From an uncultured Methanomassiliicoccales archaeon (GTDB taxonomy: Archaea > Thermoplasmatota > Thermoplasmata > Methanomassiliicoccales > UBA472), in assembly GCA_963695345.1 (NCBI GenBank), contig OY968769.1, positions 1,600,001-1,664,000 of the forward strand: a stretch of 64,000 bases of DNA, written 5' to 3'. The notes beneath the pieces are model-generated. The model saw only the letters and a list, made by a program, of their open reading frames with translations, searched no databases and was not told where the DNA came from. Numbering within the stretch: the first letter of the stretch is position 1; each line of letters starts with the position of its first letter. The position numbers and the translations under genes are program-made. Shown here one piece after another: positions 1 to 64,000 of the stretch.

Positions 1-1027
1 CACATATCGGTCCGACGATATCGTAGTTGAACGTAGCCCTGGCCCCGAACTTGTTGGCCACCGCCACGTGGTGGAACGACCCGTAGAAGGCGGGCCGGAT
101 CAGCGTATTGAACCCCGCGTCGACGCCGGCGAAGGTCTTCTCCGGGTGTTCCTTTATGTCGCCCACCGTGGTCAGCAGGACCGTGGTGTCCGCCACCAGA
201 TATCGGCCCGGTTCGATGGCCAGCTTCCTCACGTAGCAGTTGTCCTTGATGTAGTTGGATACCTCCGAGGAGAGCGCCTCGACATCCATGTGGTTGTCCT
301 CCAGATGGTAGGGGATGCCGATGCCGCCCCCGATATCAATGGTCTCCAATTTCAGGCCTAGATGGTCGCGGATATCATTGGCGATGTCCACCAGCACCTG
401 GGTGACCTGAAGGAAGGGCGCCGTTTCCTGCACGCCGGCCCCGATGTGGGCATGGATGCCGAACGGCTTGAATCCCAGGGAAAGGGCCTCCTGGTAGGTG
501 TCGAGGATCTGCTCCTTGGGTACGCCGAACTTGGTGGTCTTGGCCCCGGTCACCACGTGATGGTGGTGTCCCGCCCCCACTCCTGGATTGACCCGGAAGG
601 ATATGGGGTGGGTGCTGTCCATGGCCGCCAACCGCCTCATCTGGTTGATGGAGTCCACATTGATCGGAATGCCCAGGTCGACAACCTGCTGCATCTCCTT
701 GTCTGAGACCATGACCCCGGTGTACAGGATGCGGTCAGGGGCGAATCCCGCGCTTAGACACAGCCTGACCTCGTAAACGGAAACGGCGTCGATGCATGAG
801 CCTTCCTGCTGCAGTATGCGCAGCAAGGAGAGGTTCGAGTTCGCCTTGCACGCATAGTGAATGTTCGTCGGCAGATTCCTCTGGAACGCCTTGTCGATGC
901 GTCTGAAATTGCCCCTTAGGGCATCCTCGTCGGTAACATAGACCGGAGTGCCATACTTCGCGGCGATATCGGTCGCCCTTACTCCGCCAATCATCATCTG
1001 ACCCTTGTCACTCTTGAAATCCCTCAT
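1..1027 (-). CDS. lysA: Diaminopimelate decarboxylase (runs off the window edge)
   Basis: Manual translation from ATG 1027 gives MRDFKSDKGQMMIGG...YGTPVYV...HYACKANSN (PLP-lysine motif). It follows lysC in the DAP operon and is not in the ORF track. Confidence 0.92.
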   Translation of the reverse strand, partial: MRDFKSDKGQMMIGGVRATDIAAKYGTPVYVTDEDALRGNFRRIDKAFQRNLPTNIHYACKANSNLSLLRILQQEGSCIDAVSVYEVRLCLSAGFAPDRILYTGVMVSDKEMQQVVDLGIPINVDSINQMRRLAAMDSTHPISFRVNPGVGAGHHHHVVTGAKTTKFGVPKEQILDTYQEALSLGFKPFGIHAHIGAGVQETAPFLQVTQVLVDIANDIRDHLGLKLETIDIGGGIGIPYHLEDNHMDVEALSSEVSNYIKDNCYVRKLAIEPGRYLVADTTVLLTTVGDIKEHPEKTFAGVDAGFNTLIRPAFYGSFHHVAVANKFGARATFNYDIVGPIC

Positions 1028-1032
1028 CTGAA

Positions 1033-2385
1033 TCACCCAATGTACATTTCGTGAAGCTTCCTAATCACATCTATCGCCTTGGAGCTTGGAACAACGAAGT
1101 TGAGCGCCACGTCCGACGCGCCCTCCGATATCATCTCCACGTTCGCTCCCACCGCGGCCACCACGGCGAACACCTTCGCCGACACTCCCGTGTTCTCCAG
1201 CAGGCTGTCCCCCACCGCGCAGATCAGCGCCATATCCTCTTTGACAGTGACCGATTCGATATCCTCCTTCATGGACTGAACCCTTTCCATGACCTCGGCG
1301 ATCGAGGAGGAGGGCAACGCCACTGCCAGCGTGGACAGGGATGTTGACACCGCATAGGTGGAGACCCCATTGGCGTTGACCGATTCCAGTATCTTGGTCA
1401 ACAGGCTTGGCTGGTAGGCGATCTCCGATGAATAGAACTTGACCACGGCCAGATCGTTCTTCATCGCCACGCTTCTCAGCAACGTCGTCCCGAAGGTTTT
1501 CATACTGAATATCTTGGTACCGTAAGCATCCGGTTTGAAGGTGTTCTTCACCCATACCGGTATGTTCTTGCGCTTTGCCGGCAGGATGGTGCGTGGGTGG
1601 AGAACCTTGGCACCGAAATAAGCCAGTTCGGCCGCCTCTCCATAGTCCATGTCGTGTATCGTCTTGGCCTCGGGGACGATGCGCGGGTCGGCGCTCATGA
1701 AACCGGTCACGTCCGTCCATATCTCCAGGACATCCGCGTTGAGGCCGTTCGCCACCACCGATCCAGAGTAGTCCGAGCCCCCCCGACCGAATGTGATGGG
1801 CCTTCCCAGCCGTTCGCATCCGTAGAACCCGGTGATGATGGGTACCCAGCCCTCCTTGATCATCGGGCCGATCGTCGCCATGAGGTTCTTGGATGTGGCC
1901 GCCAGATCGGCCGTGCCGTTCCCCGGGAGGCCGGTGGCTACGATTCCCGCTTCCTCCGAGAGTATCGGCACCGCTTCTACGTCCTTGGAGCGCAGGATGT
2001 ACGTCAGTGTCAATGAGGATAGTCGTTCCCCCCATGACTGGACCGCATCCTGTATCATGATCCGGTCCTCGTTCTTGTGATAATACTCCATGAGGTCATG
2101 GAGTTTCTCCAGCCGGTCGTCCAGTCTCAGCTGGAACGCGGCCATGTTGTTCTCGTCCATCCGTCCGGCGGCGGTCTGTTCATGCTTCTCCCGAAGCTTT
2201 TCCACGAGTTCCCGCGGGTCTGATTCCGAGTCGTTCATGGCTGCGATGAGGGTGTTGGTGACCCCTGACATGGCGGAGACGACGACAGCCTTGTGCGCCG
2301 GCTCGTTCTTGATGATGTCGGACGTCCGGTCCATGGCCTCTCCGGAGCCGACGCTTGTCCCTCCGAACTTCATGACCTTGATCAT
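1033..2385 (-). CDS. lysC: Aspartate kinase
   Basis: MKFGGTSVG, VVVSAMSG, GRGGSDYS and GAKVLHP motifs plus C-terminal ACT domains. The start overlaps the dapB stop (ATGA). Confidence 0.95.
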   Translation of the reverse strand: MIKVMKFGGTSVGSGEAMDRTSDIIKNEPAHKAVVVSAMSGVTNTLIAAMNDSESDPRELVEKLREKHEQTAAGRMDENNMAAFQLRLDDRLEKLHDLMEYYHKNEDRIMIQDAVQSWGERLSSLTLTYILRSKDVEAVPILSEEAGIVATGLPGNGTADLAATSKNLMATIGPMIKEGWVPIITGFYGCERLGRPITFGRGGSDYSGSVVANGLNADVLEIWTDVTGFMSADPRIVPEAKTIHDMDYGEAAELAYFGAKVLHPRTILPAKRKNIPVWVKNTFKPDAYGTKIFSMKTFGTTLLRSVAMKNDLAVVKFYSSEIAYQPSLLTKILESVNANGVSTYAVSTSLSTLAVALPSSSIAEVMERVQSMKEDIESVTVKEDMALICAVGDSLLENTGVSAKVFAVVAAVGANVEMISEGASDVALNFVVPSSKAIDVIRKLHEMYIG

Positions 2386-3170
2386 ATTCCCAGAACCTCC
2401 GCCATGGTGTGCACCTTTCCATCCTTCCTTGCGTTTACCCAGCCGATGGCGGTTATGCACCCTTCGGCGAACGCTTCCCTGGAATGGGCCCGGTGGGTGA
2501 GCTCGATCCTCTCCCGATTGCCGGCGAATATCACCGTGTGCTCTCCCACAACGTCCCCGGCGCGAACCGCGTGGATGCCGATCTCCCTGCCTCTGGCCCC
2601 GACCACGCCCTGTCTCCCGTAGACAAACTTGTCCACGTTGGTGGCCTTGGAGATGATGTCCGCCGCTTTCATCGCTGTTCCCGACGGGGCGTCCTTCTTC
2701 TTGTCGTGGTGCGTCTCGATGATCTCCACCTCATAGCCGTCAAGTGCCATGGCCAATACCTCGCAGGCCTTCCAGAACACATTGACGCCGACGGAGAAAT
2801 TGGGTGACGCCACCGCCGAGATGCCGTGTGCCCTCACCTTGTCGGAGAAGTCGTTCATTGATTCCGGGGTGATCCCGGTGGTGCCGACAACGCAGTTCAC
2901 CCCCATCGCCGATGCGATGGCCAAATTCCCCGGTGCCACTGCCGGGTTGGTCACGTCGACGAACACGTCGGTCTCCCTGAGCGACGCCGCAAGGCCTTCC
3001 GGACCGACCGCCACGACCCCCGGTGCGATCTCCTTGCCGACGTGGCCTCCGCTGGAAGACACTATCGCCCCGACCAGGCGCATATCGCCATGGGCCTGGA
3101 CCAGCGAACATACCATGGAGCCCAGTTTGCCAGTGGCTCCCGCTACACATACGCGGATCGTTTCCATCAC
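2382..3170 (-). CDS. dapB: 4-hydroxy-tetrahydrodipicolinate reductase
   Basis: GATGKLG, GTTG and ETHHDKKKDAPSGTA motifs. Confidence 0.95.
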   Translation of the reverse strand: MMETIRVCVAGATGKLGSMVCSLVQAHGDMRLVGAIVSSSGGHVGKEIAPGVVAVGPEGLAASLRETDVFVDVTNPAVAPGNLAIASAMGVNCVVGTTGITPESMNDFSDKVRAHGISAVASPNFSVGVNVFWKACEVLAMALDGYEVEIIETHHDKKKDAPSGTAMKAADIISKATNVDKFVYGRQGVVGARGREIGIHAVRAGDVVGEHTVIFAGNRERIELTHRAHSREAFAEGCITAIGWVNARKDGKVHTMAEVLGI

Positions 3171-3171
3171 C

Positions 3172-4059
3172 TCAGAGCAATTCCAGGTCGACCAATGTCT
3201 TGCGTAGGATATCCTGATTGCTTTGGTCCATCTCGCAGAGGGGCAGACGGAATATTCCCGATGGCCTCTTCATCATGCGGACGGCGGTCTTGACCGGGAT
3301 CGGATTGCTGTCAATGAACAGGTTGGTGAACAGTGGCAGCAGTTTGAAATGGATATCCCTGGCACTCGAATACTCCCCGGCCATGATATGATGGGTCATG
3401 TCTGATACGAGCTTGGGAACGACGTTCGAGGCCACCGAGATCACCCCCTTCGCCCCCATCGCCATCATCGGGTAGGTTAGGGAATCATCGCCAGAAATCA
3501 CATCGAACGTCCTGGGGACATCGGCCAATATCTGCATGATCTGGTTCAGGTTGCCGGACGCTTCCTTGATGCCAACGATTCCGGGGAGGTCCGCCAGCTT
3601 CTTGACTGTCGCTGGTGCGATGTTCGAACCGGTCCTGCCGGGTACGTTGTACACGATTATCGGGATGTCCACCGCCTTCGTGACCGCCTCGTAGTGAATG
3701 AATATGCCCTTCTGGGTGGGCTTGTTGTAGTATGGCGATATCGAGAGCACGGCGTCGACACCGAGGTCCTTGGCCGCCTTCGTAAGGTGGATCGCCTCAT
3801 GGGTGGCATTGCTTCCCGCTCCCGCGATGACCTTGGCCCTCTTGACCTGGTCGACCACGATCTCGATCACCTTCACATGTTCCTTGTGCGTCAGGGTGGC
3901 TGATTCGCCCGTCGTTCCACATGGTACGATGGCATCGACGCCCCCTTCTTCCTGCAGTCTTACCAGTTCGCGCAGGCCGTCCTCGTCGACCTCACCAGTG
4001 TCCTTGAACGGTGTGATGATCGCCGTTGCAGTTCCTTCCAACATTTCACTCGCCTCCAA
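3172..4059 (-). CDS. dapA: 4-hydroxy-tetrahydrodipicolinate synthase
   Basis: GTTGES, YNVPGRTG and GIKEASG motifs. Confidence 0.95.
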   Translation of the reverse strand: MEASEMLEGTATAIITPFKDTGEVDEDGLRELVRLQEEGGVDAIVPCGTTGESATLTHKEHVKVIEIVVDQVKRAKVIAGAGSNATHEAIHLTKAAKDLGVDAVLSISPYYNKPTQKGIFIHYEAVTKAVDIPIIVYNVPGRTGSNIAPATVKKLADLPGIVGIKEASGNLNQIMQILADVPRTFDVISGDDSLTYPMMAMGAKGVISVASNVVPKLVSDMTHHIMAGEYSSARDIHFKLLPLFTNLFIDSNPIPVKTAVRMMKRPSGIFRLPLCEMDQSNQDILRKTLVDLELL

Positions 4060-4495
4060 AATGTTCTTTCAGTATCAATCTGGTCCTAGTGGATTGTACA
4101 TTATCGAAACGACGGATCCTTTCGATTATCTCGTTCAGCTGGGGAGATGATGTGACATCGATTATCGCCACGATGTCCTCTTCCCCGGTGACCTCGAAAA
4201 CCTCAGAAACGCCTGCGAACTTCGCAATGTTTCCTGCGACTTCCGATGTATTCACGTTCACGTCGATCTTGACCTCGATCAGAGCCTTGACGTTCTTGCT
4301 GCTCGTCTTGATCGTGAAGCTCTGGATGACTCCTTCCTCGAACAGTTTCTTGACCCTGCTGCGAATCGTACCTTCAGATACATTGAGCTCCGTGGCTATC
4401 TCCACGAACGGTCGCCTGGAATCCTTTTTCAGTATCTCTATGATCTTGTCGTCGAGATGATCGATCAAATACATCCCTTCTTCGATTTGTCGCAA
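4046..4495 (-). CDS. Lrp/AsnC family regulator (LysM-like) at the head of the lysine operon
   Basis: N-terminal AsnC HTH (LDDKIIEILKKDSRRPF..IA..LNVSEGTIRSRVK) and RAM domain; overlaps the dapA start. Confidence 0.88.
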   Translation of the reverse strand: MRQIEEGMYLIDHLDDKIIEILKKDSRRPFVEIATELNVSEGTIRSRVKKLFEEGVIQSFTIKTSSKNVKALIEVKIDVNVNTSEVAGNIAKFAGVSEVFEVTGEEDIVAIIDVTSSPQLNEIIERIRRFDNVQSTRTRLILKEHFGGE

Positions 4496-4590
4496 TATTC
4501 TTAATTGATTTCGTATTGCAGATTACGTAAAAGTTAGGATACTATTTTAATTCTTCCGAAAAAGCTCGGATTGAGCTACTGCATCACCAG

Positions 4591-5046
4591 TTACTTCAGC
4601 CTCAGTTGCTCTATGAACTGTAGCCATCTCTTCTCGTCATTCACCTTGGCCATCAGGGCGGTCTTCTGGTATTTGGCCAGATCTCCATGCGAATTCCTCA
4701 GCTCGTCAACCGCCCTCAACAAACCGCAGACCTCATCCAGTATCCGATAGGCATTGACCCGCGTCACCTCGCGGTCGTTCAAATGTTTCTCCAGGTCGCG
4801 GGCCTTCCTTTCGAGGATATCGGCCAATTCCTTTGCCCCCTGGATATCCTCTGGCGAGGGGTTCTCCTCAGAAATGAATTTGAAGATGACGTCCCTCAGG
4901 TCGATCTCTCTCCCTTCCACGATCTCATGCTGCGGAATGAATTTTCCAACCCAGAACAGAAGTGAATGGATCCGTGAAACGATGGCTGCCCTATCCCCGT
5001 CAGAAAGACGTTCCGAGCCGTTCACTCCATTCGTGCCAGTGGTCAT
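4591..5046 (-). CDS. Conserved archaeal protein (DUF5788-like)
   Basis: 151-aa ORF; the WVGKFIP...EIDLRDVIF pattern resembles this euryarchaeal family (recalled). Confidence 0.55.
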   Translation of the reverse strand: MTTGTNGVNGSERLSDGDRAAIVSRIHSLLFWVGKFIPQHEIVEGREIDLRDVIFKFISEENPSPEDIQGAKELADILERKARDLEKHLNDREVTRVNAYRILDEVCGLLRAVDELRNSHGDLAKYQKTALMAKVNDEKRWLQFIEQLRLK

Positions 5047-5097
5047 TTCGCTGATACATTCACTCTCTAACGTTATTAATCATCCGGAATCGAGCGA

Positions 5098-5988
5098 TCA
5101 TCGTGAGAGAGATGATACCAGGCTGACAAATGCCCGGTTCAGCCGAACATCTAGCCCTGCCTCGGTCCCGACACGGGCGATCTCCCCATTGATGTGGTCG
5201 ATCTCGGTCCTCTTTCCCCTCTCCACGTCCTGAAGCATGCTGGAACGGTTGCCCGCGGTGGCTCTTGCGAGGTTCTCCACCTCCGTGAATGTCAGGTCCT
5301 GGGGTCCGAACTGTCCGGTCGACGACCCGACCGAGCAGGATTCCCGGAAACAGAGCCTGGCCAGGTCATTGATGTCCCGATCGTCGATGATGACCGCATT
5401 GAGCTTCCTGGTGATGGCCGTGATGGGATTGATACATGAGCTGATGACCGCCTTTTTCCAGACGTCCTTCCGTATGTCCGGGGAACGGCGACATGGGATC
5501 CCTGCCGGGCGGAACGACTCCAGGACTATATCCTGGGAATCGTCTGGACCTTCCAATCCTCCCATGGCCACCTCACCCAATCCAGTGAGCCTGACGTGCC
5601 CTGGTCCGACGTAGTCGGCGCCCAGGTTGGTTATTCCGATCATTGATCCAGGTCGTAATTCCATCACGTCCCTCAGTACAGTCAACCCGTTCTGAATGGT
5701 CAGCAAGGGCGTGCGTTCCCCCAGAAGTTGGGCGACCGAGCACATTGACGCCCTTGTGTCGTAGGCCTTCACCGTCAATATGACCAGGTCCTGGACCGGC
5801 AATCCCTCGGCATCCGTCGTTGCCTTCGGGAACACCTTCCTTTCCACCAGTCCATCCAACCGCAGGCCGTTCGCATTGATCTCCCGCGCATGGTCCTCGC
5901 GGCAGATCAGAGTAATGTTATGGCTTTCCGCCATCAGGCCTCCGATCACGCTTCCCAGGGCTCCTGCCCCATACACTGCTATCCGCAT
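5098..5988 (-). CDS. panE: Ketopantoate reductase
   Basis: GAGALGS, TVKAYD, QNGL and SSMLQDVERGKRTEIDHING motifs. Confidence 0.92.
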   Translation of the reverse strand: MRIAVYGAGALGSVIGGLMAESHNITLICREDHAREINANGLRLDGLVERKVFPKATTDAEGLPVQDLVILTVKAYDTRASMCSVAQLLGERTPLLTIQNGLTVLRDVMELRPGSMIGITNLGADYVGPGHVRLTGLGEVAMGGLEGPDDSQDIVLESFRPAGIPCRRSPDIRKDVWKKAVISSCINPITAITRKLNAVIIDDRDINDLARLCFRESCSVGSSTGQFGPQDLTFTEVENLARATAGNRSSMLQDVERGKRTEIDHINGEIARVGTEAGLDVRLNRAFVSLVSSLSR

Positions 5989-6929
5989 CAGACCGCCATC
6001 CATTTCTTGCGTTGCTCCTTCGACATTCGGTCAGCGATCCGCAGAGGATCTTTGGACCTGTCCGCGGTCGCCTTGCGTACGATCTCGACGGCGGTCCCGA
6101 GGGAGATGCGATGACCGACCGAAACGTAAAGGGGCCGGTTATTCGGGAGAGTGAGCCTGGTGCCTAGTACTTCTCCATCCACGACGATGGGTGATTCCTC
6201 TGAGCCGCTTTCCTCCACCTTTCCGACGAGAAGGCTTTTCGCCACTCCCACGGTAGGCACGTCCAGGCAGACCCCGATATGGCAGGCGATACCAAACCGC
6301 CTAGGGTGCAGGGTTCCCTGTCCATCGATCAGGTGGACGGTGTCCTGAGATGTCGGGTCTATCAGGCGGCTTAGGATAGGCAGTTCGCGATAGGTCAGGT
6401 AGGTCGGCACATACGGGAACAGGACCTTCCCCTTTTCCAGACGGCTGCCGACTATCTCTCCGGTCATGGCTTCTTGGATGACCTTGACCGCAAAGGCATC
6501 ATCGCCCCGATATGACACGTCCAGCGCCGCGTACGCGTTCGGTTCCGCAAAATCGTCACCGGCCACAACCAACGGCCTCAGCTCCTCTTGCCTGAGCCTC
6601 ATCTTCTCGAGCAGAGGCTCGATGTCGAAATCTTGGAAGAGGTGTTTCTTCAGATCAGATACCTTGCCCGCTATGATATCGACCCCCTCATCCCGCAACA
6701 GGGACTCTTTCCTTTCCCTTCCGCATCCCTTCCCGGCATACCAGCCGACCTCCCCATCATTGTAGACGATCCGGTGGCAAGGGACGACTATCGGAGTCGG
6801 GTTTTCTGAAAGTATCATGCCGACGGCCCGGGCGGCCCTTATGTCTCCAAGGGCCCGGGCTATCGCTCCGTATGTTGAGACCATTCCCCGGGGGATCTGA
6901 GCCGTGGCCTCATAGACCAGATTGGCCAT
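5988..6929 (-). CDS. O6-alkylguanine-DNA alkyltransferase / endonuclease V fusion
   Basis: N-terminal RAVG...PCHRIV; C-terminal LDVSY, PYVPTYLTYRE, DGQGTLHPRRFGIACHIG, GVAKS. The start codon is uncertain (ORF open to 7046). Confidence 0.9.
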   Translation of the reverse strand: MANLVYEATAQIPRGMVSTYGAIARALGDIRAARAVGMILSENPTPIVVPCHRIVYNDGEVGWYAGKGCGRERKESLLRDEGVDIIAGKVSDLKKHLFQDFDIEPLLEKMRLRQEELRPLVVAGDDFAEPNAYAALDVSYRGDDAFAVKVIQEAMTGEIVGSRLEKGKVLFPYVPTYLTYRELPILSRLIDPTSQDTVHLIDGQGTLHPRRFGIACHIGVCLDVPTVGVAKSLLVGKVEESGSEESPIVVDGEVLGTRLTLPNNRPLYVSVGHRISLGTAVEIVRKATADRSKDPLRIADRMSKEQRKKWMAV

Positions 6930-7023
6930 GTCATGGTCCTCGAGATCTAAACCACAGGGAACGCTGGCGGTCCCGCCCTTCCTTATCATGCCCATTGTGG
7001 GAGAGGCCATCATCGTTTTGAAT

Positions 7024-8481
7024 CTATCGCAAACCAAATGAGGCACGCCGATGTCTCCCCACTGCCATCACCAACAAAGCGCTGATCCCCAGCAGCGCCG
7101 CATCCAACAAGATTGCTATTGTCCAGTCACCCGTCGAGTCCCGGAGCGTGCCGGAAACGACAGGCGACGACAGGGCCCCGAGCTCGGCCACAAGGTTCCA
7201 CATTCCGAAGGTCTGTCCCATCTTCTCAGGCGCTGCCAGGTCCGCGGTCAGGGTCATATGGAACGTCTGCATGGCCGCGAACACGACGCCGATGGCGAAT
7301 ATCAGTGCTGTCAGCAAGATCAGGTCCGGACGGCCGGTCGAAAGGCAAAGGGCAAGAAACGAGACCAGCAGAGCCAGCAGGAAACAGGTGATGACGTACG
7401 CCTTCTTTCTTCCTGCTGGGGATATCCGGTCTCCGATCTTGCCCCCGATGGGATATCCTAGGATATTGGCCAGACCAAAGAAACCCGCATAGAGCGCCGC
7501 CCCGGCGATCCCAAGGTTCGCCGCTTCGCTCACCACCATCGTTGCCCAGAATCCGAAGAACCATAACGTATAGAGGATCGGGATGGCCGAAACATACATC
7601 AACAGGAGGTCACGGCCCATTATCGACCGGTCGATGGTGCGACCTGAACCCTTGACGATGAACAGCAGAAGCACCATGGCCAAAGACCCTACCGCCACCG
7701 CCTGTAATATGGTGTTCAAGCCCAGCTCGACGGTCAGCGTATAGACGGCCATGATGGACAGGAAGATCACCGCCGAGGTTGCGCCCAGTCCAATAAGGGC
7801 GCGACGGTAGCTACCCTTGACTGGCTGTTCTTTCCCTTTGAATCGGAATAGTAGGAGCGATATCAGAAGGGTCGGTCCCGAGAATATCAGGAAAGGTACA
7901 GTCCAGGCTGTTTCCTTCCCCAGGCTTTGCGCTGCCAGGTCCAGTATGTAAGGGGTGAGCACGGTCGCGATGGTGAGCCCCGTTCCCAGACCCACGAACA
8001 CGATGCCCATTCCCATAGCCCTTTTTTCCTTCGGGGTCTCCGCGGCGACCAACGCTCGGTCGTTGGAGTAGTACGCCCCCTCGCCTAGGCCAGTCGCCAC
8101 CCTGGTGGAGACGAATGCGGTCAGGGTGTTGGACAGGGCAGTGATCCCGGTGAAAATCCCCGCCCACGCGGTGCTGATCACCAGCAGGACCTTCCGCCCG
8201 TACTTGTCACCCAAGTATCCGGCTGGGAATTGGGTTAGCATATACCCGGCGAAGAACATCGATCCGATTATTCCGCCGATGGCATACGGCACCGTCGTGT
8301 CGGAAAGGAAGGATACCTCGTTGGCGATCATCCAGGACACGACCGGTCCGGTAATGGACCGATCTATATAGCAAAACATCCAGGCCAGGAAAAGATAGAC
8401 CCAGAGGGTATGGTAGCGCTTCCACCCCGTACGAAATCGATGATGCTTACCTTCCTCTTCCGGACCGTCCACCAGCTTCAC
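7024..8481 (-). CDS. MFS transporter
   Basis: CYIDR and GYLGDKYGRK (MFS motif A); many TM segments. Confidence 0.88.
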   Translation of the reverse strand: MKLVDGPEEEGKHHRFRTGWKRYHTLWVYLFLAWMFCYIDRSITGPVVSWMIANEVSFLSDTTVPYAIGGIIGSMFFAGYMLTQFPAGYLGDKYGRKVLLVISTAWAGIFTGITALSNTLTAFVSTRVATGLGEGAYYSNDRALVAAETPKEKRAMGMGIVFVGLGTGLTIATVLTPYILDLAAQSLGKETAWTVPFLIFSGPTLLISLLLFRFKGKEQPVKGSYRRALIGLGATSAVIFLSIMAVYTLTVELGLNTILQAVAVGSLAMVLLLFIVKGSGRTIDRSIMGRDLLLMYVSAIPILYTLWFFGFWATMVVSEAANLGIAGAALYAGFFGLANILGYPIGGKIGDRISPAGRKKAYVITCFLLALLVSFLALCLSTGRPDLILLTALIFAIGVVFAAMQTFHMTLTADLAAPEKMGQTFGMWNLVAELGALSSPVVSGTLRDSTGDWTIAILLDAALLGISALLVMAVGRHRRASFGLR

Positions 8482-8565
8482 CAGCCGGTTTCCTGGTTGG
8501 CGGGCTGGAAACGGTAAACAATGCCCGATGGTATATCGCGAACGTGGTCTTCAGGTTTGCTATCC

Positions 8566-9075
8566 TCAGTCCATGCTCTTTCCGTATGAGTTCCAGTAGA
8601 CCAGCTCGTTCATCGACTTCCTGGACCTTGCCTCCGGAGCCTCGTCCGGATATCCAATCGCCAGACATACGGTGATGACCTTGTCCTTGGGCACGTTCAG
8701 ATAAGTTGCCATCTTTTCCGGTTCAAAGGCTCCCACCCAGCAGGTCCCCAGCCCGTTCTCGGCGGCGGCCAGGGTTATGTGGTCCAGGGCGATGGACAGG
8801 TCCACCCGGTTCCATTTCTGTTGCGGGTCGTCGACACCTGCGATGAAGGCGGAAGCTTCCCCGACGAAGCGCTGGTTCTTGCACAAAGGGACCAGCTCCT
8901 TCCTTTTTTCCGGGTCTGTGACAACGATGAGGTGGAACGGCTGCCTGTTGGCCCCTGAAGGGGCCAGCCGGGCTGCCTCGAGGACCTGGAGCAGGACATC
9001 TTGGGGTATCTCCTTCGCCTTGTACTTTCTGATGCTCCTTCTGTTCTTAATCGTCTCAATCGCGTCCATGGTCAA
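8566..9075 (-). CDS. Nitroreductase family protein
   Basis: RRSIRKY, APSGANRQP and GLGTCWVG motifs. Confidence 0.92.
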   Translation of the reverse strand: MTMDAIETIKNRRSIRKYKAKEIPQDVLLQVLEAARLAPSGANRQPFHLIVVTDPEKRKELVPLCKNQRFVGEASAFIAGVDDPQQKWNRVDLSIALDHITLAAAENGLGTCWVGAFEPEKMATYLNVPKDKVITVCLAIGYPDEAPEARSRKSMNELVYWNSYGKSMD

Positions 9076-9165
9076 ACTCTCGGTGCGTTACAATCGGAGC
9101 TTCCGACTAAAGCATTTTGCTCCGGAAACGGCGGAATGAAGGAATTGGTTTCCAAGTAGTTCCGG

Positions 9166-10734
9166 TCACTCTTTCTTGACCGCCTCGCTTGCCTCGTGGA
9201 GCCAGACGACCGACTGCGGGAACGGGATCTCTATCCCGGCCTTGTTGAACTCCCGGAGGACCGCCTCACGGTAGTCTGAGCCGACCTTGAACTGGTTCTT
9301 GACATCGTCGACCCAGAGGAAGATCTTGAACAATAGGTCAGAGGCCTCGAAATCACTGAAGCGAACGACGGTCTTGTGGTCGTCATTGTTGAGCACGTTC
9401 GGGTGCTTGGCCGCCTCTTCGGTCAATATCCTCTTAACCTGTTCCACGTCCGATCCGTAGGCGACCCCGACCTTGACGGTGATTATCAGCTTACGGTCCG
9501 GCTCAACCATGTTCACGATCTTGTTGTTGGCGATCTGGTCATTGGGGATGATGACCTCCTCGTGGGTGAAGGTGTTGTAGAGCGTGGTCGACCGCATCCC
9601 GATGCGGGTGACCTCGCAGATATCTCCACCATCGATCTCCAGCAGGTCCCCGATCTTGAAGGGACGGTCGACCAGCATCTGCAATCCGGCGAAGAAGTTG
9701 GCCAATGTCGATTGCGCCGCGAAACCGATGACTATGCCCAGGAAGCCGACCCCGGCCAACAGAACAGTCACATCGTAACCGAACATGTTGAAGATGGCGA
9801 TCATGGCCAGGACCGGGATCAATACCATGCCGAGCTTCTCCACCACAGGGACGACGACGTCGTCGATCTCGGTGTTCGTTTTCTTGGAGAACTCCTTGGC
9901 GTAATACAGGACGACCTCATCGAATATCTTGTAGGCGACGTAGGCGATGAGGAGGATGACCATGAGGCTGTAGACCGTCTCGATCATCTTCACGTAGTTC
10001 CTGGGGAGATTCAGGATCTCCAGCGAATTGACCACTATTCCATAGGTGACGATGAAGATGAACACCGGGTACCTGAGGATCCGGAGCAGGATGTCATCCA
10101 GGTCTGATTCGGTCTTCCGGGTGGAAAAGTGAATGAGCGGGGCGACCCCGAACATGACCACCAGGGCGATGGCTATCCACCCCAGAAGGGTCACGAGGAA
10201 CGCCCCATAGTTCGAATCGAACGGGGCCGGCAGGTTGTTCTGCCACACTCCGAATATCATGTTCTGGCCCGCTTTCGTGCCATAGGTAGAATCGATATGC
10301 AGCGACACCTGCTTGGTGACCGTTATGGTCTGGGTCGGATCGTTCATCTGAGTGAACTCGAACACGACCGGGAAGGAGACATCGGTGGCTCCCAGGTCCG
10401 GGTTCGGGACCAGGGTCAGTTTCACTGTCGGCGCCTCGCCTGGGTAAACGGCGGTAAAGTTCTGCTCGAAGGTCGGGCTGATGTCATTCGTGTTCAAGCC
10501 AGTGACGTTGACCTTCAGCAAGAAGGGGGAGCTGTCATTGTTGAAGACGACCCATTCGAACGTGACATGCTGCGATGCGTCAATGCTGCTGGTATAGTTG
10601 TTCTCGTCAACATCAAAAACGTTGACCCCGCTGGCCTGCACGGTCGGGGCAATCGCCGCAAGCACCAGCAGCATGACGAACGGCATGGCCACGAGCCAAG
10701 CCATCTTCTTGCTCTTACCCTTCGATATAGACAT
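9166..10734 (-). CDS. MscS-family mechanosensitive channel with N-terminal extracellular domain
   Basis: GFAAQSTLANFFAG, DRPFKIGD and GIEIPFPQ motifs; signal peptide plus a ~120-aa beta-rich domain at the N-terminus. Confidence 0.9.
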   Translation of the reverse strand: MSISKGKSKKMAWLVAMPFVMLLVLAAIAPTVQASGVNVFDVDENNYTSSIDASQHVTFEWVVFNNDSSPFLLKVNVTGLNTNDISPTFEQNFTAVYPGEAPTVKLTLVPNPDLGATDVSFPVVFEFTQMNDPTQTITVTKQVSLHIDSTYGTKAGQNMIFGVWQNNLPAPFDSNYGAFLVTLLGWIAIALVVMFGVAPLIHFSTRKTESDLDDILLRILRYPVFIFIVTYGIVVNSLEILNLPRNYVKMIETVYSLMVILLIAYVAYKIFDEVVLYYAKEFSKKTNTEIDDVVVPVVEKLGMVLIPVLAMIAIFNMFGYDVTVLLAGVGFLGIVIGFAAQSTLANFFAGLQMLVDRPFKIGDLLEIDGGDICEVTRIGMRSTTLYNTFTHEEVIIPNDQIANNKIVNMVEPDRKLIITVKVGVAYGSDVEQVKRILTEEAAKHPNVLNNDDHKTVVRFSDFEASDLLFKIFLWVDDVKNQFKVGSDYREAVLREFNKAGIEIPFPQSVVWLHEASEAVKKE

Positions 10735-10876
10735 GTCCGCACACCCACCAAAAATGGAACGTAGATGCATCGTTTGACAATATTAAAAACTTCAGACGGT
10801 GCCCAGTTCCAATATTGATACCAGGCGTTACCAGGACAACAAAGGTAAATAATCGATAAATCTTTGAGCAGGGTGC

Positions 10877-11761
10877 ATGGATTGGCTTCCTTTTGTCAGA
10901 CTTGGCGTAGCATTGGCCATTGCCTGTTTCGCTTCCATAGCTGATTGGAGGAAGCGAGAGGTTTCCGATCTCCATTGGGCAGCGATGGGCATTGCCGGTC
11001 TGGCGTTATTGGCGGTCCAGATAGTCCAGGACAATGTGGACCTGACCTACCTGCTGTTCCTGTTACCGTTGGCATGGTTCTTCTTCGATATGCTGGTCGA
11101 ACGTCGGGGGATGTTCGAGGAAGGCATCAATCCACTGCCGATCGCTCTCTATCTGGGCAGCTTCGCCATAATCGCCTATCTGCTATCGCTCTTCTGGAGC
11201 GAAGGCTACATGTGGCAATTGATGGTCATTCCCGTACTGTTCGTGCTGTTCTTCTTCCTTTACCAGTTCAATATCATCAAGGGAGGGGCGGACGCGAAGG
11301 CGCTGATCGCCATCGCCATATTGATCCCGCGCTATCCCATGCTGGGGCCGTTCCCGTTGATCCATGTGGTGGTCGATGCCACCCAGTACATCATGCCGTT
11401 CGCCATCTTGGTGCTGTTCAACGCGGCGCTGCTGACCCTGACCGTCCCGGTGGTCATGTTCTTCCTTAACCTTTCCCGGCGCGATCTGCGGTTCCCGACG
11501 ATGTTCTTCGGGTATAAGATGGACCTTCCAAAGGCCAGGGAGAAGTTCGTGTGGCCTATGGAATACATCAAGGACGGGCAGTTGAAGATGTCCGTCTTCG
11601 TCAGGCCTGATGACGCCATCGAGGACCAGTTCGGTCAGCTGGAGGCCGCTGGCATGACCAGGATATGGGTGACCCCGAAGATACCGTTCCTCATCCCCAT
11701 CACAGCGTCGTTGTTGTTCTCGACCATCGTGGGCAACATCATCTTCTTCCTGATCGCATAA
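10877..11761 (+). CDS. A24 prepilin/prearchaellin peptidase (FlaK/PibD-like)
   Basis: DWRKREV and KGGADAKAL aspartate motifs; C-terminal WVTPKIPFLIPI. Confidence 0.85.
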   Translation: MDWLPFVRLGVALAIACFASIADWRKREVSDLHWAAMGIAGLALLAVQIVQDNVDLTYLLFLLPLAWFFFDMLVERRGMFEEGINPLPIALYLGSFAIIAYLLSLFWSEGYMWQLMVIPVLFVLFFFLYQFNIIKGGADAKALIAIAILIPRYPMLGPFPLIHVVVDATQYIMPFAILVLFNAALLTLTVPVVMFFLNLSRRDLRFPTMFFGYKMDLPKAREKFVWPMEYIKDGQLKMSVFVRPDDAIEDQFGQLEAAGMTRIWVTPKIPFLIPITASLLFSTIVGNIIFFLIA

Positions 11762-12399
11762 AATAAGCGCACTCGCTGGCAAGGGAACATCGGGAGCAGG
11801 ACGGGACCGCACGGCACACTTCCTTGGAATGCTGGACGATCAACGCGTAGAGGTCGTGGAGCTCACGCGGTCCTCCGATAAGTGTCGATTCCACAAAGGA
11901 TTGTACTTCATCGTAATCCTCTGAGCATAGCACGCCGGTGCGGTTCAGCATCCTGGATGAATATGCCGCCGCCACGAACTTGGCCCTCCCCGCTCCGAAC
12001 ACCAGAATGGAATCGGCCGTCTCTTTCCCGATCCCTCCGAGAGACAACAGTTCCCTCCTCACCGAATCCGTCGGTCCGGTCAGAAGGTGCATCGGATCGG
12101 AACCGTGACGTATCGACAATGTATGTTGCCAGCTCCCTTATCCTCTTGGCCTTCTGCCGGTAGAAACCGACGGGTTTGAGGATCGATTCAAGGACATCGA
12201 GGTCCACCGAGGCCATGCGGTCGACCTCCAGGAGCCCTTCCGCCCGGAGCCTGTCAAGAACCTTGGCCACGCTCTCCCAGGCGGTCTGCTGCGTGAGGAC
12301 CGCCCCGACCATCACCTCGAAAGGAGAATCTGATGGCCACCATTCCCTGACGTCATAGGTTCCGCGCAGCAGCTCCAGAAGCCTTTCGATGTCCAACAT
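11739..12399 (-). CDS. Endonuclease III-like HhH-GPD protein (frameshift near 12113)
   Basis: FEVMVGAVLTQQTAW..GFYRQKA in one frame; LGGIGKETADSI and a C-x5-C-x2-C-x5-C cluster motif in the other. Confidence 0.85.
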
Positions 12400-12423
12400 G
12401 GTCGTTCCATCGGTGCCGTTCCG

Positions 12424-13422
12424 CTACATGATCATGTTCAGCGGCTCTCCGCATTTGCCGCATTTACCGTTCGCGTCCATTGCCACCCTCTCCGCGTAGA
12501 ATCCCAGGCGCCGTACCGCCAGCGCACCGCATTTCGGGCAGGCGGTGTTCTCACCGTCGGTGGTTGCCAGGTTGCCCAGATAGACGAAGCCAAGTCCCGC
12601 CTCCAAAGCCACCGTTCGGGCCATCTCCATGGTCTTGACCGGTGTGGCCGGGATATCGCTCATCAGGTAGTCCGGATGGAACCGGGAGAAATGGACCGGC
12701 ATCCGCGCGTCGATACTCGCCGCCCAGCGGCAGAAGTCCCCGATCTCCTCAGGGGAGTCGTTGCGGCCGGGGATGATCAGATAGGTCAGCTCCACATGGA
12801 CGCCCAGGTCATGGGCCATCTCCACCGTGTCCAGCACCGGCTGCAGGCGGGCCTTGCATATCTTGCGGTAGAACTCGTCCCGGAACCCCTTCACGTCGAT
12901 GTTGGCGGCATCGATGACCTCCGCTAGTTTCCTGACCGGCTCTTCGTTAATGAAGCCGTTGGTAACGAACACGGTGAACTGCCCCTTTGCCTTGCAAGCC
13001 TTCGAGGCATCATAGATGAACTCGTGCCACATGGTCGGCTCGTTGTAGGTCCAGGCCACTCCCCCGCAGGTGGATTTCCGGCACAGTTCCGGAACCTCTT
13101 CCGGGGTGAGGTCCCGCAGGTGCACGTCGGCGATCTTGGCCTGGGAAATGGTGAAGTTCTGGCAATGCAGGCAGCCGAGGTTGCATCCCACGCTTCCGAA
13201 CGAAAGCACCTCCTTCCCCGGATGGAAATGAAAAAGGGGCTTCTTCTCGATGGGGTCCACTGCCATCGAGGAGGCCTTGCCGTAGGTAAGGGCGATCAGC
13301 ACTCCCTCCATGTTCTTCCTCACCCCGCATATGCCCGTCTTCCCTTCCGCTATGCGGCATTCGTGCGGGCACAGATGGCAAGCCACCTTGCCCTCGGCGG
13401 TGTCCCAGAACCTTGCCTCCAT
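12424..13422 (-). CDS. AmmeMemoRadiSam-type radical SAM enzyme (PFL-activase-like)
   Basis: CHLCPHEC, DPIEKKPLFHF, CNLGCLHCQN and TYNEP motifs. Confidence 0.9.
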   Translation of the reverse strand: MEARFWDTAEGKVACHLCPHECRIAEGKTGICGVRKNMEGVLIALTYGKASSMAVDPIEKKPLFHFHPGKEVLSFGSVGCNLGCLHCQNFTISQAKIADVHLRDLTPEEVPELCRKSTCGGVAWTYNEPTMWHEFIYDASKACKAKGQFTVFVTNGFINEEPVRKLAEVIDAANIDVKGFRDEFYRKICKARLQPVLDTVEMAHDLGVHVELTYLIIPGRNDSPEEIGDFCRWAASIDARMPVHFSRFHPDYLMSDIPATPVKTMEMARTVALEAGLGFVYLGNLATTDGENTACPKCGALAVRRLGFYAERVAMDANGKCGKCGEPLNMIM

Positions 13423-13426
13423 CGTT

Positions 13427-14389
13427 TCACCCTTTGAAATGTTCAAACCCTCTTCTTTCCAACGGCAGCAGCTGTCCGCTCCGGCGGACCACGTTCGAAC
13501 CGGTCCCGCGGGCCTCTCCGATCACGGTGAAGTCCTTTCCCAGCATCTGGTGCAGCTCTTCCTCCTTTTCGCGTTCCACGGTGAACAGCAACTGGTAGTC
13601 CCCGCCCGAGTACAGCACCATGTCCTCTACCGGCGTCAGCTTGAGCTCGGAGATCTCATAGACATCGTTGGGTATGGGGATGGAATCCCAATTGAGCACG
13701 AAATTGACATCGCTGGCTTTCGACAGCTCGTGGATGGACATGGCCAGACCATCCGATGTGTCCATGCAGGACGTCACCGCTCCGGACGCCGACAGGATGG
13801 CCGCTTCCTTCACCCGGGGTATCGGTTCCAGTAGGGCCTTTCTCGCCCGGGGGTGCTTGTTATCCAGAACAAGGTCCTCGAAGCCTGCCCCGGCCAGACC
13901 GGCTGAGCCGGTCATTGCCAGCAGATCTCCGGGCTTTGCTCCCTGGCGGAGAAGGATCCCATCCTTGCGCACTGTGCCCACCGCGGTACCGGCCAAGGCC
14001 ATCTCGTTGCATTCCTTGGTATCGCCTCCGACGTAGTCTGCGGCAACCATCTCGGAACATTCCTTGATGCCCCTGGCCACGTCCTTGACGTAGGACATAT
14101 CGGTCTCCTTGGGAAATCCCATGGAGACCACGAAGCAAAGCGGAATGGCGCCCATCGCGGCGATATCGCTGTAATTGACCGCCGCTACCGTCCATCCGAC
14201 CTGTTTCGCGGTCATGACGTCGGGCACGTGGGTATGCTTGGCGATCATGTCGGTGGTGATCACTAGATAGCGGTCTCCCAGATCGACCGCGGCCGCGTCA
14301 TCCCCCGGACCGATCCCGCCGCAGCTGCCGGCCAACTTGATCAGGTCTTCGACTACGGCCTTCTCTCCCATGTCCATCAATCGGCTCAT
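13427..14389 (-). CDS. thiL: Thiamine-monophosphate kinase
   Basis: GDDAA, VNYSDIAAMG, GGDT and DTSDGL motifs. Confidence 0.92.
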   Translation of the reverse strand: MSRLMDMGEKAVVEDLIKLAGSCGGIGPGDDAAAVDLGDRYLVITTDMIAKHTHVPDVMTAKQVGWTVAAVNYSDIAAMGAIPLCFVVSMGFPKETDMSYVKDVARGIKECSEMVAADYVGGDTKECNEMALAGTAVGTVRKDGILLRQGAKPGDLLAMTGSAGLAGAGFEDLVLDNKHPRARKALLEPIPRVKEAAILSASGAVTSCMDTSDGLAMSIHELSKASDVNFVLNWDSIPIPNDVYEISELKLTPVEDMVLYSGGDYQLLFTVEREKEEELHQMLGKDFTVIGEARGTGSNVVRRSGQLLPLERRGFEHFKG

Positions 14390-14492
14390 CGCTATGTCAC
14401 GGTAGGAGGGAGGATAAAATGGTTGCCACTCTCCCCCGGCGGGAAATGTGCCAAGCTTTTAGAACCCGAGGGTCATTAGAGGCCAGTCGCAC

Positions 14493-15740
14493 ATGAAAAT
14501 CGAAGTACCTTATGGCAAGGATGGCCATCAGCCGTTATCGATCCCGGACGGCAACTACCTGGGGACGCTGAGGCCTAATGAGCTTCCTCATTCGGACGAG
14601 CAAGGGGAGCTGCAGAGGGCGCTCCGGAGCCCAATATCCTCCGAAAGGATCGAGGACTTCCTCAGGGGCGGCAAGGATATCGTCTTCATCGTCAACGACG
14701 GCACGCGGCCAACTCCTACCGCCGCGGTGCTCCGCGCACTCTCAGGGAAGATCGACCTGAAGAGGGTCCGATTCCTGATCGCCACAGGCATCCATAGGGC
14801 ACCGACCGAGGACGAATACCGGATGATTTTCGGGGAGCTCTACGACCATGTCAAGGAGCAGGTGCATTCCCACGATTCCCGTAATGACCCGATGGTGCTC
14901 CTCGGCAGTTCCAAGAACGGGACCGAGATGGCGGTCAATGAGATGGCCGTCAACGCAGACCGGCTGGTCATCATCACCAGCGTGGAACCGCACTATTTCG
15001 CCGGCTATACCGGAGGACGCAAATCGTTCCTGCCCGGTGTCGCCTCTTACAGAACTATCGAACAGAACCACCGGCTGGCCATGAGGGCCGATGCCCAGGC
15101 GATCGCCCTGGCCGGCAATCCGGTCCATGAGGACATGATGGACGCGCTGCAGGTGGTCAAGGGGAAGAAGATATTCTCCATACAAGCGGTCCTGGACCGG
15201 CATCAGCACATATACCGGGTGGCGGCCGGGGACCTGCAGCGGTCCTTCGAGCAGGCGGTCAGATGGGCCAACGAGGTCTTTTCCGTTGAGATCGGCCAGA
15301 AGGCGGATGTGGTGGTCAGCGTCGCCCAATATCCGATGGACATAGACCTGTACCAGTCCCAGAAGGCGCTGGACAACGGGAAATGGGCGCTCAAGGAGGG
15401 CGGAACCCTCATCCTGGTCTCCAAGTGCCGTACCGGGGTGGGCGACGAAGTGTTCTGCGATCAGCTCTCTCTTTCCCGCGACCCCAACCAGATACTTGAC
15501 AACCTGGCCAAGGGATACAAGCTGGGTTATCATAAGGCGGCCAAGGTGGCCGAGATAATGACCTGGGCCAAGATATCCGCGGTCACCGACCTGGACCCGG
15601 CATTGATCGCAAGGATAAACATGACCCCGTTCAAGGACGTCCAGACAGCGGTGGACCATGCGATCGAGAAAGGCCCGGACACCAAGGTCATGGTAATCAT
15701 GGACGGCAGCGTCCTGGTCCCGAGGCTGGTGCTGAAATGA
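14493..15740 (+). CDS. larA: Nickel-pincer lactate racemase (LarA family)
   Basis: DGTRPTP, ATGIHR, EPHYFAGYTGGRKS and DLYQSQK motifs. Confidence 0.85.
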   Translation: MKIEVPYGKDGHQPLSIPDGNYLGTLRPNELPHSDEQGELQRALRSPISSERIEDFLRGGKDIVFIVNDGTRPTPTAAVLRALSGKIDLKRVRFLIATGIHRAPTEDEYRMIFGELYDHVKEQVHSHDSRNDPMVLLGSSKNGTEMAVNEMAVNADRLVIITSVEPHYFAGYTGGRKSFLPGVASYRTIEQNHRLAMRADAQAIALAGNPVHEDMMDALQVVKGKKIFSIQAVLDRHQHIYRVAAGDLQRSFEQAVRWANEVFSVEIGQKADVVVSVAQYPMDIDLYQSQKALDNGKWALKEGGTLILVSKCRTGVGDEVFCDQLSLSRDPNQILDNLAKGYKLGYHKAAKVAEIMTWAKISAVTDLDPALIARINMTPFKDVQTAVDHAIEKGPDTKVMVIMDGSVLVPRLVLK

Positions 15741-16846
15741 GCGATTACATCGAGGCCGAGAATCTGAAGGAGGTCAAGAAGACCATGATGACCTGCACCT
15801 ACTGCGGGTTCTGCAAATCAGTGTGTCCGGTCTTCGAAGGGATAGGATGGGACCCGAGCGTGGCCCGTGGCCGCATGATCCTTTCGTATGGTCTGCTCCA
15901 GAAAGACATTGAGGCGGACGAATCGGTGATCGAGAACCTGTATCAGTGCACCACCTGCAAGGACTGTGAAAGGCGTTGCCCCTCCAACATCGAAGTGGTC
16001 GATGTCGTGGAGCGGGCCAGGAAGGACCTGGTAGCGGCCGGGAAGATGCTGCCCAAACACCGGGCCCTGGTGGACAACGTGCTCAAGCACGGCAACCCGT
16101 ATGGCGAGAGGGATGGGGTGCCAAAGACCCTGGGAAGGGAGCCGAAAAATGCAGAGCTCGGTTACTTCGTCGGATGCACCGCGGCCTACCGGAACAAGAG
16201 CACATCATCGGCGACCCTGTCCATCCTGGACAAGATCGGTGAGGATTTCACGGTGATCGACGAGGTGTGCTGCGGAAGCGTGCTCCAGCGCGTCGGAGTG
16301 GACGACGATACGGTCGAGACGATCATGGAAAGGAACGTGCAGGCCATGTCCGACCAGGGATTGGACGAGCTGGTCCTTTCCTGCGCCGGCTGCTACCGTA
16401 TGTTCAAGGAAGAGTATCCGAAGCATGTCAAGGTGCCCTTCAAGGTGAAACACATCTCTGAGCATCTGGCCGAGCGCGATCTCAAATTGCGGCCCTCGAC
16501 GGGAGTAATAACCTATCACGACCCATGCCATCTGGGACGCCACTGCGGCGTTTATGAAGCGCCCAGGGAAGTGCTGAGGAAGATCCCCGGGACGGAGCTG
16601 AGGGAGATGCCCAGGAACCGTTCCACCGCGCGTTGCTGCGGTGGCGGCGGGGGCGTTCGTTCAGGCTATCCCGACCTTGCATCCAAGATCGCCGCCAAAC
16701 GCGTAGATGAAGCGCAGTTCGCCGACCTGTTGGTCACATCATGCCCATTTTGTGTCAACAATCTCAACGTGGGCAAGCAAGCGAGCGGGTCGAAGGTGGA
16801 GATCATCGACCTGGTGGAGCTCGTCGACTCATTGATGGAGGATTGA
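15737..16846 (+). CDS. Fe-S protein with 2x[4Fe-4S] and two CCG domains (HdrD/GlcF-like)
   Basis: CTYCGFC..CP, CTTCKDC..CP, CCG, YHDPCHLGR and CCGGGGG motifs. Confidence 0.9.
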   Translation: MSDYIEAENLKEVKKTMMTCTYCGFCKSVCPVFEGIGWDPSVARGRMILSYGLLQKDIEADESVIENLYQCTTCKDCERRCPSNIEVVDVVERARKDLVAAGKMLPKHRALVDNVLKHGNPYGERDGVPKTLGREPKNAELGYFVGCTAAYRNKSTSSATLSILDKIGEDFTVIDEVCCGSVLQRVGVDDDTVETIMERNVQAMSDQGLDELVLSCAGCYRMFKEEYPKHVKVPFKVKHISEHLAERDLKLRPSTGVITYHDPCHLGRHCGVYEAPREVLRKIPGTELREMPRNRSTARCCGGGGGVRSGYPDLASKIAAKRVDEAQFADLLVTSCPFCVNNLNVGKQASGSKVEIIDLVELVDSLMED

Positions 16847-16848
16847 AC

Positions 16849-18021
16849 ATGGCCAGAGTTCGGACCTATGCGACCTATGACGAGGCGGTCTCGGAGTGGA
16901 GGAGGAACGGGATACCGGAGGAATACATCGACCGGAAGAGGCTCTTTGGCCGCACCATCGTGTTCCAGGACGACCTCGGCACCGAAGACGCCGAAAAGCT
17001 GGTCAAGATGGCCCGAGCCGCCGGGGAGGACGCGTTCATCTGCCGGAAGGCCAAGGTCCCCCGGGTAATGGTGAGCTGCAAGCCCTCGTTCTTCGACCAG
17101 GTATCGGTGGCCGAAGGGGAGCTCGGCTCATTGGGCAGACCATTGGCGGAGGCGTTCCGCAACTTTCATTCCGATTATGTCCAGCCGCTCAGGCTGCGGA
17201 AGAGGGAACTGCGATTCGACCGCACCCTGGTGATGGGGATACTGAACGTCACCCCGGATTCGTTCTCCGACGGCGGACTGCACCGCTCCGCCGAGGAGTC
17301 GATCGATCATGGATTGGCGATGGTGGACCAAGGTGCCGACATCATAGACATCGGAGGGGAATCCACCCGGCCGGGGGCGTCGCCCACCAGCATCGAGCAG
17401 GAACTAGGACGGGTCCTGCCGGTGATCAAGGGTCTGGCCTCTTCGGTTAGGACGCCTATCTCCATCGATACCAGGCATGCCGAGGTAGCCCGCCAGGCGA
17501 TGGAGCACGGAGCGGATATTGTCAATGATGTCTCGGGCCTACGGGAAGCAGGCATGATCTCGGTCATCAAGGAAACCGGGGCGGCGGCGATAGTCATGCA
17601 CATGCGGGGCGAGCCGGGCGACATGCAAACAAACACGGTCTACGATGATATCGTCGGGGATGTAGGGAAATTCCTGACCTCCAGGTTGGATGAGGCGGCA
17701 AGTGCGGGGATAGACCCTTCCCGCCTGGCAATAGACCCCGGCATCGGTTTCGGGAAGGACGTCAAAGGAAACCTTGACCTGATCCGCAGGCTTCGTGAGT
17801 TCCGCAGCTACGGCCGTCCCATAATGGTCGGGGCGTCCCGAAAAGGATTCATCGGCAAGGTGCTGGGCGGGAATCCCGATGAACGCCTGACCGGTTCCTT
17901 GGTGTCCGCCACCGCCGCGATCATGAACGGGGCCAACATTGTCCGGGCCCACGACGTCCTGGAGACCGTGAAAATGGCTCGCATGGTCGATGCTATCCGG
18001 TTGCCGAACTACAAGGGGTAG
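16849..18021 (+). CDS. folP: Dihydropteroate synthase with N-terminal extension
   Basis: MGILNVTPDSFSDGG, GGESTRPG, DPGIGFGK and SRK motifs. Confidence 0.92.
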   Translation: MARVRTYATYDEAVSEWRRNGIPEEYIDRKRLFGRTIVFQDDLGTEDAEKLVKMARAAGEDAFICRKAKVPRVMVSCKPSFFDQVSVAEGELGSLGRPLAEAFRNFHSDYVQPLRLRKRELRFDRTLVMGILNVTPDSFSDGGLHRSAEESIDHGLAMVDQGADIIDIGGESTRPGASPTSIEQELGRVLPVIKGLASSVRTPISIDTRHAEVARQAMEHGADIVNDVSGLREAGMISVIKETGAAAIVMHMRGEPGDMQTNTVYDDIVGDVGKFLTSRLDEAASAGIDPSRLAIDPGIGFGKDVKGNLDLIRRLREFRSYGRPIMVGASRKGFIGKVLGGNPDERLTGSLVSATAAIMNGANIVRAHDVLETVKMARMVDAIRLPNYKG

Positions 18022-18022
18022 T

Positions 18023-18226
18023 TCATCCGCCCAGTAGTAAGACCATAAGGGAGATCAAGATAACGGCGGCGATCGCCCCGACATAGAAGAGGTTCATCCG
18101 CCGGGTCTCCTTCTTGACCTTGGCACGGTACTCGTCCTTGCACTCGTCCGAACAGAACTCTTCACCCACTGGTATGGGGTCATCGCACATGATACAGTGG
18201 GTGTGGTCTGGCAAAATGTCGGTCAT
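18023..18226 (-). CDS. DUF2116-like Zn-ribbon membrane protein
   Basis: HTHCIMC...FCSDEC followed by a C-terminal TM helix. Confidence 0.8.
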   Translation of the reverse strand: MTDILPDHTHCIMCDDPIPVGEEFCSDECKDEYRAKVKKETRRMNLFYVGAIAAVILISLMVLLLGG

Positions 18227-18253
18227 GTTCGAAGTCCAATAATTCCCACCATC

Positions 18254-18844
18254 TTAATACTTGCTGGGGATCAGCACCGACGCCACGGATGAAGCGACGA
18301 TGACCTTGATGGAGTCAATGACCACGAATGGGACGAATCCCAGCATGAAAGCGGTCAGCAGGTCCGTTTGCAGGATCAGGCCGAGCTGGAGCGATCCCAA
18401 ACTTAGAATGAGCGCATCAGCCGCCATCAATGCCAGCAATATCTGGCCATGGCTCATGCCCTTCCGCCGCTCCACAATCTCGCCAAGCAGGAACGATGCC
18501 GCGACGAAACCTAGCAGGTATCCTCCGGTGATGCCGGCCAGGGCCGCAAACCCTACCATGCCGGTGAACCAACCGAATGTCCCCGCCATCCCGATGAACA
18601 TGAGCTGGCTGATCACTCCGTATCGACCGATCACGACCGCCGCCAATAATACTACCAGCACCTGTCCCGTGAAGGGTACTGGAGTGAAAGGGAGGAAGAA
18701 GCGGATTTGGGCCGCCAGGGCGGTTAGGACCGCCAAGAGGAAGGCAGCGCCCAACTTTTCCATCACCGTCGCTTCATTGCGCCATCGGCATAGAGACCCT
18801 CCGACGTGATCCCGGAACTGACCATAGGCAATTGCGCTGTTCAT
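18254..18844 (-). CDS. bioY: Biotin transporter BioY
   Basis: AQIRFFLPFTPVPFTGQ and TGGYLLGF motifs. Confidence 0.88.
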   Translation of the reverse strand: MNSAIAYGQFRDHVGGSLCRWRNEATVMEKLGAAFLLAVLTALAAQIRFFLPFTPVPFTGQVLVVLLAAVVIGRYGVISQLMFIGMAGTFGWFTGMVGFAALAGITGGYLLGFVAASFLLGEIVERRKGMSHGQILLALMAADALILSLGSLQLGLILQTDLLTAFMLGFVPFVVIDSIKVIVASSVASVLIPSKY

Positions 18845-19019
18845 CGAAACGATCGAATGGAGTGCCGCTTGATAAACGTTATCATGCGGCAACATCCAGT
18901 ACCTTCGGTTTTAGTCATATAGTACTGGATAATTCCTGCAAAGTTTTATAGCCGGCTAGCGATTGAACGGCATAGACGTTATTTTCCTTTAATGGGTCTG
19001 GACGTTTGGTGGCGGCAAG

Positions 19020-19517
19020 ATGAGAAGGGTTTTGGTACGTGGGGACATTTGCATAGGATGCAGGTCTTGTGAAATAGCCTGCATGCAACAGCATCTAGGT
19101 GATAATCATGGCGACCCGAGTTCCCGACCGCTAGCGGTTCCGAGGGTGAAGGTGGAGTGCGGCATCCTGGACCGGGCCTCCTGCCCCGTGGACGATTCCA
19201 TTAGAGGTGCCCGGGGCAACCTGCCTAAGACCATCGTCATCCTGTGCCAGCATTGCGATGAGCCAGAATGCGTCGGGGCTTGCGTCGCGGGTGCTCTGAC
19301 CAAGGATGCGGACGGTGCGGTAAGTTATCACCAGGAACTCTGTATTGGCTGTATGGTGTGCATAACAGCCTGCCCTTACCAGGCGATATTCCAGGACCAG
19401 GCCGGTAAGGCTGTGGTCAAGTGCGATCTGTGCGCAGGCAAGGAGATACCATCCTGCGTCGAGGCCTGTAAGGTTGAGGCGCTATACCTCGAATCGGGTT
19501 CCAATGAGGGCAAGTGA
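19020..19517 (+). CDS. 4Fe-4S dicluster protein (CooF/HydN-like)
   Basis: CIGCRSCEIAC, CQHCDEPECVGAC, CIGCMVC..CP and KCDLC motifs. Confidence 0.9.
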   Translation: MRRVLVRGDICIGCRSCEIACMQQHLGDNHGDPSSRPLAVPRVKVECGILDRASCPVDDSIRGARGNLPKTIVILCQHCDEPECVGACVAGALTKDADGAVSYHQELCIGCMVCITACPYQAIFQDQAGKAVVKCDLCAGKEIPSCVEACKVEALYLESGSNEGK

Positions 19518-19693
19518 ACGCATCTTCAAGAACGAGTGATTGGAATCGGCGTTGCTGGCACCGCGACGATAATGTATCGGCCAACTTGCCTGAAGGAGTT
19601 CGTTCGTAGTCATTTTCCATAAGGACGGAGTATTTATTTCAGTCCACGTCGCTATCACATCTTGAGGAATAACCGAGGAAACTGCACCTCCGG

Positions 19694-20203
19694 ATGGACC
19701 TTATCTATTCCAGAGATGGGCGCTACATCATCGGGAGGCTAGTCGCCCCGTGCGAAATATTCAATATCACCTGCACATACTTCCGGTGCATGTGGAAAGT
19801 TTTCGGGGTCGCCACCAATCTGGTGGCAGCAGGGGATGTCTGGCAGAACCAATTGGTCAAGCTTGCCGGAAGGAAGAAGGATAAGGAAAGGTTCCTGGAG
19901 CTTAACCACAAGGCGGAGGTCAGCCACATGTTCGACACCATACGGGAGGTGCACATATTCTATGCCAAGTTCCCGGAGGATATTCCCATGGATGACCTGA
20001 AGTTCTACGAGCATTTCATTCTGAGGATCACAAAGGCGGCCAAGGACCCGACCATCGAGTTCCAGGGAGTGCCTCAGAAGTTCATGGTCGTGATCAGCGC
20101 CGAGACCGAAATGAACGAGTACATGGTCCGACAGGAGACCCGGGAAGAGCGCGCCCAGGCCATGGAAGAGATGTTGAAGAAGGAAGAGCAGGCGTTCAAG
20201 TAG
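19694..20203 (+). CDS. Hypothetical protein
   Basis: 169-aa ORF with coding-like codon usage and an upstream TATA-like element; no family recognised. Confidence 0.65.
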   Translation: MDLIYSRDGRYIIGRLVAPCEIFNITCTYFRCMWKVFGVATNLVAAGDVWQNQLVKLAGRKKDKERFLELNHKAEVSHMFDTIREVHIFYAKFPEDIPMDDLKFYEHFILRITKAAKDPTIEFQGVPQKFMVVISAETEMNEYMVRQETREERAQAMEEMLKKEEQAFK

Positions 20204-20231
20204 GTCGACGCCCGCTCAGTTTTCGTCTTTA

Positions 20232-21350
20232 TTAAGAGATCGCCTGTGCGGACTCGAGCATGAGCTCGAGCTTCTCCGCCTTCAGCTTCGGGTCCGAGCT
20301 CTGTTCCCCCACCCATTGTTTGAGCTTCTTGATCGCCCGGCCGCTGTCGATGATGTCCGCGGCCTTGGCCATGCCCTCCTGCAGATTGGCGGCGTGACCG
20401 GTGATGAGCAGGATCGGCGCGGTGTTGGCCAGCACGATGTCCCTCCGGGAACCCTTGTCCTGACCGGACAGAAGCTTGAGCAGTAGCAGTGCTTCCCTGG
20501 ACTTGTCCAGTCGGCAAAGCAGGTCGTCCTCGACGGCCGACTTGATGCCGAGGTCCTTGGGGTCCAGCGTATACTCCTCGATGGTACCGTCCTCTTTCAG
20601 GTCGGCGACGTAGGTCTTGCCCACTGTCGAGAGCTCGTCCATCCCCCGGGTGCCCTTTGAGTCCAGCCCATGCACGACATAGGCCCGGCGGTAGCCCAGC
20701 TCCTTCATCGTCTTGGCGATCGGAAGGACCATCTCCTTGGCGTAGACCCCCCGCACAGCGTACGTGGGCATTGCCGGGTTGGCGAGTGAACCAGCCATGT
20801 TCAGTATCGTCCCGAACCGGATCTGGGAAAGGATCCTGCCGAGCGCCTGCGGGTGGGTCTTCCCGCTCATGCCGTTGAACAGGCCGATGCCGGCGTTCTC
20901 GATGCTCCTCTTGACCACCGATGCATCGCATTCCACGTCCACGCCCAGGGCCTCCACGATATCGACGGTGCCGCACTTGGAGGTTATTGCCCGGGCTCCA
21001 TGCTTGGCCATATAGATACCGTCCGCCGCGGCCACGATGGAAGCGGCGGTCGAGATGTTGAAGGTCTTGATGGTATCCATGCCGGTCCCGCAGTTGTCCA
21101 CCAGCGGTCCGTTCACTTCCGGCCTGACCTTTACGGTATCGATTTCATAGATGGCCTCCCAACTCCCGGCGATCTCCTCCGGTGTCGCCCCCTTGGCGGT
21201 GATCGCCGCCAGGAAAGCCCCCTGCTGCAGGTCGGGCTGTTCGTTCAGGAGCACCTGGCGGAACATCTCCTTGGCCTCGCTCCGCGTAAGGTCCTTGTTT
21301 TTTATCAACAGGTCGACTTTCCCTCCGAAATACTTCAATTTCTCTTCCAT
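20232..21350 (-). CDS. Anthranilate phosphoribosyltransferase-like paralogue
   Basis: CGTGMD..TFNISTA, KHGARA and GMDELS motifs; stands apart from any trp genes. Confidence 0.85.
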   Translation of the reverse strand: MEEKLKYFGGKVDLLIKNKDLTRSEAKEMFRQVLLNEQPDLQQGAFLAAITAKGATPEEIAGSWEAIYEIDTVKVRPEVNGPLVDNCGTGMDTIKTFNISTAASIVAAADGIYMAKHGARAITSKCGTVDIVEALGVDVECDASVVKRSIENAGIGLFNGMSGKTHPQALGRILSQIRFGTILNMAGSLANPAMPTYAVRGVYAKEMVLPIAKTMKELGYRRAYVVHGLDSKGTRGMDELSTVGKTYVADLKEDGTIEEYTLDPKDLGIKSAVEDDLLCRLDKSREALLLLKLLSGQDKGSRRDIVLANTAPILLITGHAANLQEGMAKAADIIDSGRAIKKLKQWVGEQSSDPKLKAEKLELMLESAQAIS

Positions 21351-21359
21351 TCCCTCACC

Positions 21360-22397
21360 TCATGAGATTATTATCACCGATTTCATGCCCACTCGCCTGG
21401 CCGTATGCTCGATGGCGCTGTGGGCCTCTTTCAAATCGCATCTGTGCGTCACGATCCAGCTTAGGTCGACCCTGCCAGAACGAATCAGTTCAACCGCTTC
21501 CCGATCCTGTGATGATGAGCACCCGTATGCCCCCACCATGGTCAATTCCTTGTAGTGCATGGACCGGACATTGATCGGAGTCTCGTACTCTCCTTTCCTT
21601 GGACCGGAGAATACGCACAGCCTTCCGTTGGATGCCAGAAGGCTCATGAGATAATCGTCCACCCGGACCTCGGGCGTTGCCGGCAGGATGACATCAACCC
21701 CCTTGCCGTCCGTTTCGTCCATGACCGCCTTGGTCAGGTCCTCCGCGGAATGGTCGACGACCCGGTCCACTCGCCCTCGCAACAGGGATATCCGGTTGGG
21801 CATCCTTTCAGAAACGATTACCTTCTCGGCCCCCCTTTGTTTTGCCAGGACCGCATTGATAGCCCCTACCGGTCCGCCGCCAAGGATCAGCACCCGGTCG
21901 CCCTCCGATACGCCAGCCAGCCTCTGCCCGTTGACACAGCAGGCCAACGGTTCTGACAAAGAGAGCAGGACCGGGTCGTCGGTTACACCCACCCGGTTCA
22001 AACCTCCGTGTTGGACATTTCCCGATGGAAGGGCCACATATTCGGCGTATCCCCCATCCACATTGAAGCCCAGGATTCCCTGTGATTCGCATTGATTGTC
22101 ATTGCCACGTCGGCAGGGACGGCAGTGACCGCACGATATCCCAGGCCACACCTGGACCCGATCGCCTACGGTCAGATCTCCTTCGGCCGATCTCAGCTCG
22201 ACGATCCGGCCAACGATCTCATGACCGAGGATCCTGGGGTATACCAGGTCCTTGTGGCCATGCTCGAGCATCTTAACATCGGTGCCGCAGACACAGCAGG
22301 TCTCCACCTTTACTAATGCCCCTCCAGATGGACAGGTCGGTTCTGGAACGTCCTCCAGTACCAATTCCCCTGGCGCTCTCATCACGGCTGCTCGCAT
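21360..22397 (-). CDS. Zinc-dependent alcohol/threonine/sorbitol dehydrogenase family
   Basis: CGTD, GHE, CGHCRPC..C and GGGPVG motifs. Confidence 0.9.
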   Translation of the reverse strand: MRAAVMRAPGELVLEDVPEPTCPSGGALVKVETCCVCGTDVKMLEHGHKDLVYPRILGHEIVGRIVELRSAEGDLTVGDRVQVWPGISCGHCRPCRRGNDNQCESQGILGFNVDGGYAEYVALPSGNVQHGGLNRVGVTDDPVLLSLSEPLACCVNGQRLAGVSEGDRVLILGGGPVGAINAVLAKQRGAEKVIVSERMPNRISLLRGRVDRVVDHSAEDLTKAVMDETDGKGVDVILPATPEVRVDDYLMSLLASNGRLCVFSGPRKGEYETPINVRSMHYKELTMVGAYGCSSSQDREAVELIRSGRVDLSWIVTHRCDLKEAHSAIEHTARRVGMKSVIIIS

Positions 22398-22426
22398 CGC
22401 TCTCCTTTGGGGGAGGACCATGTAAT

Positions 22427-22451
22427 TATTTAAATTGGATGTATCATCCAA
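22427..22451 (-). promoter_or_regulatory. TATA box with adjacent palindromic operator for the ADH-trpD-like operon
   Basis: TTTAAATA (minus strand, 22427-22434) about 30 nt before the ATG; perfect inverted repeat TTGGATG-tat-CATCCAA at 22435-22451. Confidence 0.6.
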
Positions 22452-22787
22452 CTCATTTAAGTCCTGTCGAACCAACCCGTGCCCTAAGGTCAGGTATCGG
22501 TGCTTACGTGGTTGGAACGAGCCCTATGGGCACCGCAGATTGTGAAATCATGGTGTTCCGAGCACAGTCAAGACCTCATGCATAACCATATGCGGCTGCC
22601 TTGTACCGGTCCAATACACAGGTCCACTGGCTCGGACGTATCGAGCACTCAATCAGCCCTTGGCTTCTCTGGATCTTCTTCATTGATCACCCATCAGATC
22701 GGCGATTTCTGACACGACTGTCAAGCACGAAAGCGGTCCCACCTGGAGAGCATAACCGATATCTCATGGTCCGCTCATTACCTCATC

Positions 22788-23246
22788 ATGAGGCAGACCG
22801 AGAGGGAGATCAAGGAGCGCGGGGCGATCGACGATCTGATGAACAGAGCGGTCGTTTGCCGGCTCGGAATGGTCGACGGAGATGAACCATACATCGTCCC
22901 GATGAACTTTGGATATGATGGGAAGAGCCTATTCTTCCATTGCGCCAAGGAGGGTAGGAAGATCGACATTCTGAAAAGAAATGGAAAAGTATGCTTCGAG
23001 ATGGACCTGGACACCGAGGTGATAAAGGGTGACATGGCCTGCAAGTGGAGCATGCGTTACCGTTGCGTGGAGGGAACAGGGCGGGCGGTGCTTGTGGAAG
23101 ATGTTGAAGGCAAGAGGCAGGGACTCAACATCATAATGTCCCACTATACCAAGGGGCCGTTCGAATATGCGGAAAGAGGGTTCGATCTGGCACTCGTCAT
23201 ACGGGTGGACATTGAAACCATCTCTGGAAAAAGGTCCCAATACTGA
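22788..23246 (+). CDS. Pyridoxamine 5'-phosphate oxidase/NimA-like flavin-binding protein
   Basis: PYIVPMNFG, FHCAKEGRKIDIL and ISGK motifs. Confidence 0.85.
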   Translation: MRQTEREIKERGAIDDLMNRAVVCRLGMVDGDEPYIVPMNFGYDGKSLFFHCAKEGRKIDILKRNGKVCFEMDLDTEVIKGDMACKWSMRYRCVEGTGRAVLVEDVEGKRQGLNIIMSHYTKGPFEYAERGFDLALVIRVDIETISGKRSQY

Positions 23247-24005
23247 TTAAGGCACCAGTACCGCCTCTCCCCCCTCAATCTTCACCACATACTCGGTCAC
23301 GGGGATCTGCCGGCCGGATCGCTGAACGGCGGTCAGGACAAGCTTCTTCAGCTGTCGGCAGCACGGCACCTCCATGTGCACCAGGGTAAGATCCTTGATG
23401 GGGTTGGTGGACAGTATCTCGGTCAGCTTCTGAACGTATGCGTCATTGTCGTCCAGCTTCGGACATCCGATGAGGGCGACCCGGCCTTTCACAAACTGTT
23501 CCTGCATCGTACCGCAGGCGAACGCCGTACAGTCGGCGGCGATGAGGAGGCGGGCGTTCCAGAGGTAAGGCGCATTGCTGGGTACCAGGCGCAGTTGTAT
23601 GGGCCAGGTGGAAAGCTGAGAGATGGCGGAGGTGGTCCCGGCGGTCTCATCCTTCACTTTGAAGACGCGAGGTCCGGATGAGGGACATGCGCATGGGGTA
23701 AGGGTAAGGTCATTCTTCCGCTGCAGGTGCTGCTTCACCTGAGCTTCGCTGAACTCCGGTGCTTCACGCTCCTCTATGGTCAGTGCCCCGGTCGGGCATT
23801 CACCGATGCAGGCTCCCAAACCATCGCAGAATGTTTCGCTGACAACCTCTGCCTTACCGCCCCTTAGTTCTATCGCGCCCTCGGCGCACGCCGTGACGCA
23901 ATTTCCACAGCCAGTGCAAAGGGACCTATCGATCCTGATGATGTTCCTCTTTACCATCGTGCTATTGACCAAGTGCCGGGTATTTATCCTTTCAGGCATG
24001 CTCAT
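23247..24005 (-). CDS. 4Fe-4S ferredoxin-domain protein
   Basis: CTGCGNCVTAC, CDGLGACIGECP, WPIQL, GCPKLD and MEVPCC motifs. Confidence 0.88.
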   Translation of the reverse strand: MSMPERINTRHLVNSTMVKRNIIRIDRSLCTGCGNCVTACAEGAIELRGGKAEVVSETFCDGLGACIGECPTGALTIEEREAPEFSEAQVKQHLQRKNDLTLTPCACPSSGPRVFKVKDETAGTTSAISQLSTWPIQLRLVPSNAPYLWNARLLIAADCTAFACGTMQEQFVKGRVALIGCPKLDDNDAYVQKLTEILSTNPIKDLTLVHMEVPCCRQLKKLVLTAVQRSGRQIPVTEYVVKIEGGEAVLVP

Positions 24006-24195
24006 CCATGTTCTGGGACCCTTCCAGAGGACTTTGACTTGGACGGAACTTCTCGAAGTAAATCGTTGGGCCGCCCTCGACTACCTGATAATGGCATATC
24101 CGACGCAAAACACATTCAAACACATGCTTGGCCAAAAACAGTACCGGCCGTCTTTTTCCTTGCCAATATCGCGGGAGAGATGAGAGGTATGGGGG

Positions 24196-25581
24196 TCATC
24201 TGAACCAGTTCGGTCGCGGCTCACATTTCATATGATCGATCACCGACTTCTTCTTCAAGAACATCTGTATGCGCCGCTGGCTGCTGGGAATGCCGCTCTG
24301 CTTCCAGCCTTGGAAGAATTCCCCACAGTTCAAGGACCGACCACAGTCGTTGATCCAGATATTGCCCGCCTCAAGGGAAGAGGCGAGCCTGTTGGCCTTG
24401 ACCTGGTCCTTCGTCCAGATGGTCGCCCCAAGGCCATATGATGTGTCGTTCGCCAGCCTTACCGCCTGGTCCTCATCGTCCACGATCCGGATCGGGCATA
24501 CTGGTCCGAAGGTCTCCTTCCTGGTCACTTCCAGGTCATCCCGATCGATAAGAAGCACGGTCGGTTCGTAGAAGTAGCCGGGGCCATCGATCCTTCTGCC
24601 GCCTTGCAGAATCTTCGAACCGTTGGACACGGCACTTTTCACAACCCGGTCCACCTCGTCCCTGGCCCTTTCCCGGATAAGCGGCCCTACGCTCGCCTTA
24701 GGATCGATATGGGAGGTGATCTCCACCAGGCGGCGGATGAATTGGTCGGCTATTTTCCTGTGAACGTATACGCGCTTTATCCGAATGCAGACCTGGCCGG
24801 CCCTTCCGAACGTCCCCGAGCATACACCCCTGGCGGCCGTCTCGACGTCTGCGTCCGAACAAACAATGCCAGCATCGTTTCCTGAGAGTTCCAGTATCAG
24901 CGGTTTGATCCCGGCGTTCGCGGCGATGTCCAAACCGGTCGCGATGCCGCCGGTGAAGACCAGCGCATCGAAGCCAGATCGGACCATCTTCTTGCCGACG
25001 CTTGCCCCTCCGATGATCGGGATGAAAAGGTCCTTGGGGAATCCCGCATCATGCACCATCTCGGCGACCTTCAAGCCGGACTGGGTGGCCAGTTCAGAGG
25101 GTTTGAAAACGATCCCGTTGCCCGTGAGCATGCCGGGGATTAGTGTGATCATGGTTTGCCAGATGGGAAAGTTCCAGATCCCGATGTGGCCGATGACCCC
25201 GTGGGGGAGGTAGTGGATGGTCGCTTTGGTGTCCACCCACGACGAATCCAGGGGAAAAGCCTCGTCCCGGAACCGGGAATATTCATTGATGTAATGCTCG
25301 ACCCCGTTCAGGGCACTGCTGCACTCTCCCAGAACGGCGTTGCGGGGGAATCCGCATTCCCCATGGACCAGGTCTGCGATGTTCTCCTTTTCCTTTACCA
25401 GGATAGACCCGAGCTCTCTGATGCATGCCGCCCGATCATCCCTGCTGGTCCTCCCATACCACTTCGTCTGGCAGGCCTTTACCCGTGCCAATGCATCGTC
25501 AACTTCGTTATCCGATGAAGAACTGAACTCGGCTACGACCTCTCCAGTACAAGGGTTGACGGATTGGATGTCCACGTTCAA
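24196..25581 (-). CDS. Aldehyde dehydrogenase family protein
   Basis: WNFP, KPSE, FTG, LELSGND, GQVC and ETFGP motifs. Confidence 0.92.
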   Translation of the reverse strand: MNVDIQSVNPCTGEVVAEFSSSSDNEVDDALARVKACQTKWYGRTSRDDRAACIRELGSILVKEKENIADLVHGECGFPRNAVLGECSSALNGVEHYINEYSRFRDEAFPLDSSWVDTKATIHYLPHGVIGHIGIWNFPIWQTMITLIPGMLTGNGIVFKPSELATQSGLKVAEMVHDAGFPKDLFIPIIGGASVGKKMVRSGFDALVFTGGIATGLDIAANAGIKPLILELSGNDAGIVCSDADVETAARGVCSGTFGRAGQVCIRIKRVYVHRKIADQFIRRLVEITSHIDPKASVGPLIRERARDEVDRVVKSAVSNGSKILQGGRRIDGPGYFYEPTVLLIDRDDLEVTRKETFGPVCPIRIVDDEDQAVRLANDTSYGLGATIWTKDQVKANRLASSLEAGNIWINDCGRSLNCGEFFQGWKQSGIPSSQRRIQMFLKKKSVIDHMKCEPRPNWFR

Positions 25582-25808
25582 TGAATTGTTGACCCACTAG
25601 ATATATCCAAACGTTTTCCCTGCCTGGAATCGCAATCATCATTTACGAGGGATGATCACTGGCAAGCCCTAAGAATGATATTCGCTTCCGACTGAATAAG
25701 ATGTCGATCATCGTCCTCTCCATGTTGTTCGTCCTCTCAGTCAACTTTTTGTATGTTGGGCTCTGAGATGAACCGCATAGGGCGTACCGACCAGGCACGC
25801 CAGGTGGT

Positions 25809-26312
25809 ATGGCGATGAAAGACATTGGATTGATGATAATCGAGGACCACAGAGAGTTCCGGAGAGAGATTCTTGAGCTGAGGCATTCATCGAACTCGGA
25901 CGCGGGATTTAGGGAGGAGGTACTGGCGGATCTTCTTCGGCGGCTTGCAGCCCATCATGTGGCGGAAGAGAAAACGTTGTTCCCTGCGATGGAGGAGCTG
26001 TCTGCCGAGAAGGAATTCGCCATGGAGCTTATCGAGGAACACCGCGCCATGGAGATACTTTATTCCGATCTGGTGATGACCGGCTACGGCAAGGAGATCT
26101 GGCTGCCGCGCCTCCGCCCCATCCTGGAGGTGCATGAGACCCACATGGCCCGTGAGGAATCCAACCTCATACCCCGGCTGAACAAGATGTTCGGAAAGAA
26201 ACGGCTAGAGGAACTGGGGGATGGCTTCGACCGCTTCAGGGAGGCAGAGCTGAAGAAGGATATTTACACCTGGCGCGACTGCAGCACGGCGGCAGCCGAG
26301 AGGCTTAGATAG
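25809..26312 (+). CDS. Hemerythrin domain protein
   Basis: EDH, HHVAEE, EEH and HMAREE iron-ligand pattern. Confidence 0.85.
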   Translation: MAMKDIGLMIIEDHREFRREILELRHSSNSDAGFREEVLADLLRRLAAHHVAEEKTLFPAMEELSAEKEFAMELIEEHRAMEILYSDLVMTGYGKEIWLPRLRPILEVHETHMAREESNLIPRLNKMFGKKRLEELGDGFDRFREAELKKDIYTWRDCSTAAAERLR

Positions 26313-26455
26313 CCTGACGGGGAGAAAGACCGTACCCGGTCGCAATTGGAGCTCTCCCTAATACCAGCGTCATCAGGTCCTTCATAGGGCAACAATGACC
26401 GCCTTCGCATTAGTTAATGATTAATCCATTGTCGTCCTTTATTGGAACGATCATC

Positions 26456-27991
26456 ATGCCTTCAGTGATTCAGGATCCCTACGATCAATTGCTCGAAAGG
26501 TCGAAAAGGCTCACCGTCCTCGGAACCACCGCTGCATTGGCTGGCTGGGACATGCAGACATACATGCCTGCGAAGGGCATCGGGCTTCGCAGCGAACAGC
26601 TCTCCCTGATGAGCATCCTTTATCACCAGTCATTGACCGATCCCAAGGTCGCCGAGCTGCTGGAGAAGATAGAGGAATCCAAGGGATACGCCGACCTAGG
26701 CCAGGAACAGAAGAGGAACGTCTACCTCATGCGCAAGGCCTATGATGAGACGTCCAAGATACCGGAGGATCTGGTCGCCAGGATGTCAAAGCAGGAGACT
26801 GTCACATTCGATGCCTGGAGGAAGGCCAAGGCGGCCAAGGACTACCAGGCCTATGCGCCCGAGCTCTCCAAGATGATAGAACTGAAGAAAGAGGCCGCCC
26901 AGATCCTGATGGACGTCAAGGGCATGAAGACCCCCTACGACGCCCTCCTCGATTCCTACGAGCCGGGTGTGACAGCGGACAAGATCGGCACGGTCTTCTC
27001 CGATATGAGGGAAGGTCTGGTCCGGATCGTCAAGAAGGTCGAATCGTCCGGGGTGAGGCCCGATGACAAGTTCCTGTCCCGAACGGTCCCGGTCGAGGCG
27101 CAAAGGAAGATCAGCGCCGAAGCGATGAGATTCATCGGTTTCGTTACCGAGGGGGAGAACGCTGGAGGCCGCCTTGACGAAGCTGAGCACCCGTTCACCA
27201 CAGGCTACTATTCAGACGTCCGGATAACGACCCATTACTATCCGAACAAGTTCTCATCCAGCATCTACAGCGTCATGCACGAGGGCGGTCACGCCCTGTA
27301 TGAACAGGGCATCCCAGGGGAATGGATGTACCAACCGATCGGGTCTCCATGCAGCTACGGCATCCATGAATCGCAGAGCCGGTACGTGGAGAACATGATC
27401 GGACGCAGCCCCGAGTTCCTTTCCTATATGCTGCCGCGCCTGAGGAAGCTCACGGGCAGGGCGCTCACCGGGATCAAGACCACGGACTTCGTTTCGGCCG
27501 TCAACGTCTTCGAACCGTCGAAGATCCGCATTGAGGCCGACGAGGCGACCTACGGATTGCACATCATCATCAGGTTCGAGATGGAGCAGGACATCATGTC
27601 CGGCAAGTTGTCCGTCGATGAGCTGCCGGGTGCCTGGAACGAACGATACGACAAGTACCTTGGCATGACCGTGGAGAACGATTCCGAGGGAGTGATGCAG
27701 GACGTTCACTGGTCAGGCGGTTCGTTCGGATATTTCCCCAGCTATGCCCTGGGCAACATCTATGGAGGCATGTTCCTGGAGAAGATGGACAAGGATCTGC
27801 CTAGCTGGAGGTCGGACATCAGGGGAGGTAACTATCTGCCGGTAAGGCAATGGCTGGCACAGAACATCCACTCCAAGGGCAGCCTGTATGACCCGGCGGA
27901 CCTGGTCAAGAACGTGACCGGGAAGGACCTGGACATAGCGCCGTTCATCAAGTACCTGGAACGCAAGTGCAAGTACGTCTACGGTGCCTAA
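26456..27991 (+). CDS. Carboxypeptidase M32
   Basis: HPF, HEGGH, HESQS, IRIEADE and QDVHW motifs. Confidence 0.95.
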   Translation: MPSVIQDPYDQLLERSKRLTVLGTTAALAGWDMQTYMPAKGIGLRSEQLSLMSILYHQSLTDPKVAELLEKIEESKGYADLGQEQKRNVYLMRKAYDETSKIPEDLVARMSKQETVTFDAWRKAKAAKDYQAYAPELSKMIELKKEAAQILMDVKGMKTPYDALLDSYEPGVTADKIGTVFSDMREGLVRIVKKVESSGVRPDDKFLSRTVPVEAQRKISAEAMRFIGFVTEGENAGGRLDEAEHPFTTGYYSDVRITTHYYPNKFSSSIYSVMHEGGHALYEQGIPGEWMYQPIGSPCSYGIHESQSRYVENMIGRSPEFLSYMLPRLRKLTGRALTGIKTTDFVSAVNVFEPSKIRIEADEATYGLHIIIRFEMEQDIMSGKLSVDELPGAWNERYDKYLGMTVENDSEGVMQDVHWSGGSFGYFPSYALGNIYGGMFLEKMDKDLPSWRSDIRGGNYLPVRQWLAQNIHSKGSLYDPADLVKNVTGKDLDIAPFIKYLERKCKYVYGA

Positions 27992-28157
27992 ACCCCTTCC
28001 CTATTCGACCAAAGACACCGCTCATACGGACAAAGGGCCGCCAAGGCAGAGGGTTATCAAGCCATGGGTCTCATCCGAGGCCAATGCGGTCTCCTGAACC
28101 AATACCGCAAATGTAGATGGTTCAGAAGCGGCGATGATTCGGTAGATCGCCGGCCCT

Positions 28158-29516
28158 TCACATGTTCTTGACCTTCTCCTGATATGCGTGAATGTCGAAC
28201 TTGAGCCTGGCGCCGGTGTAGGTCATTCTTCTCACCTTCCCCAGCACTTCCTTCGGCATCCATGGCCGGCCGTACAGGCCGCCGATGACCATGGCGATCC
28301 CGGTGTAACCGCTCGGATCTCTTCCGTCCAATGAGTATCGGTCGTTGAGCTGGATGGCGAAGCTGAAGGCTTCCTCCGGGCTTCGTGTCCATTCCATAAT
28401 CTTGTTCGCCCAATACTCCCTGAGGTAGCCGTGAATCTTGCCCCGCTTGACCAGTTCCATCTGTGAGGCGTTCCACAAGGGGTCATGCGTCTTCCCCTGA
28501 TCGAGCTCCGCCAGTGAATAGAGATGCTCCCGGACGTCCGACCGGTGACTGTTGATCGATCGCCTGGCCCATTCCGGGAACGCGCCCACCGAGTCATAGA
28601 TAGGAGTATGGAGGCAGAAGTTATCGGCGATCTCCTTCTTCACCACTATCCGATCTATGAAGAGGGACTTGATCGAATCCTCGGCCCTCGTGGAGAGGAC
28701 CCGCAGCACTACCCTCTGCGAGGAAAGCTGTCCGAAGTGGAGATAGGGCGAGAGGTCCGACTGCGCGTTCTTCGAGGGGTCCACCAGTCCCGCCGGATAC
28801 TCGGACATACGCTCCCGGCAGAATCTCTCCAAGGCCGACGTAGCTTCCGTTTCTCCGGGAGATATCCATGTCAGTGGTCTGACGCTCTGGTCCAGATTCA
28901 TGTTGCTCAACGCCTCATCCCAATCGACGGGCAAGGACCGATCCTCCCAGGTCCGGTCCGGCCTGATGGATCCGGGAAAGTCCACCAGATAATCCTGAAG
29001 CAATGGCATGACCTTGTTCCGGTAGCTATCGAATGACATTACCCTGCGTCTTGAAGCGACCCGGCAGGGAACGATGTTATGTGCGTCCACCTCGATCACC
29101 GGGATATCCAGCGCCGCTCCCACCCTGAGCTTACAGTCCATGCTGGTCCGCAATGGGTCGAAATCGGTGACCATCAGGCCCGCCCCCATCCGATGGAGGA
29201 AAGTCGGCATTTCTATCCCTGGGAGTCCTTCCAAAAGATAGAATCCGATGCCAGACTGTTGCAGTTTTGGCTCCAGGTGCCTAAGCCCACCGATCATGAA
29301 ATGAAATTGCCTTAGCGTGGCGCCAAGATCATCCGGGGCAAGGCAGACGACCACGGAGAGAGGAACTCCCTTATCATTGGCCTCCTCCACCGCATAGATG
29401 AGCGCCCAGTTGTCGTCGGCGCGCTGGTCCCTGCCCATCCAGTAGATGACCGGGCCACCCAGGTATCTTTTCCTGCGCAACACCTTCGACCTTCGTTCCA
29501 GCATTTCATCGGGCAT
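28158..29516 (-). CDS. phrB: Class II CPD photolyase homologue
   Basis: YWMGRDQRADDNWAL, SPYLHFGQ, THDPLWNA and DGRDP motifs. Confidence 0.88.
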   Translation of the reverse strand: MPDEMLERRSKVLRRKRYLGGPVIYWMGRDQRADDNWALIYAVEEANDKGVPLSVVVCLAPDDLGATLRQFHFMIGGLRHLEPKLQQSGIGFYLLEGLPGIEMPTFLHRMGAGLMVTDFDPLRTSMDCKLRVGAALDIPVIEVDAHNIVPCRVASRRRVMSFDSYRNKVMPLLQDYLVDFPGSIRPDRTWEDRSLPVDWDEALSNMNLDQSVRPLTWISPGETEATSALERFCRERMSEYPAGLVDPSKNAQSDLSPYLHFGQLSSQRVVLRVLSTRAEDSIKSLFIDRIVVKKEIADNFCLHTPIYDSVGAFPEWARRSINSHRSDVREHLYSLAELDQGKTHDPLWNASQMELVKRGKIHGYLREYWANKIMEWTRSPEEAFSFAIQLNDRYSLDGRDPSGYTGIAMVIGGLYGRPWMPKEVLGKVRRMTYTGARLKFDIHAYQEKVKNM

Positions 29517-29655
29517 CTGGGCACCGTTCTTTGCGTATAATGATGTTCGAGGAGCCGGTAGATAAACAGTGGTCTTTCCCCTGTCGTTATTTTGAATATC
29601 CTACCGGTCTGCTTATCGGAAGGGTTAATTATCCACCGATGCCAGATAGCAATTC

Positions 29656-30303
29656 ATGAATCCATATGACAAAGCCATCGAGGAATACGCCTCGAGGAGC
29701 TCCCGCGAGGTCGATCAGGTGTTCCTCGATCTGAAGGAGGAGACGTATGCCAAGATGTCCAACCCGGGGATGCAGGTCGGCGAGGTGGAAGGACGATTCC
29801 TCCGGCTCCTGGTGGCCATCACCGGGGCCAAGAAGGTGCTCGAATTCGGCACCTTCACCGGCTATTCCGCCCTGATGATGGCCTCAGCCCTTCCCCCAGA
29901 CGGTCTGCTGGTCACATTGGATCGCGATCCTGAAGCGGTGGCCATCGCCAAGAGGTACTTCGCCCAGGTGCCTTACGGAAAGATGATCAAGGTGGTCATG
30001 GGCGATGCCCGGGAAACGGTGCATGACATCAAAGGCGATTTCGATCTGGCTTTCATCGATGCCGACAAAGAAGCTTACGATCTATACTACGAGGCCACGA
30101 TGAAACTGCTCAGACCTGGCGGAATGATCGTTCTGGACAACATGCTGTGGTATGGAAAGGTTCTCGACCCCGCGATCGATGACAAGGATGCCAACGCCAT
30201 CGTCGCCATGAACAAGAAGATCAACAGCGATGAGAGGGTAGAGAATGTACTTCTCACGGTGAGGGACGGAGTAATGCTGGTCCGGAAGCTGCCTATGCCT
30301 TAG
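29656..30303 (+). CDS. SAM-dependent O-methyltransferase (CCoAOMT/COMT-like)
   Basis: LEFGTFTGYS, FIDADK and DNMLW motifs. Confidence 0.9.
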   Translation: MNPYDKAIEEYASRSSREVDQVFLDLKEETYAKMSNPGMQVGEVEGRFLRLLVAITGAKKVLEFGTFTGYSALMMASALPPDGLLVTLDRDPEAVAIAKRYFAQVPYGKMIKVVMGDARETVHDIKGDFDLAFIDADKEAYDLYYEATMKLLRPGGMIVLDNMLWYGKVLDPAIDDKDANAIVAMNKKINSDERVENVLLTVRDGVMLVRKLPMP

Positions 30304-30754
30304 CGAGCTCCCTGACCTTCTCGATGGACCTTTCAACGTGATCCTTGGGCTGAATGTTGGAAGAGAAGACCATCCTTATCACTCCGTCCTTGTCAACTAC
30401 GTAGGTCACTCTGCCGACTACGTGTGCCACTCCATAGGCTCCGAACATATCCCGGACCCGGTTGCCCGGATCTGACAGCAAAGTGAACGGCAGTTCATGT
30501 TCGATGGCGAACTTCTTGTGCGTTTCCACCGAATCGCCGCTTATGCCGAATATCTCCGCACCCTCCTTCTGGAATGCCTCATACATCTCACGGAACGCAC
30601 GGGCCTGCATGGTACAGCCGGAAGTGAAATCCTTCGGATAGAAATATACTACCAGCACCTTCTTTCCGATGTGCGCGGCCATGTCGACCTCCTTTCCCTC
30701 CTGGTCCAGCAATTTGAACACAGGCGCCCTTTCTCCTTCTTGGAGTCCTTTCAT
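30293..30754 (-). CDS. bcp: Peroxiredoxin (BCP/PrxQ)
   Basis: YFYPKDFTSGCT motif. Confidence 0.9.
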   Translation of the reverse strand: MKGLQEGERAPVFKLLDQEGKEVDMAAHIGKKVLVVYFYPKDFTSGCTMQARAFREMYEAFQKEGAEIFGISGDSVETHKKFAIEHELPFTLLSDPGNRVRDMFGAYGVAHVVGRVTYVVDKDGVIRMVFSSNIQPKDHVERSIEKVRELAKA

Positions 30755-30862
30755 GAACATCACCTCCATACCGATTCGAGCCGGTCGGATATAAGACCTC
30801 GTTCGGTAGTTCCTTTCGAAGCGGCAGTTGTTGATGCCCTTCGTTCGGAATCATTCACTCAC

Positions 30863-31414
30863 TCAATATGTAAGCGGCAAAGGAATGAGCTCCATGGCGG
30901 AAAAGTCTGAAACCAGGATACCGCCAGATCTGAAGTCCCCCACCAGCTCCAGTACATTGGCCAATGCTTGATCGGGCACGATGACCAACACCCTGACCTT
31001 TTCCATGGCGGCCTCGGCATACTCAATTACCGCATCGGTCCTCTTCCAGCTTTCTTCGCTCTCGATGAAGTCATACTCAACTATTATGCCATCGCCGCGC
31101 CTGATGGTTATGAGGCACCAAAGACCTGATCCTCCATCGAAATAGAGTTCCTCCGCGATCATCGAAAGATTCTGTATGGTTATATCTCTGAGTCGCTGAT
31201 GCACAATGTTCGGGAGATCAATGACCGCCATCAGGTAATTCTCGGAGCGGCCGATATAACAACGTTTTCGTTGTTCATGCAATGAGTCATCTTGATGCAC
31301 TTTGAATTCCCATTTTCCTGAACGGACGAATAGTGTCTCATTTTTCCTATTAAGGATATGCAAGACACGATAAGGTTTTATAATCATGTCGCCAGTAATT
31401 AATGTGAGGTCCAC
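30863..31414 (-). CDS. Hypothetical protein (true start probably internal, MAVIDLP)
   Basis: ORF only; the 5' part is AT-rich and overlaps a divergent promoter. Confidence 0.5.
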   Translation of the reverse strand: MDLTLITGDMIIKPYRVLHILNRKNETLFVRSGKWEFKVHQDDSLHEQRKRCYIGRSENYLMAVIDLPNIVHQRLRDITIQNLSMIAEELYFDGGSGLWCLITIRRGDGIIVEYDFIESEESWKRTDAVIEYAEAAMEKVRVLVIVPDQALANVLELVGDFRSGGILVSDFSAMELIPLPLTY

Positions 31415-31552
31415 ATGCCAGATATTGAGCTGATAGCCACCGACGCCCCGATTATAAAGATCAAGCAGGTAAAGGAGAAAAGGGTCAAGGACAAGAAGAA
31501 GGGCCTAGACAAACGTCCAAAGGCACAGAATATCAACCCTCGAAGAAGATAA
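31415..31552 (+). CDS. Small basic protein, 45 aa
   Basis: MPDIELIATDAPIIKIKQVKEKRVKDKKKGLDKRPKAQNINPRRR*; GTGAGGT SD-like site and TTTTATAA about 30 nt upstream. Confidence 0.5.
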   Translation: MPDIELIATDAPIIKIKQVKEKRVKDKKKGLDKRPKAQNINPRRR

Positions 31553-31624
31553 AAAGGAAAATTGGTGTTTCCGTTTCATCGGGAAGATTGGACGTTGGTG
31601 GGACTGAGGGGGCAGTCGACCGAT

Positions 31625-32161
31625 TCAACGCACAAGGGACCCCGCCCATCGGCGTATCTCGTCCCAGTCCCTGAAGTCGTAAGGTTTGCTCAGGTCCACG
31701 CCCTTGTCCTCAAGGTTCTTGCTGGCACCTACCGATTTCAATACGGTCTTGACCAAGAACCCATATTTGTCGAAGTCGATCTCTCCTCCAAAGATGGCGG
31801 TGGAAGCGGGATTCTTCAACCCGAACCTGTTCGCTACATCGTCCAGGTAGGTCTTCCGGGACTCTTCGATCGGTTTTCTCCCGAACACGACATCGCCGCT
31901 GCAGGCGAAGAGGGCTACGCGTTTGCTGGCCAGTTTTTCCTGATTGTCCTCCAGGAATCTCAGGGCCCCCTTGGACCAAGAACCGACATAGATCCCACTT
32001 CCAAGTACCAGCAGGTCATATTCATCGATGTTCAGCAGTTTCCTCTTCCTCAGATCGATGACTGTGACCGAGGCTCCCTCCTTCCTCAGCACCATGGCTA
32101 TCTCCTCTGCGACCCTCTCGGTCGACCCATACCTAGTTCCGAACGCCACCAGTGCTTTCAT
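31625..32161 (-). CDS. Flavodoxin-domain protein (HemG-like)
   Basis: GTRYGSTE, LGSGIY and DFRDWD motifs. Confidence 0.85.
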   Translation of the reverse strand: MKALVAFGTRYGSTERVAEEIAMVLRKEGASVTVIDLRKRKLLNIDEYDLLVLGSGIYVGSWSKGALRFLEDNQEKLASKRVALFACSGDVVFGRKPIEESRKTYLDDVANRFGLKNPASTAIFGGEIDFDKYGFLVKTVLKSVGASKNLEDKGVDLSKPYDFRDWDEIRRWAGSLVR

Positions 32162-32552
32162 GCTTCCTCACCTCGGCCGGGAAGTCCGTCCTGTTCGCGA
32201 TCAGGTAAGCGATGAACATGACTGGGAGTATCATGCCCATAATTGCCGTGATCTGTACCTCGGCTATGCCCCAGATGTCGAACACGATGGTCACCAGGCT
32301 TAATGCGATGGTGCCCGAATATCCCCATCTGGTCCCCCTGAACAGCCCGTATGCGGCAACGAGGCCGGCAATCCCGATGAGCACGAACATGACCAATATG
32401 AACGCCTGTACGTCCGTCGAAATGGCCTTCTCGGTGGGGGCAAAGCCAGATTGTAGTATCCATGCCGGGAATGCGAATCGGAGAACGCTCTGGATCAGGG
32501 CAAGGACGCAGATTGCTATCACGCCTTTTCTTTTTCTGTTTGTGGGTTTCAA
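32133..32552 (-). CDS. Small four-TM membrane protein
   Basis: Four hydrophobic segments; TTG start after a GGTGAG SD-like site. Confidence 0.65.
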   Translation of the reverse strand: MKPTNRKRKGVIAICVLALIQSVLRFAFPAWILQSGFAPTEKAISTDVQAFILVMFVLIGIAGLVAAYGLFRGTRWGYSGTIALSLVTIVFDIWGIAEVQITAIMGMILPVMFIAYLIANRTDFPAEVRKHESTGGVRN

Positions 32553-32684
32553 GATCTCACCTTGAACAACACAATACTTCCGAGGGTCATCCTCTCTCGT
32601 CAAAACGGAATGGTAATATTCTGCATCCCTTACGGTCCAGATAGGACGTTCATCAACCATCTATGGTAAATTTCGGCACCCCTC

Positions 32685-33609
32685 TCATTGGCCAGGACGA
32701 TCAGGGATGGCAGATCCCTTTAGCATCGTGTCGAGGTTGGCATGCCGGTGCTCATCATAGTAGTGGATGTCCCGGAGGATGTTCGGGACCACCGAATGGA
32801 AGAATCCCTCGCCCTCGAGTTCTCGGCAGGTCCTCTGCATATCCTTCACGTCCTTGGTCCACAGCATCACGATCAGCTGGTTCGGCAGATTGCTGAACGA
32901 ATAGGTCCTAATGACTCCGGCCGACAGCTTCTTGATGAGCAGGAACGCCACCTTTTCCCGTTCCATTTCTTCTTTGATGTTCAGGTGGATGTTCGTGACC
33001 GTGTCACCCTGGGAGTCCGGCCTCCAGTGAATTGAGAACTGCACCAGGCCCTCCTCCACCAATCTATCCAGTTTCCTCTTTGCCGTCTTGACCGAAACGC
33101 CTACCTCGTCAGCGATGTCGGTGATCGGTCTCCGCGAATCATTCTGCAGTGATTTGACCAAGCGCAAATCCAACCTAGTCAGAGAATCCTTGGGGGATGA
33201 AGGAGGGGACGGCAGGATACCTACCTGGGCATCACTTATCTGGGCCAAACGTTGGACTTTGGTGACGAACGATGCCATGTCATTGACATCCCGCACACCG
33301 CCATGCACATAAACGTAGTTACCGCTGGCCACGAAGAACACGGCGACATCGCTTTCCCGTTCCAGGGCGGTGGCCACAACGTCCATCGACTGGGCCTCTG
33401 GACCATCCGAATATCACCACCCACATCCGGCCTTGGGCCTTGAGGGTCAGAAAGGCGCCTGTTCCGGTGATTATCTCAGCATCGATAAGCCCCTGTACCC
33501 TCCGGTGTACCGCCTGCGGTGACAGCTCCAGGGCTTTCCCCAGTTCGGAGTAGGAATGGCGAGAGTTCATGAGGAGGTTGCGGCAGAGGGCCAGGTCCGT
33601 CTCGTCCAT
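32685..33609 (-). CDS. Tandem-HTH Lrp/AsnC-type regulator (frameshift near 33390)
   Basis: MDETDLALCRNLLMNSR..HTH and a second LDLRLVKSLQNDSRRP HTH in different frames. Confidence 0.8.
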
Positions 33610-33678
33610 GTCTCTTCAATCGTTATGGACGTCTTAAGCGTTGCGACCGGCGGATGACCATGATCAGGCCTTGCGAGT

Positions 33679-34863
33679 TCATATGGAGAGGAATGATTTC
33701 GGGGCCAGACTGGTCGCCAGCATCACCATGTTGATGTCCCGGTGTTCTGACCAGGTGGTCGAATTCTGGTTCCGTGGGATTGTCCAGAACTTTTCGATCT
33801 CCGCACCAATGGGAATGAACCTCTCTAGGTCCCTTATCTTATTGTCGATTTCCGCCGAGATCGGCCTCTTTGCCGTTCGCGCAAATAACTCCTTCGTATC
33901 CTGCAAACCCTTCAGGCCGATCGATAGCCCGAGCTCTCGGAAGGCCAGTCTGCTCTCCGCATCCAGTTCCAGATCCCTTCCGAGCGCGAAGAAACCGACG
34001 CTGATCAGGGCGGCATCGATGATCGCTTCGAACAAACCTTCTTTCATCTTTCCGCCCAATGCTTTGACCTGCCAGATCCGGGACGCGTCGACCAGGAGCC
34101 CGCCCATGCCGAGGGGATCATCCGTCGTCATTCCGTCCAGGCCGATCATCTTCCCGATATCATCTATCTCCGTTTCCAGATCAGTTCCTTCCACTCTATC
34201 AATGGAGGCGGTCACCTGAAGCTCGTTGTATGTCACATATCCATCGAGAGGGTCATGCTGGCCCATGGACGCGACCAGCGGACGGCTCAGATCGATGCTC
34301 ATCTTCCAATACATCCTCTTTCTGCCGCCCGAGGCTGCTACATAACGGAATGATGAATCGGCCTTCTTCGCCAGCTCCAGCGCCCACTTAGAGTATCTCG
34401 GATCCGAGGTCACCCGACCAACCCTGTTGAGGGCATGCATCCATTTCGTCAAGTAGTGATAGTACTGGCCATCCTGCTCCCATTCCATATACTGATCGAT
34501 AGGCTCCTTGGCCTTACGTTCCGGTAACCTCTTCCCGATCCGGAGGCCGCCGGCGGTCGGATGCAGCGCCCCTTCCTCTTCGCTCAGCCCACTTATCCAT
34601 CCCTTCCTGTCATCATCGACCCGATGATGTCCGAGCACGTAATGGACCTGATCGACCAAACGGATGGCCAGGTCTAGATAGGTTCGGTCCTGGGTTGACC
34701 GAAAGAGCTCCAAGAAATCGCAAACGGCGAAAGCGTCGGTCCAGAGATAACGAGTGGGGCGGGACGAAACCGGTTCCAGGCCGGTTGAGCGGGCGAATTC
34801 GTTCATGATTCTTTTCACATACTCAATGGTCTGCGTCTCGTCCATAGGTTTCCCTTCGTTCAT
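33679..34863 (-). CDS. Conserved hypothetical protein (possibly six-hairpin glycosidase-like)
   Basis: RYLWTDAFAV, DGQYYHYLTKWMHAL and HRDIN.VMLAT blocks look conserved; the fold is a guess. Confidence 0.6.
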   Translation of the reverse strand: MNEGKPMDETQTIEYVKRIMNEFARSTGLEPVSSRPTRYLWTDAFAVCDFLELFRSTQDRTYLDLAIRLVDQVHYVLGHHRVDDDRKGWISGLSEEEGALHPTAGGLRIGKRLPERKAKEPIDQYMEWEQDGQYYHYLTKWMHALNRVGRVTSDPRYSKWALELAKKADSSFRYVAASGGRKRMYWKMSIDLSRPLVASMGQHDPLDGYVTYNELQVTASIDRVEGTDLETEIDDIGKMIGLDGMTTDDPLGMGGLLVDASRIWQVKALGGKMKEGLFEAIIDAALISVGFFALGRDLELDAESRLAFRELGLSIGLKGLQDTKELFARTAKRPISAEIDNKIRDLERFIPIGAEIEKFWTIPRNQNSTTWSEHRDINMVMLATSLAPKSFLSI

Positions 34864-35307
34864 TGAATATCTTCCGTTTCTTCCGTCTTGTCCAATCCAT
34901 TGGAATAAAGATCCTCACCAATGGCATCGACGAATATCGAGATTCAAGGTCGGGCACAATCTCTTGGCTGCTCATTGGATTAATAACATTTCATCGACCG
35001 GTTACTTTGGATTCCTTCTTCTGGAATGGCTGAAATCCCAAGAATAGTGAACGTCGAATGCCTTCTCTTCACATAGGTATTTAGGCAATTGATTCGCATT
35101 CTTCCAGAGGGATCGTTATGGTCGATCTTGATCAAGGGCATGGAATGCATCCGCCCCAGAATATTGCTGACGCTCTCAGTATGTTATTTCTTCCAGAAAA
35201 TGTGGATAGTTATTCATTTGTCTCCAAATTCAGTAATACGAATAACTTATGTAGTTCAATTCATCTTCTAGACAGACAAATGGCTAGTTCAGCCATTATG
35301 CCTTGGG

Positions 35308-37503
35308 ATGGAGGCATGGACCGTGGATACGCAATCTGGCCCTCGAGATGAGGAAAGGGCGATAAGAACAGGCGGGGAAAGCAATCGGTCTGAAAGGAAG
35401 GAGAAGCGTAAGAAGACAATAGGGAAAGAGGAAAGGAAACAGATAATCAGATCAGCCATCTGGCAATCTTTCTTGAAACTCGACCCCCGGCATACTGTCA
35501 AGAACCCGGTCATGTTCGTTGTCGAGATCGGCAGCGCGATCACCTCCATTCTGTTCATCCAGGCATTGTTCGGCGATGGGGATGCGTCGGCTGCATTTAT
35601 CGGTCTGATCTCCATATGGCTCTGGTTCACGGTCATTTTCGCTAATTATTCCGAGGCCCTGGCAGAGGGCAGGGGCAAGGCTCAGGCCGAAGCCCTCAGG
35701 AATATGCGAACAACCACGACTGCCAAGAAGATAAATGCCAAATATTCGGTGACCAAAGGACAGAAACCCGCGGAGAACGAGTTCACCCAAAGTCCTTCTG
35801 GCGACCTTCGAAAAGGCGACCTGTTCCTCGTGTCCGCCGGAGATACCATTCCCATCGATGGCGAGATCCTGGAAGGGGTTGCCTCTATAGATGAGAGTGC
35901 GATAACCGGGGAAAGTGCGCCTGTGATACGCGAATCCGGGGGCGATAGAAGTTCAGTGACAGGAGGGACCCGGGTCCTTTCCGACTGGCTTGTGGTAAGG
36001 TCATCAGCCGACCCGGGGGAAGGATTCATCGACAAGATGATATCGCTGATCGAAGGGGCAAAGAGGCAGAAGACTCCCAATGAGATCGCCTTGAACACGT
36101 TGCTCATGGGCCTCACCGTCATTTTTATCGTGGTCTGTACGACCCTCCTGCCATTCTCGATCTACAGCGTTTATGTCTCGGGACAGGGCAGTCCCATATC
36201 GCTGACGGTCCTGATCGCATTGCTGGTCTGCCTGGCACCGACCACCATCGGAGGGCTTCTGAGCGCCATCGGCATCGCTGGCATGGACCGGCTCATCAGC
36301 AAGAACGTGATAGCATCGTCTGGCCAGGCCATCGAGGCGGCGGGTGACGTGGACGTCCTGCTCCTGGACAAGACCGGTACCATCACCTACGGGAACCGGC
36401 AGGCCGTCCAGATCATTCCGGTCGAGAAAAATTCGGCGGAGCGGGTCGCTGAGCTCGCCCTCCTTGCTTCTCTGGCGGACGAAACCCCAGAAGGTCGCAG
36501 CATCGTGACACTGGTGGCCAGCCAATACGGCATCAAGGAGGAGGATGTGGCCGATACTGAAAAGAGGTCCAAAATGGAATTCATTCCATTCTCCGCTCAA
36601 ACTCGTCTGAGCGGCGTGAACATGGGCAGCATTTCAATCCGCAAGGGAGCCTCGGACGCCATCAACAATCTGGTCAGGTCGTCAGGCAATCATTTCCCCT
36701 CCCAACTGAGAGAGCAGGTGGACAAGATAGCCCGATCGGGGGGAACGCCGTTGGTGATAGCCCTTGACGCGGTCCCTGTGGGTGTGATTCATCTGAAGGA
36801 CGTGGTCAAACCGGGAATGAAGGAAAGGTTCGCCCAGCTCCGCCGCATGGGAATAAAGACCGTTATGATCACCGGGGACAACAAGCTCACCGCCGCCGCC
36901 ATTGCCGCGGAGGCGGGAGTGGACGACTATCTGGCAGAAGCCACGCCGGAGAACAAACTGAAATTGATAAGGGAGTACCAGGCGGAAGGACGTCTGGTCG
37001 CCATGACCGGGGACGGTACCAATGATGCGCCTGCGTTGGCTCAGGCCGATGTCGCGGTGGCCATGAACAGCGGCACACAGCCGGCCAGGGAGGCAGCGAA
37101 CATGATCGATCTGGACAGTGACCCGACGAAGCTGATCGAGATCGTGGAGACCGGTAAACAGCTCCTGATGACCAGGGGGGCTCTCACCACGTTCAGCATC
37201 ACCAATGACGTTGCCAAGTACTTCGCCATCGTTCCGGCGGCATTCGCAGCGACCTATCCGGCTTTGGGCGCAATGAACATCATGGGTCTTCACGCCGCTG
37301 TTCTCTCTGCCGTCATTTTCAATGCCATTATCATCGTCATGCTCATCCCGCTCGCCCTCCGCGGGGTGAGATACCGCCCGCTTACCGCCGCCGAAGCGCT
37401 CCGCAACAATCTCCTGTTGTTCGGGGTGGGGGGGCTATTGGTCCCATTCATCGGGATCAAGCTCATCGATATGGCCCTGTCCCTCCTGGGGGTGGGGGCA
37501 TGA
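35308..37503 (+). CDS. kdpB: K+-transporting P-type ATPase subunit B
   Basis: KNPVMF, TGES, PTTIGGL, DKTGT and GDGTND motifs. Confidence 0.96.
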
Positions 37504-39957
37504 AGGAAGAGGGAAAATCGATGTTGAACAAGGCGTTCTACACCAGCAGGTCACGCTCCTTCCTGGGGATGATGAGGAAGCAGGTCAGACCAGCGGTGAT
37601 GATATTCGTCATGCTCATGCTGGTGATCGGAGTTGCTTACCCCCTTGCGGTCACTGGAATCGCCCAATTGGTATTCCCCCATCAGGCCAATGGAAGTCAG
37701 ATAGCGCAGAATGGAACGGTCGTCGGTTCGGAACTCATAGGCCAACCGTTCAACGACAGCATCTACTTCTGGGGAAGGCTGTCGGCCACCCCCGGGTATC
37801 CTTACAACGCCAGCCTTTCCAGCGGTACTAACTTCGGACCGAACAATCCTTCATTGCTCGGATATGGTGCAGGCCCGGTTAGAGGCGTTGCGTCTGGCTG
37901 ACCCGAACAATACCCTCCCGATTCCCTCCGACCTGGTCACCGCTTCGGGAAGCGGCCTGGACCCGGACATTAGCGTGGCCAGTGCTTTGTACCAACTGCA
38001 TAGGGTCGCTCTCGCCAGGAATATGAACGAAAGCATCGTGAGGGGCCTCATTGACTCCAATACCAAGGACAGGCAGTTCGGTCTTCTCGGGGAGAAAACG
38101 GTCAACGTGGTGGGCCTGAACCTGGCCCTTGATGGCGTTCAAGAAAAAGGTCAAGGAGGGACATTCGACCCGGCGACTGTGGCGGCCGGCACATCGCTGT
38201 CCGACGATCGCGTCCTCGGGCTCTCCCCGCTCAGTTGGGCCTTCATTGCGGCGTTCGTCATCCTCCTTGGGGTCCTCACCTCTCTCGCAAGCAGGCTGCT
38301 GACCGCGGTGTTCGAGGAACGACCGGGTCTGGTCTCCAGAACGATCGCTCGGGCGGAATCCTTCCTTTACCGACCGGCAAGGCTGGACAAGCACGGCATG
38401 GACTGGAAAGAGTATGCCCTGGCGATGCTGACCTTCAACGCCATTGGCTTTCTCTTCCTTTTCGCGGTGATCCTTACCCAGCAGTTCTTGCCGTTCAATC
38501 CGCAGAACCTGGGGGCGGTCTCTCCGGACCTGGCGTTCAACACGGCGGTCAGTTTCGTGACCAATACGAACTGGCAGTCATACGGGGGCGAGACGACCAT
38601 GAGCTACTTCACCCAGATGGTCGGTTTGACAGTGCAGAACTTCCTTTCTGCGGCAACCGGTCTCGCCGTTCTGATCGCCTTTATCAGAGGCATTCGTGGA
38701 AGGACCGTCAAGGAGCTCGGCAACTTCTGGGTGGACATGTCCAGGGCGACATTGGTCCTGCTGTTCCTGTCCTTCATCCTGGCATTGCTATTGGTCTCCC
38801 AGGGGGTCCCGCAGACCCTGGACGGGCCGATCGTCGGGCAACTGGTCCAGCCATTTACTGATATTAATGGGGAGGTCGTCACCACCCAGTTGATCCCGGT
38901 CGGACCGGTCGCTTCCCAGGAAGCGATCAAGATGCTCGGGACCAACGGAGGCGGGTTCTTCAATACCAATTCAGCACATCCTTTCGAGAACCCCACGCCA
39001 TTCTCCAACCTGCTGGAGAACTTGGCATTGCTAATGATCCCTCTCGGAGTATGCCTGGTCTTCGGGAACATGGTCAAGGACCGGAGACAGGGGCTGGCAG
39101 TCCTTACGGCCATGGTCTTGATCTTTACCGTTTTCCTCGGTCTTGCGATATGGGCAGAACAGGCCGGCAATCCAGAATTGACCAGGCTTGGAGTGTCGCA
39201 GATAACGACAGACCTGCAGCCAGGAGGCAATATGGAGGGAAAGGAGGCAAGGTTCGGGGTGATACCATCGTGTCTATTCGCCATCTCCACCACGGCGACG
39301 TCATGCGGGGCGGTCAATTCGATGCACGATTCCTTCACGTCGCTTGGCGGCATGGCACCGCTTTTCATGATACAATTCGGGGAAGTGGTGTTCGGCGGTG
39401 TAGGGTCTGGCTTGTATGGGATGCTGATCTTCGTGATCATCGCGGTGTTCGTGGCCGGCCTCATGATCGGCCGCATGCCCGACTATCTGGGGAAGAAGAT
39501 CGGCCCCTATGAGATGAAATTGTGCACCATCATCATACTGATACCCGTGGTGACGATCCTGACCGGTGTGGCGATCGCCGTCATGATCCCTGAGGGAAGG
39601 TCAGCGGCATACAATCCCGGACCTCACGGTTTCACCGAAATACTGTATGCCTTCAGCTCGGCGGCGAACAACAATGGCAGCGCATTCGCCGGGTTGGGGG
39701 CCAATTCGCTGTTCTACAATGTCGCGTTGGCGATGGCAATGATCATCGGCCGATTCCCGGTGGCGGTCCTGACCTTGGCATTGGCCGGTTCGCTCGGATC
39801 GAAAAAGATCGTTCCGGTGAGTCCCGGGACCCTTCCCACCCATACTCCTTTGTTCATTTCATGGCTCATCGGAGTGGTGGTCCTGATAGGGGCACTGAGC
39901 TTCTTCCTTACCCTGGTGCTCGGACCGATCGTCGAGTTCCTTATCTGGGGGGGATGA
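37500..39957 (+). CDS. kdpA: KdpC-KdpA fusion (one frameshift near 37862, inside the KdpC part)
   Basis: KdpC motifs [30 protein letters not shown] and [11 protein letters not shown] run in frame into KdpA filter motifs [19 protein letters not shown] and NNGSAF. Confidence 0.88.
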
Positions 39958-39960
39958 GTC

Positions 39961-41955
39961 ATGCAAAAGGACAGAGGAAGGCCAGATCCAGACGAACTGC
40001 TCAGGCAGGTGGAGGCGGAAGAGCAGAAAAGGTCGAGGGGCAAGATGAAGGTCTTTCTTGGTTACTCCGCCGGTGTGGGAAAGACGTATACGATGCTAGA
40101 GGAGGCTCGGCATCAGAAGGAGGCGGGCATCGATGTGGTTGTCGCATGTGTCGAATCCCACGGAAGGAAAGAGACCGAGGAACTGCTTGTCGGTCTTGAT
40201 TCCGTACCCTTGAGGGAGATCAAATACCACGGCATCCAGATCCGGGAATTCGATCTGGACGCCGTGCTGGCCCGTCATCCTCAGCTCGTGCTTGTTGATG
40301 AGCTGGCCCACACCAACGCCCCTGGTTCCAGGCATGCAAAGCGTCATCAGGACGTGCAGGAACTTCTTGATGCCGGAATAGACGTCTTCACAACGCTGAA
40401 CATTCAGCACCTGGAAAGCCTGAATGATGCAGTGGAAAGGATATCCGGTATACTGGTCAAGGAGACGATCCCTGACTCGGTACTTGACGAGGCCAACGAG
40501 ATCAAGATCGTGGACCTTCCCCCAAAGGAATTGATCCAGCGGTTCAAGGAGGGAAAGGTCTACGTGCCCGAACAGGTGGCCGTGGCTCTTGACAATTTCT
40601 TCAATGAAGGAAACCTGATCGCGCTACGGGAGATGACCCTGCGACGCGCGGCAGAGCATGTCGACGAAGAGATGCTGGCCTATATGCAGACCCGTTCGAT
40701 CCCCGGTCCCTGGCCGGTGGGGGAGAGGCTGTTGGTCTGCATCGGCAACAACAAGACCCTCAATGACCGCGTGGTACGCACCGGAAAACGGTTGGCCGAC
40801 GAGCTCAGGGCGGATTGGATCGCCATTTACGTGGAAACCCCGGCGCATAACCGTTTGTCCAGGAAGGCCAGGCACGAGGCGCTGAGAGGAATGGAGCTCG
40901 CCGCGTCCCTGGGGGCCAAGACGGTTACCAACTTCGGCATCTCGATATCCGATGAGGTCGTTAGATATGCACGGAAGAACAACGTCACGAGGATAATCGT
41001 AGGGCATCCAGTCCGTGCCCGCTGGAGGGAGCAGCTCTTTGGTTCGGTCGCTGACCAGATAGTCAGGATGAGCGGCGCGATCGACCTTCTGGTGATAGGC
41101 GAACTGAAACCATATTCGGGCGATCATGATGAGGACAGGGGTCCGCGGAAACCGATTCAGATACGCAAGCCCTACCTGTATAGCGTTTGGCTTGTTCTCC
41201 TGGTCTCCATTTTTTGTACCCTCATCAGGACATTCATCTCCCCCACGAACGTGGTCATGTTCTTCCTTATCGGTGTGGTGATAGCGGCCATTACCTGGGG
41301 CTTGAAGCCTGCAATATTCACCGCTGCCATGAGCGTGTTGGCTTTCGATTTCTTCTTCGTCCCCCCCGCTTTGACACTTCGGGTGACAGATTCCGAGTAT
41401 CTGATCACTTTCGGAGCGTTCCTTTTCGTCGGAGTGGTCATCAGCTTCCTGGTGGTTCGTGCCAGGGATTTCGCCATGGCCGCCAAGAGAAGGGAGGAGT
41501 ATACGTCGACCTTGTACGCCTTAAGTCTGGACCTGTCCTCCTCAAGGGAGGTAAGTGACATAATGGAGGTGGTCGCATCCCACGTGTCCAGAGCCTGTCA
41601 TTGCAAGTCCGCTTTCCTGGTCCCAAGCAACGGAATACTCAGCATCGCCTATGTCAGCGAAGGTCTGAACCTGGACGAGAAGGACCTGACTGCGGCCGAA
41701 TGGACCTTCAAGGCTGGGATGCCCGCCGGTAAGGACACTGACACCTTGTCCTCAGCTCTTCTAAGGTACTATCCCCTAAGGACCGTCAACGGTGTCATCG
41801 GTGTGATGGGCGTACTGTCCGATTCTCACGAAGACTTTGTGAAGATGGAACAGGAGAGGCTGCTGCAATCATTCGCCAGTCAGGCAGCGATCGCTCTGGA
41901 GAGGGGGCAGCTCTGGGACCAGGTCTGCAAAGCAAAAAAGGCCGATGAGAGGTGA
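39961..41955 (+). CDS. kdpD: KdpD sensor (KdpD-Usp-4TM-GAF) lacking the histidine kinase domain
   Basis: GVGKTYTML, DELAHTN and ALRE motifs, Usp region, TM bundle and GAF; ends at 664 aa with no HisKA/HATPase. Confidence 0.88.
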   Translation: MQKDRGRPDPDELLRQVEAEEQKRSRGKMKVFLGYSAGVGKTYTMLEEARHQKEAGIDVVVACVESHGRKETEELLVGLDSVPLREIKYHGIQIREFDLDAVLARHPQLVLVDELAHTNAPGSRHAKRHQDVQELLDAGIDVFTTLNIQHLESLNDAVERISGILVKETIPDSVLDEANEIKIVDLPPKELIQRFKEGKVYVPEQVAVALDNFFNEGNLIALREMTLRRAAEHVDEEMLAYMQTRSIPGPWPVGERLLVCIGNNKTLNDRVVRTGKRLADELRADWIAIYVETPAHNRLSRKARHEALRGMELAASLGAKTVTNFGISISDEVVRYARKNNVTRIIVGHPVRARWREQLFGSVADQIVRMSGAIDLLVIGELKPYSGDHDEDRGPRKPIQIRKPYLYSVWLVLLVSIFCTLIRTFISPTNVVMFFLIGVVIAAITWGLKPAIFTAAMSVLAFDFFFVPPALTLRVTDSEYLITFGAFLFVGVVISFLVVRARDFAMAAKRREEYTSTLYALSLDLSSSREVSDIMEVVASHVSRACHCKSAFLVPSNGILSIAYVSEGLNLDEKDLTAAEWTFKAGMPAGKDTDTLSSALLRYYPLRTVNGVIGVMGVLSDSHEDFVKMEQERLLQSFASQAAIALERGQLWDQVCKAKKADER

Positions 41956-42001
41956 AATCGATCACCAAGGTCCAAGGCCTGAGCGGTCGCCGATGCTCGT
42001 T

Positions 42002-42361
42002 TCAGAACGGCGACTTGATCCCGCAGACGTTATGCTTGAGGATGCCGATCGCTTGCTCGGCAAGCTTCGTTGGCAGCCTGATGGAGTCCATCGTTTCTCC
42101 CGCGTCCTTGATCCTGAGCCGGATTATCGATCTCAAGAATCCCTTTTCCATGCCCACCCCTGTTATGTCTGGATAACTGTAGACGGTGATATCGGTCTGG
42201 GATGCCTGTGGATTATGGCGTCGTAGGATGACCTTCTCGCTCGTTAACGCCACTGTATCAATCGTGATATCTGGATAGTTGTCTCCATTGACATATAGTT
42301 CGATCCTTTCCTCAAGCCCAATCAGTTTCTGCATATCGCTCGGCACATCCATCGTGATCAA
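42002..42361 (-). CDS. Prokaryotic PH-domain-like protein
   Basis: VALTSEKVIL...YPDITGVGMEKGFL pattern. Confidence 0.6.
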   Translation of the reverse strand: MITMDVPSDMQKLIGLEERIELYVNGDNYPDITIDTVALTSEKVILRRHNPQASQTDITVYSYPDITGVGMEKGFLRSIIRLRIKDAGETMDSIRLPTKLAEQAIGILKHNVCGIKSPF

Positions 42362-42709
42362 CTACCCAGATGTTCTATCGGATGCCACTCTACTGGCATC
42401 CAAGATTATAGTAGTTATGCAAGGGTGGAGGCTTGGAAACAGTTGACCTATCTGTTTTCTCCCCTTTCCTTTCATTGAACATCCGAGCCGATTCAGGTTG
42501 AAGCTGTGCTGCCCCTGACCGGATTGGCGATTCATCAGAGATAATCTGATACTATCAAAGACTGTAAGTCAAGAAGGACTTCAGTTCCGATCCAAAGTAA
42601 CCAATAATGAACGGTCTGGAGTGAATGGATGACAGGACTCTTGACCCATTCTATCGGTTCCATTGGACCATGGTCATGAATAAATACTCATTGATTAATA
42701 GAATAACTG

Positions 42710-43639
42710 ATGGACAAGCTCGATCGCCAAATGCTTGTGGTTTTAGGCGGCAATCCAAGAGCCACGTACAAGCAATTAGCGGAGCAACTACACATGTCGA
42801 TCCCGGCGCTACAGAGGCGCCTTATGATAATGGAGTCATCGAAACGCATCATGGGCTATCGGGCCCTTGTCAGTCTCGAAGCGATGAAAGGGATCCGTAT
42901 GATGGCGTATGGTCAAATGGCGGGGAAAGTGGATCATGATATGCTTTCCATGATAGAGGGCCAGGGGTCGATTCATACCGCTTCGATGGGGAGCATGAAC
43001 AGTATCTACCTGATGGCCCATCTGCACCAAATACTGGAACTGGACGATGTCATTCGAGTCGCCCAGGACGTCTGTAGGATAATGAATCCCCAGATAATCA
43101 TCTTCGGATGCGGGTCCGTCATATCGTCATGTCCTCCGATGATCGATGACCGGAAGAGGGGCGAAGTATCAAGCCTGTCCAGGGTGGACCTACGGATAAT
43201 CCAATCCCTTCATTATGATGCCAGAAAACCAATATCGGCCATCTCCAAAGAACTTGAACTGTCCCCGAAAACTGTCAGAAAACATCTGAACAGAATGATA
43301 TCTGACAAGTTGATCGAATTTCGCACCCTGTCGTCCATCGAGGGATTGGGGGCGCTCGATTTCTACATCGTGACAAAAATCAAGACCGCAGAATCCAGGC
43401 CTGCGATATTGAAGAAGATACGGGACGACCATCGATCCTATGTTACCTCAGAGATCGTTGTAAGCAATGCCCGAGATCTCTTGTTCCATGAGATGGAGAC
43501 ACAGTCAGTGAATGAGATGAGCAAGATCGTGGCGGATATTCAGGCTTTGCCGGATGTCGAATCGGTATCCTCGGACCTCATCCAGAAGGTCTACTATTTT
43601 GACATATGGAGAGATCATATGCTGGAGAATCTCAAATAG
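42710..43639 (+). CDS. Tandem-HTH Lrp/AsnC-type regulator
   Basis: MDKLDRQML..NPRATYKQLA and VDLRIIQSLHYDARKP HTH repeats. Confidence 0.82.
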   Translation: MDKLDRQMLVVLGGNPRATYKQLAEQLHMSIPALQRRLMIMESSKRIMGYRALVSLEAMKGIRMMAYGQMAGKVDHDMLSMIEGQGSIHTASMGSMNSIYLMAHLHQILELDDVIRVAQDVCRIMNPQIIIFGCGSVISSCPPMIDDRKRGEVSSLSRVDLRIIQSLHYDARKPISAISKELELSPKTVRKHLNRMISDKLIEFRTLSSIEGLGALDFYIVTKIKTAESRPAILKKIRDDHRSYVTSEIVVSNARDLLFHEMETQSVNEMSKIVADIQALPDVESVSSDLIQKVYYFDIWRDHMLENLK

Positions 43640-44256
43640 AAAAGACAATGAAAATCGAAATTGAGGCGAAATGTCATCAATGCCTTGGTGATTGCCGCTT
43701 TCCAAAGATCCGACTAAGGTTTTTGGTCTTGGACCCTGTGGAGATGTCGTTCAATCCTATGGCTTCATGCGATGATTTCGATCTCTCGATTTCCCGCTGA
43801 ATCTCGAATTCTCTCTCCAGATAACCAACATCCGCCTTCCACTCGGAAGAACAATAGCCACGTAATTCGCTCCAACCCCTTGTTCCTGCCATTCTTACCC
43901 CCTCTGAATGTTGCACGATTCCCGACGTTTATGTAAGTCGGAATCCGGGCAGGTTGTAGAAACGAATCAGCATCCGTGGTCACTCCTTGATCCCGTGATT
44001 CCGGAGTCCTCCTCATACCATGTTAGTATTTCTTGAGACTTGAGGGTATGTTAGGCTTCTGGCAGAAAAACGGGTCATTTGCAGGCCAGATTTTCCCAAT
44101 TATATAATAAACAACAAGCAATTGATGCAATCAGAACCTACCCAGTAGTTGTCGATGAACGAGGCGATTCGGACCCATGTCCGATCAGTCCTCTATGTCA
44201 GGAACCACGCATTGGACCGGATCAAATTGGACCGAAAGAATCAGAAGAGAAGTAAA

Positions 44257-44332
44257 TGGTGGGTCTGTCCGGATTTGAACCGGAGTCACTAGCACCCCAA
44301 GCTAGAAGGATTCCAAGCTACCCCACAGACCC
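44257..44332 (-). tRNA. tRNA-Pro(GGG), CCA encoded
   Basis: GGGTCTG acceptor stem, CTAGC-TT-GGG-GT-GCTAG anticodon arm, GGTTCAAATCC T-arm, ends ACCA. Confidence 0.95.
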
Positions 44333-44359
44333 AGTGATAAAGGGGTTGATTTAAGGGGT

Positions 44360-44560
44360 TTAGCCAAGCGGAATGATCTCTTCGACCAGGTCCGAATGGG
44401 CTATTATCATACGGCGGCAGCAGTAGCGCTTTAATCCGAGATCGTCGAGGACCTCTTTCGGGTCCTCCCCTAGCTGGACCCGTTTGATGTAGGTCTGGTA
44501 GGAACTCGCGATGACTTTCCCGCATGTGAAGCATCTTACTGGTATTATCATTCCGCTCAC
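44360..44560 (-). CDS. rpoN: RNA polymerase subunit Rpo10/N
   Basis: [12 protein letters not shown]...RYCCRRM. Confidence 0.96.
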
Positions 44561-44958
44561 CTGTACGATTTCTGTCTCTTCTTCCTGGCGCCACGTCCGA
44601 GCGGCTTCTTCGGCAGTTTACGCCTGATGTCGCTGATGAGCAGCGAACGGTCGTACTGCTTGAACGCCTTCTCGAGTGTCTCATCCTTAAAGAACTCGAC
44701 TATAGCTTTAGCGATTGCGGTCCTCGTCGCCTCCGCCTGTCCCATGACGCCGCCACCCTGTACGCTTACAGCGATGTCGACCTTTGCGAACAGTTCCGGG
44801 GCCAGGGTGACCGGTTCCATGATCTTGAGCTTGGCCAGTTCCGGGACGTATGCTTCGATCGGGACGCTGTTGACGCGGATCTTGCCCGATCCCTCGCTGA
44901 CGACCGCCCGTGCGACCGCCGTCTTCCTCTTTCCACTGGTGTTAATAACCTCAGCCAT
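44557..44958 (-). CDS. rps9: 30S ribosomal protein S9
   Basis: [17 protein letters not shown] and QKSYR motifs. Confidence 0.97.
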
Positions 44959-44962
44959 AGTA

Positions 44963-45379
44963 TCACTTCACCTTCGAACCCATGTGACCGGCGATCTCGC
45001 TTATCGTAACGAACCTGTTGGAGGTTAGGCGCAATGCGGCCTCGACCTTCTCGGCCTTGATGTCTGCGAACTCCTTCGGTACGCCCACATAGCACTTCAA
45101 CCGGTGGTAGGCATCCCTTCCACAGGTGTGGTCATACGGAAGCATGCCCCTTACGGTGCGCTTCAGGATGAGGTCGGCGCGGCGGGGGAAGAACGGTCCA
45201 CTGCGGACGTCTCCCCTATACCTCTTGACCTCGTAATGTTCAAGGACTGTCCAGGGGTCTCCGCTGACGATGGCCAGTTCTGCGTTGACGATGACCACGG
45301 TCTCGCCTTGGAGGAGCTTCTTGGCCACTGCGGTGGCGAGTCTTCCGGCGACGTGTCCAGTTGCATCGATTACGATCAT
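44963..45379 (-). CDS. rpl13: 50S ribosomal protein L13
   Basis: IDATGHVAGRLA and RTVRGMLP motifs. Confidence 0.96.
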   Translation of the reverse strand: MIVIDATGHVAGRLATAVAKKLLQGETVVIVNAELAIVSGDPWTVLEHYEVKRYRGDVRSGPFFPRRADLILKRTVRGMLPYDHTCGRDAYHRLKCYVGVPKEFADIKAEKVEAALRLTSNRFVTISEIAGHMGSKVK

Positions 45380-45384
45380 CTAGT

Positions 45385-45747
45385 TCACCTCATTATCCTT
45401 ATTCCGGCGCCATCCGGGTGGTCCTTTACCATCTCGGGGATGGTCAAGTGCTTCCCGCCGGCCTCCGCGATCTTCTTCTTCGCGGACTCGGAGAAATCGT
45501 ACGCTGCAACGGTGAGCTTCTTGCTCAGGCTGCCAGATCCCAATACCTTGCCCGGTACGACGATGACGTCGTTCTCGGAGGCATTTCGCTCAAGCTTGCT
45601 CAGATTGACCTCGGCCCAATTCTGTTTGGACTTTTCCAGTCTCAGAGCAATGTCTCGCCAGATCTCCGCACCATTGGTCCTCGTCTCGGTCTTAAGCGAG
45701 TCGATCAGCACCAAAAGGTTCGGATCAGTCTTTTTGTTAAATGTCAT
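45385..45747 (-). CDS. rpl18e: 50S ribosomal protein L18e
   Basis: [17 protein letters not shown] and FSESA motifs. Confidence 0.95.
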
Positions 45748-45877
45748 TTTCTGACTCTCCCGACATTGGTAAGGGGCACATAATAAGAAGGATTTTAAAT
45801 AGTTTTGCCAGAGGGATCTAGGCAGGCGGTACCTACCATCGGCACTGCCAGACAGCTAAATCGCGTTCGGTCGGGCA

Positions 45878-48800
45878 CTAACGGGAGCGGTAACGATCGA
45901 CCAGCGCTTCGATCTTGCGCAGTTCCCGGTTCCTGTCCTCCACCCAGTCCCTCGACCAGATGCGGTGCATGTTCCAGCCGAGACCCTGGAGGACGTCTTC
46001 CCGAAGCCGCTCCCGGTCCCGGGCGGTGCGCCCGGAGGCATAGTTGAGACCGTCACATTCGATCCCCAGTATATGCTTTTGGTTCTTCTCCGGGTCCATC
46101 ACCGCCATGTCTAGGCGGTATCCGGAACATCCCACGCTGCGATGCAGGGTCAGCCCCATATTGCTGAGGGTGTTGAAGATCGAGTCCTCCAGCGGTTTGT
46201 CTCCCTCATCCTCGTGGCGACTGTCGCATCCTAGCGCGCTCCTATCTCCGCGGCCCCGGGCGAACTCCATGTATCGGCGCAGGAGCAGGACTCCTTTGGA
46301 GGACGAATTGGGATCGATGTCCTCCGGCTGCATCGACGACACAAGCTTCACCTGCCGCCTGGCCCGGGTGATGGCCACGTTAAGTCTGCGGTGCCCTCCT
46401 TCCATGTTCAATGGACCGAAGTTCATGACCAGCTTCCCGTCCAGGTCCTTCCCGTATCCTACGCTGAAGAACATGACATCCCTCTCGTCCCCCTGCACGT
46501 TCTCCAGGTTCTTGACGAAGAACGATTCCTCCTGGCCCTCGTCGAAGTACTGCTGGAAGTCGGGCTTCAGCTTTTTCATGTACTCGATAACATCGAGGAT
46601 GGCGAGTTGCTGCTCCTCGCTGAAGGCGACCACTCCCAGGGACATCTCGGGGTGCGCCTTGAACTGCTCGAACACCAGGTCGGCCACCTTCTTGGCCTCC
46701 ATCTTGTTGTCCCGTTTGCCCCCCCGGTCATAGACGCCCTCGGGCACATGCACGAACTCGATGCCGCTGGTAGGGCCAGGCAGGTCTGCCGATGGGAACG
46801 TATACAGACGGTTTTCATAGTAGTATGCGTTGGAAAAGGCGATCAGCGATTCGTTCCGCGAGCGATAGTGCCACAGCAGCATCTTCTGCGGCATGCCGAT
46901 GGTCGCGCATTCATCAAGTATGCTCTCCAGGTCCTGGATCTCGGTTTCCTCGTCCCCTTCTATCTTCTCGAAGAACCGGGTGGGTGGCAACTGCTTGCTG
47001 TCACCGACGACCACAAGCTGCCTCCCCCGCATGACACTCCCGATGGCGTCCTCGGGGCAGATCTGCGACGCCTCGTCGAAGATGACGACATCGAATCGAA
47101 TCTTCCGGGGGTCAATGAACTGACAGGCGGAAAGGGGTGACATCATGACGCAGGGCTTGATCAGCGGCAGGAGATCTGGCATGTCGGACAGCAGCTTCCG
47201 AATGGCCATCTGCTTCGATTTCTTGGCCATCTCCTTACGCAGCATGGTCTCCTGCATCCTAACCGGGCTAGCCGGGTCGGCGGTTCGCATCTTATCCACA
47301 CGCTGCCTCAGCTCGAACGACAATCTCCTGCGCGCCAGGATCAGCTGCGTCTGGTCCAGCTTACGGAACTCCTGGATGAGCGCGGTGTGCTCGGCGCTGT
47401 TGAACCCGGCCAGCAAGGGAACGTGCCGACGGGACGAGTCGATCCACAGGGTGAAGAAGCGTTTGCGGAACATCTTCACCAGCTTTGAGGCATCCGAAGG
47501 ATCCCTCATCACCAGGTCCAGTAGGGAATCGAGTCCGCTGGCCCTCACCTGTTCCTCCGCATCCCTGAGCTCCACCCACTCCCTGAGCCGTTCCCTGGCG
47601 CTCAGGTGCGCCATGACGAAGTCCCGGGCATCGGTCAACGGTGCGGACTCCAGTGGAGTCTCCCCCAATATGAACTTGCCTCCGCGAAGGTACTGGCCGG
47701 GAACTTGGGAGGCAGACTTCAGGGCCTCGAGGGAGGTCCTTGCCTTGTCCGTGATGACCTTAAGGCTCCCAATTCCTTCCCGGTCCTCACAGGCCAGTCC
47801 TGATCAGTTCGCCGTTAAGGTCGGCCCCGGCCCTCTGCATCAGCTCCTTGCTCCACTGGAGAGCGGCCATGAGGGCGTCCCAATCCGTTCCGGGTCCGTC
47901 GAAGTACTTCCCGAACGTCCTGTAATCCTCGGTATAGGATGAGTTGAGCGATCTGCGCGCATCCTGGAACACCTTGAGCGCCCTGACATCGTTCAATGCC
48001 TCCTCATATTCCAGCCGGTGCTGGCTGAGAAGGTGCATCGAGAGCACCTTGACGTCGGTGCGATAGTCGGTGTTCATCATCCTCAATGAATTGTTGTAAT
48101 CGACCTCGAACTTCCGGCTGAAATGCTCCCCGTCCAGTTCCAGGAACTTCTGGTCATACTTGCCCAGGAGGTGCTTTCGGCTGGAATCCAATGATCGGAA
48201 GGTGGCCCTCTCTGTCTCCACCCGCTTGATCAGGTCTCCGATGAGACGCGGCTCCATCCAATTCTTTAGCGGGAACGGGGTGGTCGTGACATAGGAGGCC
48301 AGGTCGACGATTCGCTTGCCGTCGTTCAAAGACTTCGGAGCGCCGACGTGGGCTTTCTCGGCCAATAGTGCGAACTTCGGCAGGGCGTCATCGATGGCGC
48401 TGACCAGCACCTCCAGCGAATGAAGGAACTCCTGCTGCCTTCCCATGTCCATGGCCACCGGTTCGACATCGTGCCAAGGGTGCGATCCCCGTACCGAGAG
48501 AACGTCCCTCCTTCCGGCCAATCGTTCCAGGCTCGACTCCATCATGTCGATATCTTTACGGTCCAGCTCAAAGGGGTCGGCCATCTTGAAGGGCAGGTCC
48601 GGCACGTCGTGCAGCTCGGCCAGACGGCCATAGGCGTCGAAGAGGGAAAGCCCTATCGCCCCCATCTTCATGTGCAGGAAATGCACGTAGGCGTTCAGCC
48701 GGTCCCTCACCGACGCCACCCTCTCGAGGTCCGTCAGGTCCGGCTCCTTCGCCCTCTCGTTACCGTCCAGCGGCCTTCCCAGGGAAACGATCACATCGCT

Positions 48801-49904
48801 CTTGTTGGGCGTGTTGCTGTGCAGTTCCAGGCAGAAGTCGCCAAGACGGCAGGTGTCAAGGCGCTTCTTGACCACCTCCAACGCGGCCATCTTCTCGCTG
48901 ACGAACAGGACGGTCTTGCCCGCCCACATGCTCTCCGCGATCAAATTGGCGATCGTCTGGCTCTTTCCGGTTCCGGGAGGTCCCTGGAGCACCAGGTTCG
49001 TCCCTCGGCGGATGGCCTCGATGGCCTCGAATTGGCTGGAATCGGCGTCCAGCACCAGGTGGGAATCGATGGGCTTGACCAGCTCGTCCAGCCTCTCGGC
49101 GGTCGGCAGGTCCTTGGGCGTCTGCGGCAGAAGGCTGGGGTCTCCTGCCAAGGCCCGCACTATCGGGTGTGCGGCGGCCACGTCCTCATTGGTCTTCAGA
49201 TCCTCGTACATGGCCAGCTTTGTGAAGGAGAAAATGCCCAGGTATGATTCGCGGGCGACGCTCCACCCGGTCTTCTTGGCGATGGCCAGCTCGACCTGTT
49301 TCAGATAAGCCTCGATGTCGAACTCCTCCACATCGTCCGGCATCGCTGGAAGGTCGATGCCCTGGTCGGTCCTCATCTTGAGGACTAGGGATGGATTCAG
49401 GACAGCCTCGTCCCCGAAACGGGCCACCGTATACGGGTTGAAGGGTTTTTTGCCCAGCTGCACTGGTATCAATACGAGCGGGGAGGCGATCTCCCTGTCG
49501 TCGCCCTCCTTTTCCTTCCATCGAAGGATGCCGAAAGTGGCGTACAGCACGTTAACGCCCTGTTCCTGCATGAACGTCCTGGCCTTGAGGCGGGTCTGAT
49601 AGAGCACCTTTTCCGTGTTCGGGTTCAGGGTCGAGGGCATAACCTGTCCCGGCAGGACATGGAGCCGGTCCTTCAGCAGGCATTCCCTGGCCCCTTCTTC
49701 TGAGGCGTCCATCTCATCCCTGATCTCGGGACAGATGACCGCCATTGGTCTATTCTTCCTAGCGATGGAGTCGAAAAGGACATCCATGGAAGGTTCAATG
49801 AACTGAACGGTCGAGGATTTCGTGAGCTTGAAATTTAAAAGGCGGTTTCGAAGGCTCAGGTCAATGAGCCGTGAGCGCCAATGATCCATTTTCTTGGACA
49901 CCAT
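45878..49904 (-). CDS. DUF4011-SF1 helicase-Vsr-like nuclease (frameshift near 47797)
   Basis: LIDLSLRNRLLNF (DUF4011), QGPPGTGKSQTI, FDEASQ, GDSKQLPP, QGDERD, RRLNVAITRAR, IECDG and GWNMHRIWS. A 1-nt shift joins the two ORFs through LACEDREG...FILGETP. Confidence 0.88.
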
Positions 49905-50236
49905 CACGTTGCCGTTCTCCGTCAATGCTCCACCGTTGAGTGGCATGGAGCGGTACTGACATAAGGGATTCGGTCTGACATTGATGTCTTAGGAATTATC
50001 GCCGTGCTATTGACTGTCACGGATATATATGGCTGCCGGACTGGCGGTGTCAGGAAGAAATTCGACCCTGATAAATGACCTATTATTAACACATGATGTT
50101 TTCTAACCGAAGCATCTGACACAAAGCCATTTAAGCATCGAACTGAATCGAAAGGATAGGCACTCGTATTCCTTTCAGATTGAATAGTGATTAAATATGA
50201 AGTTAGTCATACGGTGATGCTTATCGAGGGAAGAAT

Positions 50237-51373
50237 TTGATACGGTTTGGTCCAGCTGGTATTCCGCTTTCATGTAAAGGAAGGACTCTCAAAGATGGCA
50301 TCGAGGATGTTCACAATCTCGGTCTCAATGCCATGGAAGTCCAGATGGTCAGGGTCAATGTCGTCGAAAGAAATCCTGACGACGAGGAGGTAGGCCTGAC
50401 GCCGCTGGACATCGCTAGCGATGTCGTGGTCGAGATCGTCCGGCACAAGGGCAAGAAGGACACGGTCATCGCCGATCTGAACGAAAAGATCAAGGCGGAC
50501 GATACGCTCATCACATTGGCCTCCGGCCTGGTCCAGAACTTCAAGGAGCTCATCACCCTCGGTCACATGGGCGCTGAACTGGATGTCCAGCTGTCCATGC
50601 ACACCCCCTATTATATGGACCTCACCAGCGACAACGAGCTCACCCAGAAGAGCATCGACAGCATCCGCTGGGCTGGAATGCTCACCAACCAGATGAAGGG
50701 GAACATGGTAATCTCCCACCTGGGCCTTTACGGCAACATGTCCAAGAAGGAGGCCGTGGAGACCATCACTGGGAACGTGACCGATATCATGGATTGGTGG
50801 GAGAAGAACGAGATCAAGCCGTTGCTCGGTTTCGAGACCTCCGGAAGGCAGGAGGTGTTCGGCTCCGTCGAGGAACTGATGGACCTATGCGACAAGGTGG
50901 ACGGGATCGTCCCGGTTATCAACTTCGCCCACGTCCATGCGAGACAGAACGGGACATTGAGAGAGCCGCAGGACTTCAGGGAACTGTTCGACAAGGTCAA
51001 GTCCCAGGTCAAGGGCCACTACTATACCCATTTCTCCGGTGTGGAGCATGAGTCAGGGAACGAAAAGAGGGTCACCCCGATCAAGAAGGGCGATCTCCGG
51101 TTCGAGCCCCTGGCCGAGTTCCTGGTGGAGGAGAACCCGGACTGTACCATCATATCCAGCTCACCGCTGCTCGAGCATGACGCCATGTACATGAAGGTCA
51201 TCTACGAGCGCATCCTGACCAAGAAGGTCTCCAAGGAGACCAAGGTCAAGAAGCCGGAAAAGGTCGACAAGGGCGAGAAGGCGGAAAAGGCCACCAAGCA
51301 CGTCAAGGATGTGAAGGGCCGCGCCCCCCGGGTCGAGACCAACGATGACGACCTGGAAGATGATTACGATTGA
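50237..51373 (+). CDS. Endonuclease IV-like TIM-barrel protein
   Basis: IRFGPAGIP, MHTPYY, ETSG, FAHVHAR and HFSG motifs; Lys-rich then acidic tail. Confidence 0.8.
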   Translation: MIRFGPAGIPLSCKGRTLKDGIEDVHNLGLNAMEVQMVRVNVVERNPDDEEVGLTPLDIASDVVVEIVRHKGKKDTVIADLNEKIKADDTLITLASGLVQNFKELITLGHMGAELDVQLSMHTPYYMDLTSDNELTQKSIDSIRWAGMLTNQMKGNMVISHLGLYGNMSKKEAVETITGNVTDIMDWWEKNEIKPLLGFETSGRQEVFGSVEELMDLCDKVDGIVPVINFAHVHARQNGTLREPQDFRELFDKVKSQVKGHYYTHFSGVEHESGNEKRVTPIKKGDLRFEPLAEFLVEENPDCTIISSSPLLEHDAMYMKVIYERILTKKVSKETKVKKPEKVDKGEKAEKATKHVKDVKGRAPRVETNDDDLEDDYD

Positions 51374-51910
51374 AGGAAGCCTCGGCGTATATCCTGAATG
51401 AGGTCCAGGAGGCCCTGGACAAGGTAGACCAGACAAAGGTGTCCGAGGTCATCGACATGATCCTCTCCGCGAAGAAGATATTCGTATACGGGGTAGGACG
51501 GTCCGGTCTGGTCGGCAAATCTTTCGCGGTTCGCCTGGTCCAGCTGGGGATGGACGTGCATTTCGTCGGTGACATGACCACCCCGATCGTCGAGCAGGGC
51601 GACCTGGTAATTCTCATATCGAACACCGGCGAGACGATGTCGGCGGTGCAGACGGCGAACATCGTCGGGCGCATCGGTTCCAAGATAGTCTCGGTGACAT
51701 CATCGGTACATTCCAAGCTCGGTTCCATCTCCGATGTGGTCCTGGAGATAACACCAGAACAAGGACGAGCAGAGGAAGAGGCTGGCCCCGCTGGGGACGA
51801 TCTTCGAGGTCTCCACCTCCATCCTCCTGGATTCACTGGTCCCGGTGCTCATGCAGCGCCTGTCCCAGACAGAATCGTCAATGAGAAAGCGACACGCTAT
51901 CTGGGTCTGA
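51370..51910 (+). CDS. hxlB: 6-phospho-3-hexuloisomerase (SIS) (frameshift near 51760)
   Basis: GVGRSG and ISNTGET motifs; LAPLGTIFE...RHAIWV* in the shifted frame. Confidence 0.82.
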
Positions 51911-51926
51911 GTCCTTGCCTTTCTGG

Positions 51927-52560
51927 TTATTTGAGCAGCCGCTTGCGCACGCTCTCGCCGTAGTATGGGTTCTGGAACTCGTCCCAGTAGATGGCGAACG
52001 GTCGGTGCAATGACCGGCCGTTCACCACCTTGAAGGTCTCGATCTCCATGTTGACCGGATCGATGACCAAGGCGCTGTGGGACGGCCGGTTGAACATCGA
52101 CACCTGGGTGTCGATATCCGTCTGGGAAAGGAAACAGCCGTGTCCAGGATGGGAATGGTACCATCCCACGATGAGATAGTCGAACCCGCAGTCGTCCAAT
52201 GAGTCGAAAAGTTTCTCGAAGCCCTGCCGATCGAACCTTACCGAGACCAGCGAGGCATCGAGATCGGTGGTCACGACATCCCTGACCAGGACGTACTCAC
52301 TTCCGTTATGCTGGTAAAGGGTGCCGAGCAGCAGCCCCATCACCTCCATGCGGGGGCGAGAGCCGGCTCAGGGCGTGGTTCCTTAGTTTTTCTTCGGCCA
52401 GTTTTGAGATGTAGAGGTCGAATCCTATCTGTTCCGATTCCTTGTAACGTTCCAATGAGGCATTGGTCAGCCATTTATGATGGCCGATGCGCTCCTTCTC
52501 CGGGGGCGCCTTGTTCTGGGCCTTTCTTTCGGTACTGCCGATTATCCTGGGCAAGGTCAC
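51927..52560 (-). CDS. JAMM/MPN+ metalloprotease, Rpn11/CSN5-like (frameshift near 52352)
   Basis: MEVMGLLLG...VGWYHSHPGHGCFLSQTDIDTQ...ALVIDP; the GTG start overlaps the E2 stop. Confidence 0.92.
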
Positions 52561-53061
52561 TTGCGCACCACCTTGGGAAGAGCGGTCGTAACGATCGGAA
52601 GGGTTCTGGTGCCATTGTTGAAAAAGGCAGCCGCCTCGGTGCAGCTGGAGGTGCCGAACGGGCTTTCACCGTTAGGTGCCATCAGCAGCGACTCTATGCC
52701 TTTGACGAAGGTCAGGATGGTCGAATTGAAGCTCCATTCGCTCAGCAGTTTTGTGCAAACATGGCCTCCATCCTCCGGGGCCATGATGTTCGGGTGAAAT
52801 ATCGGCGTCTTCCAGATGACCGCCGGTTTCTCGAACGGGTAGTTCGATGAGATAATGATCCGGAACCGGTGGTTGTATCGGTTGATGACCTTACCACCTT
52901 CTTGGACCGGACCAGGCGTATTGTGGAGCTCAATCTCGAACTCCAGCGGGATATTGCTCCAATTTCCCGTCGGTGGTGTCCAGTGTGGTCTTCAGATATT
53001 TCGAGCATTGGGTTAGTTCATTGCGAAGGCGAGAAATCAGAATGTCCTTCGGCAAGGGCAT
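52557..53061 (-). CDS. UBC-type E2 conjugating enzyme (frameshift near 52960)
   Basis: Manual translation: MPLPKDILISRLRNEL...YPFEKPAVIWKTPIFHPNIMAPEDGGHVCTKLLSEWSFNSTILTFVKGIESLLMAPNGESP. Confidence 0.9.
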
Positions 53062-53303
53062 CAGTTACCGCCCTCGGGATCGGGGATCAGCTCAATCTCG
53101 TCGTTCTCGACGAAGCCCAGATCTCCGATCATCTGTTCGCCCTTGAGGAGTCTCTTGCCTTTGCGAATGACGTAAGCACCCGCATCCTTCTCCCAGTACA
53201 TGGCGATGCTGTCGATGATCTCCTGTACCGAATTGGACGGCTCTAGGTCCATCGCAACGTTCGAACCGGTCTCTGCGTTCTTAATTATGACCCTGACTCC
53301 CAT
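53061..53303 (-). CDS. Ubiquitin-like protein, 80 aa, C-terminal GG-N
   Basis: MGVRVIIKNAETGSNVAMDLEPSNSV...IRKGKRLL...IELIPDPEGGN; aligns by eye to ubiquitin; the stop overlaps the E2 ATG (TGATG). Confidence 0.88.
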   Translation of the reverse strand: MGVRVIIKNAETGSNVAMDLEPSNSVQEIIDSIAMYWEKDAGAYVIRKGKRLLKGEQMIGDLGFVENDEIELIPDPEGGN

Positions 53304-53332
53304 TGTTGCACCATGATCTTGGACGATTTCAG

Positions 53333-53341
53333 ATATAAAAT
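53333..53341 (-). promoter_or_regulatory. Putative internal TATA box upstream of the Ubl gene
   Basis: ATTTTATAT on the minus strand, about 30 nt before the Ubl ATG, in the E1-Ubl spacer. Confidence 0.55.
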
Positions 53342-53392
53342 AGCTTGGCACTAGAGTAATCATATCTGAGAACGACCGCATCAGGTCCAGGA

Positions 53393-54181
53393 TCATCGAT
53401 CTTGGTGCATGGGACATTCCTGGTCCAGCCCGACCTCGAGCTCTTCGGCAGAACCGCTCAGTCCGTCGTAGAACATGACGTTCCTGATGCAATTCCCCTC
53501 CTTGCCGCTGACCAGCTTCAGGGCCTCCCTTACCTGGATGGCCGCCACAACGCTTGTGGTGGTTATCTCGGCGGGCATCTTCGGCTCGAAGTAACTGACA
53601 TCCGACCCAGTGCAGCTGAACCTCTTTTCCATGACCCGGTAATGGGAGCGGTTCATGGCGCATTGGAGGCATGGAGTGGATGGAGGGATCACCACCTGGA
53701 CCTTGCCTCTGAAACCGTTCGTTCCGCCGTCGACGTAGGGGACACGGGCCAGGTACGAATGGGAGTTGACATGCAGCCTGGCGGCGATGTTGTCCAGACA
53801 TCCCAAGACAAGATCGAACGAGCGGAACCGGTCCACATCGTACGTTTCAATTCGAGCGATCGATGGCACAATAACGGTAGTGGGGTCCAGTTCACTTGCC
53901 CTGACGGCAACCACATCCGCCTTCAGCAGTTTCGTCTCCGCATCTCCCTCCCGGAAGAATACGCAACGGTTGAGGTTGGACCTCACCACATGGTCCATAT
54001 CGACCAATTCAATGTTCTTGAATCCGGAAAGCACCAGGTCCTTGACCACCTCGTTCCCAAGTGCTCCGGCCCCCACGACCAGGCATCTCGCCCCCGTTAT
54101 CCGGTCCATATCCAACCAGGAGATCCGGCGGGAGCGCTCAAGGCGGTCCTCATCGAACATGCCCGGTCTCAGGTTCTCCAT
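53393..54181 (-). CDS. E1/ThiF-family ubiquitin-like activating enzyme
   Basis: VVGAGALGNE, DMDHVVRSNLNR, GCLDNIAAR, CLQC, FSCT (candidate catalytic Cys) and C-terminal CPMH; TATA-like element about 27 nt before ATG 54181. Confidence 0.92.
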   Translation of the reverse strand: MENLRPGMFDEDRLERSRRISWLDMDRITGARCLVVGAGALGNEVVKDLVLSGFKNIELVDMDHVVRSNLNRCVFFREGDAETKLLKADVVAVRASELDPTTVIVPSIARIETYDVDRFRSFDLVLGCLDNIAARLHVNSHSYLARVPYVDGGTNGFRGKVQVVIPPSTPCLQCAMNRSHYRVMEKRFSCTGSDVSYFEPKMPAEITTTSVVAAIQVREALKLVSGKEGNCIRNVMFYDGLSGSAEELEVGLDQECPMHQDR

Positions 54182-54640
54182 CGGCCATGCGATTGGTCGG
54201 ATGGATAGATAAAACGATGAGGCCTGATTATGAAGAATGGTCAGATCATCGACGATGTTAGTTGGAGAATCATGCCGATCAAATGAAACGCATCGCATAT
54301 CATCGACAAGACCTTGAGGCCAGAATGCAGAGCGGCCGAATGAGACTCTTCCGAACGAACCTGCCGAGAGGCTGTCGGCAGGTCCGTGAACTGCATCAAA
54401 GTCCAAGAAAACATGAGACCGGGCCTTTAGTCGATGATGCCCTTGGAATGAGATAGATTCCAGGAACATCTTTCTTAGCCCTGGCTGTTCCCCGGTTTTC
54501 ATTCTTCCAATTGTAAAGTGACCACAACTTACCTAGTGTTCTCAAATAACCCTATATATTCAGAGAGGTTAGGCCCGAAACAATAGGACGGGTGTAACCC
54601 TGGCTAGGTGCCGGGACATCCGTCAAGGGATGGAACGGCC

Positions 54641-55782
54641 ATGGCAGTCGCAGACACAACTGAATGGATAATATTCATAGTTAGCATCGCTGGCTCTCCT
54701 GATTCTGGACCTGGCGGTCTTCAACCGAAAGGCCCATGTAATCAAACCAAAAGAGGCGCTGATGCAGGCCGCCTTCTTCATCAGTGCTGCCGTCGTGTTC
54801 AACATCTGGATATACATCTCGATGGGGTCCACGAGCGGGTCTTGAGTTCACCACTGGCTACGTCATGGAGCTCATGCTCAGCGTGGACAACCTGTTCGTC
54901 ATCATCCTGATCCTCACATCCTTCTGCGTTCCAGCGAAGGACCAGCACAAGGTCCTGTTCTGGGGCATCCTGGGCGCTCTGGTGTTCAGGCTGGCCTTCA
55001 TCGTGGTCGGCGTGGCTCTGGTCGAGCAGTTCTCGTTCGTCCTCTATCTCTTCGGCGCTTTCCTGGTATACACCGGCATCAAGATGGTCGTCAAGAGGGA
55101 GAAGGAGTCGGTCGAGCCCGAGCACAATCCCATGGTGCGGTTCTTCCGCCGGTTCATGCACGTGACCAAGGGATACGAGGGCGACAAGTTCTTCGTCCGG
55201 AGACCGAACGCGAAGGGCAGGAAGATCCTCTGGGCCACCCCGATGTTCATCGCTCTGCTGGTGATCGAGAGCACGGACATAGTCTTCGCCGTTGACTCGA
55301 TACCGGCGATCCTCGGAATCACCACCACGACCTTCATCGTCTTCAGCTCCAACGCGTTCGCCATCCTCGGCCTGAGGTCGCTGTATTTCTCGCTGTCGCA
55401 CATCATGAACCTGTTCTGCTACCTGAAGTACGCACTCGCTGGCATCCTGACCTTCGTCGGTGTCAAGATGCTCGTGGTCGACTATGTGCACGTACCGGTG
55501 ATCGTCTCCCTCGCCGTGATCGTCCTGATCCTCGTCGTGGCCATCGTCGCCTCGGTGATGAAGAACAGGCGCACCGGCACCTGCGCAGTGGTCTCTGAGG
55601 TGCAGGGGGAGACCTGTCCGGCCCTGAAACAGCTACAGGACTCTGAGGTGGGAGAGAGCAAGGATGTCGTTCCATCCTTGAATCCTGCCGATGGGTGTGG
55701 GCCAGATGGGAGTGCGGAAGCCTGCCCCTCATTGAAGGAGCTTAGAGAAACCGAGGAGAAGTATCACCCACGTGACAAGTGA
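54641..55782 (+). CDS. TerC/Alx family membrane protein (two frameshifts near 54693 and 54830)
   Basis: LSVDNLFV, KVLFWGILGA, DIVFAVDSIPA and SNAFAILGLRSLY motifs. Confidence 0.88.
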
Positions 55783-55937
55783 TCTGCGTTCGGGGTCATT
55801 CCATTGTCCTGACTGATTGGGCGTTCCTGTCGATAGGTTAGGTGATTCAGAAGTCTGACCACCTCGACATCATTTTTCTATCGGTTTCGCGCAATCCTTT
55901 TTACCCTCCGAACCATTCTCCGCCCGCTGGTAGGCAA

Positions 55938-57059
55938 ATGGAAAAGGACTTCAAGGTCACCCCCTGGGAAGTGACGGGCGACATCGATTACGACGAGCTT
56001 ATCGTCCGCTTCGGCACGAAGCGCATCGACGATGACATGCTAGCCCGGCTCTCGAAGTACGGCGAGCTGCACCCGATGCTGAAACGCGGCATCGTCTACT
56101 CGCAGCGGGACCTGGAATGGATACTGAACGAGTACGACAAGGGCAACAAGTTCTTCCTCTACACCGGGCGTGGACCGTCCGGGCACACCCATCTCGGCCA
56201 TCTGATGCCCTGGATGTTCACCAAGTACCTGCAGGACACCTTCGGCTCGAACCTCTATTTCCAGATGACCGACGACGAGAAGTACCTGTTCAACGAGAAC
56301 CTCCAGCTGGAGGACACGAGGAGGATGGCCTACGAGAACGCCCTCGATGTCATCGCCCTCGGGTTCGATATCAACAAGACCAAGATCATGGTGGACACCG
56401 AGGTCATCAAGACGCTCTACCCGCTGGCGCTCAAGGTCGCCAAGCGCATCACCTTCTCCACCGCCAAGGCGGCGTTCGGCTTCGATAACAGTACCAACAT
56501 CGGTTCCATCTACTACACCGCCATGCAGGCCGCGCCGTGCTTCATCGAGAACGCGCTGTACGGTAAGAACACGCCCTGCCTGATCCCCTGTGGCATCGAC
56601 CAGGATCCGCACTTCCGGCTCACCAGGGATGTAGCGCCGCTCTTGGGCTACTACAAGCCAGCGCTGATCCATAACAAGATGTTTCCCGGGCTGACCGGTA
56701 GTGACAAGATGTCGTCATCCCAGCCTAATTCGACCATTTACACCACCGACAACGCCAAGGCGATAAAGAAGAAGGTCGGCACGGCGTTCACCGGCGGGGC
56801 GGTCTCGGTCGAGGAGCAGCGCAAGACCGGCGGCAAGCCCGAGGTCTGCTCCGTGTTCAAGTACCAGTACTATCTGTTCGAAAAGAACGACAAGGCCATG
56901 GACGACCTCTCGGAGAAGTGCCGCAAGGGAGAGATCCTGTGCGGCGAGTGCAAGATGATGCTGGCTGATAAGATCGTCAAGTTCCTCGAGGTCCACCAGC
57001 AGAAGCGCGAGGAAGCGAAGGATAAGATCGAGGACTTCATGATGAAGGCACCATGTTGA
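55938..57059 (+). CDS. trpS: Tryptophanyl-tRNA synthetase (archaeal type)
   Basis: VTPW, YTGRGPS..HLGH, DQDPHFR and KMSSS motifs. Confidence 0.96.
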   Translation: MEKDFKVTPWEVTGDIDYDELIVRFGTKRIDDDMLARLSKYGELHPMLKRGIVYSQRDLEWILNEYDKGNKFFLYTGRGPSGHTHLGHLMPWMFTKYLQDTFGSNLYFQMTDDEKYLFNENLQLEDTRRMAYENALDVIALGFDINKTKIMVDTEVIKTLYPLALKVAKRITFSTAKAAFGFDNSTNIGSIYYTAMQAAPCFIENALYGKNTPCLIPCGIDQDPHFRLTRDVAPLLGYYKPALIHNKMFPGLTGSDKMSSSQPNSTIYTTDNAKAIKKKVGTAFTGGAVSVEEQRKTGGKPEVCSVFKYQYYLFEKNDKAMDDLSEKCRKGEILCGECKMMLADKIVKFLEVHQQKREEAKDKIEDFMMKAPC

Positions 57060-57433
57060 ACCTGGAACCGATCGGCTATGTCCGCAACGACATCGAGGCG
57101 AGCACGGACTTCTCCGATGTATTCTCAGAGATAGTCATCCGGGAGGATCTGACCGAGGGGCTATACCGCCTCGAGGAGTCAAAGGACATTGACATAATCT
57201 TCTGGTTCGACCGGAGCCTCCCGGTACGTATGAAGCTGCACCCGAAGGGCAACCCCAGGAATCCGCTGGTCGGGGTGTTCGCCTCGCGCAGCCCCAACCG
57301 CCCGAACCCCATCGGTGTGACCAGGGTGCAACTGATCGCGATAATGGGCAACATTCTGACCGTCAAAGGCCTGGACGCGTTCAACGGTACTCCGGTACTC
57401 GATATCAAGCCGGCAACAAACGGCCGGCAATAG
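57053..57433 (+). CDS. tsaA: TrmO/TsaA-like tRNA methyltransferase
   Basis: GVFASRSPNRPNPIG and GLDAFNGTPVLDIKP motifs. Confidence 0.88.
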   Translation: MLNLEPIGYVRNDIEASTDFSDVFSEIVIREDLTEGLYRLEESKDIDIIFWFDRSLPVRMKLHPKGNPRNPLVGVFASRSPNRPNPIGVTRVQLIAIMGNILTVKGLDAFNGTPVLDIKPATNGRQ

Positions 57434-57472
57434 ACAAACTGTCAAATAGAGAGGAGTTTTTTCCTCTCGCAT

Positions 57473-58994
57473 ATGAACGCCAAGGAGATCCTCGAAGGCC
57501 TGAGCTACCAAGAGAAACGGGTGCTGCTCACGCTGAACCAGCTGAACGGCAACGCATCGCCGGAAAGGATCTTCGAGGCCGGCCAGTTCGAACAGCTGGT
57601 CGAGGTCATGAACGCCTCCTCGTGGCTCCAGGCAAAAGGCCTGGTCACGGTCAAGGAGAGCGCCAGGAAATGCTACTCGCTCAAGGCCAAGGACATTAAC
57701 GCGGTCGGACTTCCGGAGCGCCGGGCGCTTGAACCACCTGGCAACGGTCAACGGGACCGCCTCATTGAAGGAACTCGAGGCCCACATCACGCCTGAGGTG
57801 TCATCGCTGGCCGTCGGCTGGCTGAAGCGGAAGGGGCTGGCCAACATCGACAAGTCGTCTGGGCAGCCGACGATCACGTTGACAGAGCTGGGAAGGAAGC
57901 ATATCACCGGCGACATGGCCGACGAGATGCTCCTCAAGATTCTGGAGGAACGCGACCTCTTCGAGGACGAGGCGGACAAGAACATCATCGCCCAGCTCAA
58001 GTCCAGACAGGACATCATATCTGAGAAGCTGGTCATCTCCAGGGAGCTGATCATGGCCGAGGCGGGCAAGGAAGTGATATCGCTCGGCATCGAGCTCACC
58101 CAGGAGGTCGCCCAGCTCACCCCGGAAATGATTCAGTCCGGCAAGTGGAAAGAGGTCCAGTTCCGGAAATACGATATCCGGACATTCGCCTCCGCCGTCT
58201 ACCCGGCCAAGAAGCATCCCCTCACCCGCATAGCGGACGAGGTGCGCCGCATCTTCATTGAGATGGGATTCAACGAGATCGACGACGAGTACGTTCAGCC
58301 GGCGTTCTGGAACATGGACGCGCTGTTCACTCCGCAGGACCACCCGGCCCGCGACCTCCAGGATACATTCTATCTGAAGAACCCATCCAGGCTTGACCTG
58401 GACGAGGAAATGGTGGTGGAAAAGGTCAAGCAGATGCATGAGAACGGCGGCGATACCGGCTCTCTCGGCTGGCGCTACAAGTGGTCCCGGAACGAGGCGG
58501 AAAGGGCGCTGCTCAGGACCCACACCACGGTCAACTCGGTCCGTTACCTGGCCAAGCATCCGGAACCGCCGGCCAAGCTGTTCTCCATAAGCCGCATCTT
58601 CCGGAACGAATCGATCGACATGACCCACCTTCCGGAGTTCGTCCAGATCGAGGGCATCATCATGGAGGAGGATGCCAGCTTCGACATGCTGGTCGCCGTC
58701 CTCAAGGACTTCTACCACAGGATGGGCTTCGACACGGTGCGCGTAAGACCGGGTCCGTTCCCGTATACCGAACCGTCGCTCGAGGTGGACATCTACTACA
58801 ACGGCACATGGATGGAGCTCGGCGGCGCCGGAGTTTTCCGCCCAGAGGTCACCGCTCCCCTAGGGATCCACCATCCGGTACTGGCATGGGGTCTAGGCTT
58901 CGAGCGGCTGGCAATGCTCCGCTACGGCCTGAAGGATATCCGGGAGCTTTACGCCACGGACATGGACACGCTGAGGCAGAGCCCTATCATTTGA
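57473..58994 (+). CDS. pheS: Phenylalanyl-tRNA synthetase alpha subunit (frameshift near 57730)
   Basis: QDHPARDLQDTF, LRTHTT, FPYTEPS and GLGFERLAM motifs. Confidence 0.93.
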
Positions 58995-60252
58995 GCTTGG
59001 CCTTCTTGACGTACTCGGCCGACTTGTCGGCCATGCCGATGGACTGGTAGGCCTCGGACATGCATCGGTAGATACGGCTTTTGTCCCCCGGCCTTGCCAA
59101 TCCCAGGGCCTTGCTCAGGTACCGGATGGCCTCGTGGCCGTTTCCCGATCGGTTCAAGACGCTTCCCAATTGGAAATAGACCATTTCCAGATTCTCCGGG
59201 TCCATGCCCTTGAGGCCGTTTGCCACGATCTTGTCGAGGCACTGACGGGCCTCCTCGAACCGTCTTAACCTGGTCAGCGCCTCCGAATAATCGCACTCCA
59301 GTTTCGGGTCGGTCAGCGGAGTCATCGATCTTGCCGCTAGGTATGCGGCTATGCTTTCCTCCAGATCGCCCCGGTCCATCAGGGTGCGGGCTTTCAGGCA
59401 CACTCCCGCCCTTCTGTCAGCCTCTTCGGTCATGCCCATCAGCTTGTTTGCCGATGCCAGCGCCTTGTCGAATTGCATCGACCCGCGTGCCGCCTCCCCC
59501 TGTGCGGAGTATACACGGGACGCGTACCGTTCCGCTGGGGCGGTGATGACGGAAACGAGGTCGTACAGGTCCTTGTCCGGACTGGTCAGCAGTTCCGGGC
59601 CCTTCGAGGCGACCATCATCTCCGCCTCCTTTACCCGGCCTGAATGCACCAGATGGTATAGCCTTTCGCGGTTGTTGCCTTCCTTCAGCCAATAGTCGGC
59701 GGCAAAACTATGGTATTGCCTGAGCTCCGAATTTTGGGCCAGCACTGGTATGGACGTCCGCAGGGTTTCCGGGATGTCCACCATGCCGTTCTTGTCCTCG
59801 GGCAGCAATGAGATGCTGGTCACAGGTAACGATGACCGTTTGAACGGTGATCTGAACACGCACGCTTGGGCGAGGATCGGACGGAATCCCGGGTCCAGGG
59901 ATTCCCACAGCTCAGGTCCCAGGCACTTCTTAAGGTCCAGGAGGGGTCTTATCTGGATGCCTTCCCTGTCGGCGTAGGCTCGAAGGCTGTTCGCCTTGTC
60001 CTCTCCTGGCCTGTTGAGGTAGTACACCTTCCTCTTGGTGTTGCCCCTGCGGATGTGGGCGATCCTTTCGTCCACCAGTGCCGATTCCTTCAGCTTCTTC
60101 AGTTCGATGGCGGCGTGCGCCCTCGATATGCGTAGGGCTTCGGCGATGCCGTCCTGGCTTACATCAACGGGCGCGTCGAAGTCATCCTTGAACTTTGAAT
60201 ACTGAGCAAGATGGAGGATTATCCTCTCGCCGATTGTGACAGGGCTCGGCAT
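58987..60252 (-). CDS. N-terminal wHTH plus TPR repeat protein
   Basis: SQDGIAEALRISRAHAAIELKKL HTH; C-terminal TPR-like helices (YFQLGSVL..AIRYLSKAL). Confidence 0.75.
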   Translation of the reverse strand: MPSPVTIGERIILHLAQYSKFKDDFDAPVDVSQDGIAEALRISRAHAAIELKKLKESALVDERIAHIRRGNTKRKVYYLNRPGEDKANSLRAYADREGIQIRPLLDLKKCLGPELWESLDPGFRPILAQACVFRSPFKRSSLPVTSISLLPEDKNGMVDIPETLRTSIPVLAQNSELRQYHSFAADYWLKEGNNRERLYHLVHSGRVKEAEMMVASKGPELLTSPDKDLYDLVSVITAPAERYASRVYSAQGEAARGSMQFDKALASANKLMGMTEEADRRAGVCLKARTLMDRGDLEESIAAYLAARSMTPLTDPKLECDYSEALTRLRRFEEARQCLDKIVANGLKGMDPENLEMVYFQLGSVLNRSGNGHEAIRYLSKALGLARPGDKSRIYRCMSEAYQSIGMADKSAEYVKKAKLK

Positions 60253-60370
60253 GTTAATCGAATTCGAAAAATGTTATTTCAGCCTATGTCGCTGATTATT
60301 ACATTAAGACTACAAGTCCGCCCCATCGGATTAGAAAGGTTATTCTCGGAGGAACGTTTGATGTCTCCTC

Positions 60371-61201
60371 ATGAGGCTCTTTGTATGCAGCTTGGAAGAC
60401 GTTGCCAGCGTTAACATCAGGGACAGGCTGCTAGAGAAAGGTGATTTCGAGGTGAGGGGCGAATATGAGGGTAACCTCGTCAAATGCATCGGCGACACCG
60501 CGATGATCACCATCAGGGAGAAGCATCTTTTCGCGGACAATCTCGACCAACAGGTCATGGACCGTCTCCACATCAAGGTCGATGAGGTCGTGTTCCTTTC
60601 CAAGCACCGCTCCGAGTCCAAGATCCCTACCTTGACCGTGCATCCCATCGGCAACTACGGCAACGCCGAGTTCGGAGGCAAGAAGGGCACACTGGTCCGG
60701 TCCGCCCCGCACCTGATGACCTCTCTCTTACGGGGCCTCAAGGTCAACGCGGCGGAACTGCCTTTCCAGGTATCGTTCGAGACCACCCACCACGGTCCTA
60801 TTCTGAAGAAACCAACGCTATTCATCGAGATCGGCAGCGACAAGACCAACTGGGAGAACCAGCGCGCCGCCCAGGTGATAGCGAAAACGCTTCTCGAAGT
60901 GGACGTCCAGGAGCACCCGGTCGCCATCGGCATCGGGGGTGGTCATTACGCTCCGAGGTTCACCGAGATCGCCCTGTCGAAGAAGATATCGTTCGGCCAT
61001 CTGTTCCCGAACTATGCCATGGAAGGCATGACCGAGGAGAGGTTCAGGGAAACGGTGGTTGCCGCGGCGAACGCAAGCTCGGCAACGCTGGCCTACATTC
61101 ACAAGAAGTCCATGCCGAAGGCGAAGGCCAACCGTATCAAGGAGATCGCCGAGTCATGCGGTCTCAAGGTGGTCGAGAGCGCCGACCTGGAAGACCTGTG
61201 A
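60371..61201 (+). CDS. dtdA: D-aminoacyl-tRNA deacylase (archaeal DTD2)
   Basis: SKHRS, LTVHPIGN, ETTHHGP, FIEIGS and GGGHYAP motifs. Confidence 0.92.
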   Translation: MRLFVCSLEDVASVNIRDRLLEKGDFEVRGEYEGNLVKCIGDTAMITIREKHLFADNLDQQVMDRLHIKVDEVVFLSKHRSESKIPTLTVHPIGNYGNAEFGGKKGTLVRSAPHLMTSLLRGLKVNAAELPFQVSFETTHHGPILKKPTLFIEIGSDKTNWENQRAAQVIAKTLLEVDVQEHPVAIGIGGGHYAPRFTEIALSKKISFGHLFPNYAMEGMTEERFRETVVAAANASSATLAYIHKKSMPKAKANRIKEIAESCGLKVVESADLEDL

Positions 61202-61205
61202 AGGT

Positions 61206-61913
61206 TCAGTCCAGTTCCGCCCCGCAGATGGGGCACTCGTCCCAGCTGGATTTGACCTGAGCGCCGCATTTCGGGCATTTCAGGCCCTTGCCCTTGGGCT
61301 TCTCGGGGGGCAGGACATACTCCTTCTCTTCCTTTGACTCCCTGCTTTTTGCCCACCGTTCCGGTAGCTCGCTCTCCTCCTCGTCCCTCATGACGTCGGC
61401 GAAAAGCGTCAGGGAACCGGCGATCGCCAATACCGCCCCGAAAACGGAAAGGAATGCTCCCGGTCCGTACGTCCCGTCGTTCCCGGCCGGTCCGATCACC
61501 AGGTCCTGAAGCCAGAATATCGATATCACCGATAGCAGCGACGTCGTCACCGCCAGCACCAGCGTGACCAAGGCGACCTCCCGCTTCCACCTTCCCTCGA
61601 CAATGGTCCGGGAGAGCTGGGCGACCGACGAAACGGCCAAGGCGATGCCGCCGAACGGCATGATCCACAACACGCCATAGTTACCGGAGAGACGGACCAG
61701 GTCAATGAAGTAACGGTGATCGACGGAATTATCGTCCATCTTGATGCCGGCCCAGCTGACCGCCGCCGACAAAGCGAAGAGCACGCCGGCAAAAATGCAG
61801 AAGGCGACACCCACCAAAAGGGCGTCCTGGTAGGTCGAGTGCGGGCGCTTGGCCTTCTCTATCCTTTTCTCAAGCTTTCGTTCCTTGGAATCGGAGCCCC
61901 CACCTAGCCTCAT
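61206..61913 (-). CDS. Membrane protein with C-terminal zinc ribbon
   Basis: Four TM segments; CPKCG-x9-CPICG. Confidence 0.75.
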   Translation of the reverse strand: MRLGGGSDSKERKLEKRIEKAKRPHSTYQDALLVGVAFCIFAGVLFALSAAVSWAGIKMDDNSVDHRYFIDLVRLSGNYGVLWIMPFGGIALAVSSVAQLSRTIVEGRWKREVALVTLVLAVTTSLLSVISIFWLQDLVIGPAGNDGTYGPGAFLSVFGAVLAIAGSLTLFADVMRDEEESELPERWAKSRESKEEKEYVLPPEKPKGKGLKCPKCGAQVKSSWDECPICGAELD

Positions 61914-61954
61914 AACAAACAGGCATGCGCTCCCAGGCCAATAATGTTATGCCA

Positions 61955-62639
61955 CTAATCCGTGACCAGCGTACCCTTGATCTTCCCGCCCTGGATGGCG
62001 GCCCTCATCTCCTCGATGTTCCGGCCGTTTATGATAAGGATCGGTATGTTCCTCCGGGCAGCGATGGACGCTCCCAGCGGATCGAAGACGTGCGAGGGGC
62101 CGGCGCGATGCATCCCATGGCTGACCAGCAGGTCCAGTTCCGAATGGGTGATGGTGTGCAGACGCTTCGCGTCCTTGACCATTCTCGGGTCGGCGGTGAA
62201 CGCCGCGTCCACCGATGTCCCGTTGACGATCCTGACCGCTCCGACCTTCTCCGCCAGCATGGCGCTGACCGCGTCGGTCGTATGGCCCGGGACGGTTCCG
62301 CCCATGACCACGATCTTGCCTCCCTTCGAGGCTTTCTCCGCATCTTCGATGGTGGCCGGGATGTGATCGATCGCCAGGTCGCCCAACGAGAGCGCCACAA
62401 GCTTGGCATTGATCCGGGTGGTCATTATGCCGAGCTCATCCAGCTCGATGCTCGCTGGCCCCGATGCCGCGGCCAGTGGTGATGTAGTAGCGGGCCACCT
62501 TACCTCCGCCGCATACCAGGAGCAAACGGTATTCAGAAGACAGTTCCTTCAATAAGCTGGAAAGTACGGACAGGTGATCGGCGTCCTCCTCATCGGGGAT
62601 CAGAACCGAACCGCCCAACGAAACAACGACAGTATCCAT
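61955..62639 (-). CDS. pyrH: UMP kinase (frameshift near 62445)
   Basis: VVSLGGS, CGGGKVARYY, TRINA, GHTTDAVS and GTLV motifs. Confidence 0.9.
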
Positions 62640-62704
62640 GTGGGCACCAACAGCTTTATGTGGGTAATTGTTACTGCTAGAAAAAACCATAGGTTGTCAT
62701 AGAA

Positions 62705-63950
62705 ATGCAAGTTGACATTCAAGGGGAGCAGCTCTCCGACCGCCAGAAGTACGACTTCAAAAGGGCGCTGGAAGAGATAAGGACCCTCAAGGGAAGGGGC
62801 ACCGAGCTGATCTCTGTTTACGTTCCGCCGAACAAGCAGATATCCGACGTTGCCGCATACCTGCGAGAGGAGTTCTCACAGTCATCGAACATTAAGTCCC
62901 AGGGGACCAGGAAGAACGTCCAGGGAGCCATCCAATCGATTCTGGCGAGGCTCAAGTACTTCAAGGCCCCGCCGGCCAACGGGGTCATTTTCTTCGTCGG
63001 CGAGGTCGCCGCCAGCGGTGACCAGACAAGGATGGTGCAGTACGTCCTGGAGCCGCCAGAACCTATCACCACCTTCCTGTACCGATGCGACTCGGACTTC
63101 TACCTCGAGCCCCTGTCCGACATGCTCCTGGAGAAGAAGGTCTACGGACTGATTGTCATCGACCGGAGCGAAGCCACGCTGGGGCTGTCTGCGCGGCAAG
63201 AAGATAACCGTCATCCGCAACTTCGCCTCGCTGGTGCCTTCCAAGCACCGAATGGGAGGTCAGTCGGCACAGAGGTTCGAGCGTCTGATCGAGATATCCG
63301 CCAACGAGTTCTACAAGAAGGTGGCGGACATCGCCACCGAATCTTTCTACAACCTGGACGGTCTTCAGGGCATCCTCATCGGAGGTCCCGGTCCGACCAA
63401 GGACTACTTCAACACCGAAGGTTACCTGCATCACGAGCTGCAGAAGCGAGTGGTCGATACCTTCGATATCGGTTACACCGACGAGTATGGTCTGAAGGAG
63501 CTCGTCGACAAGGCCAAGGACCGCCTGCTGGACATGGACCTGATGCGCGAGAAGCGCCTGATTCTGCGTCTCCTGGAAGAGATCCGGAAGAACGAGGGTT
63601 CATTGGCGACCTATGGTGAGGACCAGGTTCGCGCGGCCATCAAGATCGGGGCGGTCGAGGTGCTCCTCCTTTCGGAAGGCATCAGGAAGCGCCGCCTGAC
63701 GATCGAATGCGCGTCCTGCGGTACAGTGTCGGAGATGACCGTTTCCGAAGTGCCCAGCATCGTCCAGTGCCCCAAGTGCCATGTCAACGCCGGGGTGACC
63801 AAGAACATGGACATAGTGGATGACCTGTTCGAGCAGGCGGAATCTATGGGCACTAAAGTGGAGCTAATATCCAGCGACTCTGAGGAAGGGGACATGTTGC
63901 TGAAGGCGTTCGGCGGGATCGCCGCCCTGCTCCGATATTCGACCGGGTGA
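62705..63950 (+). CDS. prf1: Peptide chain release factor aRF1 (frameshift near 63188)
   Basis: [24 protein letters not shown] and [10 protein letters not shown] motifs. Confidence 0.93.
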
Positions 63951-63955
63951 TCCAA

Positions 63956-64000
63956 ATGGATGCGATGGGCCAGTTCAAAGAAGAGGTAGTATGGGCGGTC
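63956..64000 (+). CDS. 5' end of the next gene (unidentified; possibly argS)
   Basis: GGTGAT SD-like site followed by ATG, reading MDAMGQFKEEVVWAV; too short to identify. Confidence 0.35.
   Translation, partial: MDAMGQFKEEVVWAV

What the first reader, a model, noticed from the sequence alone, without database searches (positions are those of the whole stretch)
51927..54181. Eukaryote-like ubiquitin conjugation operon (E1-Ubl-E2-JAMM) in a Thermoplasmata-like archaeon
Seen: four co-oriented genes, with overlapping stop/start codons at the Ubl-E2 (TGATG) and E2-JAMM (GTGA) junctions. They encode an E1 with adenylation, Zn and candidate catalytic Cys motifs, an 80-aa ubiquitin-fold protein, a UBC E2 and an Rpn11/CSN5-like JAMM. 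The ORF track shows only fragments of the E2 and buries the Ubl inside a longer ORF. Known: the common archaeal system is SAMP/UbaA, which has no E2. E2-containing cascades are described from Ca. Caldiarchaeum and Asgard archaea (with a RING E3) and from bacterial Bil/Bub systems. Inference: this is a complete E2-dependent protein conjugation and deconjugation cycle in a mostly housekeeping neighbourhood, in a lineage where I do not know of one being characterised.
Basis: partly seen in the sequence, partly recalled or inferred. Interest (0 to 1): 0.93.

Follow-up and report, generated by a model that had tools for sequence, protein, structure and literature searches.

The report
Ubiquitin-type tagging operon in a methanogen
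A methane-producing archaeon of the order Methanomassiliicoccales carries a conserved set of genes for a eukaryote-style ubiquitin-like tagging system, whose apparent breaks are sequencing errors; relatives that can be grown in the laboratory have it too, so it could be studied in living cells.

Summary
On the minus strand at 54181-51927 lie an E1 (ThiF), an 80-aa ubiquitin-fold protein ending GGN, a UBC-type E2 (HPN...Cys) and an Rpn11-like MPN+ JAMM protease. The stop/start overlaps are as described.

The E2 and JAMM frames are each broken by one extra C. Independent metagenome contigs lack both extra bases, and also a third one in the neighbouring SIS gene. All relatives are intact, so these are assembly errors.

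The organism belongs to the Methanomassiliicoccales. The operon and its flanks (TrpRS; SIS/PHI-like, TIM-barrel) are syntenic across the 80 related loci. The E2 was found in 131 of 200 genomes of the order and in other classes of Thermoplasmatota. It is not Bil/CBASS-like and not SAMP/UbaA-like.

New here is a conserved RING + zinc-ribbon protein encoded about 1 Mb away. It co-occurs with the E2 (30 both, 16 neither, 0 discordant among 46 genomes of the order). In other Thermoplasmatota it sits inside the operon. It is predicted to dock on the E2, so it is the likely E3.

The parts were already annotated or mentioned in passing: M. luminyensis E2 and Rpn11-like protein, and a 'Thermoplasmatota E2' clade. 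None has been characterised. I rate it a new member of the Caldiarchaeum/Asgard kind, with a minimal E1. Interest is moderate.

The parts
53393..54181 (-). E1, a Ubl-activating enzyme of 262 aa. It has a ThiF/MoeB-sized adenylation domain, a structural Zn site (C171, C174, C256, H259) and an invariant Cys190 in a flexible crossover loop. It has no inserted Cys domain and no ubiquitin-fold domain.
   Evidence: Pfam ThiF 5.2e-49. Best solved relatives by sequence are eukaryotic UBA2 1.1e-27, UBA3 6.9e-25 and UBA1 8.4e-22, ahead of MoeB 1.6e-16 and ThiF 3.3e-14. Invariant residues come from 65 and 31 orthologues. Model pLDDT is 82.9, with loop 179-200 below 50. Foldseek gives UBA3, ThiF, MoeB, UBA5. 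No NCBIfam cut-off is reached; UbaA scores 83.8 bits against a cut-off of 450.
53061..53303 (-). Ubiquitin-fold modifier of 80 aa with an invariant C-terminal ELIPDPEGG, followed here by one extra residue (Asn).
   Evidence: Pfam ubiquitin E=0.01, below cut-off. AlphaFold model pLDDT 94 with beta-beta-alpha-beta-beta-3/10-beta order. Foldseek gives SUMO1, ubiquitin, ISG15, NEDD8 and Caldiarchaeum Ub 6fnn_C (TM 0.85). Among 79 orthologues, 38 end at GG and 41 carry 1-6 extra residues.
52557..53061 (-). UBC-fold E2 of 167 aa when read through, with HPN89-91 and catalytic Cys102. The frame in this assembly is broken by one extra C at about 52947.
   Evidence: read through with the four-letter step CCCG=P. 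UQ_con 4e-14, over cut-off. Best solved relatives are human UBE2C 1.9e-9, UBE2T and UBE2D. Contigs of runs X1 and X2 leave out one letter at 52947. Orthologues are intact.
51927..52560 (-). Rpn11/CSN5-like MPN+ (JAMM) metalloprotease of 210 aa when read through, with GTG start. Motifs are E71 and H-S-H-P-x7-S-x2-D. The frame is broken by one extra C at about 52351.
   Evidence: read through with CCGC=P. Pfam JAB 3e-13. Best solved relatives are yeast Rpn11 4.1e-19, human PSMD14 9.3e-18, Caldiarchaeum Rpn11 6fjv 1.9e-13 and CSN5 7.5e-11. One X1 contig (depth 3.5) leaves out one letter at 52351. The 72 sequences aligned keep the frame.
54205..54214 (-). TATA-like A/T box (TTTTATCTAT) about 29 nt upstream of the E1 ATG. 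Possible archaeal promoter of a short-leader transcript (inferred only).
   Evidence: Read. There are no transcript data (one search lists no RNA holder), so this is untested.
53333..53340 (-). TATA-like box (TTTTATAT) about 33 nt upstream of the Ubl ATG, in the 89-nt gap after the E1. Possible separate promoter for Ubl-E2-JAMM (inferred only).
   Evidence: Read. It fits the loci in which Ubl-E2-JAMM stands without an adjacent E1: 13 of 80 loci have no E1 match, and the 3 I inspected have unrelated genes upstream.

Best explanation
This is an intact, vertically inherited, eukaryote-type ubiquitin-like protein conjugation system of Methanomassiliicoccales. The two frameshifts are errors of this assembly. 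Proposed mechanism, with shown and inferred steps marked. (1) The 80-aa ubiquitin-fold protein is made with a one-residue tail (GG-N), and the Rpn11-like JAMM trims it to expose Gly-Gly. This is inferred from the tails of 1-6 residues in half of the orthologues and from the CsRpn11 precedent. (2) The small E1, probably a homodimer like MoeB/ThiF, adenylates the Gly-Gly end. The motifs are shown; the activity is inferred. It then takes the Ubl as a thioester on the invariant Cys190 of its mobile crossover loop (inferred). (3) The Ubl passes to Cys102 of the UBC-fold E2, which has an invariant HPN...Cys (inferred). (4) A RING + four-zinc-ribbon protein encoded elsewhere (G000:C1:666448-667398) docks on helix 1 and loop 111-114 of the E2 and acts as E3 towards lysines of unknown substrates. 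This rests on co-occurrence, on operon membership in other lineages and on a docking model. (5) The JAMM also removes the tag again (inferred). The fate of tagged proteins is unknown.
For: Frameshifts are artefacts. Contigs of run X1 omit one letter at 51754, 52351 and 52947, and an X2 contig from another study omits the one at 52947 with 0 other differences over 220 bases. The one-contig genome scores only 85% complete against 93-99% for five of its seven congeners, the others scoring 94% and 55%.

The Ubl fold is, and the E1 fold and mobile Cys loop. Catalytic residues are invariant in the 16 E2, 65 E1, 79 Ubl and 72 JAMM sequences aligned (window's own included).

Vertical inheritance. The E2 is present in 32 of 40 relatives, in 131 of 200 genomes of the order and in 76 of 300 genomes of the phylum. 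Among 80 named loci, the numbers with a match are E2 80, Ubl 79, JAMM 78, E1 67, SIS/PHI-like 62, TIM-barrel 60 and TrpRS 38, in the same order and orientation. Strong Ubl matches track strong E2 matches in the same 300 genomes.

E3 candidate. All 8 Zn ligands are invariant in 15 orthologues. Its profile finds eukaryotic RING E3s in the PDB: RNF4 2.8e-7, Arkadia 3.6e-7, RNF165, NOT4. By my hand comparison, the 300 genomes split into 68 with both, 8 with E2 only, 22 with RING only and 202 with neither. Within the order the split is 30 both, 16 neither and 0 discordant. The same RING domain lies inside the operon in G204 (RING-ORF, E1, 3155-aa RING ORF, Ubl, E2, JAMM), G233 and G214. The complex model of E2 + RING + 2 Zn scores 0.64 against a best control of 0.00. 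That mark was reached by 58 of 80 solved complexes and 2 of 110 mismatched pairs. The runs agree in at least 96% of contacts, and the partner's pLDDT is at least 78.
Against: There is no expression, thioester or conjugate evidence of any kind.

The E1 lacks the Cys domain and the ubiquitin-fold domain that eukaryotic E1s use to hold and charge E2s. How it reaches the E2 is therefore open, and Cys190 might be dispensable.

The JAMM frameshift correction rests on a single contig of depth 3.5 plus the orthologues.

X1 differs from the window by about 0.4-2.6% depending on the contig (under 2% for the two long ones), so it is a close strain and not proof for this very strain.

The RING gene is unlinked here. 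The RING family also occurs in 22 of 300 genomes without the E2 (11 of 15 in family f26, 3 of 3 in f9, 2 of 2 in f11), and none of these 16 has a Ubl match. Eight genomes have the E2 and no RING match. Related genomes are not independent, so the co-occurrence overstates the link. E2-RING is a textbook pair, so the docking pass may reflect likeness to solved complexes.

Pfam zf-RING_2 is below its cut-off (17.8 bits against 27.3), and the Pfam ubiquitin match is below its cut-off too.
Confidence: 0.8

Rival explanations
1. The operon is a decaying relic in this strain: the E2 and JAMM frameshifts are real, and only the E1 and Ubl remain functional.
For: The assembly as given carries both frameshifts. 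Some genera of the order have lost the E2: g24 0 of 48 and g13 0 of 4.
Against: A third single-base insertion sits in the adjacent housekeeping SIS/PHI-like gene, and all three are missing from X1 contigs. The one at 52947 is also missing from X2, which is from another study. The genome is one contig yet only 85% complete, as expected of uncorrected indels. There are no other stops or deletions in either gene. Read through, the E2 is 93% and 92% identical to the E2s of two congeners.
Confidence: 0.04
2. It is an anti-virus defence module of the bacterial Bil (BilABCD) or CBASS Cap2/Cap3 kind that tags phage or host proteins on infection.
For: It has the same four activities (E1, Ubl, E2, JAMM). 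There are weak PADLOC matches: E1 to Cap2 'E1-E2' models (best 4.4e-12, partial) and BilD 1.6e-3; JAMM to 'JAB' 2.1e-6 and BilC 8.8e-5.
Against: The E2 and the Ubl match no PADLOC model at E<=0.01. All four proteins score far better against eukaryotic Ub, SUMO, NEDD8 and proteasome proteins. The locus is syntenic between housekeeping genes across families and classes, unlike a mobile defence island. It shows near-universal vertical presence in most genera.
Confidence: 0.04
3. It is a SAMP/UbaA-like or sulfur-carrier system: the E1 alone conjugates the Ubl or makes a thiocarboxylate for cofactor or tRNA thiolation, and the E2 is accessory or inert.
For: The E1 has the size and fold of MoeB/ThiF (TM 0.85-0.87 normalised to the target). 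It matches the NCBIfam ThiF, MoeB and UbaA models at 1e-31 to 1e-24.
Against: None of those models' cut-offs is reached. The genome has a separate, better MoeB/UbaA-like gene at G000:C1:2325918-2326664 (192.6 bits against 82.4 for this E1). The E2 keeps its invariant HPN...Cys, and Ubl and E2 co-occur almost perfectly. The modifier has a ubiquitin/SUMO-like fold. The JAMM is Rpn11-like; its only NCBIfam desampylase match scores 30.6 bits against a cut-off of 130.
Confidence: 0.05
4. The cascade works without the RING protein: the E2 conjugates directly or with an unknown partner, and the RING/zinc-ribbon protein has another role (for example nucleic-acid or FtsZ-related).
For: The RING gene is about 1 Mb from the operon. 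The RING family occurs without E2 or Ubl in f26, f9 and f11, and 8 genomes have the E2 without a RING match. In 23 of 25 loci its neighbour is ftsZ, not a Ub gene.
Against: There is perfect co-presence and co-absence in the 46 genomes of the order sampled. The same domain lies inside the operon in three other lineages. The profile hits are to RING E3 ligases. The docking model uses the canonical E2 surface, 0.64 against 0.00.
Confidence: 0.3

Closest known systems
Caldiarchaeum subterraneum ubiquitin operon (Ub, E1, E2, RING E3, CsRpn11). Sources: Nunoura 2011 PMC3082918 (search listing only); Hennell James 2017 (cited, not read); Fuchs 2018 PMC6043591 (abstract, introduction passage and section 6 read).
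   Same: Both have a ubiquitin-fold modifier made as a precursor with a C-terminal tail, a ThiF-type E1, a UBC-fold E2 and an Rpn11-like MPN+ protease. A RING-type protein is likely as well. All parts are closer to eukaryotic proteins than to SAMP or MoaD systems. CsUb is a structural match to the Ubl model (TM 0.85, 20% identity), and CsRpn11 is a sequence match to the JAMM (1.9e-13).
   Different: The host is a euryarchaeal-grade methanogen order with cultured members, not an uncultured Aigarchaeon. The E1 is minimal: a 26-residue loop stands where UBA2 has its Cys domain, whereas the Caldiarchaeum E1 is reported to have a ~60-aa Cys domain (PMC11354881, passage). The RING candidate is unlinked, carries four zinc ribbons and has a C4HC3 ligand pattern. 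The JAMM scores better against yeast Rpn11 (72 bits) than against CsRpn11 (53.5 bits). No tree was built, so orthology to the Caldiarchaeum genes is untested.
Asgard archaeal ubiquitin systems (Zaremba-Niedzwiedzka 2017, recalled and cited; preprint 10.1101/2023.07.25.550441, passages).
   Same: Both have a UBC-core E2 (PF00179), E1, Ub, a RING and an Rpn11-like JAMM.
   Different: The preprint places 'Ca. Thermoplasmatota E2' as a separate deep clade of the archaeal E2/UEV tree. Here no ESCRT/UEV link was looked for or seen. I had no Asgard sequences in hand: the search for related loci returned only Thermoplasmatota.
SAMP/UbaA/HvJAMM1 sampylation of Haloferax and other archaea (recalled; NCBIfam models NF047750 and NF041370).
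   Same: Both have a beta-grasp modifier ending Gly-Gly, a MoeB-sized E1 with a Zn site and loop Cys, and a JAMM that reverses the tag.
   Different: Sampylation has no E2. Here the E2 is conserved and catalytically complete. The E1 and JAMM fail the NCBIfam cut-offs (83.8 of 450 bits and 30.6 of 130 bits). A separate UbaA/MoeB-like gene exists in the genome.
Bacterial Bil (BilABCD) and CBASS Cap2/Cap3 systems (preprint PMC10557695, search listing only; PADLOC models).
   Same: Both have the four-component logic of E1 + E2 + Ubl + JAMM in one operon of a prokaryote.
   Different: There are no PADLOC matches for the E2 or Ubl and only weak ones for the E1 and JAMM. The E2 is of the eukaryotic UQ_con family. 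The locus is housekeeping-syntenic and vertically inherited, not a defence island.
Eukaryotic ubiquitin/SUMO/NEDD8 cascades and proteasomal Rpn11.
   Same: The best sequence matches of all three enzymes are eukaryotic. The Ubl fold is that of SUMO1 and ubiquitin. The predicted RING-E2 interface uses E2 helix 1 and a loop, as in solved E2-RING pairs (the likeness to solved pairs is recalled).
   Different: The E1 is a single small polypeptide without a UFD or Cys domain. There is one E2, and the JAMM is free-standing without an Rpn8 partner or a lid. The Ubl is only weakly similar in sequence, the best single-domain PDB matches having E of about 0.25 or more.

Membership tests
Archaeal eukaryote-like E1/E2/RING/Ub/Rpn11 system (Caldiarchaeum/Asgard kind) | Ubiquitin-fold modifier with a C-terminal Gly-Gly, made with or without a short tail | tested here: met
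   The sequence ends ...PDPEGG-N. The model has pLDDT 94 and matches Ub, SUMO and CsUb at TM 0.82-0.87. GG is invariant in 79 orthologues.
Archaeal eukaryote-like E1/E2/RING/Ub/Rpn11 system (Caldiarchaeum/Asgard kind) | UBC-fold E2 of the eukaryotic UQ_con family with HPN and a catalytic Cys | tested here: met
   PF00179 scores 52.8 bits against a cut-off of 27. HPN89-91 and C102 are invariant in 16 sequences. UQ_con matches 0 of 14 control genomes.
Archaeal eukaryote-like E1/E2/RING/Ub/Rpn11 system (Caldiarchaeum/Asgard kind) | E1 adenylation domain nearer to eukaryotic E1s than to MoeB/ThiF | tested here: met
   UBA2 1.1e-27, UBA3 6.9e-25 and UBA1 8.4e-22, against MoeB 1.6e-16 and ThiF 3.3e-14. 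This is by pairwise score only, with no tree.
Archaeal eukaryote-like E1/E2/RING/Ub/Rpn11 system (Caldiarchaeum/Asgard kind) | E1 with a distinct inserted catalytic-cysteine domain (about 60 aa in Caldiarchaeum, per PMC11354881, passage) | tested here: not met
   Only residues 176-201 stand where UBA2 has residues 165-385. They form a low-confidence loop bearing the invariant C190.
Archaeal eukaryote-like E1/E2/RING/Ub/Rpn11 system (Caldiarchaeum/Asgard kind) | RING-type E3 belonging to the system | tested here: inconclusive
   None is in the operon or the window. A conserved RING/zinc-ribbon protein lies at G000:C1:666448-667398. It co-occurs with the E2, is in the operon in G204, G233 and G214, and docks on the E2 in silico. 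Activity is untested.
Archaeal eukaryote-like E1/E2/RING/Ub/Rpn11 system (Caldiarchaeum/Asgard kind) | Rpn11-like MPN+ JAMM next to the cascade | tested here: met
   PF01398 scores 50 bits against a cut-off of 22.5. Rpn11 4.1e-19 and CsRpn11 1.9e-13. The E...HSHP...S..D motif is conserved.
Archaeal eukaryote-like E1/E2/RING/Ub/Rpn11 system (Caldiarchaeum/Asgard kind) | E1~Ubl and E2~Ubl thioesters and isopeptide conjugates | not testable with these tools
   This needs biochemistry.
Bacterial Bil / CBASS type II Ubl-conjugation defence | Proteins match the BilA-D or Cap2/Cap3 profile models | tested here: not met
   PADLOC gives 0 families for the E2 and 0 for the Ubl. BilD scores 1.6e-3 and BilC 8.8e-5, and the Cap2 E1 part 4.4e-12 over 116 residues.
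Bacterial Bil / CBASS type II Ubl-conjugation defence | Patchy, island-borne distribution | tested here: not met
   The flanks are fixed (TrpRS; SIS/PHI-like + TIM-barrel) across 80 loci. The E2 is present in 32 of 34 genera of the order sampled.
SAMP/UbaA sampylation | E1 is a UbaA equivalog, there is no E2, and the JAMM is a desampylase equivalog | tested here: not met
   NF047750 scores 83.8 of 450 bits and NF041370 30.6 of 130 bits. A catalytically complete E2 is present.
Pfam ubiquitin family (PF00240) | Score over the gathering cut-off | tested here: not met
   16.1 bits against 25.4. Membership of the fold class rests on structure prediction only.

The most novel reading that the evidence does not exclude
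A complete E1-E2-RING E3-Ub-DUB cascade is ancestral to a large part of Thermoplasmatota and was inherited vertically. It would be separate from the Asgard/TACK systems, so full ubiquitylation would be older and more widespread in Archaea than the Asgard-centred view holds. In large-genome relatives it has expanded to 2-7 E2 copies and 14 to more than 21 RING matches, some in giant proteins, which resembles a eukaryote-like E3 radiation. In most Methanomassiliicoccales families the single RING E3 gene sits directly upstream of ftsZ, which hints that the tag controls cell division.
Probability: 0.2. Interest if true: 0.8.

Novelty: new member of a known kind. Interest (0 to 1): 0.55.

Why it matters
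Eukaryote-like ubiquitylation in archaea has been reconstituted only with proteins of the uncultured Caldiarchaeum. What such a system does in a living archaeon is unknown.

Here the same kind of cascade is a conserved, housekeeping-linked trait of an order that includes cultured methanogens. A genome whose E2 is identical to the protein NCBI names for Methanomassiliicoccus luminyensis has the whole operon plus the RING gene. Substrates, physiology and the E3 could therefore be studied in cells.

The minimal E1 poses a clear mechanistic question, because it has no Cys domain and no UFD: how is an E2 charged without them?

The RING findings give a concrete E3 candidate. They also suggest that E1-E2-E3 ubiquitylation is not confined to the Asgard/TACK side of the archaeal tree.

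Tried and rejected

The look-up of sequencing runs listed no RNA holder, so there is nothing on expression. Runs X3 and X6 covered only small conserved parts of the stretch and add nothing.

The sigma-70 promoter and intrinsic-terminator scan is not suited to archaea: 0 promoter-like sites, and 3 terminator-like sites against 2.3 expected. I do not use it.

My first regular expression for RING fingers found only an unrelated Cys-rich ORF and missed the real candidate, because its C-x4-H spacing was outside the pattern. The Pfam zf-RING_2 genome scan found the candidate.

The protein-atlas look-ups gave only leads. For the Ubl they pointed to Thermoplasmatota 'hypothetical protein' clusters (0.96-0.98). 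For the RING protein all scores were at or below 0.81 (Thermoplasmatota DZR proteins, an Asgard zf-RING_2 cluster, bacterial Prok-RING_1). Pfam Prok-RING_1 did not match the RING protein at E<=1.

The search for related loci with the E2 alignment returned only Thermoplasmatota among its best 80. I therefore had no Caldiarchaeum, Asgard or eukaryote sequences as session objects and built no trees. All 'closer to eukaryotes' statements are pairwise scores against PDB chains. The search of protein representatives was not used because it gives no names.

Inserted genes between the E1 and Ubl, or between the JAMM and the SIS gene, in some loci are unrelated: a repeat protein and membrane proteins, with no RING.

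The ftsZ adjacency of the RING gene failed in 2 of 25 loci (L119, L138), so I keep it as a note and not as evidence.

Literature. Ten searches were sent. None turned up a paper describing or testing the Methanomassiliicoccales or Thermoplasmatota operon or its RING protein. Only the passing mentions cited above appeared. Subscription papers are not in the library. Figures and supplements were not available, namely Fuchs 2018 Fig. 1 and the Fort 2015 supplementary tables, and they may name these taxa.

Full report
WHAT IS THERE. On the minus strand of the window, four co-oriented genes run from 54181 to 51927.

- E1: 54181..53393, 262 aa. Pfam ThiF 5.2e-49.
- Ubl: after an 89-nt gap, an 80-aa ORF at 53303..53061 that ends ...ELIPDPEGGN. 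In the ORF list it is hidden inside a 246-aa ORF.
- E2: its ATG at 53061 overlaps the Ubl stop (TGATG). The frame closes after 43 codons and resumes in the +1 frame up to the stop at 52557.
- JAMM: its GTG at 52560 overlaps the E2 stop (GTGA). The frame closes after 84 codons and resumes in the +1 frame to the stop at 51927.

Each break disappears if one C is dropped from a C-run (CCC near 52947, CCCCC near 52351). Read through by reference with a four-letter step, the E2 (167 aa) matches Pfam UQ_con at 4e-14 and the JAMM (210 aa) matches Pfam JAB at 3e-13, both over the curated cut-offs. The Ubl reaches only E=0.01 against Pfam ubiquitin, below the cut-off.

THE FRAMESHIFTS ARE ASSEMBLY ERRORS. 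I laid contigs of four public runs on 51300-54600.
- Run X1, a sediment metagenome, holds 72% of the sampled words and differs from the window by roughly 0.4-2.6% per contig, under 2% for the two long ones. Its contigs leave out exactly one letter at 52947 (E2), 52351 (JAMM) and 51754.
- The 51754 site lies in the convergent SIS/PHI-like gene. That gene is also frame-broken in the window and intact in relatives.
- An X2 contig from a different study matches 220 bases with no substitution and the same one-letter omission at 52947.
- The 52351 correction rests on one contig of depth 3.5, so it is the weakest of the three. However, all 72 JAMM sequences aligned keep the corrected frame.
- The genome is a single 2.56-Mb contig yet scores 85% complete. 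Five of its seven congeners score 93-99%, one 94% and one 55%. This is the usual signature of uncorrected single-base indels.

I put the chance that the operon is really broken in this strain at about 4%.

WHOSE GENOME. Close E2 homologues carry the source names 'Methanomassiliicoccales archaeon', 'Methanomassiliicoccus sp.' and 'ubiquitin-conjugating enzyme E2 [Methanomassiliicoccus luminyensis]'. The 80 related loci fetched from named genome records are all Methanomassiliicoccales or other Thermoplasmata/Thermoplasmatota MAGs.

DISTRIBUTION AND CONTEXT.
- The E2 was found, always as an intact frame, in 32 of 40 relatives.
- It was found in 131 of 200 other genomes of the order with at least 80% completeness. 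It was not found in genus g24 (0 of 48) or genus g13 (0 of 4).
- It was found in 76 of 300 other genomes sampled across the phylum. These include families of other classes: f13 12 of 12, f29 4 of 5, f32 3 of 3. It was not found in the sampled same-class families f8, f9 and f10, nor in the large families f16 and f33.
- In 80 named loci the neighbourhood is strikingly fixed: TrpRS(-), E1, Ubl, E2, JAMM, then SIS/PHI-like(-) and a xylose-isomerase-like TIM-barrel gene(-). The numbers of loci with a match are E2 80, Ubl 79, JAMM 78, E1 67, SIS 62, TIM-barrel 60 and TrpRS 38. Several loci are cut by contig ends.
- Thirteen loci have no E1 match. In the three I inspected, unrelated genes lie upstream of Ubl-E2-JAMM.
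- A profile of the Ubl finds strong matches (E below 1e-17) in the same genomes that have strong E2 matches.

This is the pattern of an old, vertically inherited housekeeping locus with a few lineage losses. It is not the pattern of a mobile defence island.

WHAT THE PARTS RESEMBLE.
- E2: against all PDB chain sequences, the best matches are human UBE2C (1.9e-9), UBE2T and UBE2D.
- JAMM: the best matches are yeast Rpn11 (4.1e-19) and human PSMD14 (9.3e-18), ahead of the Caldiarchaeum Rpn11 homologue 6fjv (1.9e-13) and CSN5 (7.5e-11).
- E1: the best matches are SUMO E1 UBA2 (1.1e-27), NEDD8 E1 UBA3 (6.9e-25) and UBA1 (8.4e-22), ahead of MoeB (1.6e-16) and ThiF (3.3e-14).
- Ubl: it shows only a weak likeness to the first hairpin of ubiquitin. 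With 43 orthologues, however, AlphaFold gives a confident model (pLDDT 94) with the exact secondary-structure order of ubiquitin. Its best structural matches are SUMO1, ubiquitin, ISG15, NEDD8 and Caldiarchaeum Ub (TM 0.82-0.87).
- PADLOC has no match for the E2 or the Ubl. It has only weak, partial ones for the E1 (Cap2 4.4e-12; BilD 1.6e-3) and the JAMM (JAB 2.1e-6; BilC 8.8e-5).
- No NCBIfam model reaches its cut-off: UbaA 83.8 of 450 bits and desampylase 30.6 of 130 bits.
- A separate, better MoeB/UbaA-type gene lies at G000:C1:2325918-2326664.
- UQ_con matches none of 14 control prokaryote genomes.

The system is therefore of the eukaryote-like archaeal kind first seen in Caldiarchaeum. 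It is not Bil/CBASS and not sampylation.

ANATOMY THAT BEARS ON MECHANISM. These residues are invariant in the E1 across 65 and 31 orthologues:
- the GxGxxG nucleotide loop;
- D61, R72 and D130;
- a CxxC...CxxH zinc site (C171, C174, C256, H259);
- Cys190, in an S-C-T-G motif 16 residues after the CxxC.

In the alignment to UBA2, residues 176-201 stand where UBA2 has its roughly 220-residue Cys domain, and nothing corresponds to the C-terminal ubiquitin-fold domain. In the model, residues 179-200 are the only internal low-confidence stretch. The overall fold and size are those of ThiF and MoeB (TM 0.85-0.87 normalised to the target) and of the adenylation domain of UBA3.

So this is a minimal E1 with a mobile loop cysteine. 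That differs from the Caldiarchaeum E1, which is described as having a distinct 60-aa Cys domain (PMC11354881, passage).

The E2 keeps HPN89-91, Cys102 and the PN(P) motif in all 16 sequences aligned. The JAMM keeps the Glu and the H-S-H-P...S..D metal site.

Of 79 Ubl orthologues, 38 end exactly at Gly-Gly and 41 carry 1-6 further residues. Such tails must be removed before activation. This is the job shown for CsRpn11 on the CsUb precursor (Fuchs 2018, abstract).

A/T-rich TATA-like boxes lie about 29 nt before the E1 ATG and about 33 nt before the Ubl ATG. I offer them only as an inference that the E1 and Ubl-E2-JAMM are two transcription units.

A CANDIDATE E3 OUTSIDE THE WINDOW. No RING gene lies in or beside the operon. 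A genome scan with Pfam zf-RING_2 gave one borderline match (22.4 bits, below the 27.3 cut-off, with 4 of 14 control genomes also giving sub-threshold matches). It sits in a 317-aa ORF at G000:C1:666448-667398.

Features of the protein:
- The ORF has the motif C-x2-C-x10-C-x-C-x4-H-x2-C-x6-C-x2-C, followed by four zinc ribbons (Pfam DZR 5.8e-7).
- All eight ligands are invariant in 15 orthologues from the order.
- A profile of the 59-residue domain finds RING E3 ligases in the PDB: RNF4 2.8e-7, Arkadia 3.6e-7, RNF165, NOT4, EL5, AMFR, RLIM. PHD fingers appear only from about 0.01.

Co-occurrence: I searched the profile in the same 300 genomes of the phylum as the E2 (compared by hand).
- Overall: 68 genomes have both, 8 have the E2 only, 22 have the RING only and 202 have neither.
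- Among the 46 genomes of the order: 30 have both, 16 have neither and none is discordant. This includes a genus split 6 of 11 for both.
- Related genomes are not independent, so I treat this as suggestive.

Neighbourhood evidence is stronger:
- In G204 the order is RING-ended ORF, E1, a 3155-aa ORF ending in the same RING, Ubl, E2, JAMM.
- In G233 it is RING ORF, E1, Ubl, E2, JAMM.
- In G214 it is giant RING ORF, Ubl, E2, JAMM.
- In G318 a RING ORF adjoins two E2 genes.

Docking model: a complex prediction of an intact congener's E2 and RING domain, with alignments and two Zn, scored 0.64 against a best control of 0.00.
- That mark was reached by 58 of 80 solved complexes and 2 of 110 mismatched pairs.
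- The runs agree in at least 96% of contacts, and the partner's pLDDT is at least 78.
- The interface uses E2 residues 3-15 (helix 1) and 111-114, and RING residues 16-20, 41-45 and 49-50.
- E2-RING pairs are abundant among solved structures, so the pass may show likeness only.

Evidence against the E3 reading:
- The gene is unlinked here.
- The RING family also occurs in lineages with neither E2 nor Ubl (f26 11 of 15, f9 3 of 3, f11 2 of 2).
- Eight genomes have the E2 and no RING match.

I put the E3 assignment at about 0.6-0.7.

MOST LIKELY MECHANISM. The JAMM trims the GG-N precursor. The E1 adenylates the Ubl and carries it on Cys190. The Ubl passes to E2 Cys102. The RING/zinc-ribbon protein brings E2~Ubl to substrates, and the JAMM removes the tag. 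What is shown is the presence, conservation and fold of every catalytic element, together with their genomic coupling. What is inferred is every chemical step, the role of Cys190, the E3 role, and that lysines are the targets. The fate of tagged proteins (proteasome, Cdc48, or non-degradative) is unknown.

WHAT IS KNOWN ALREADY.
- The kind of system is known from Caldiarchaeum and Asgard archaea.
- For this lineage I found only passing mentions. Fort et al. 2015 list M. luminyensis WP_019177758 with the Caldiarchaeum protein as the two archaeal Rpn11 orthologues, without noting the operon (section read).
- Fuchs et al. 2018 describe a 'JAMM-3' group and say that prokaryotic JAMMs nearer to Rpn11 lie in Ub-E1-E2 operons, with a RING only in Caldiarchaeum and Asgard. 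The taxa are not named in the text, and the figure is not available.
- A 2023 preprint shows a deep 'Ca. Thermoplasmatota E2' clade.
- NCBI and JGI annotate the E2 as such.
- Grau-Bove et al. 2015 do not mention Methanomassiliicoccus (term search).
- The nine literature searches that ran turned up no description of the whole operon, its synteny, its RING partner or any experiment. Subscription journals and supplements were out of reach.

VERDICT. It is a new, uncharacterised member of the known eukaryote-like archaeal ubiquitylation kind, already visible in database annotation. Three points add value. First, the breaks are artefacts. Second, the system is an ancient, syntenic trait of Methanomassiliicoccales and other Thermoplasmatota, and a genome whose E2 is 100% identical to the NCBI-named M. 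luminyensis protein carries the full operon and the RING gene. Third, it has a minimal E1 and a likely RING E3. Interest 0.55.

Noticed in passing
window 51370-51963 (+), break at 51754: The SIS/PHI-like gene convergent with the JAMM is frameshifted by one extra C (CC where relatives imply a single C). X1 contigs lack that base. The window's assembly seems to carry scattered single C/G insertions, so other 'broken' genes in this genome deserve the same suspicion.
   Followed up: partly
outside the window: G000:C1:666448-667398 (+); locus L102:1501-2454: A 317-aa RING (C4HC3) + four-zinc-ribbon protein, the candidate E3 of the system. In 23 of 25 loci examined it lies directly upstream of, and co-oriented with, an ftsZ gene (Pfam Tubulin 1.3e-47, FtsZ_C 1.6e-26). 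The adjacency is missing in L119 (G038) and L138 (G064). This is a possible link to cell division and is untested.
   Followed up: partly
Many sit in open frames of 1000-4900 aa, some with several RING copies in tandem. This looks like an E3 expansion in a non-Asgard archaeon.
   Followed up: no
L130 (G318:C47) 6494-8152 (+): The E2 (6551-6991) and JAMM (7022-7423) matches lie in one 552-aa open frame. This is a possible E2-JAMM fusion, next to a second, divergently oriented E2 and a RING ORF.
   Followed up: no
L128 (G204:C3) 1664-11131 (+): A 3155-aa ORF between the E1 and the Ubl ends in the RING domain. The rest of the protein was not analysed.
   Followed up: no
outside the window: G000:C1:2325918-2326664 (+): A second, MoeB/UbaA-type E1 gene (192.6 bits to the UbaA model, below its cut-off) has one internal TGA. 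This may be another assembly indel or substitution.
   Followed up: no
genera g24 (0 of 48) and g13 (0 of 4) of the order: Two genera with small genomes (1.5-2.0 Mb) showed no E2. In the phylum sample (g24 0 of 9, g13 0 of 2) they also showed no RING. g24 members have only weak Ubl-like matches (E 1e-8 to 1e-3), probably another beta-grasp protein. The whole system appears to have been lost together.
   Followed up: partly
window 54182-54502 (-): The E1 ORF is open for 107 codons upstream of the ATG at 54181. This stretch has no Pfam match over cut-off (DUF4791 E=0.0077). It aligns with no part of the orthologues' E1 (theirs start at the equivalent of 54181) and contains the TATA-like box, so it is most likely non-coding.
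   Followed up: partly
window 47787-49946 (-): A 719-aa ORF has DUF4011 (1.8e-33) and the start of an AAA_11 helicase domain. It may be the N-terminal part of a longer, possibly frame-broken, Upf1-like helicase gene.
   Followed up: no
L102 1-1107 (-), i.e. G000:C1 about 664948-666054: The gene upstream of the RING gene appears as two fragments whose sequence suggests an FAD/FeS oxidoreductase. That reading is from the sequence and recall only, with no family search. The split is again consistent with an assembly indel.
   Followed up: no
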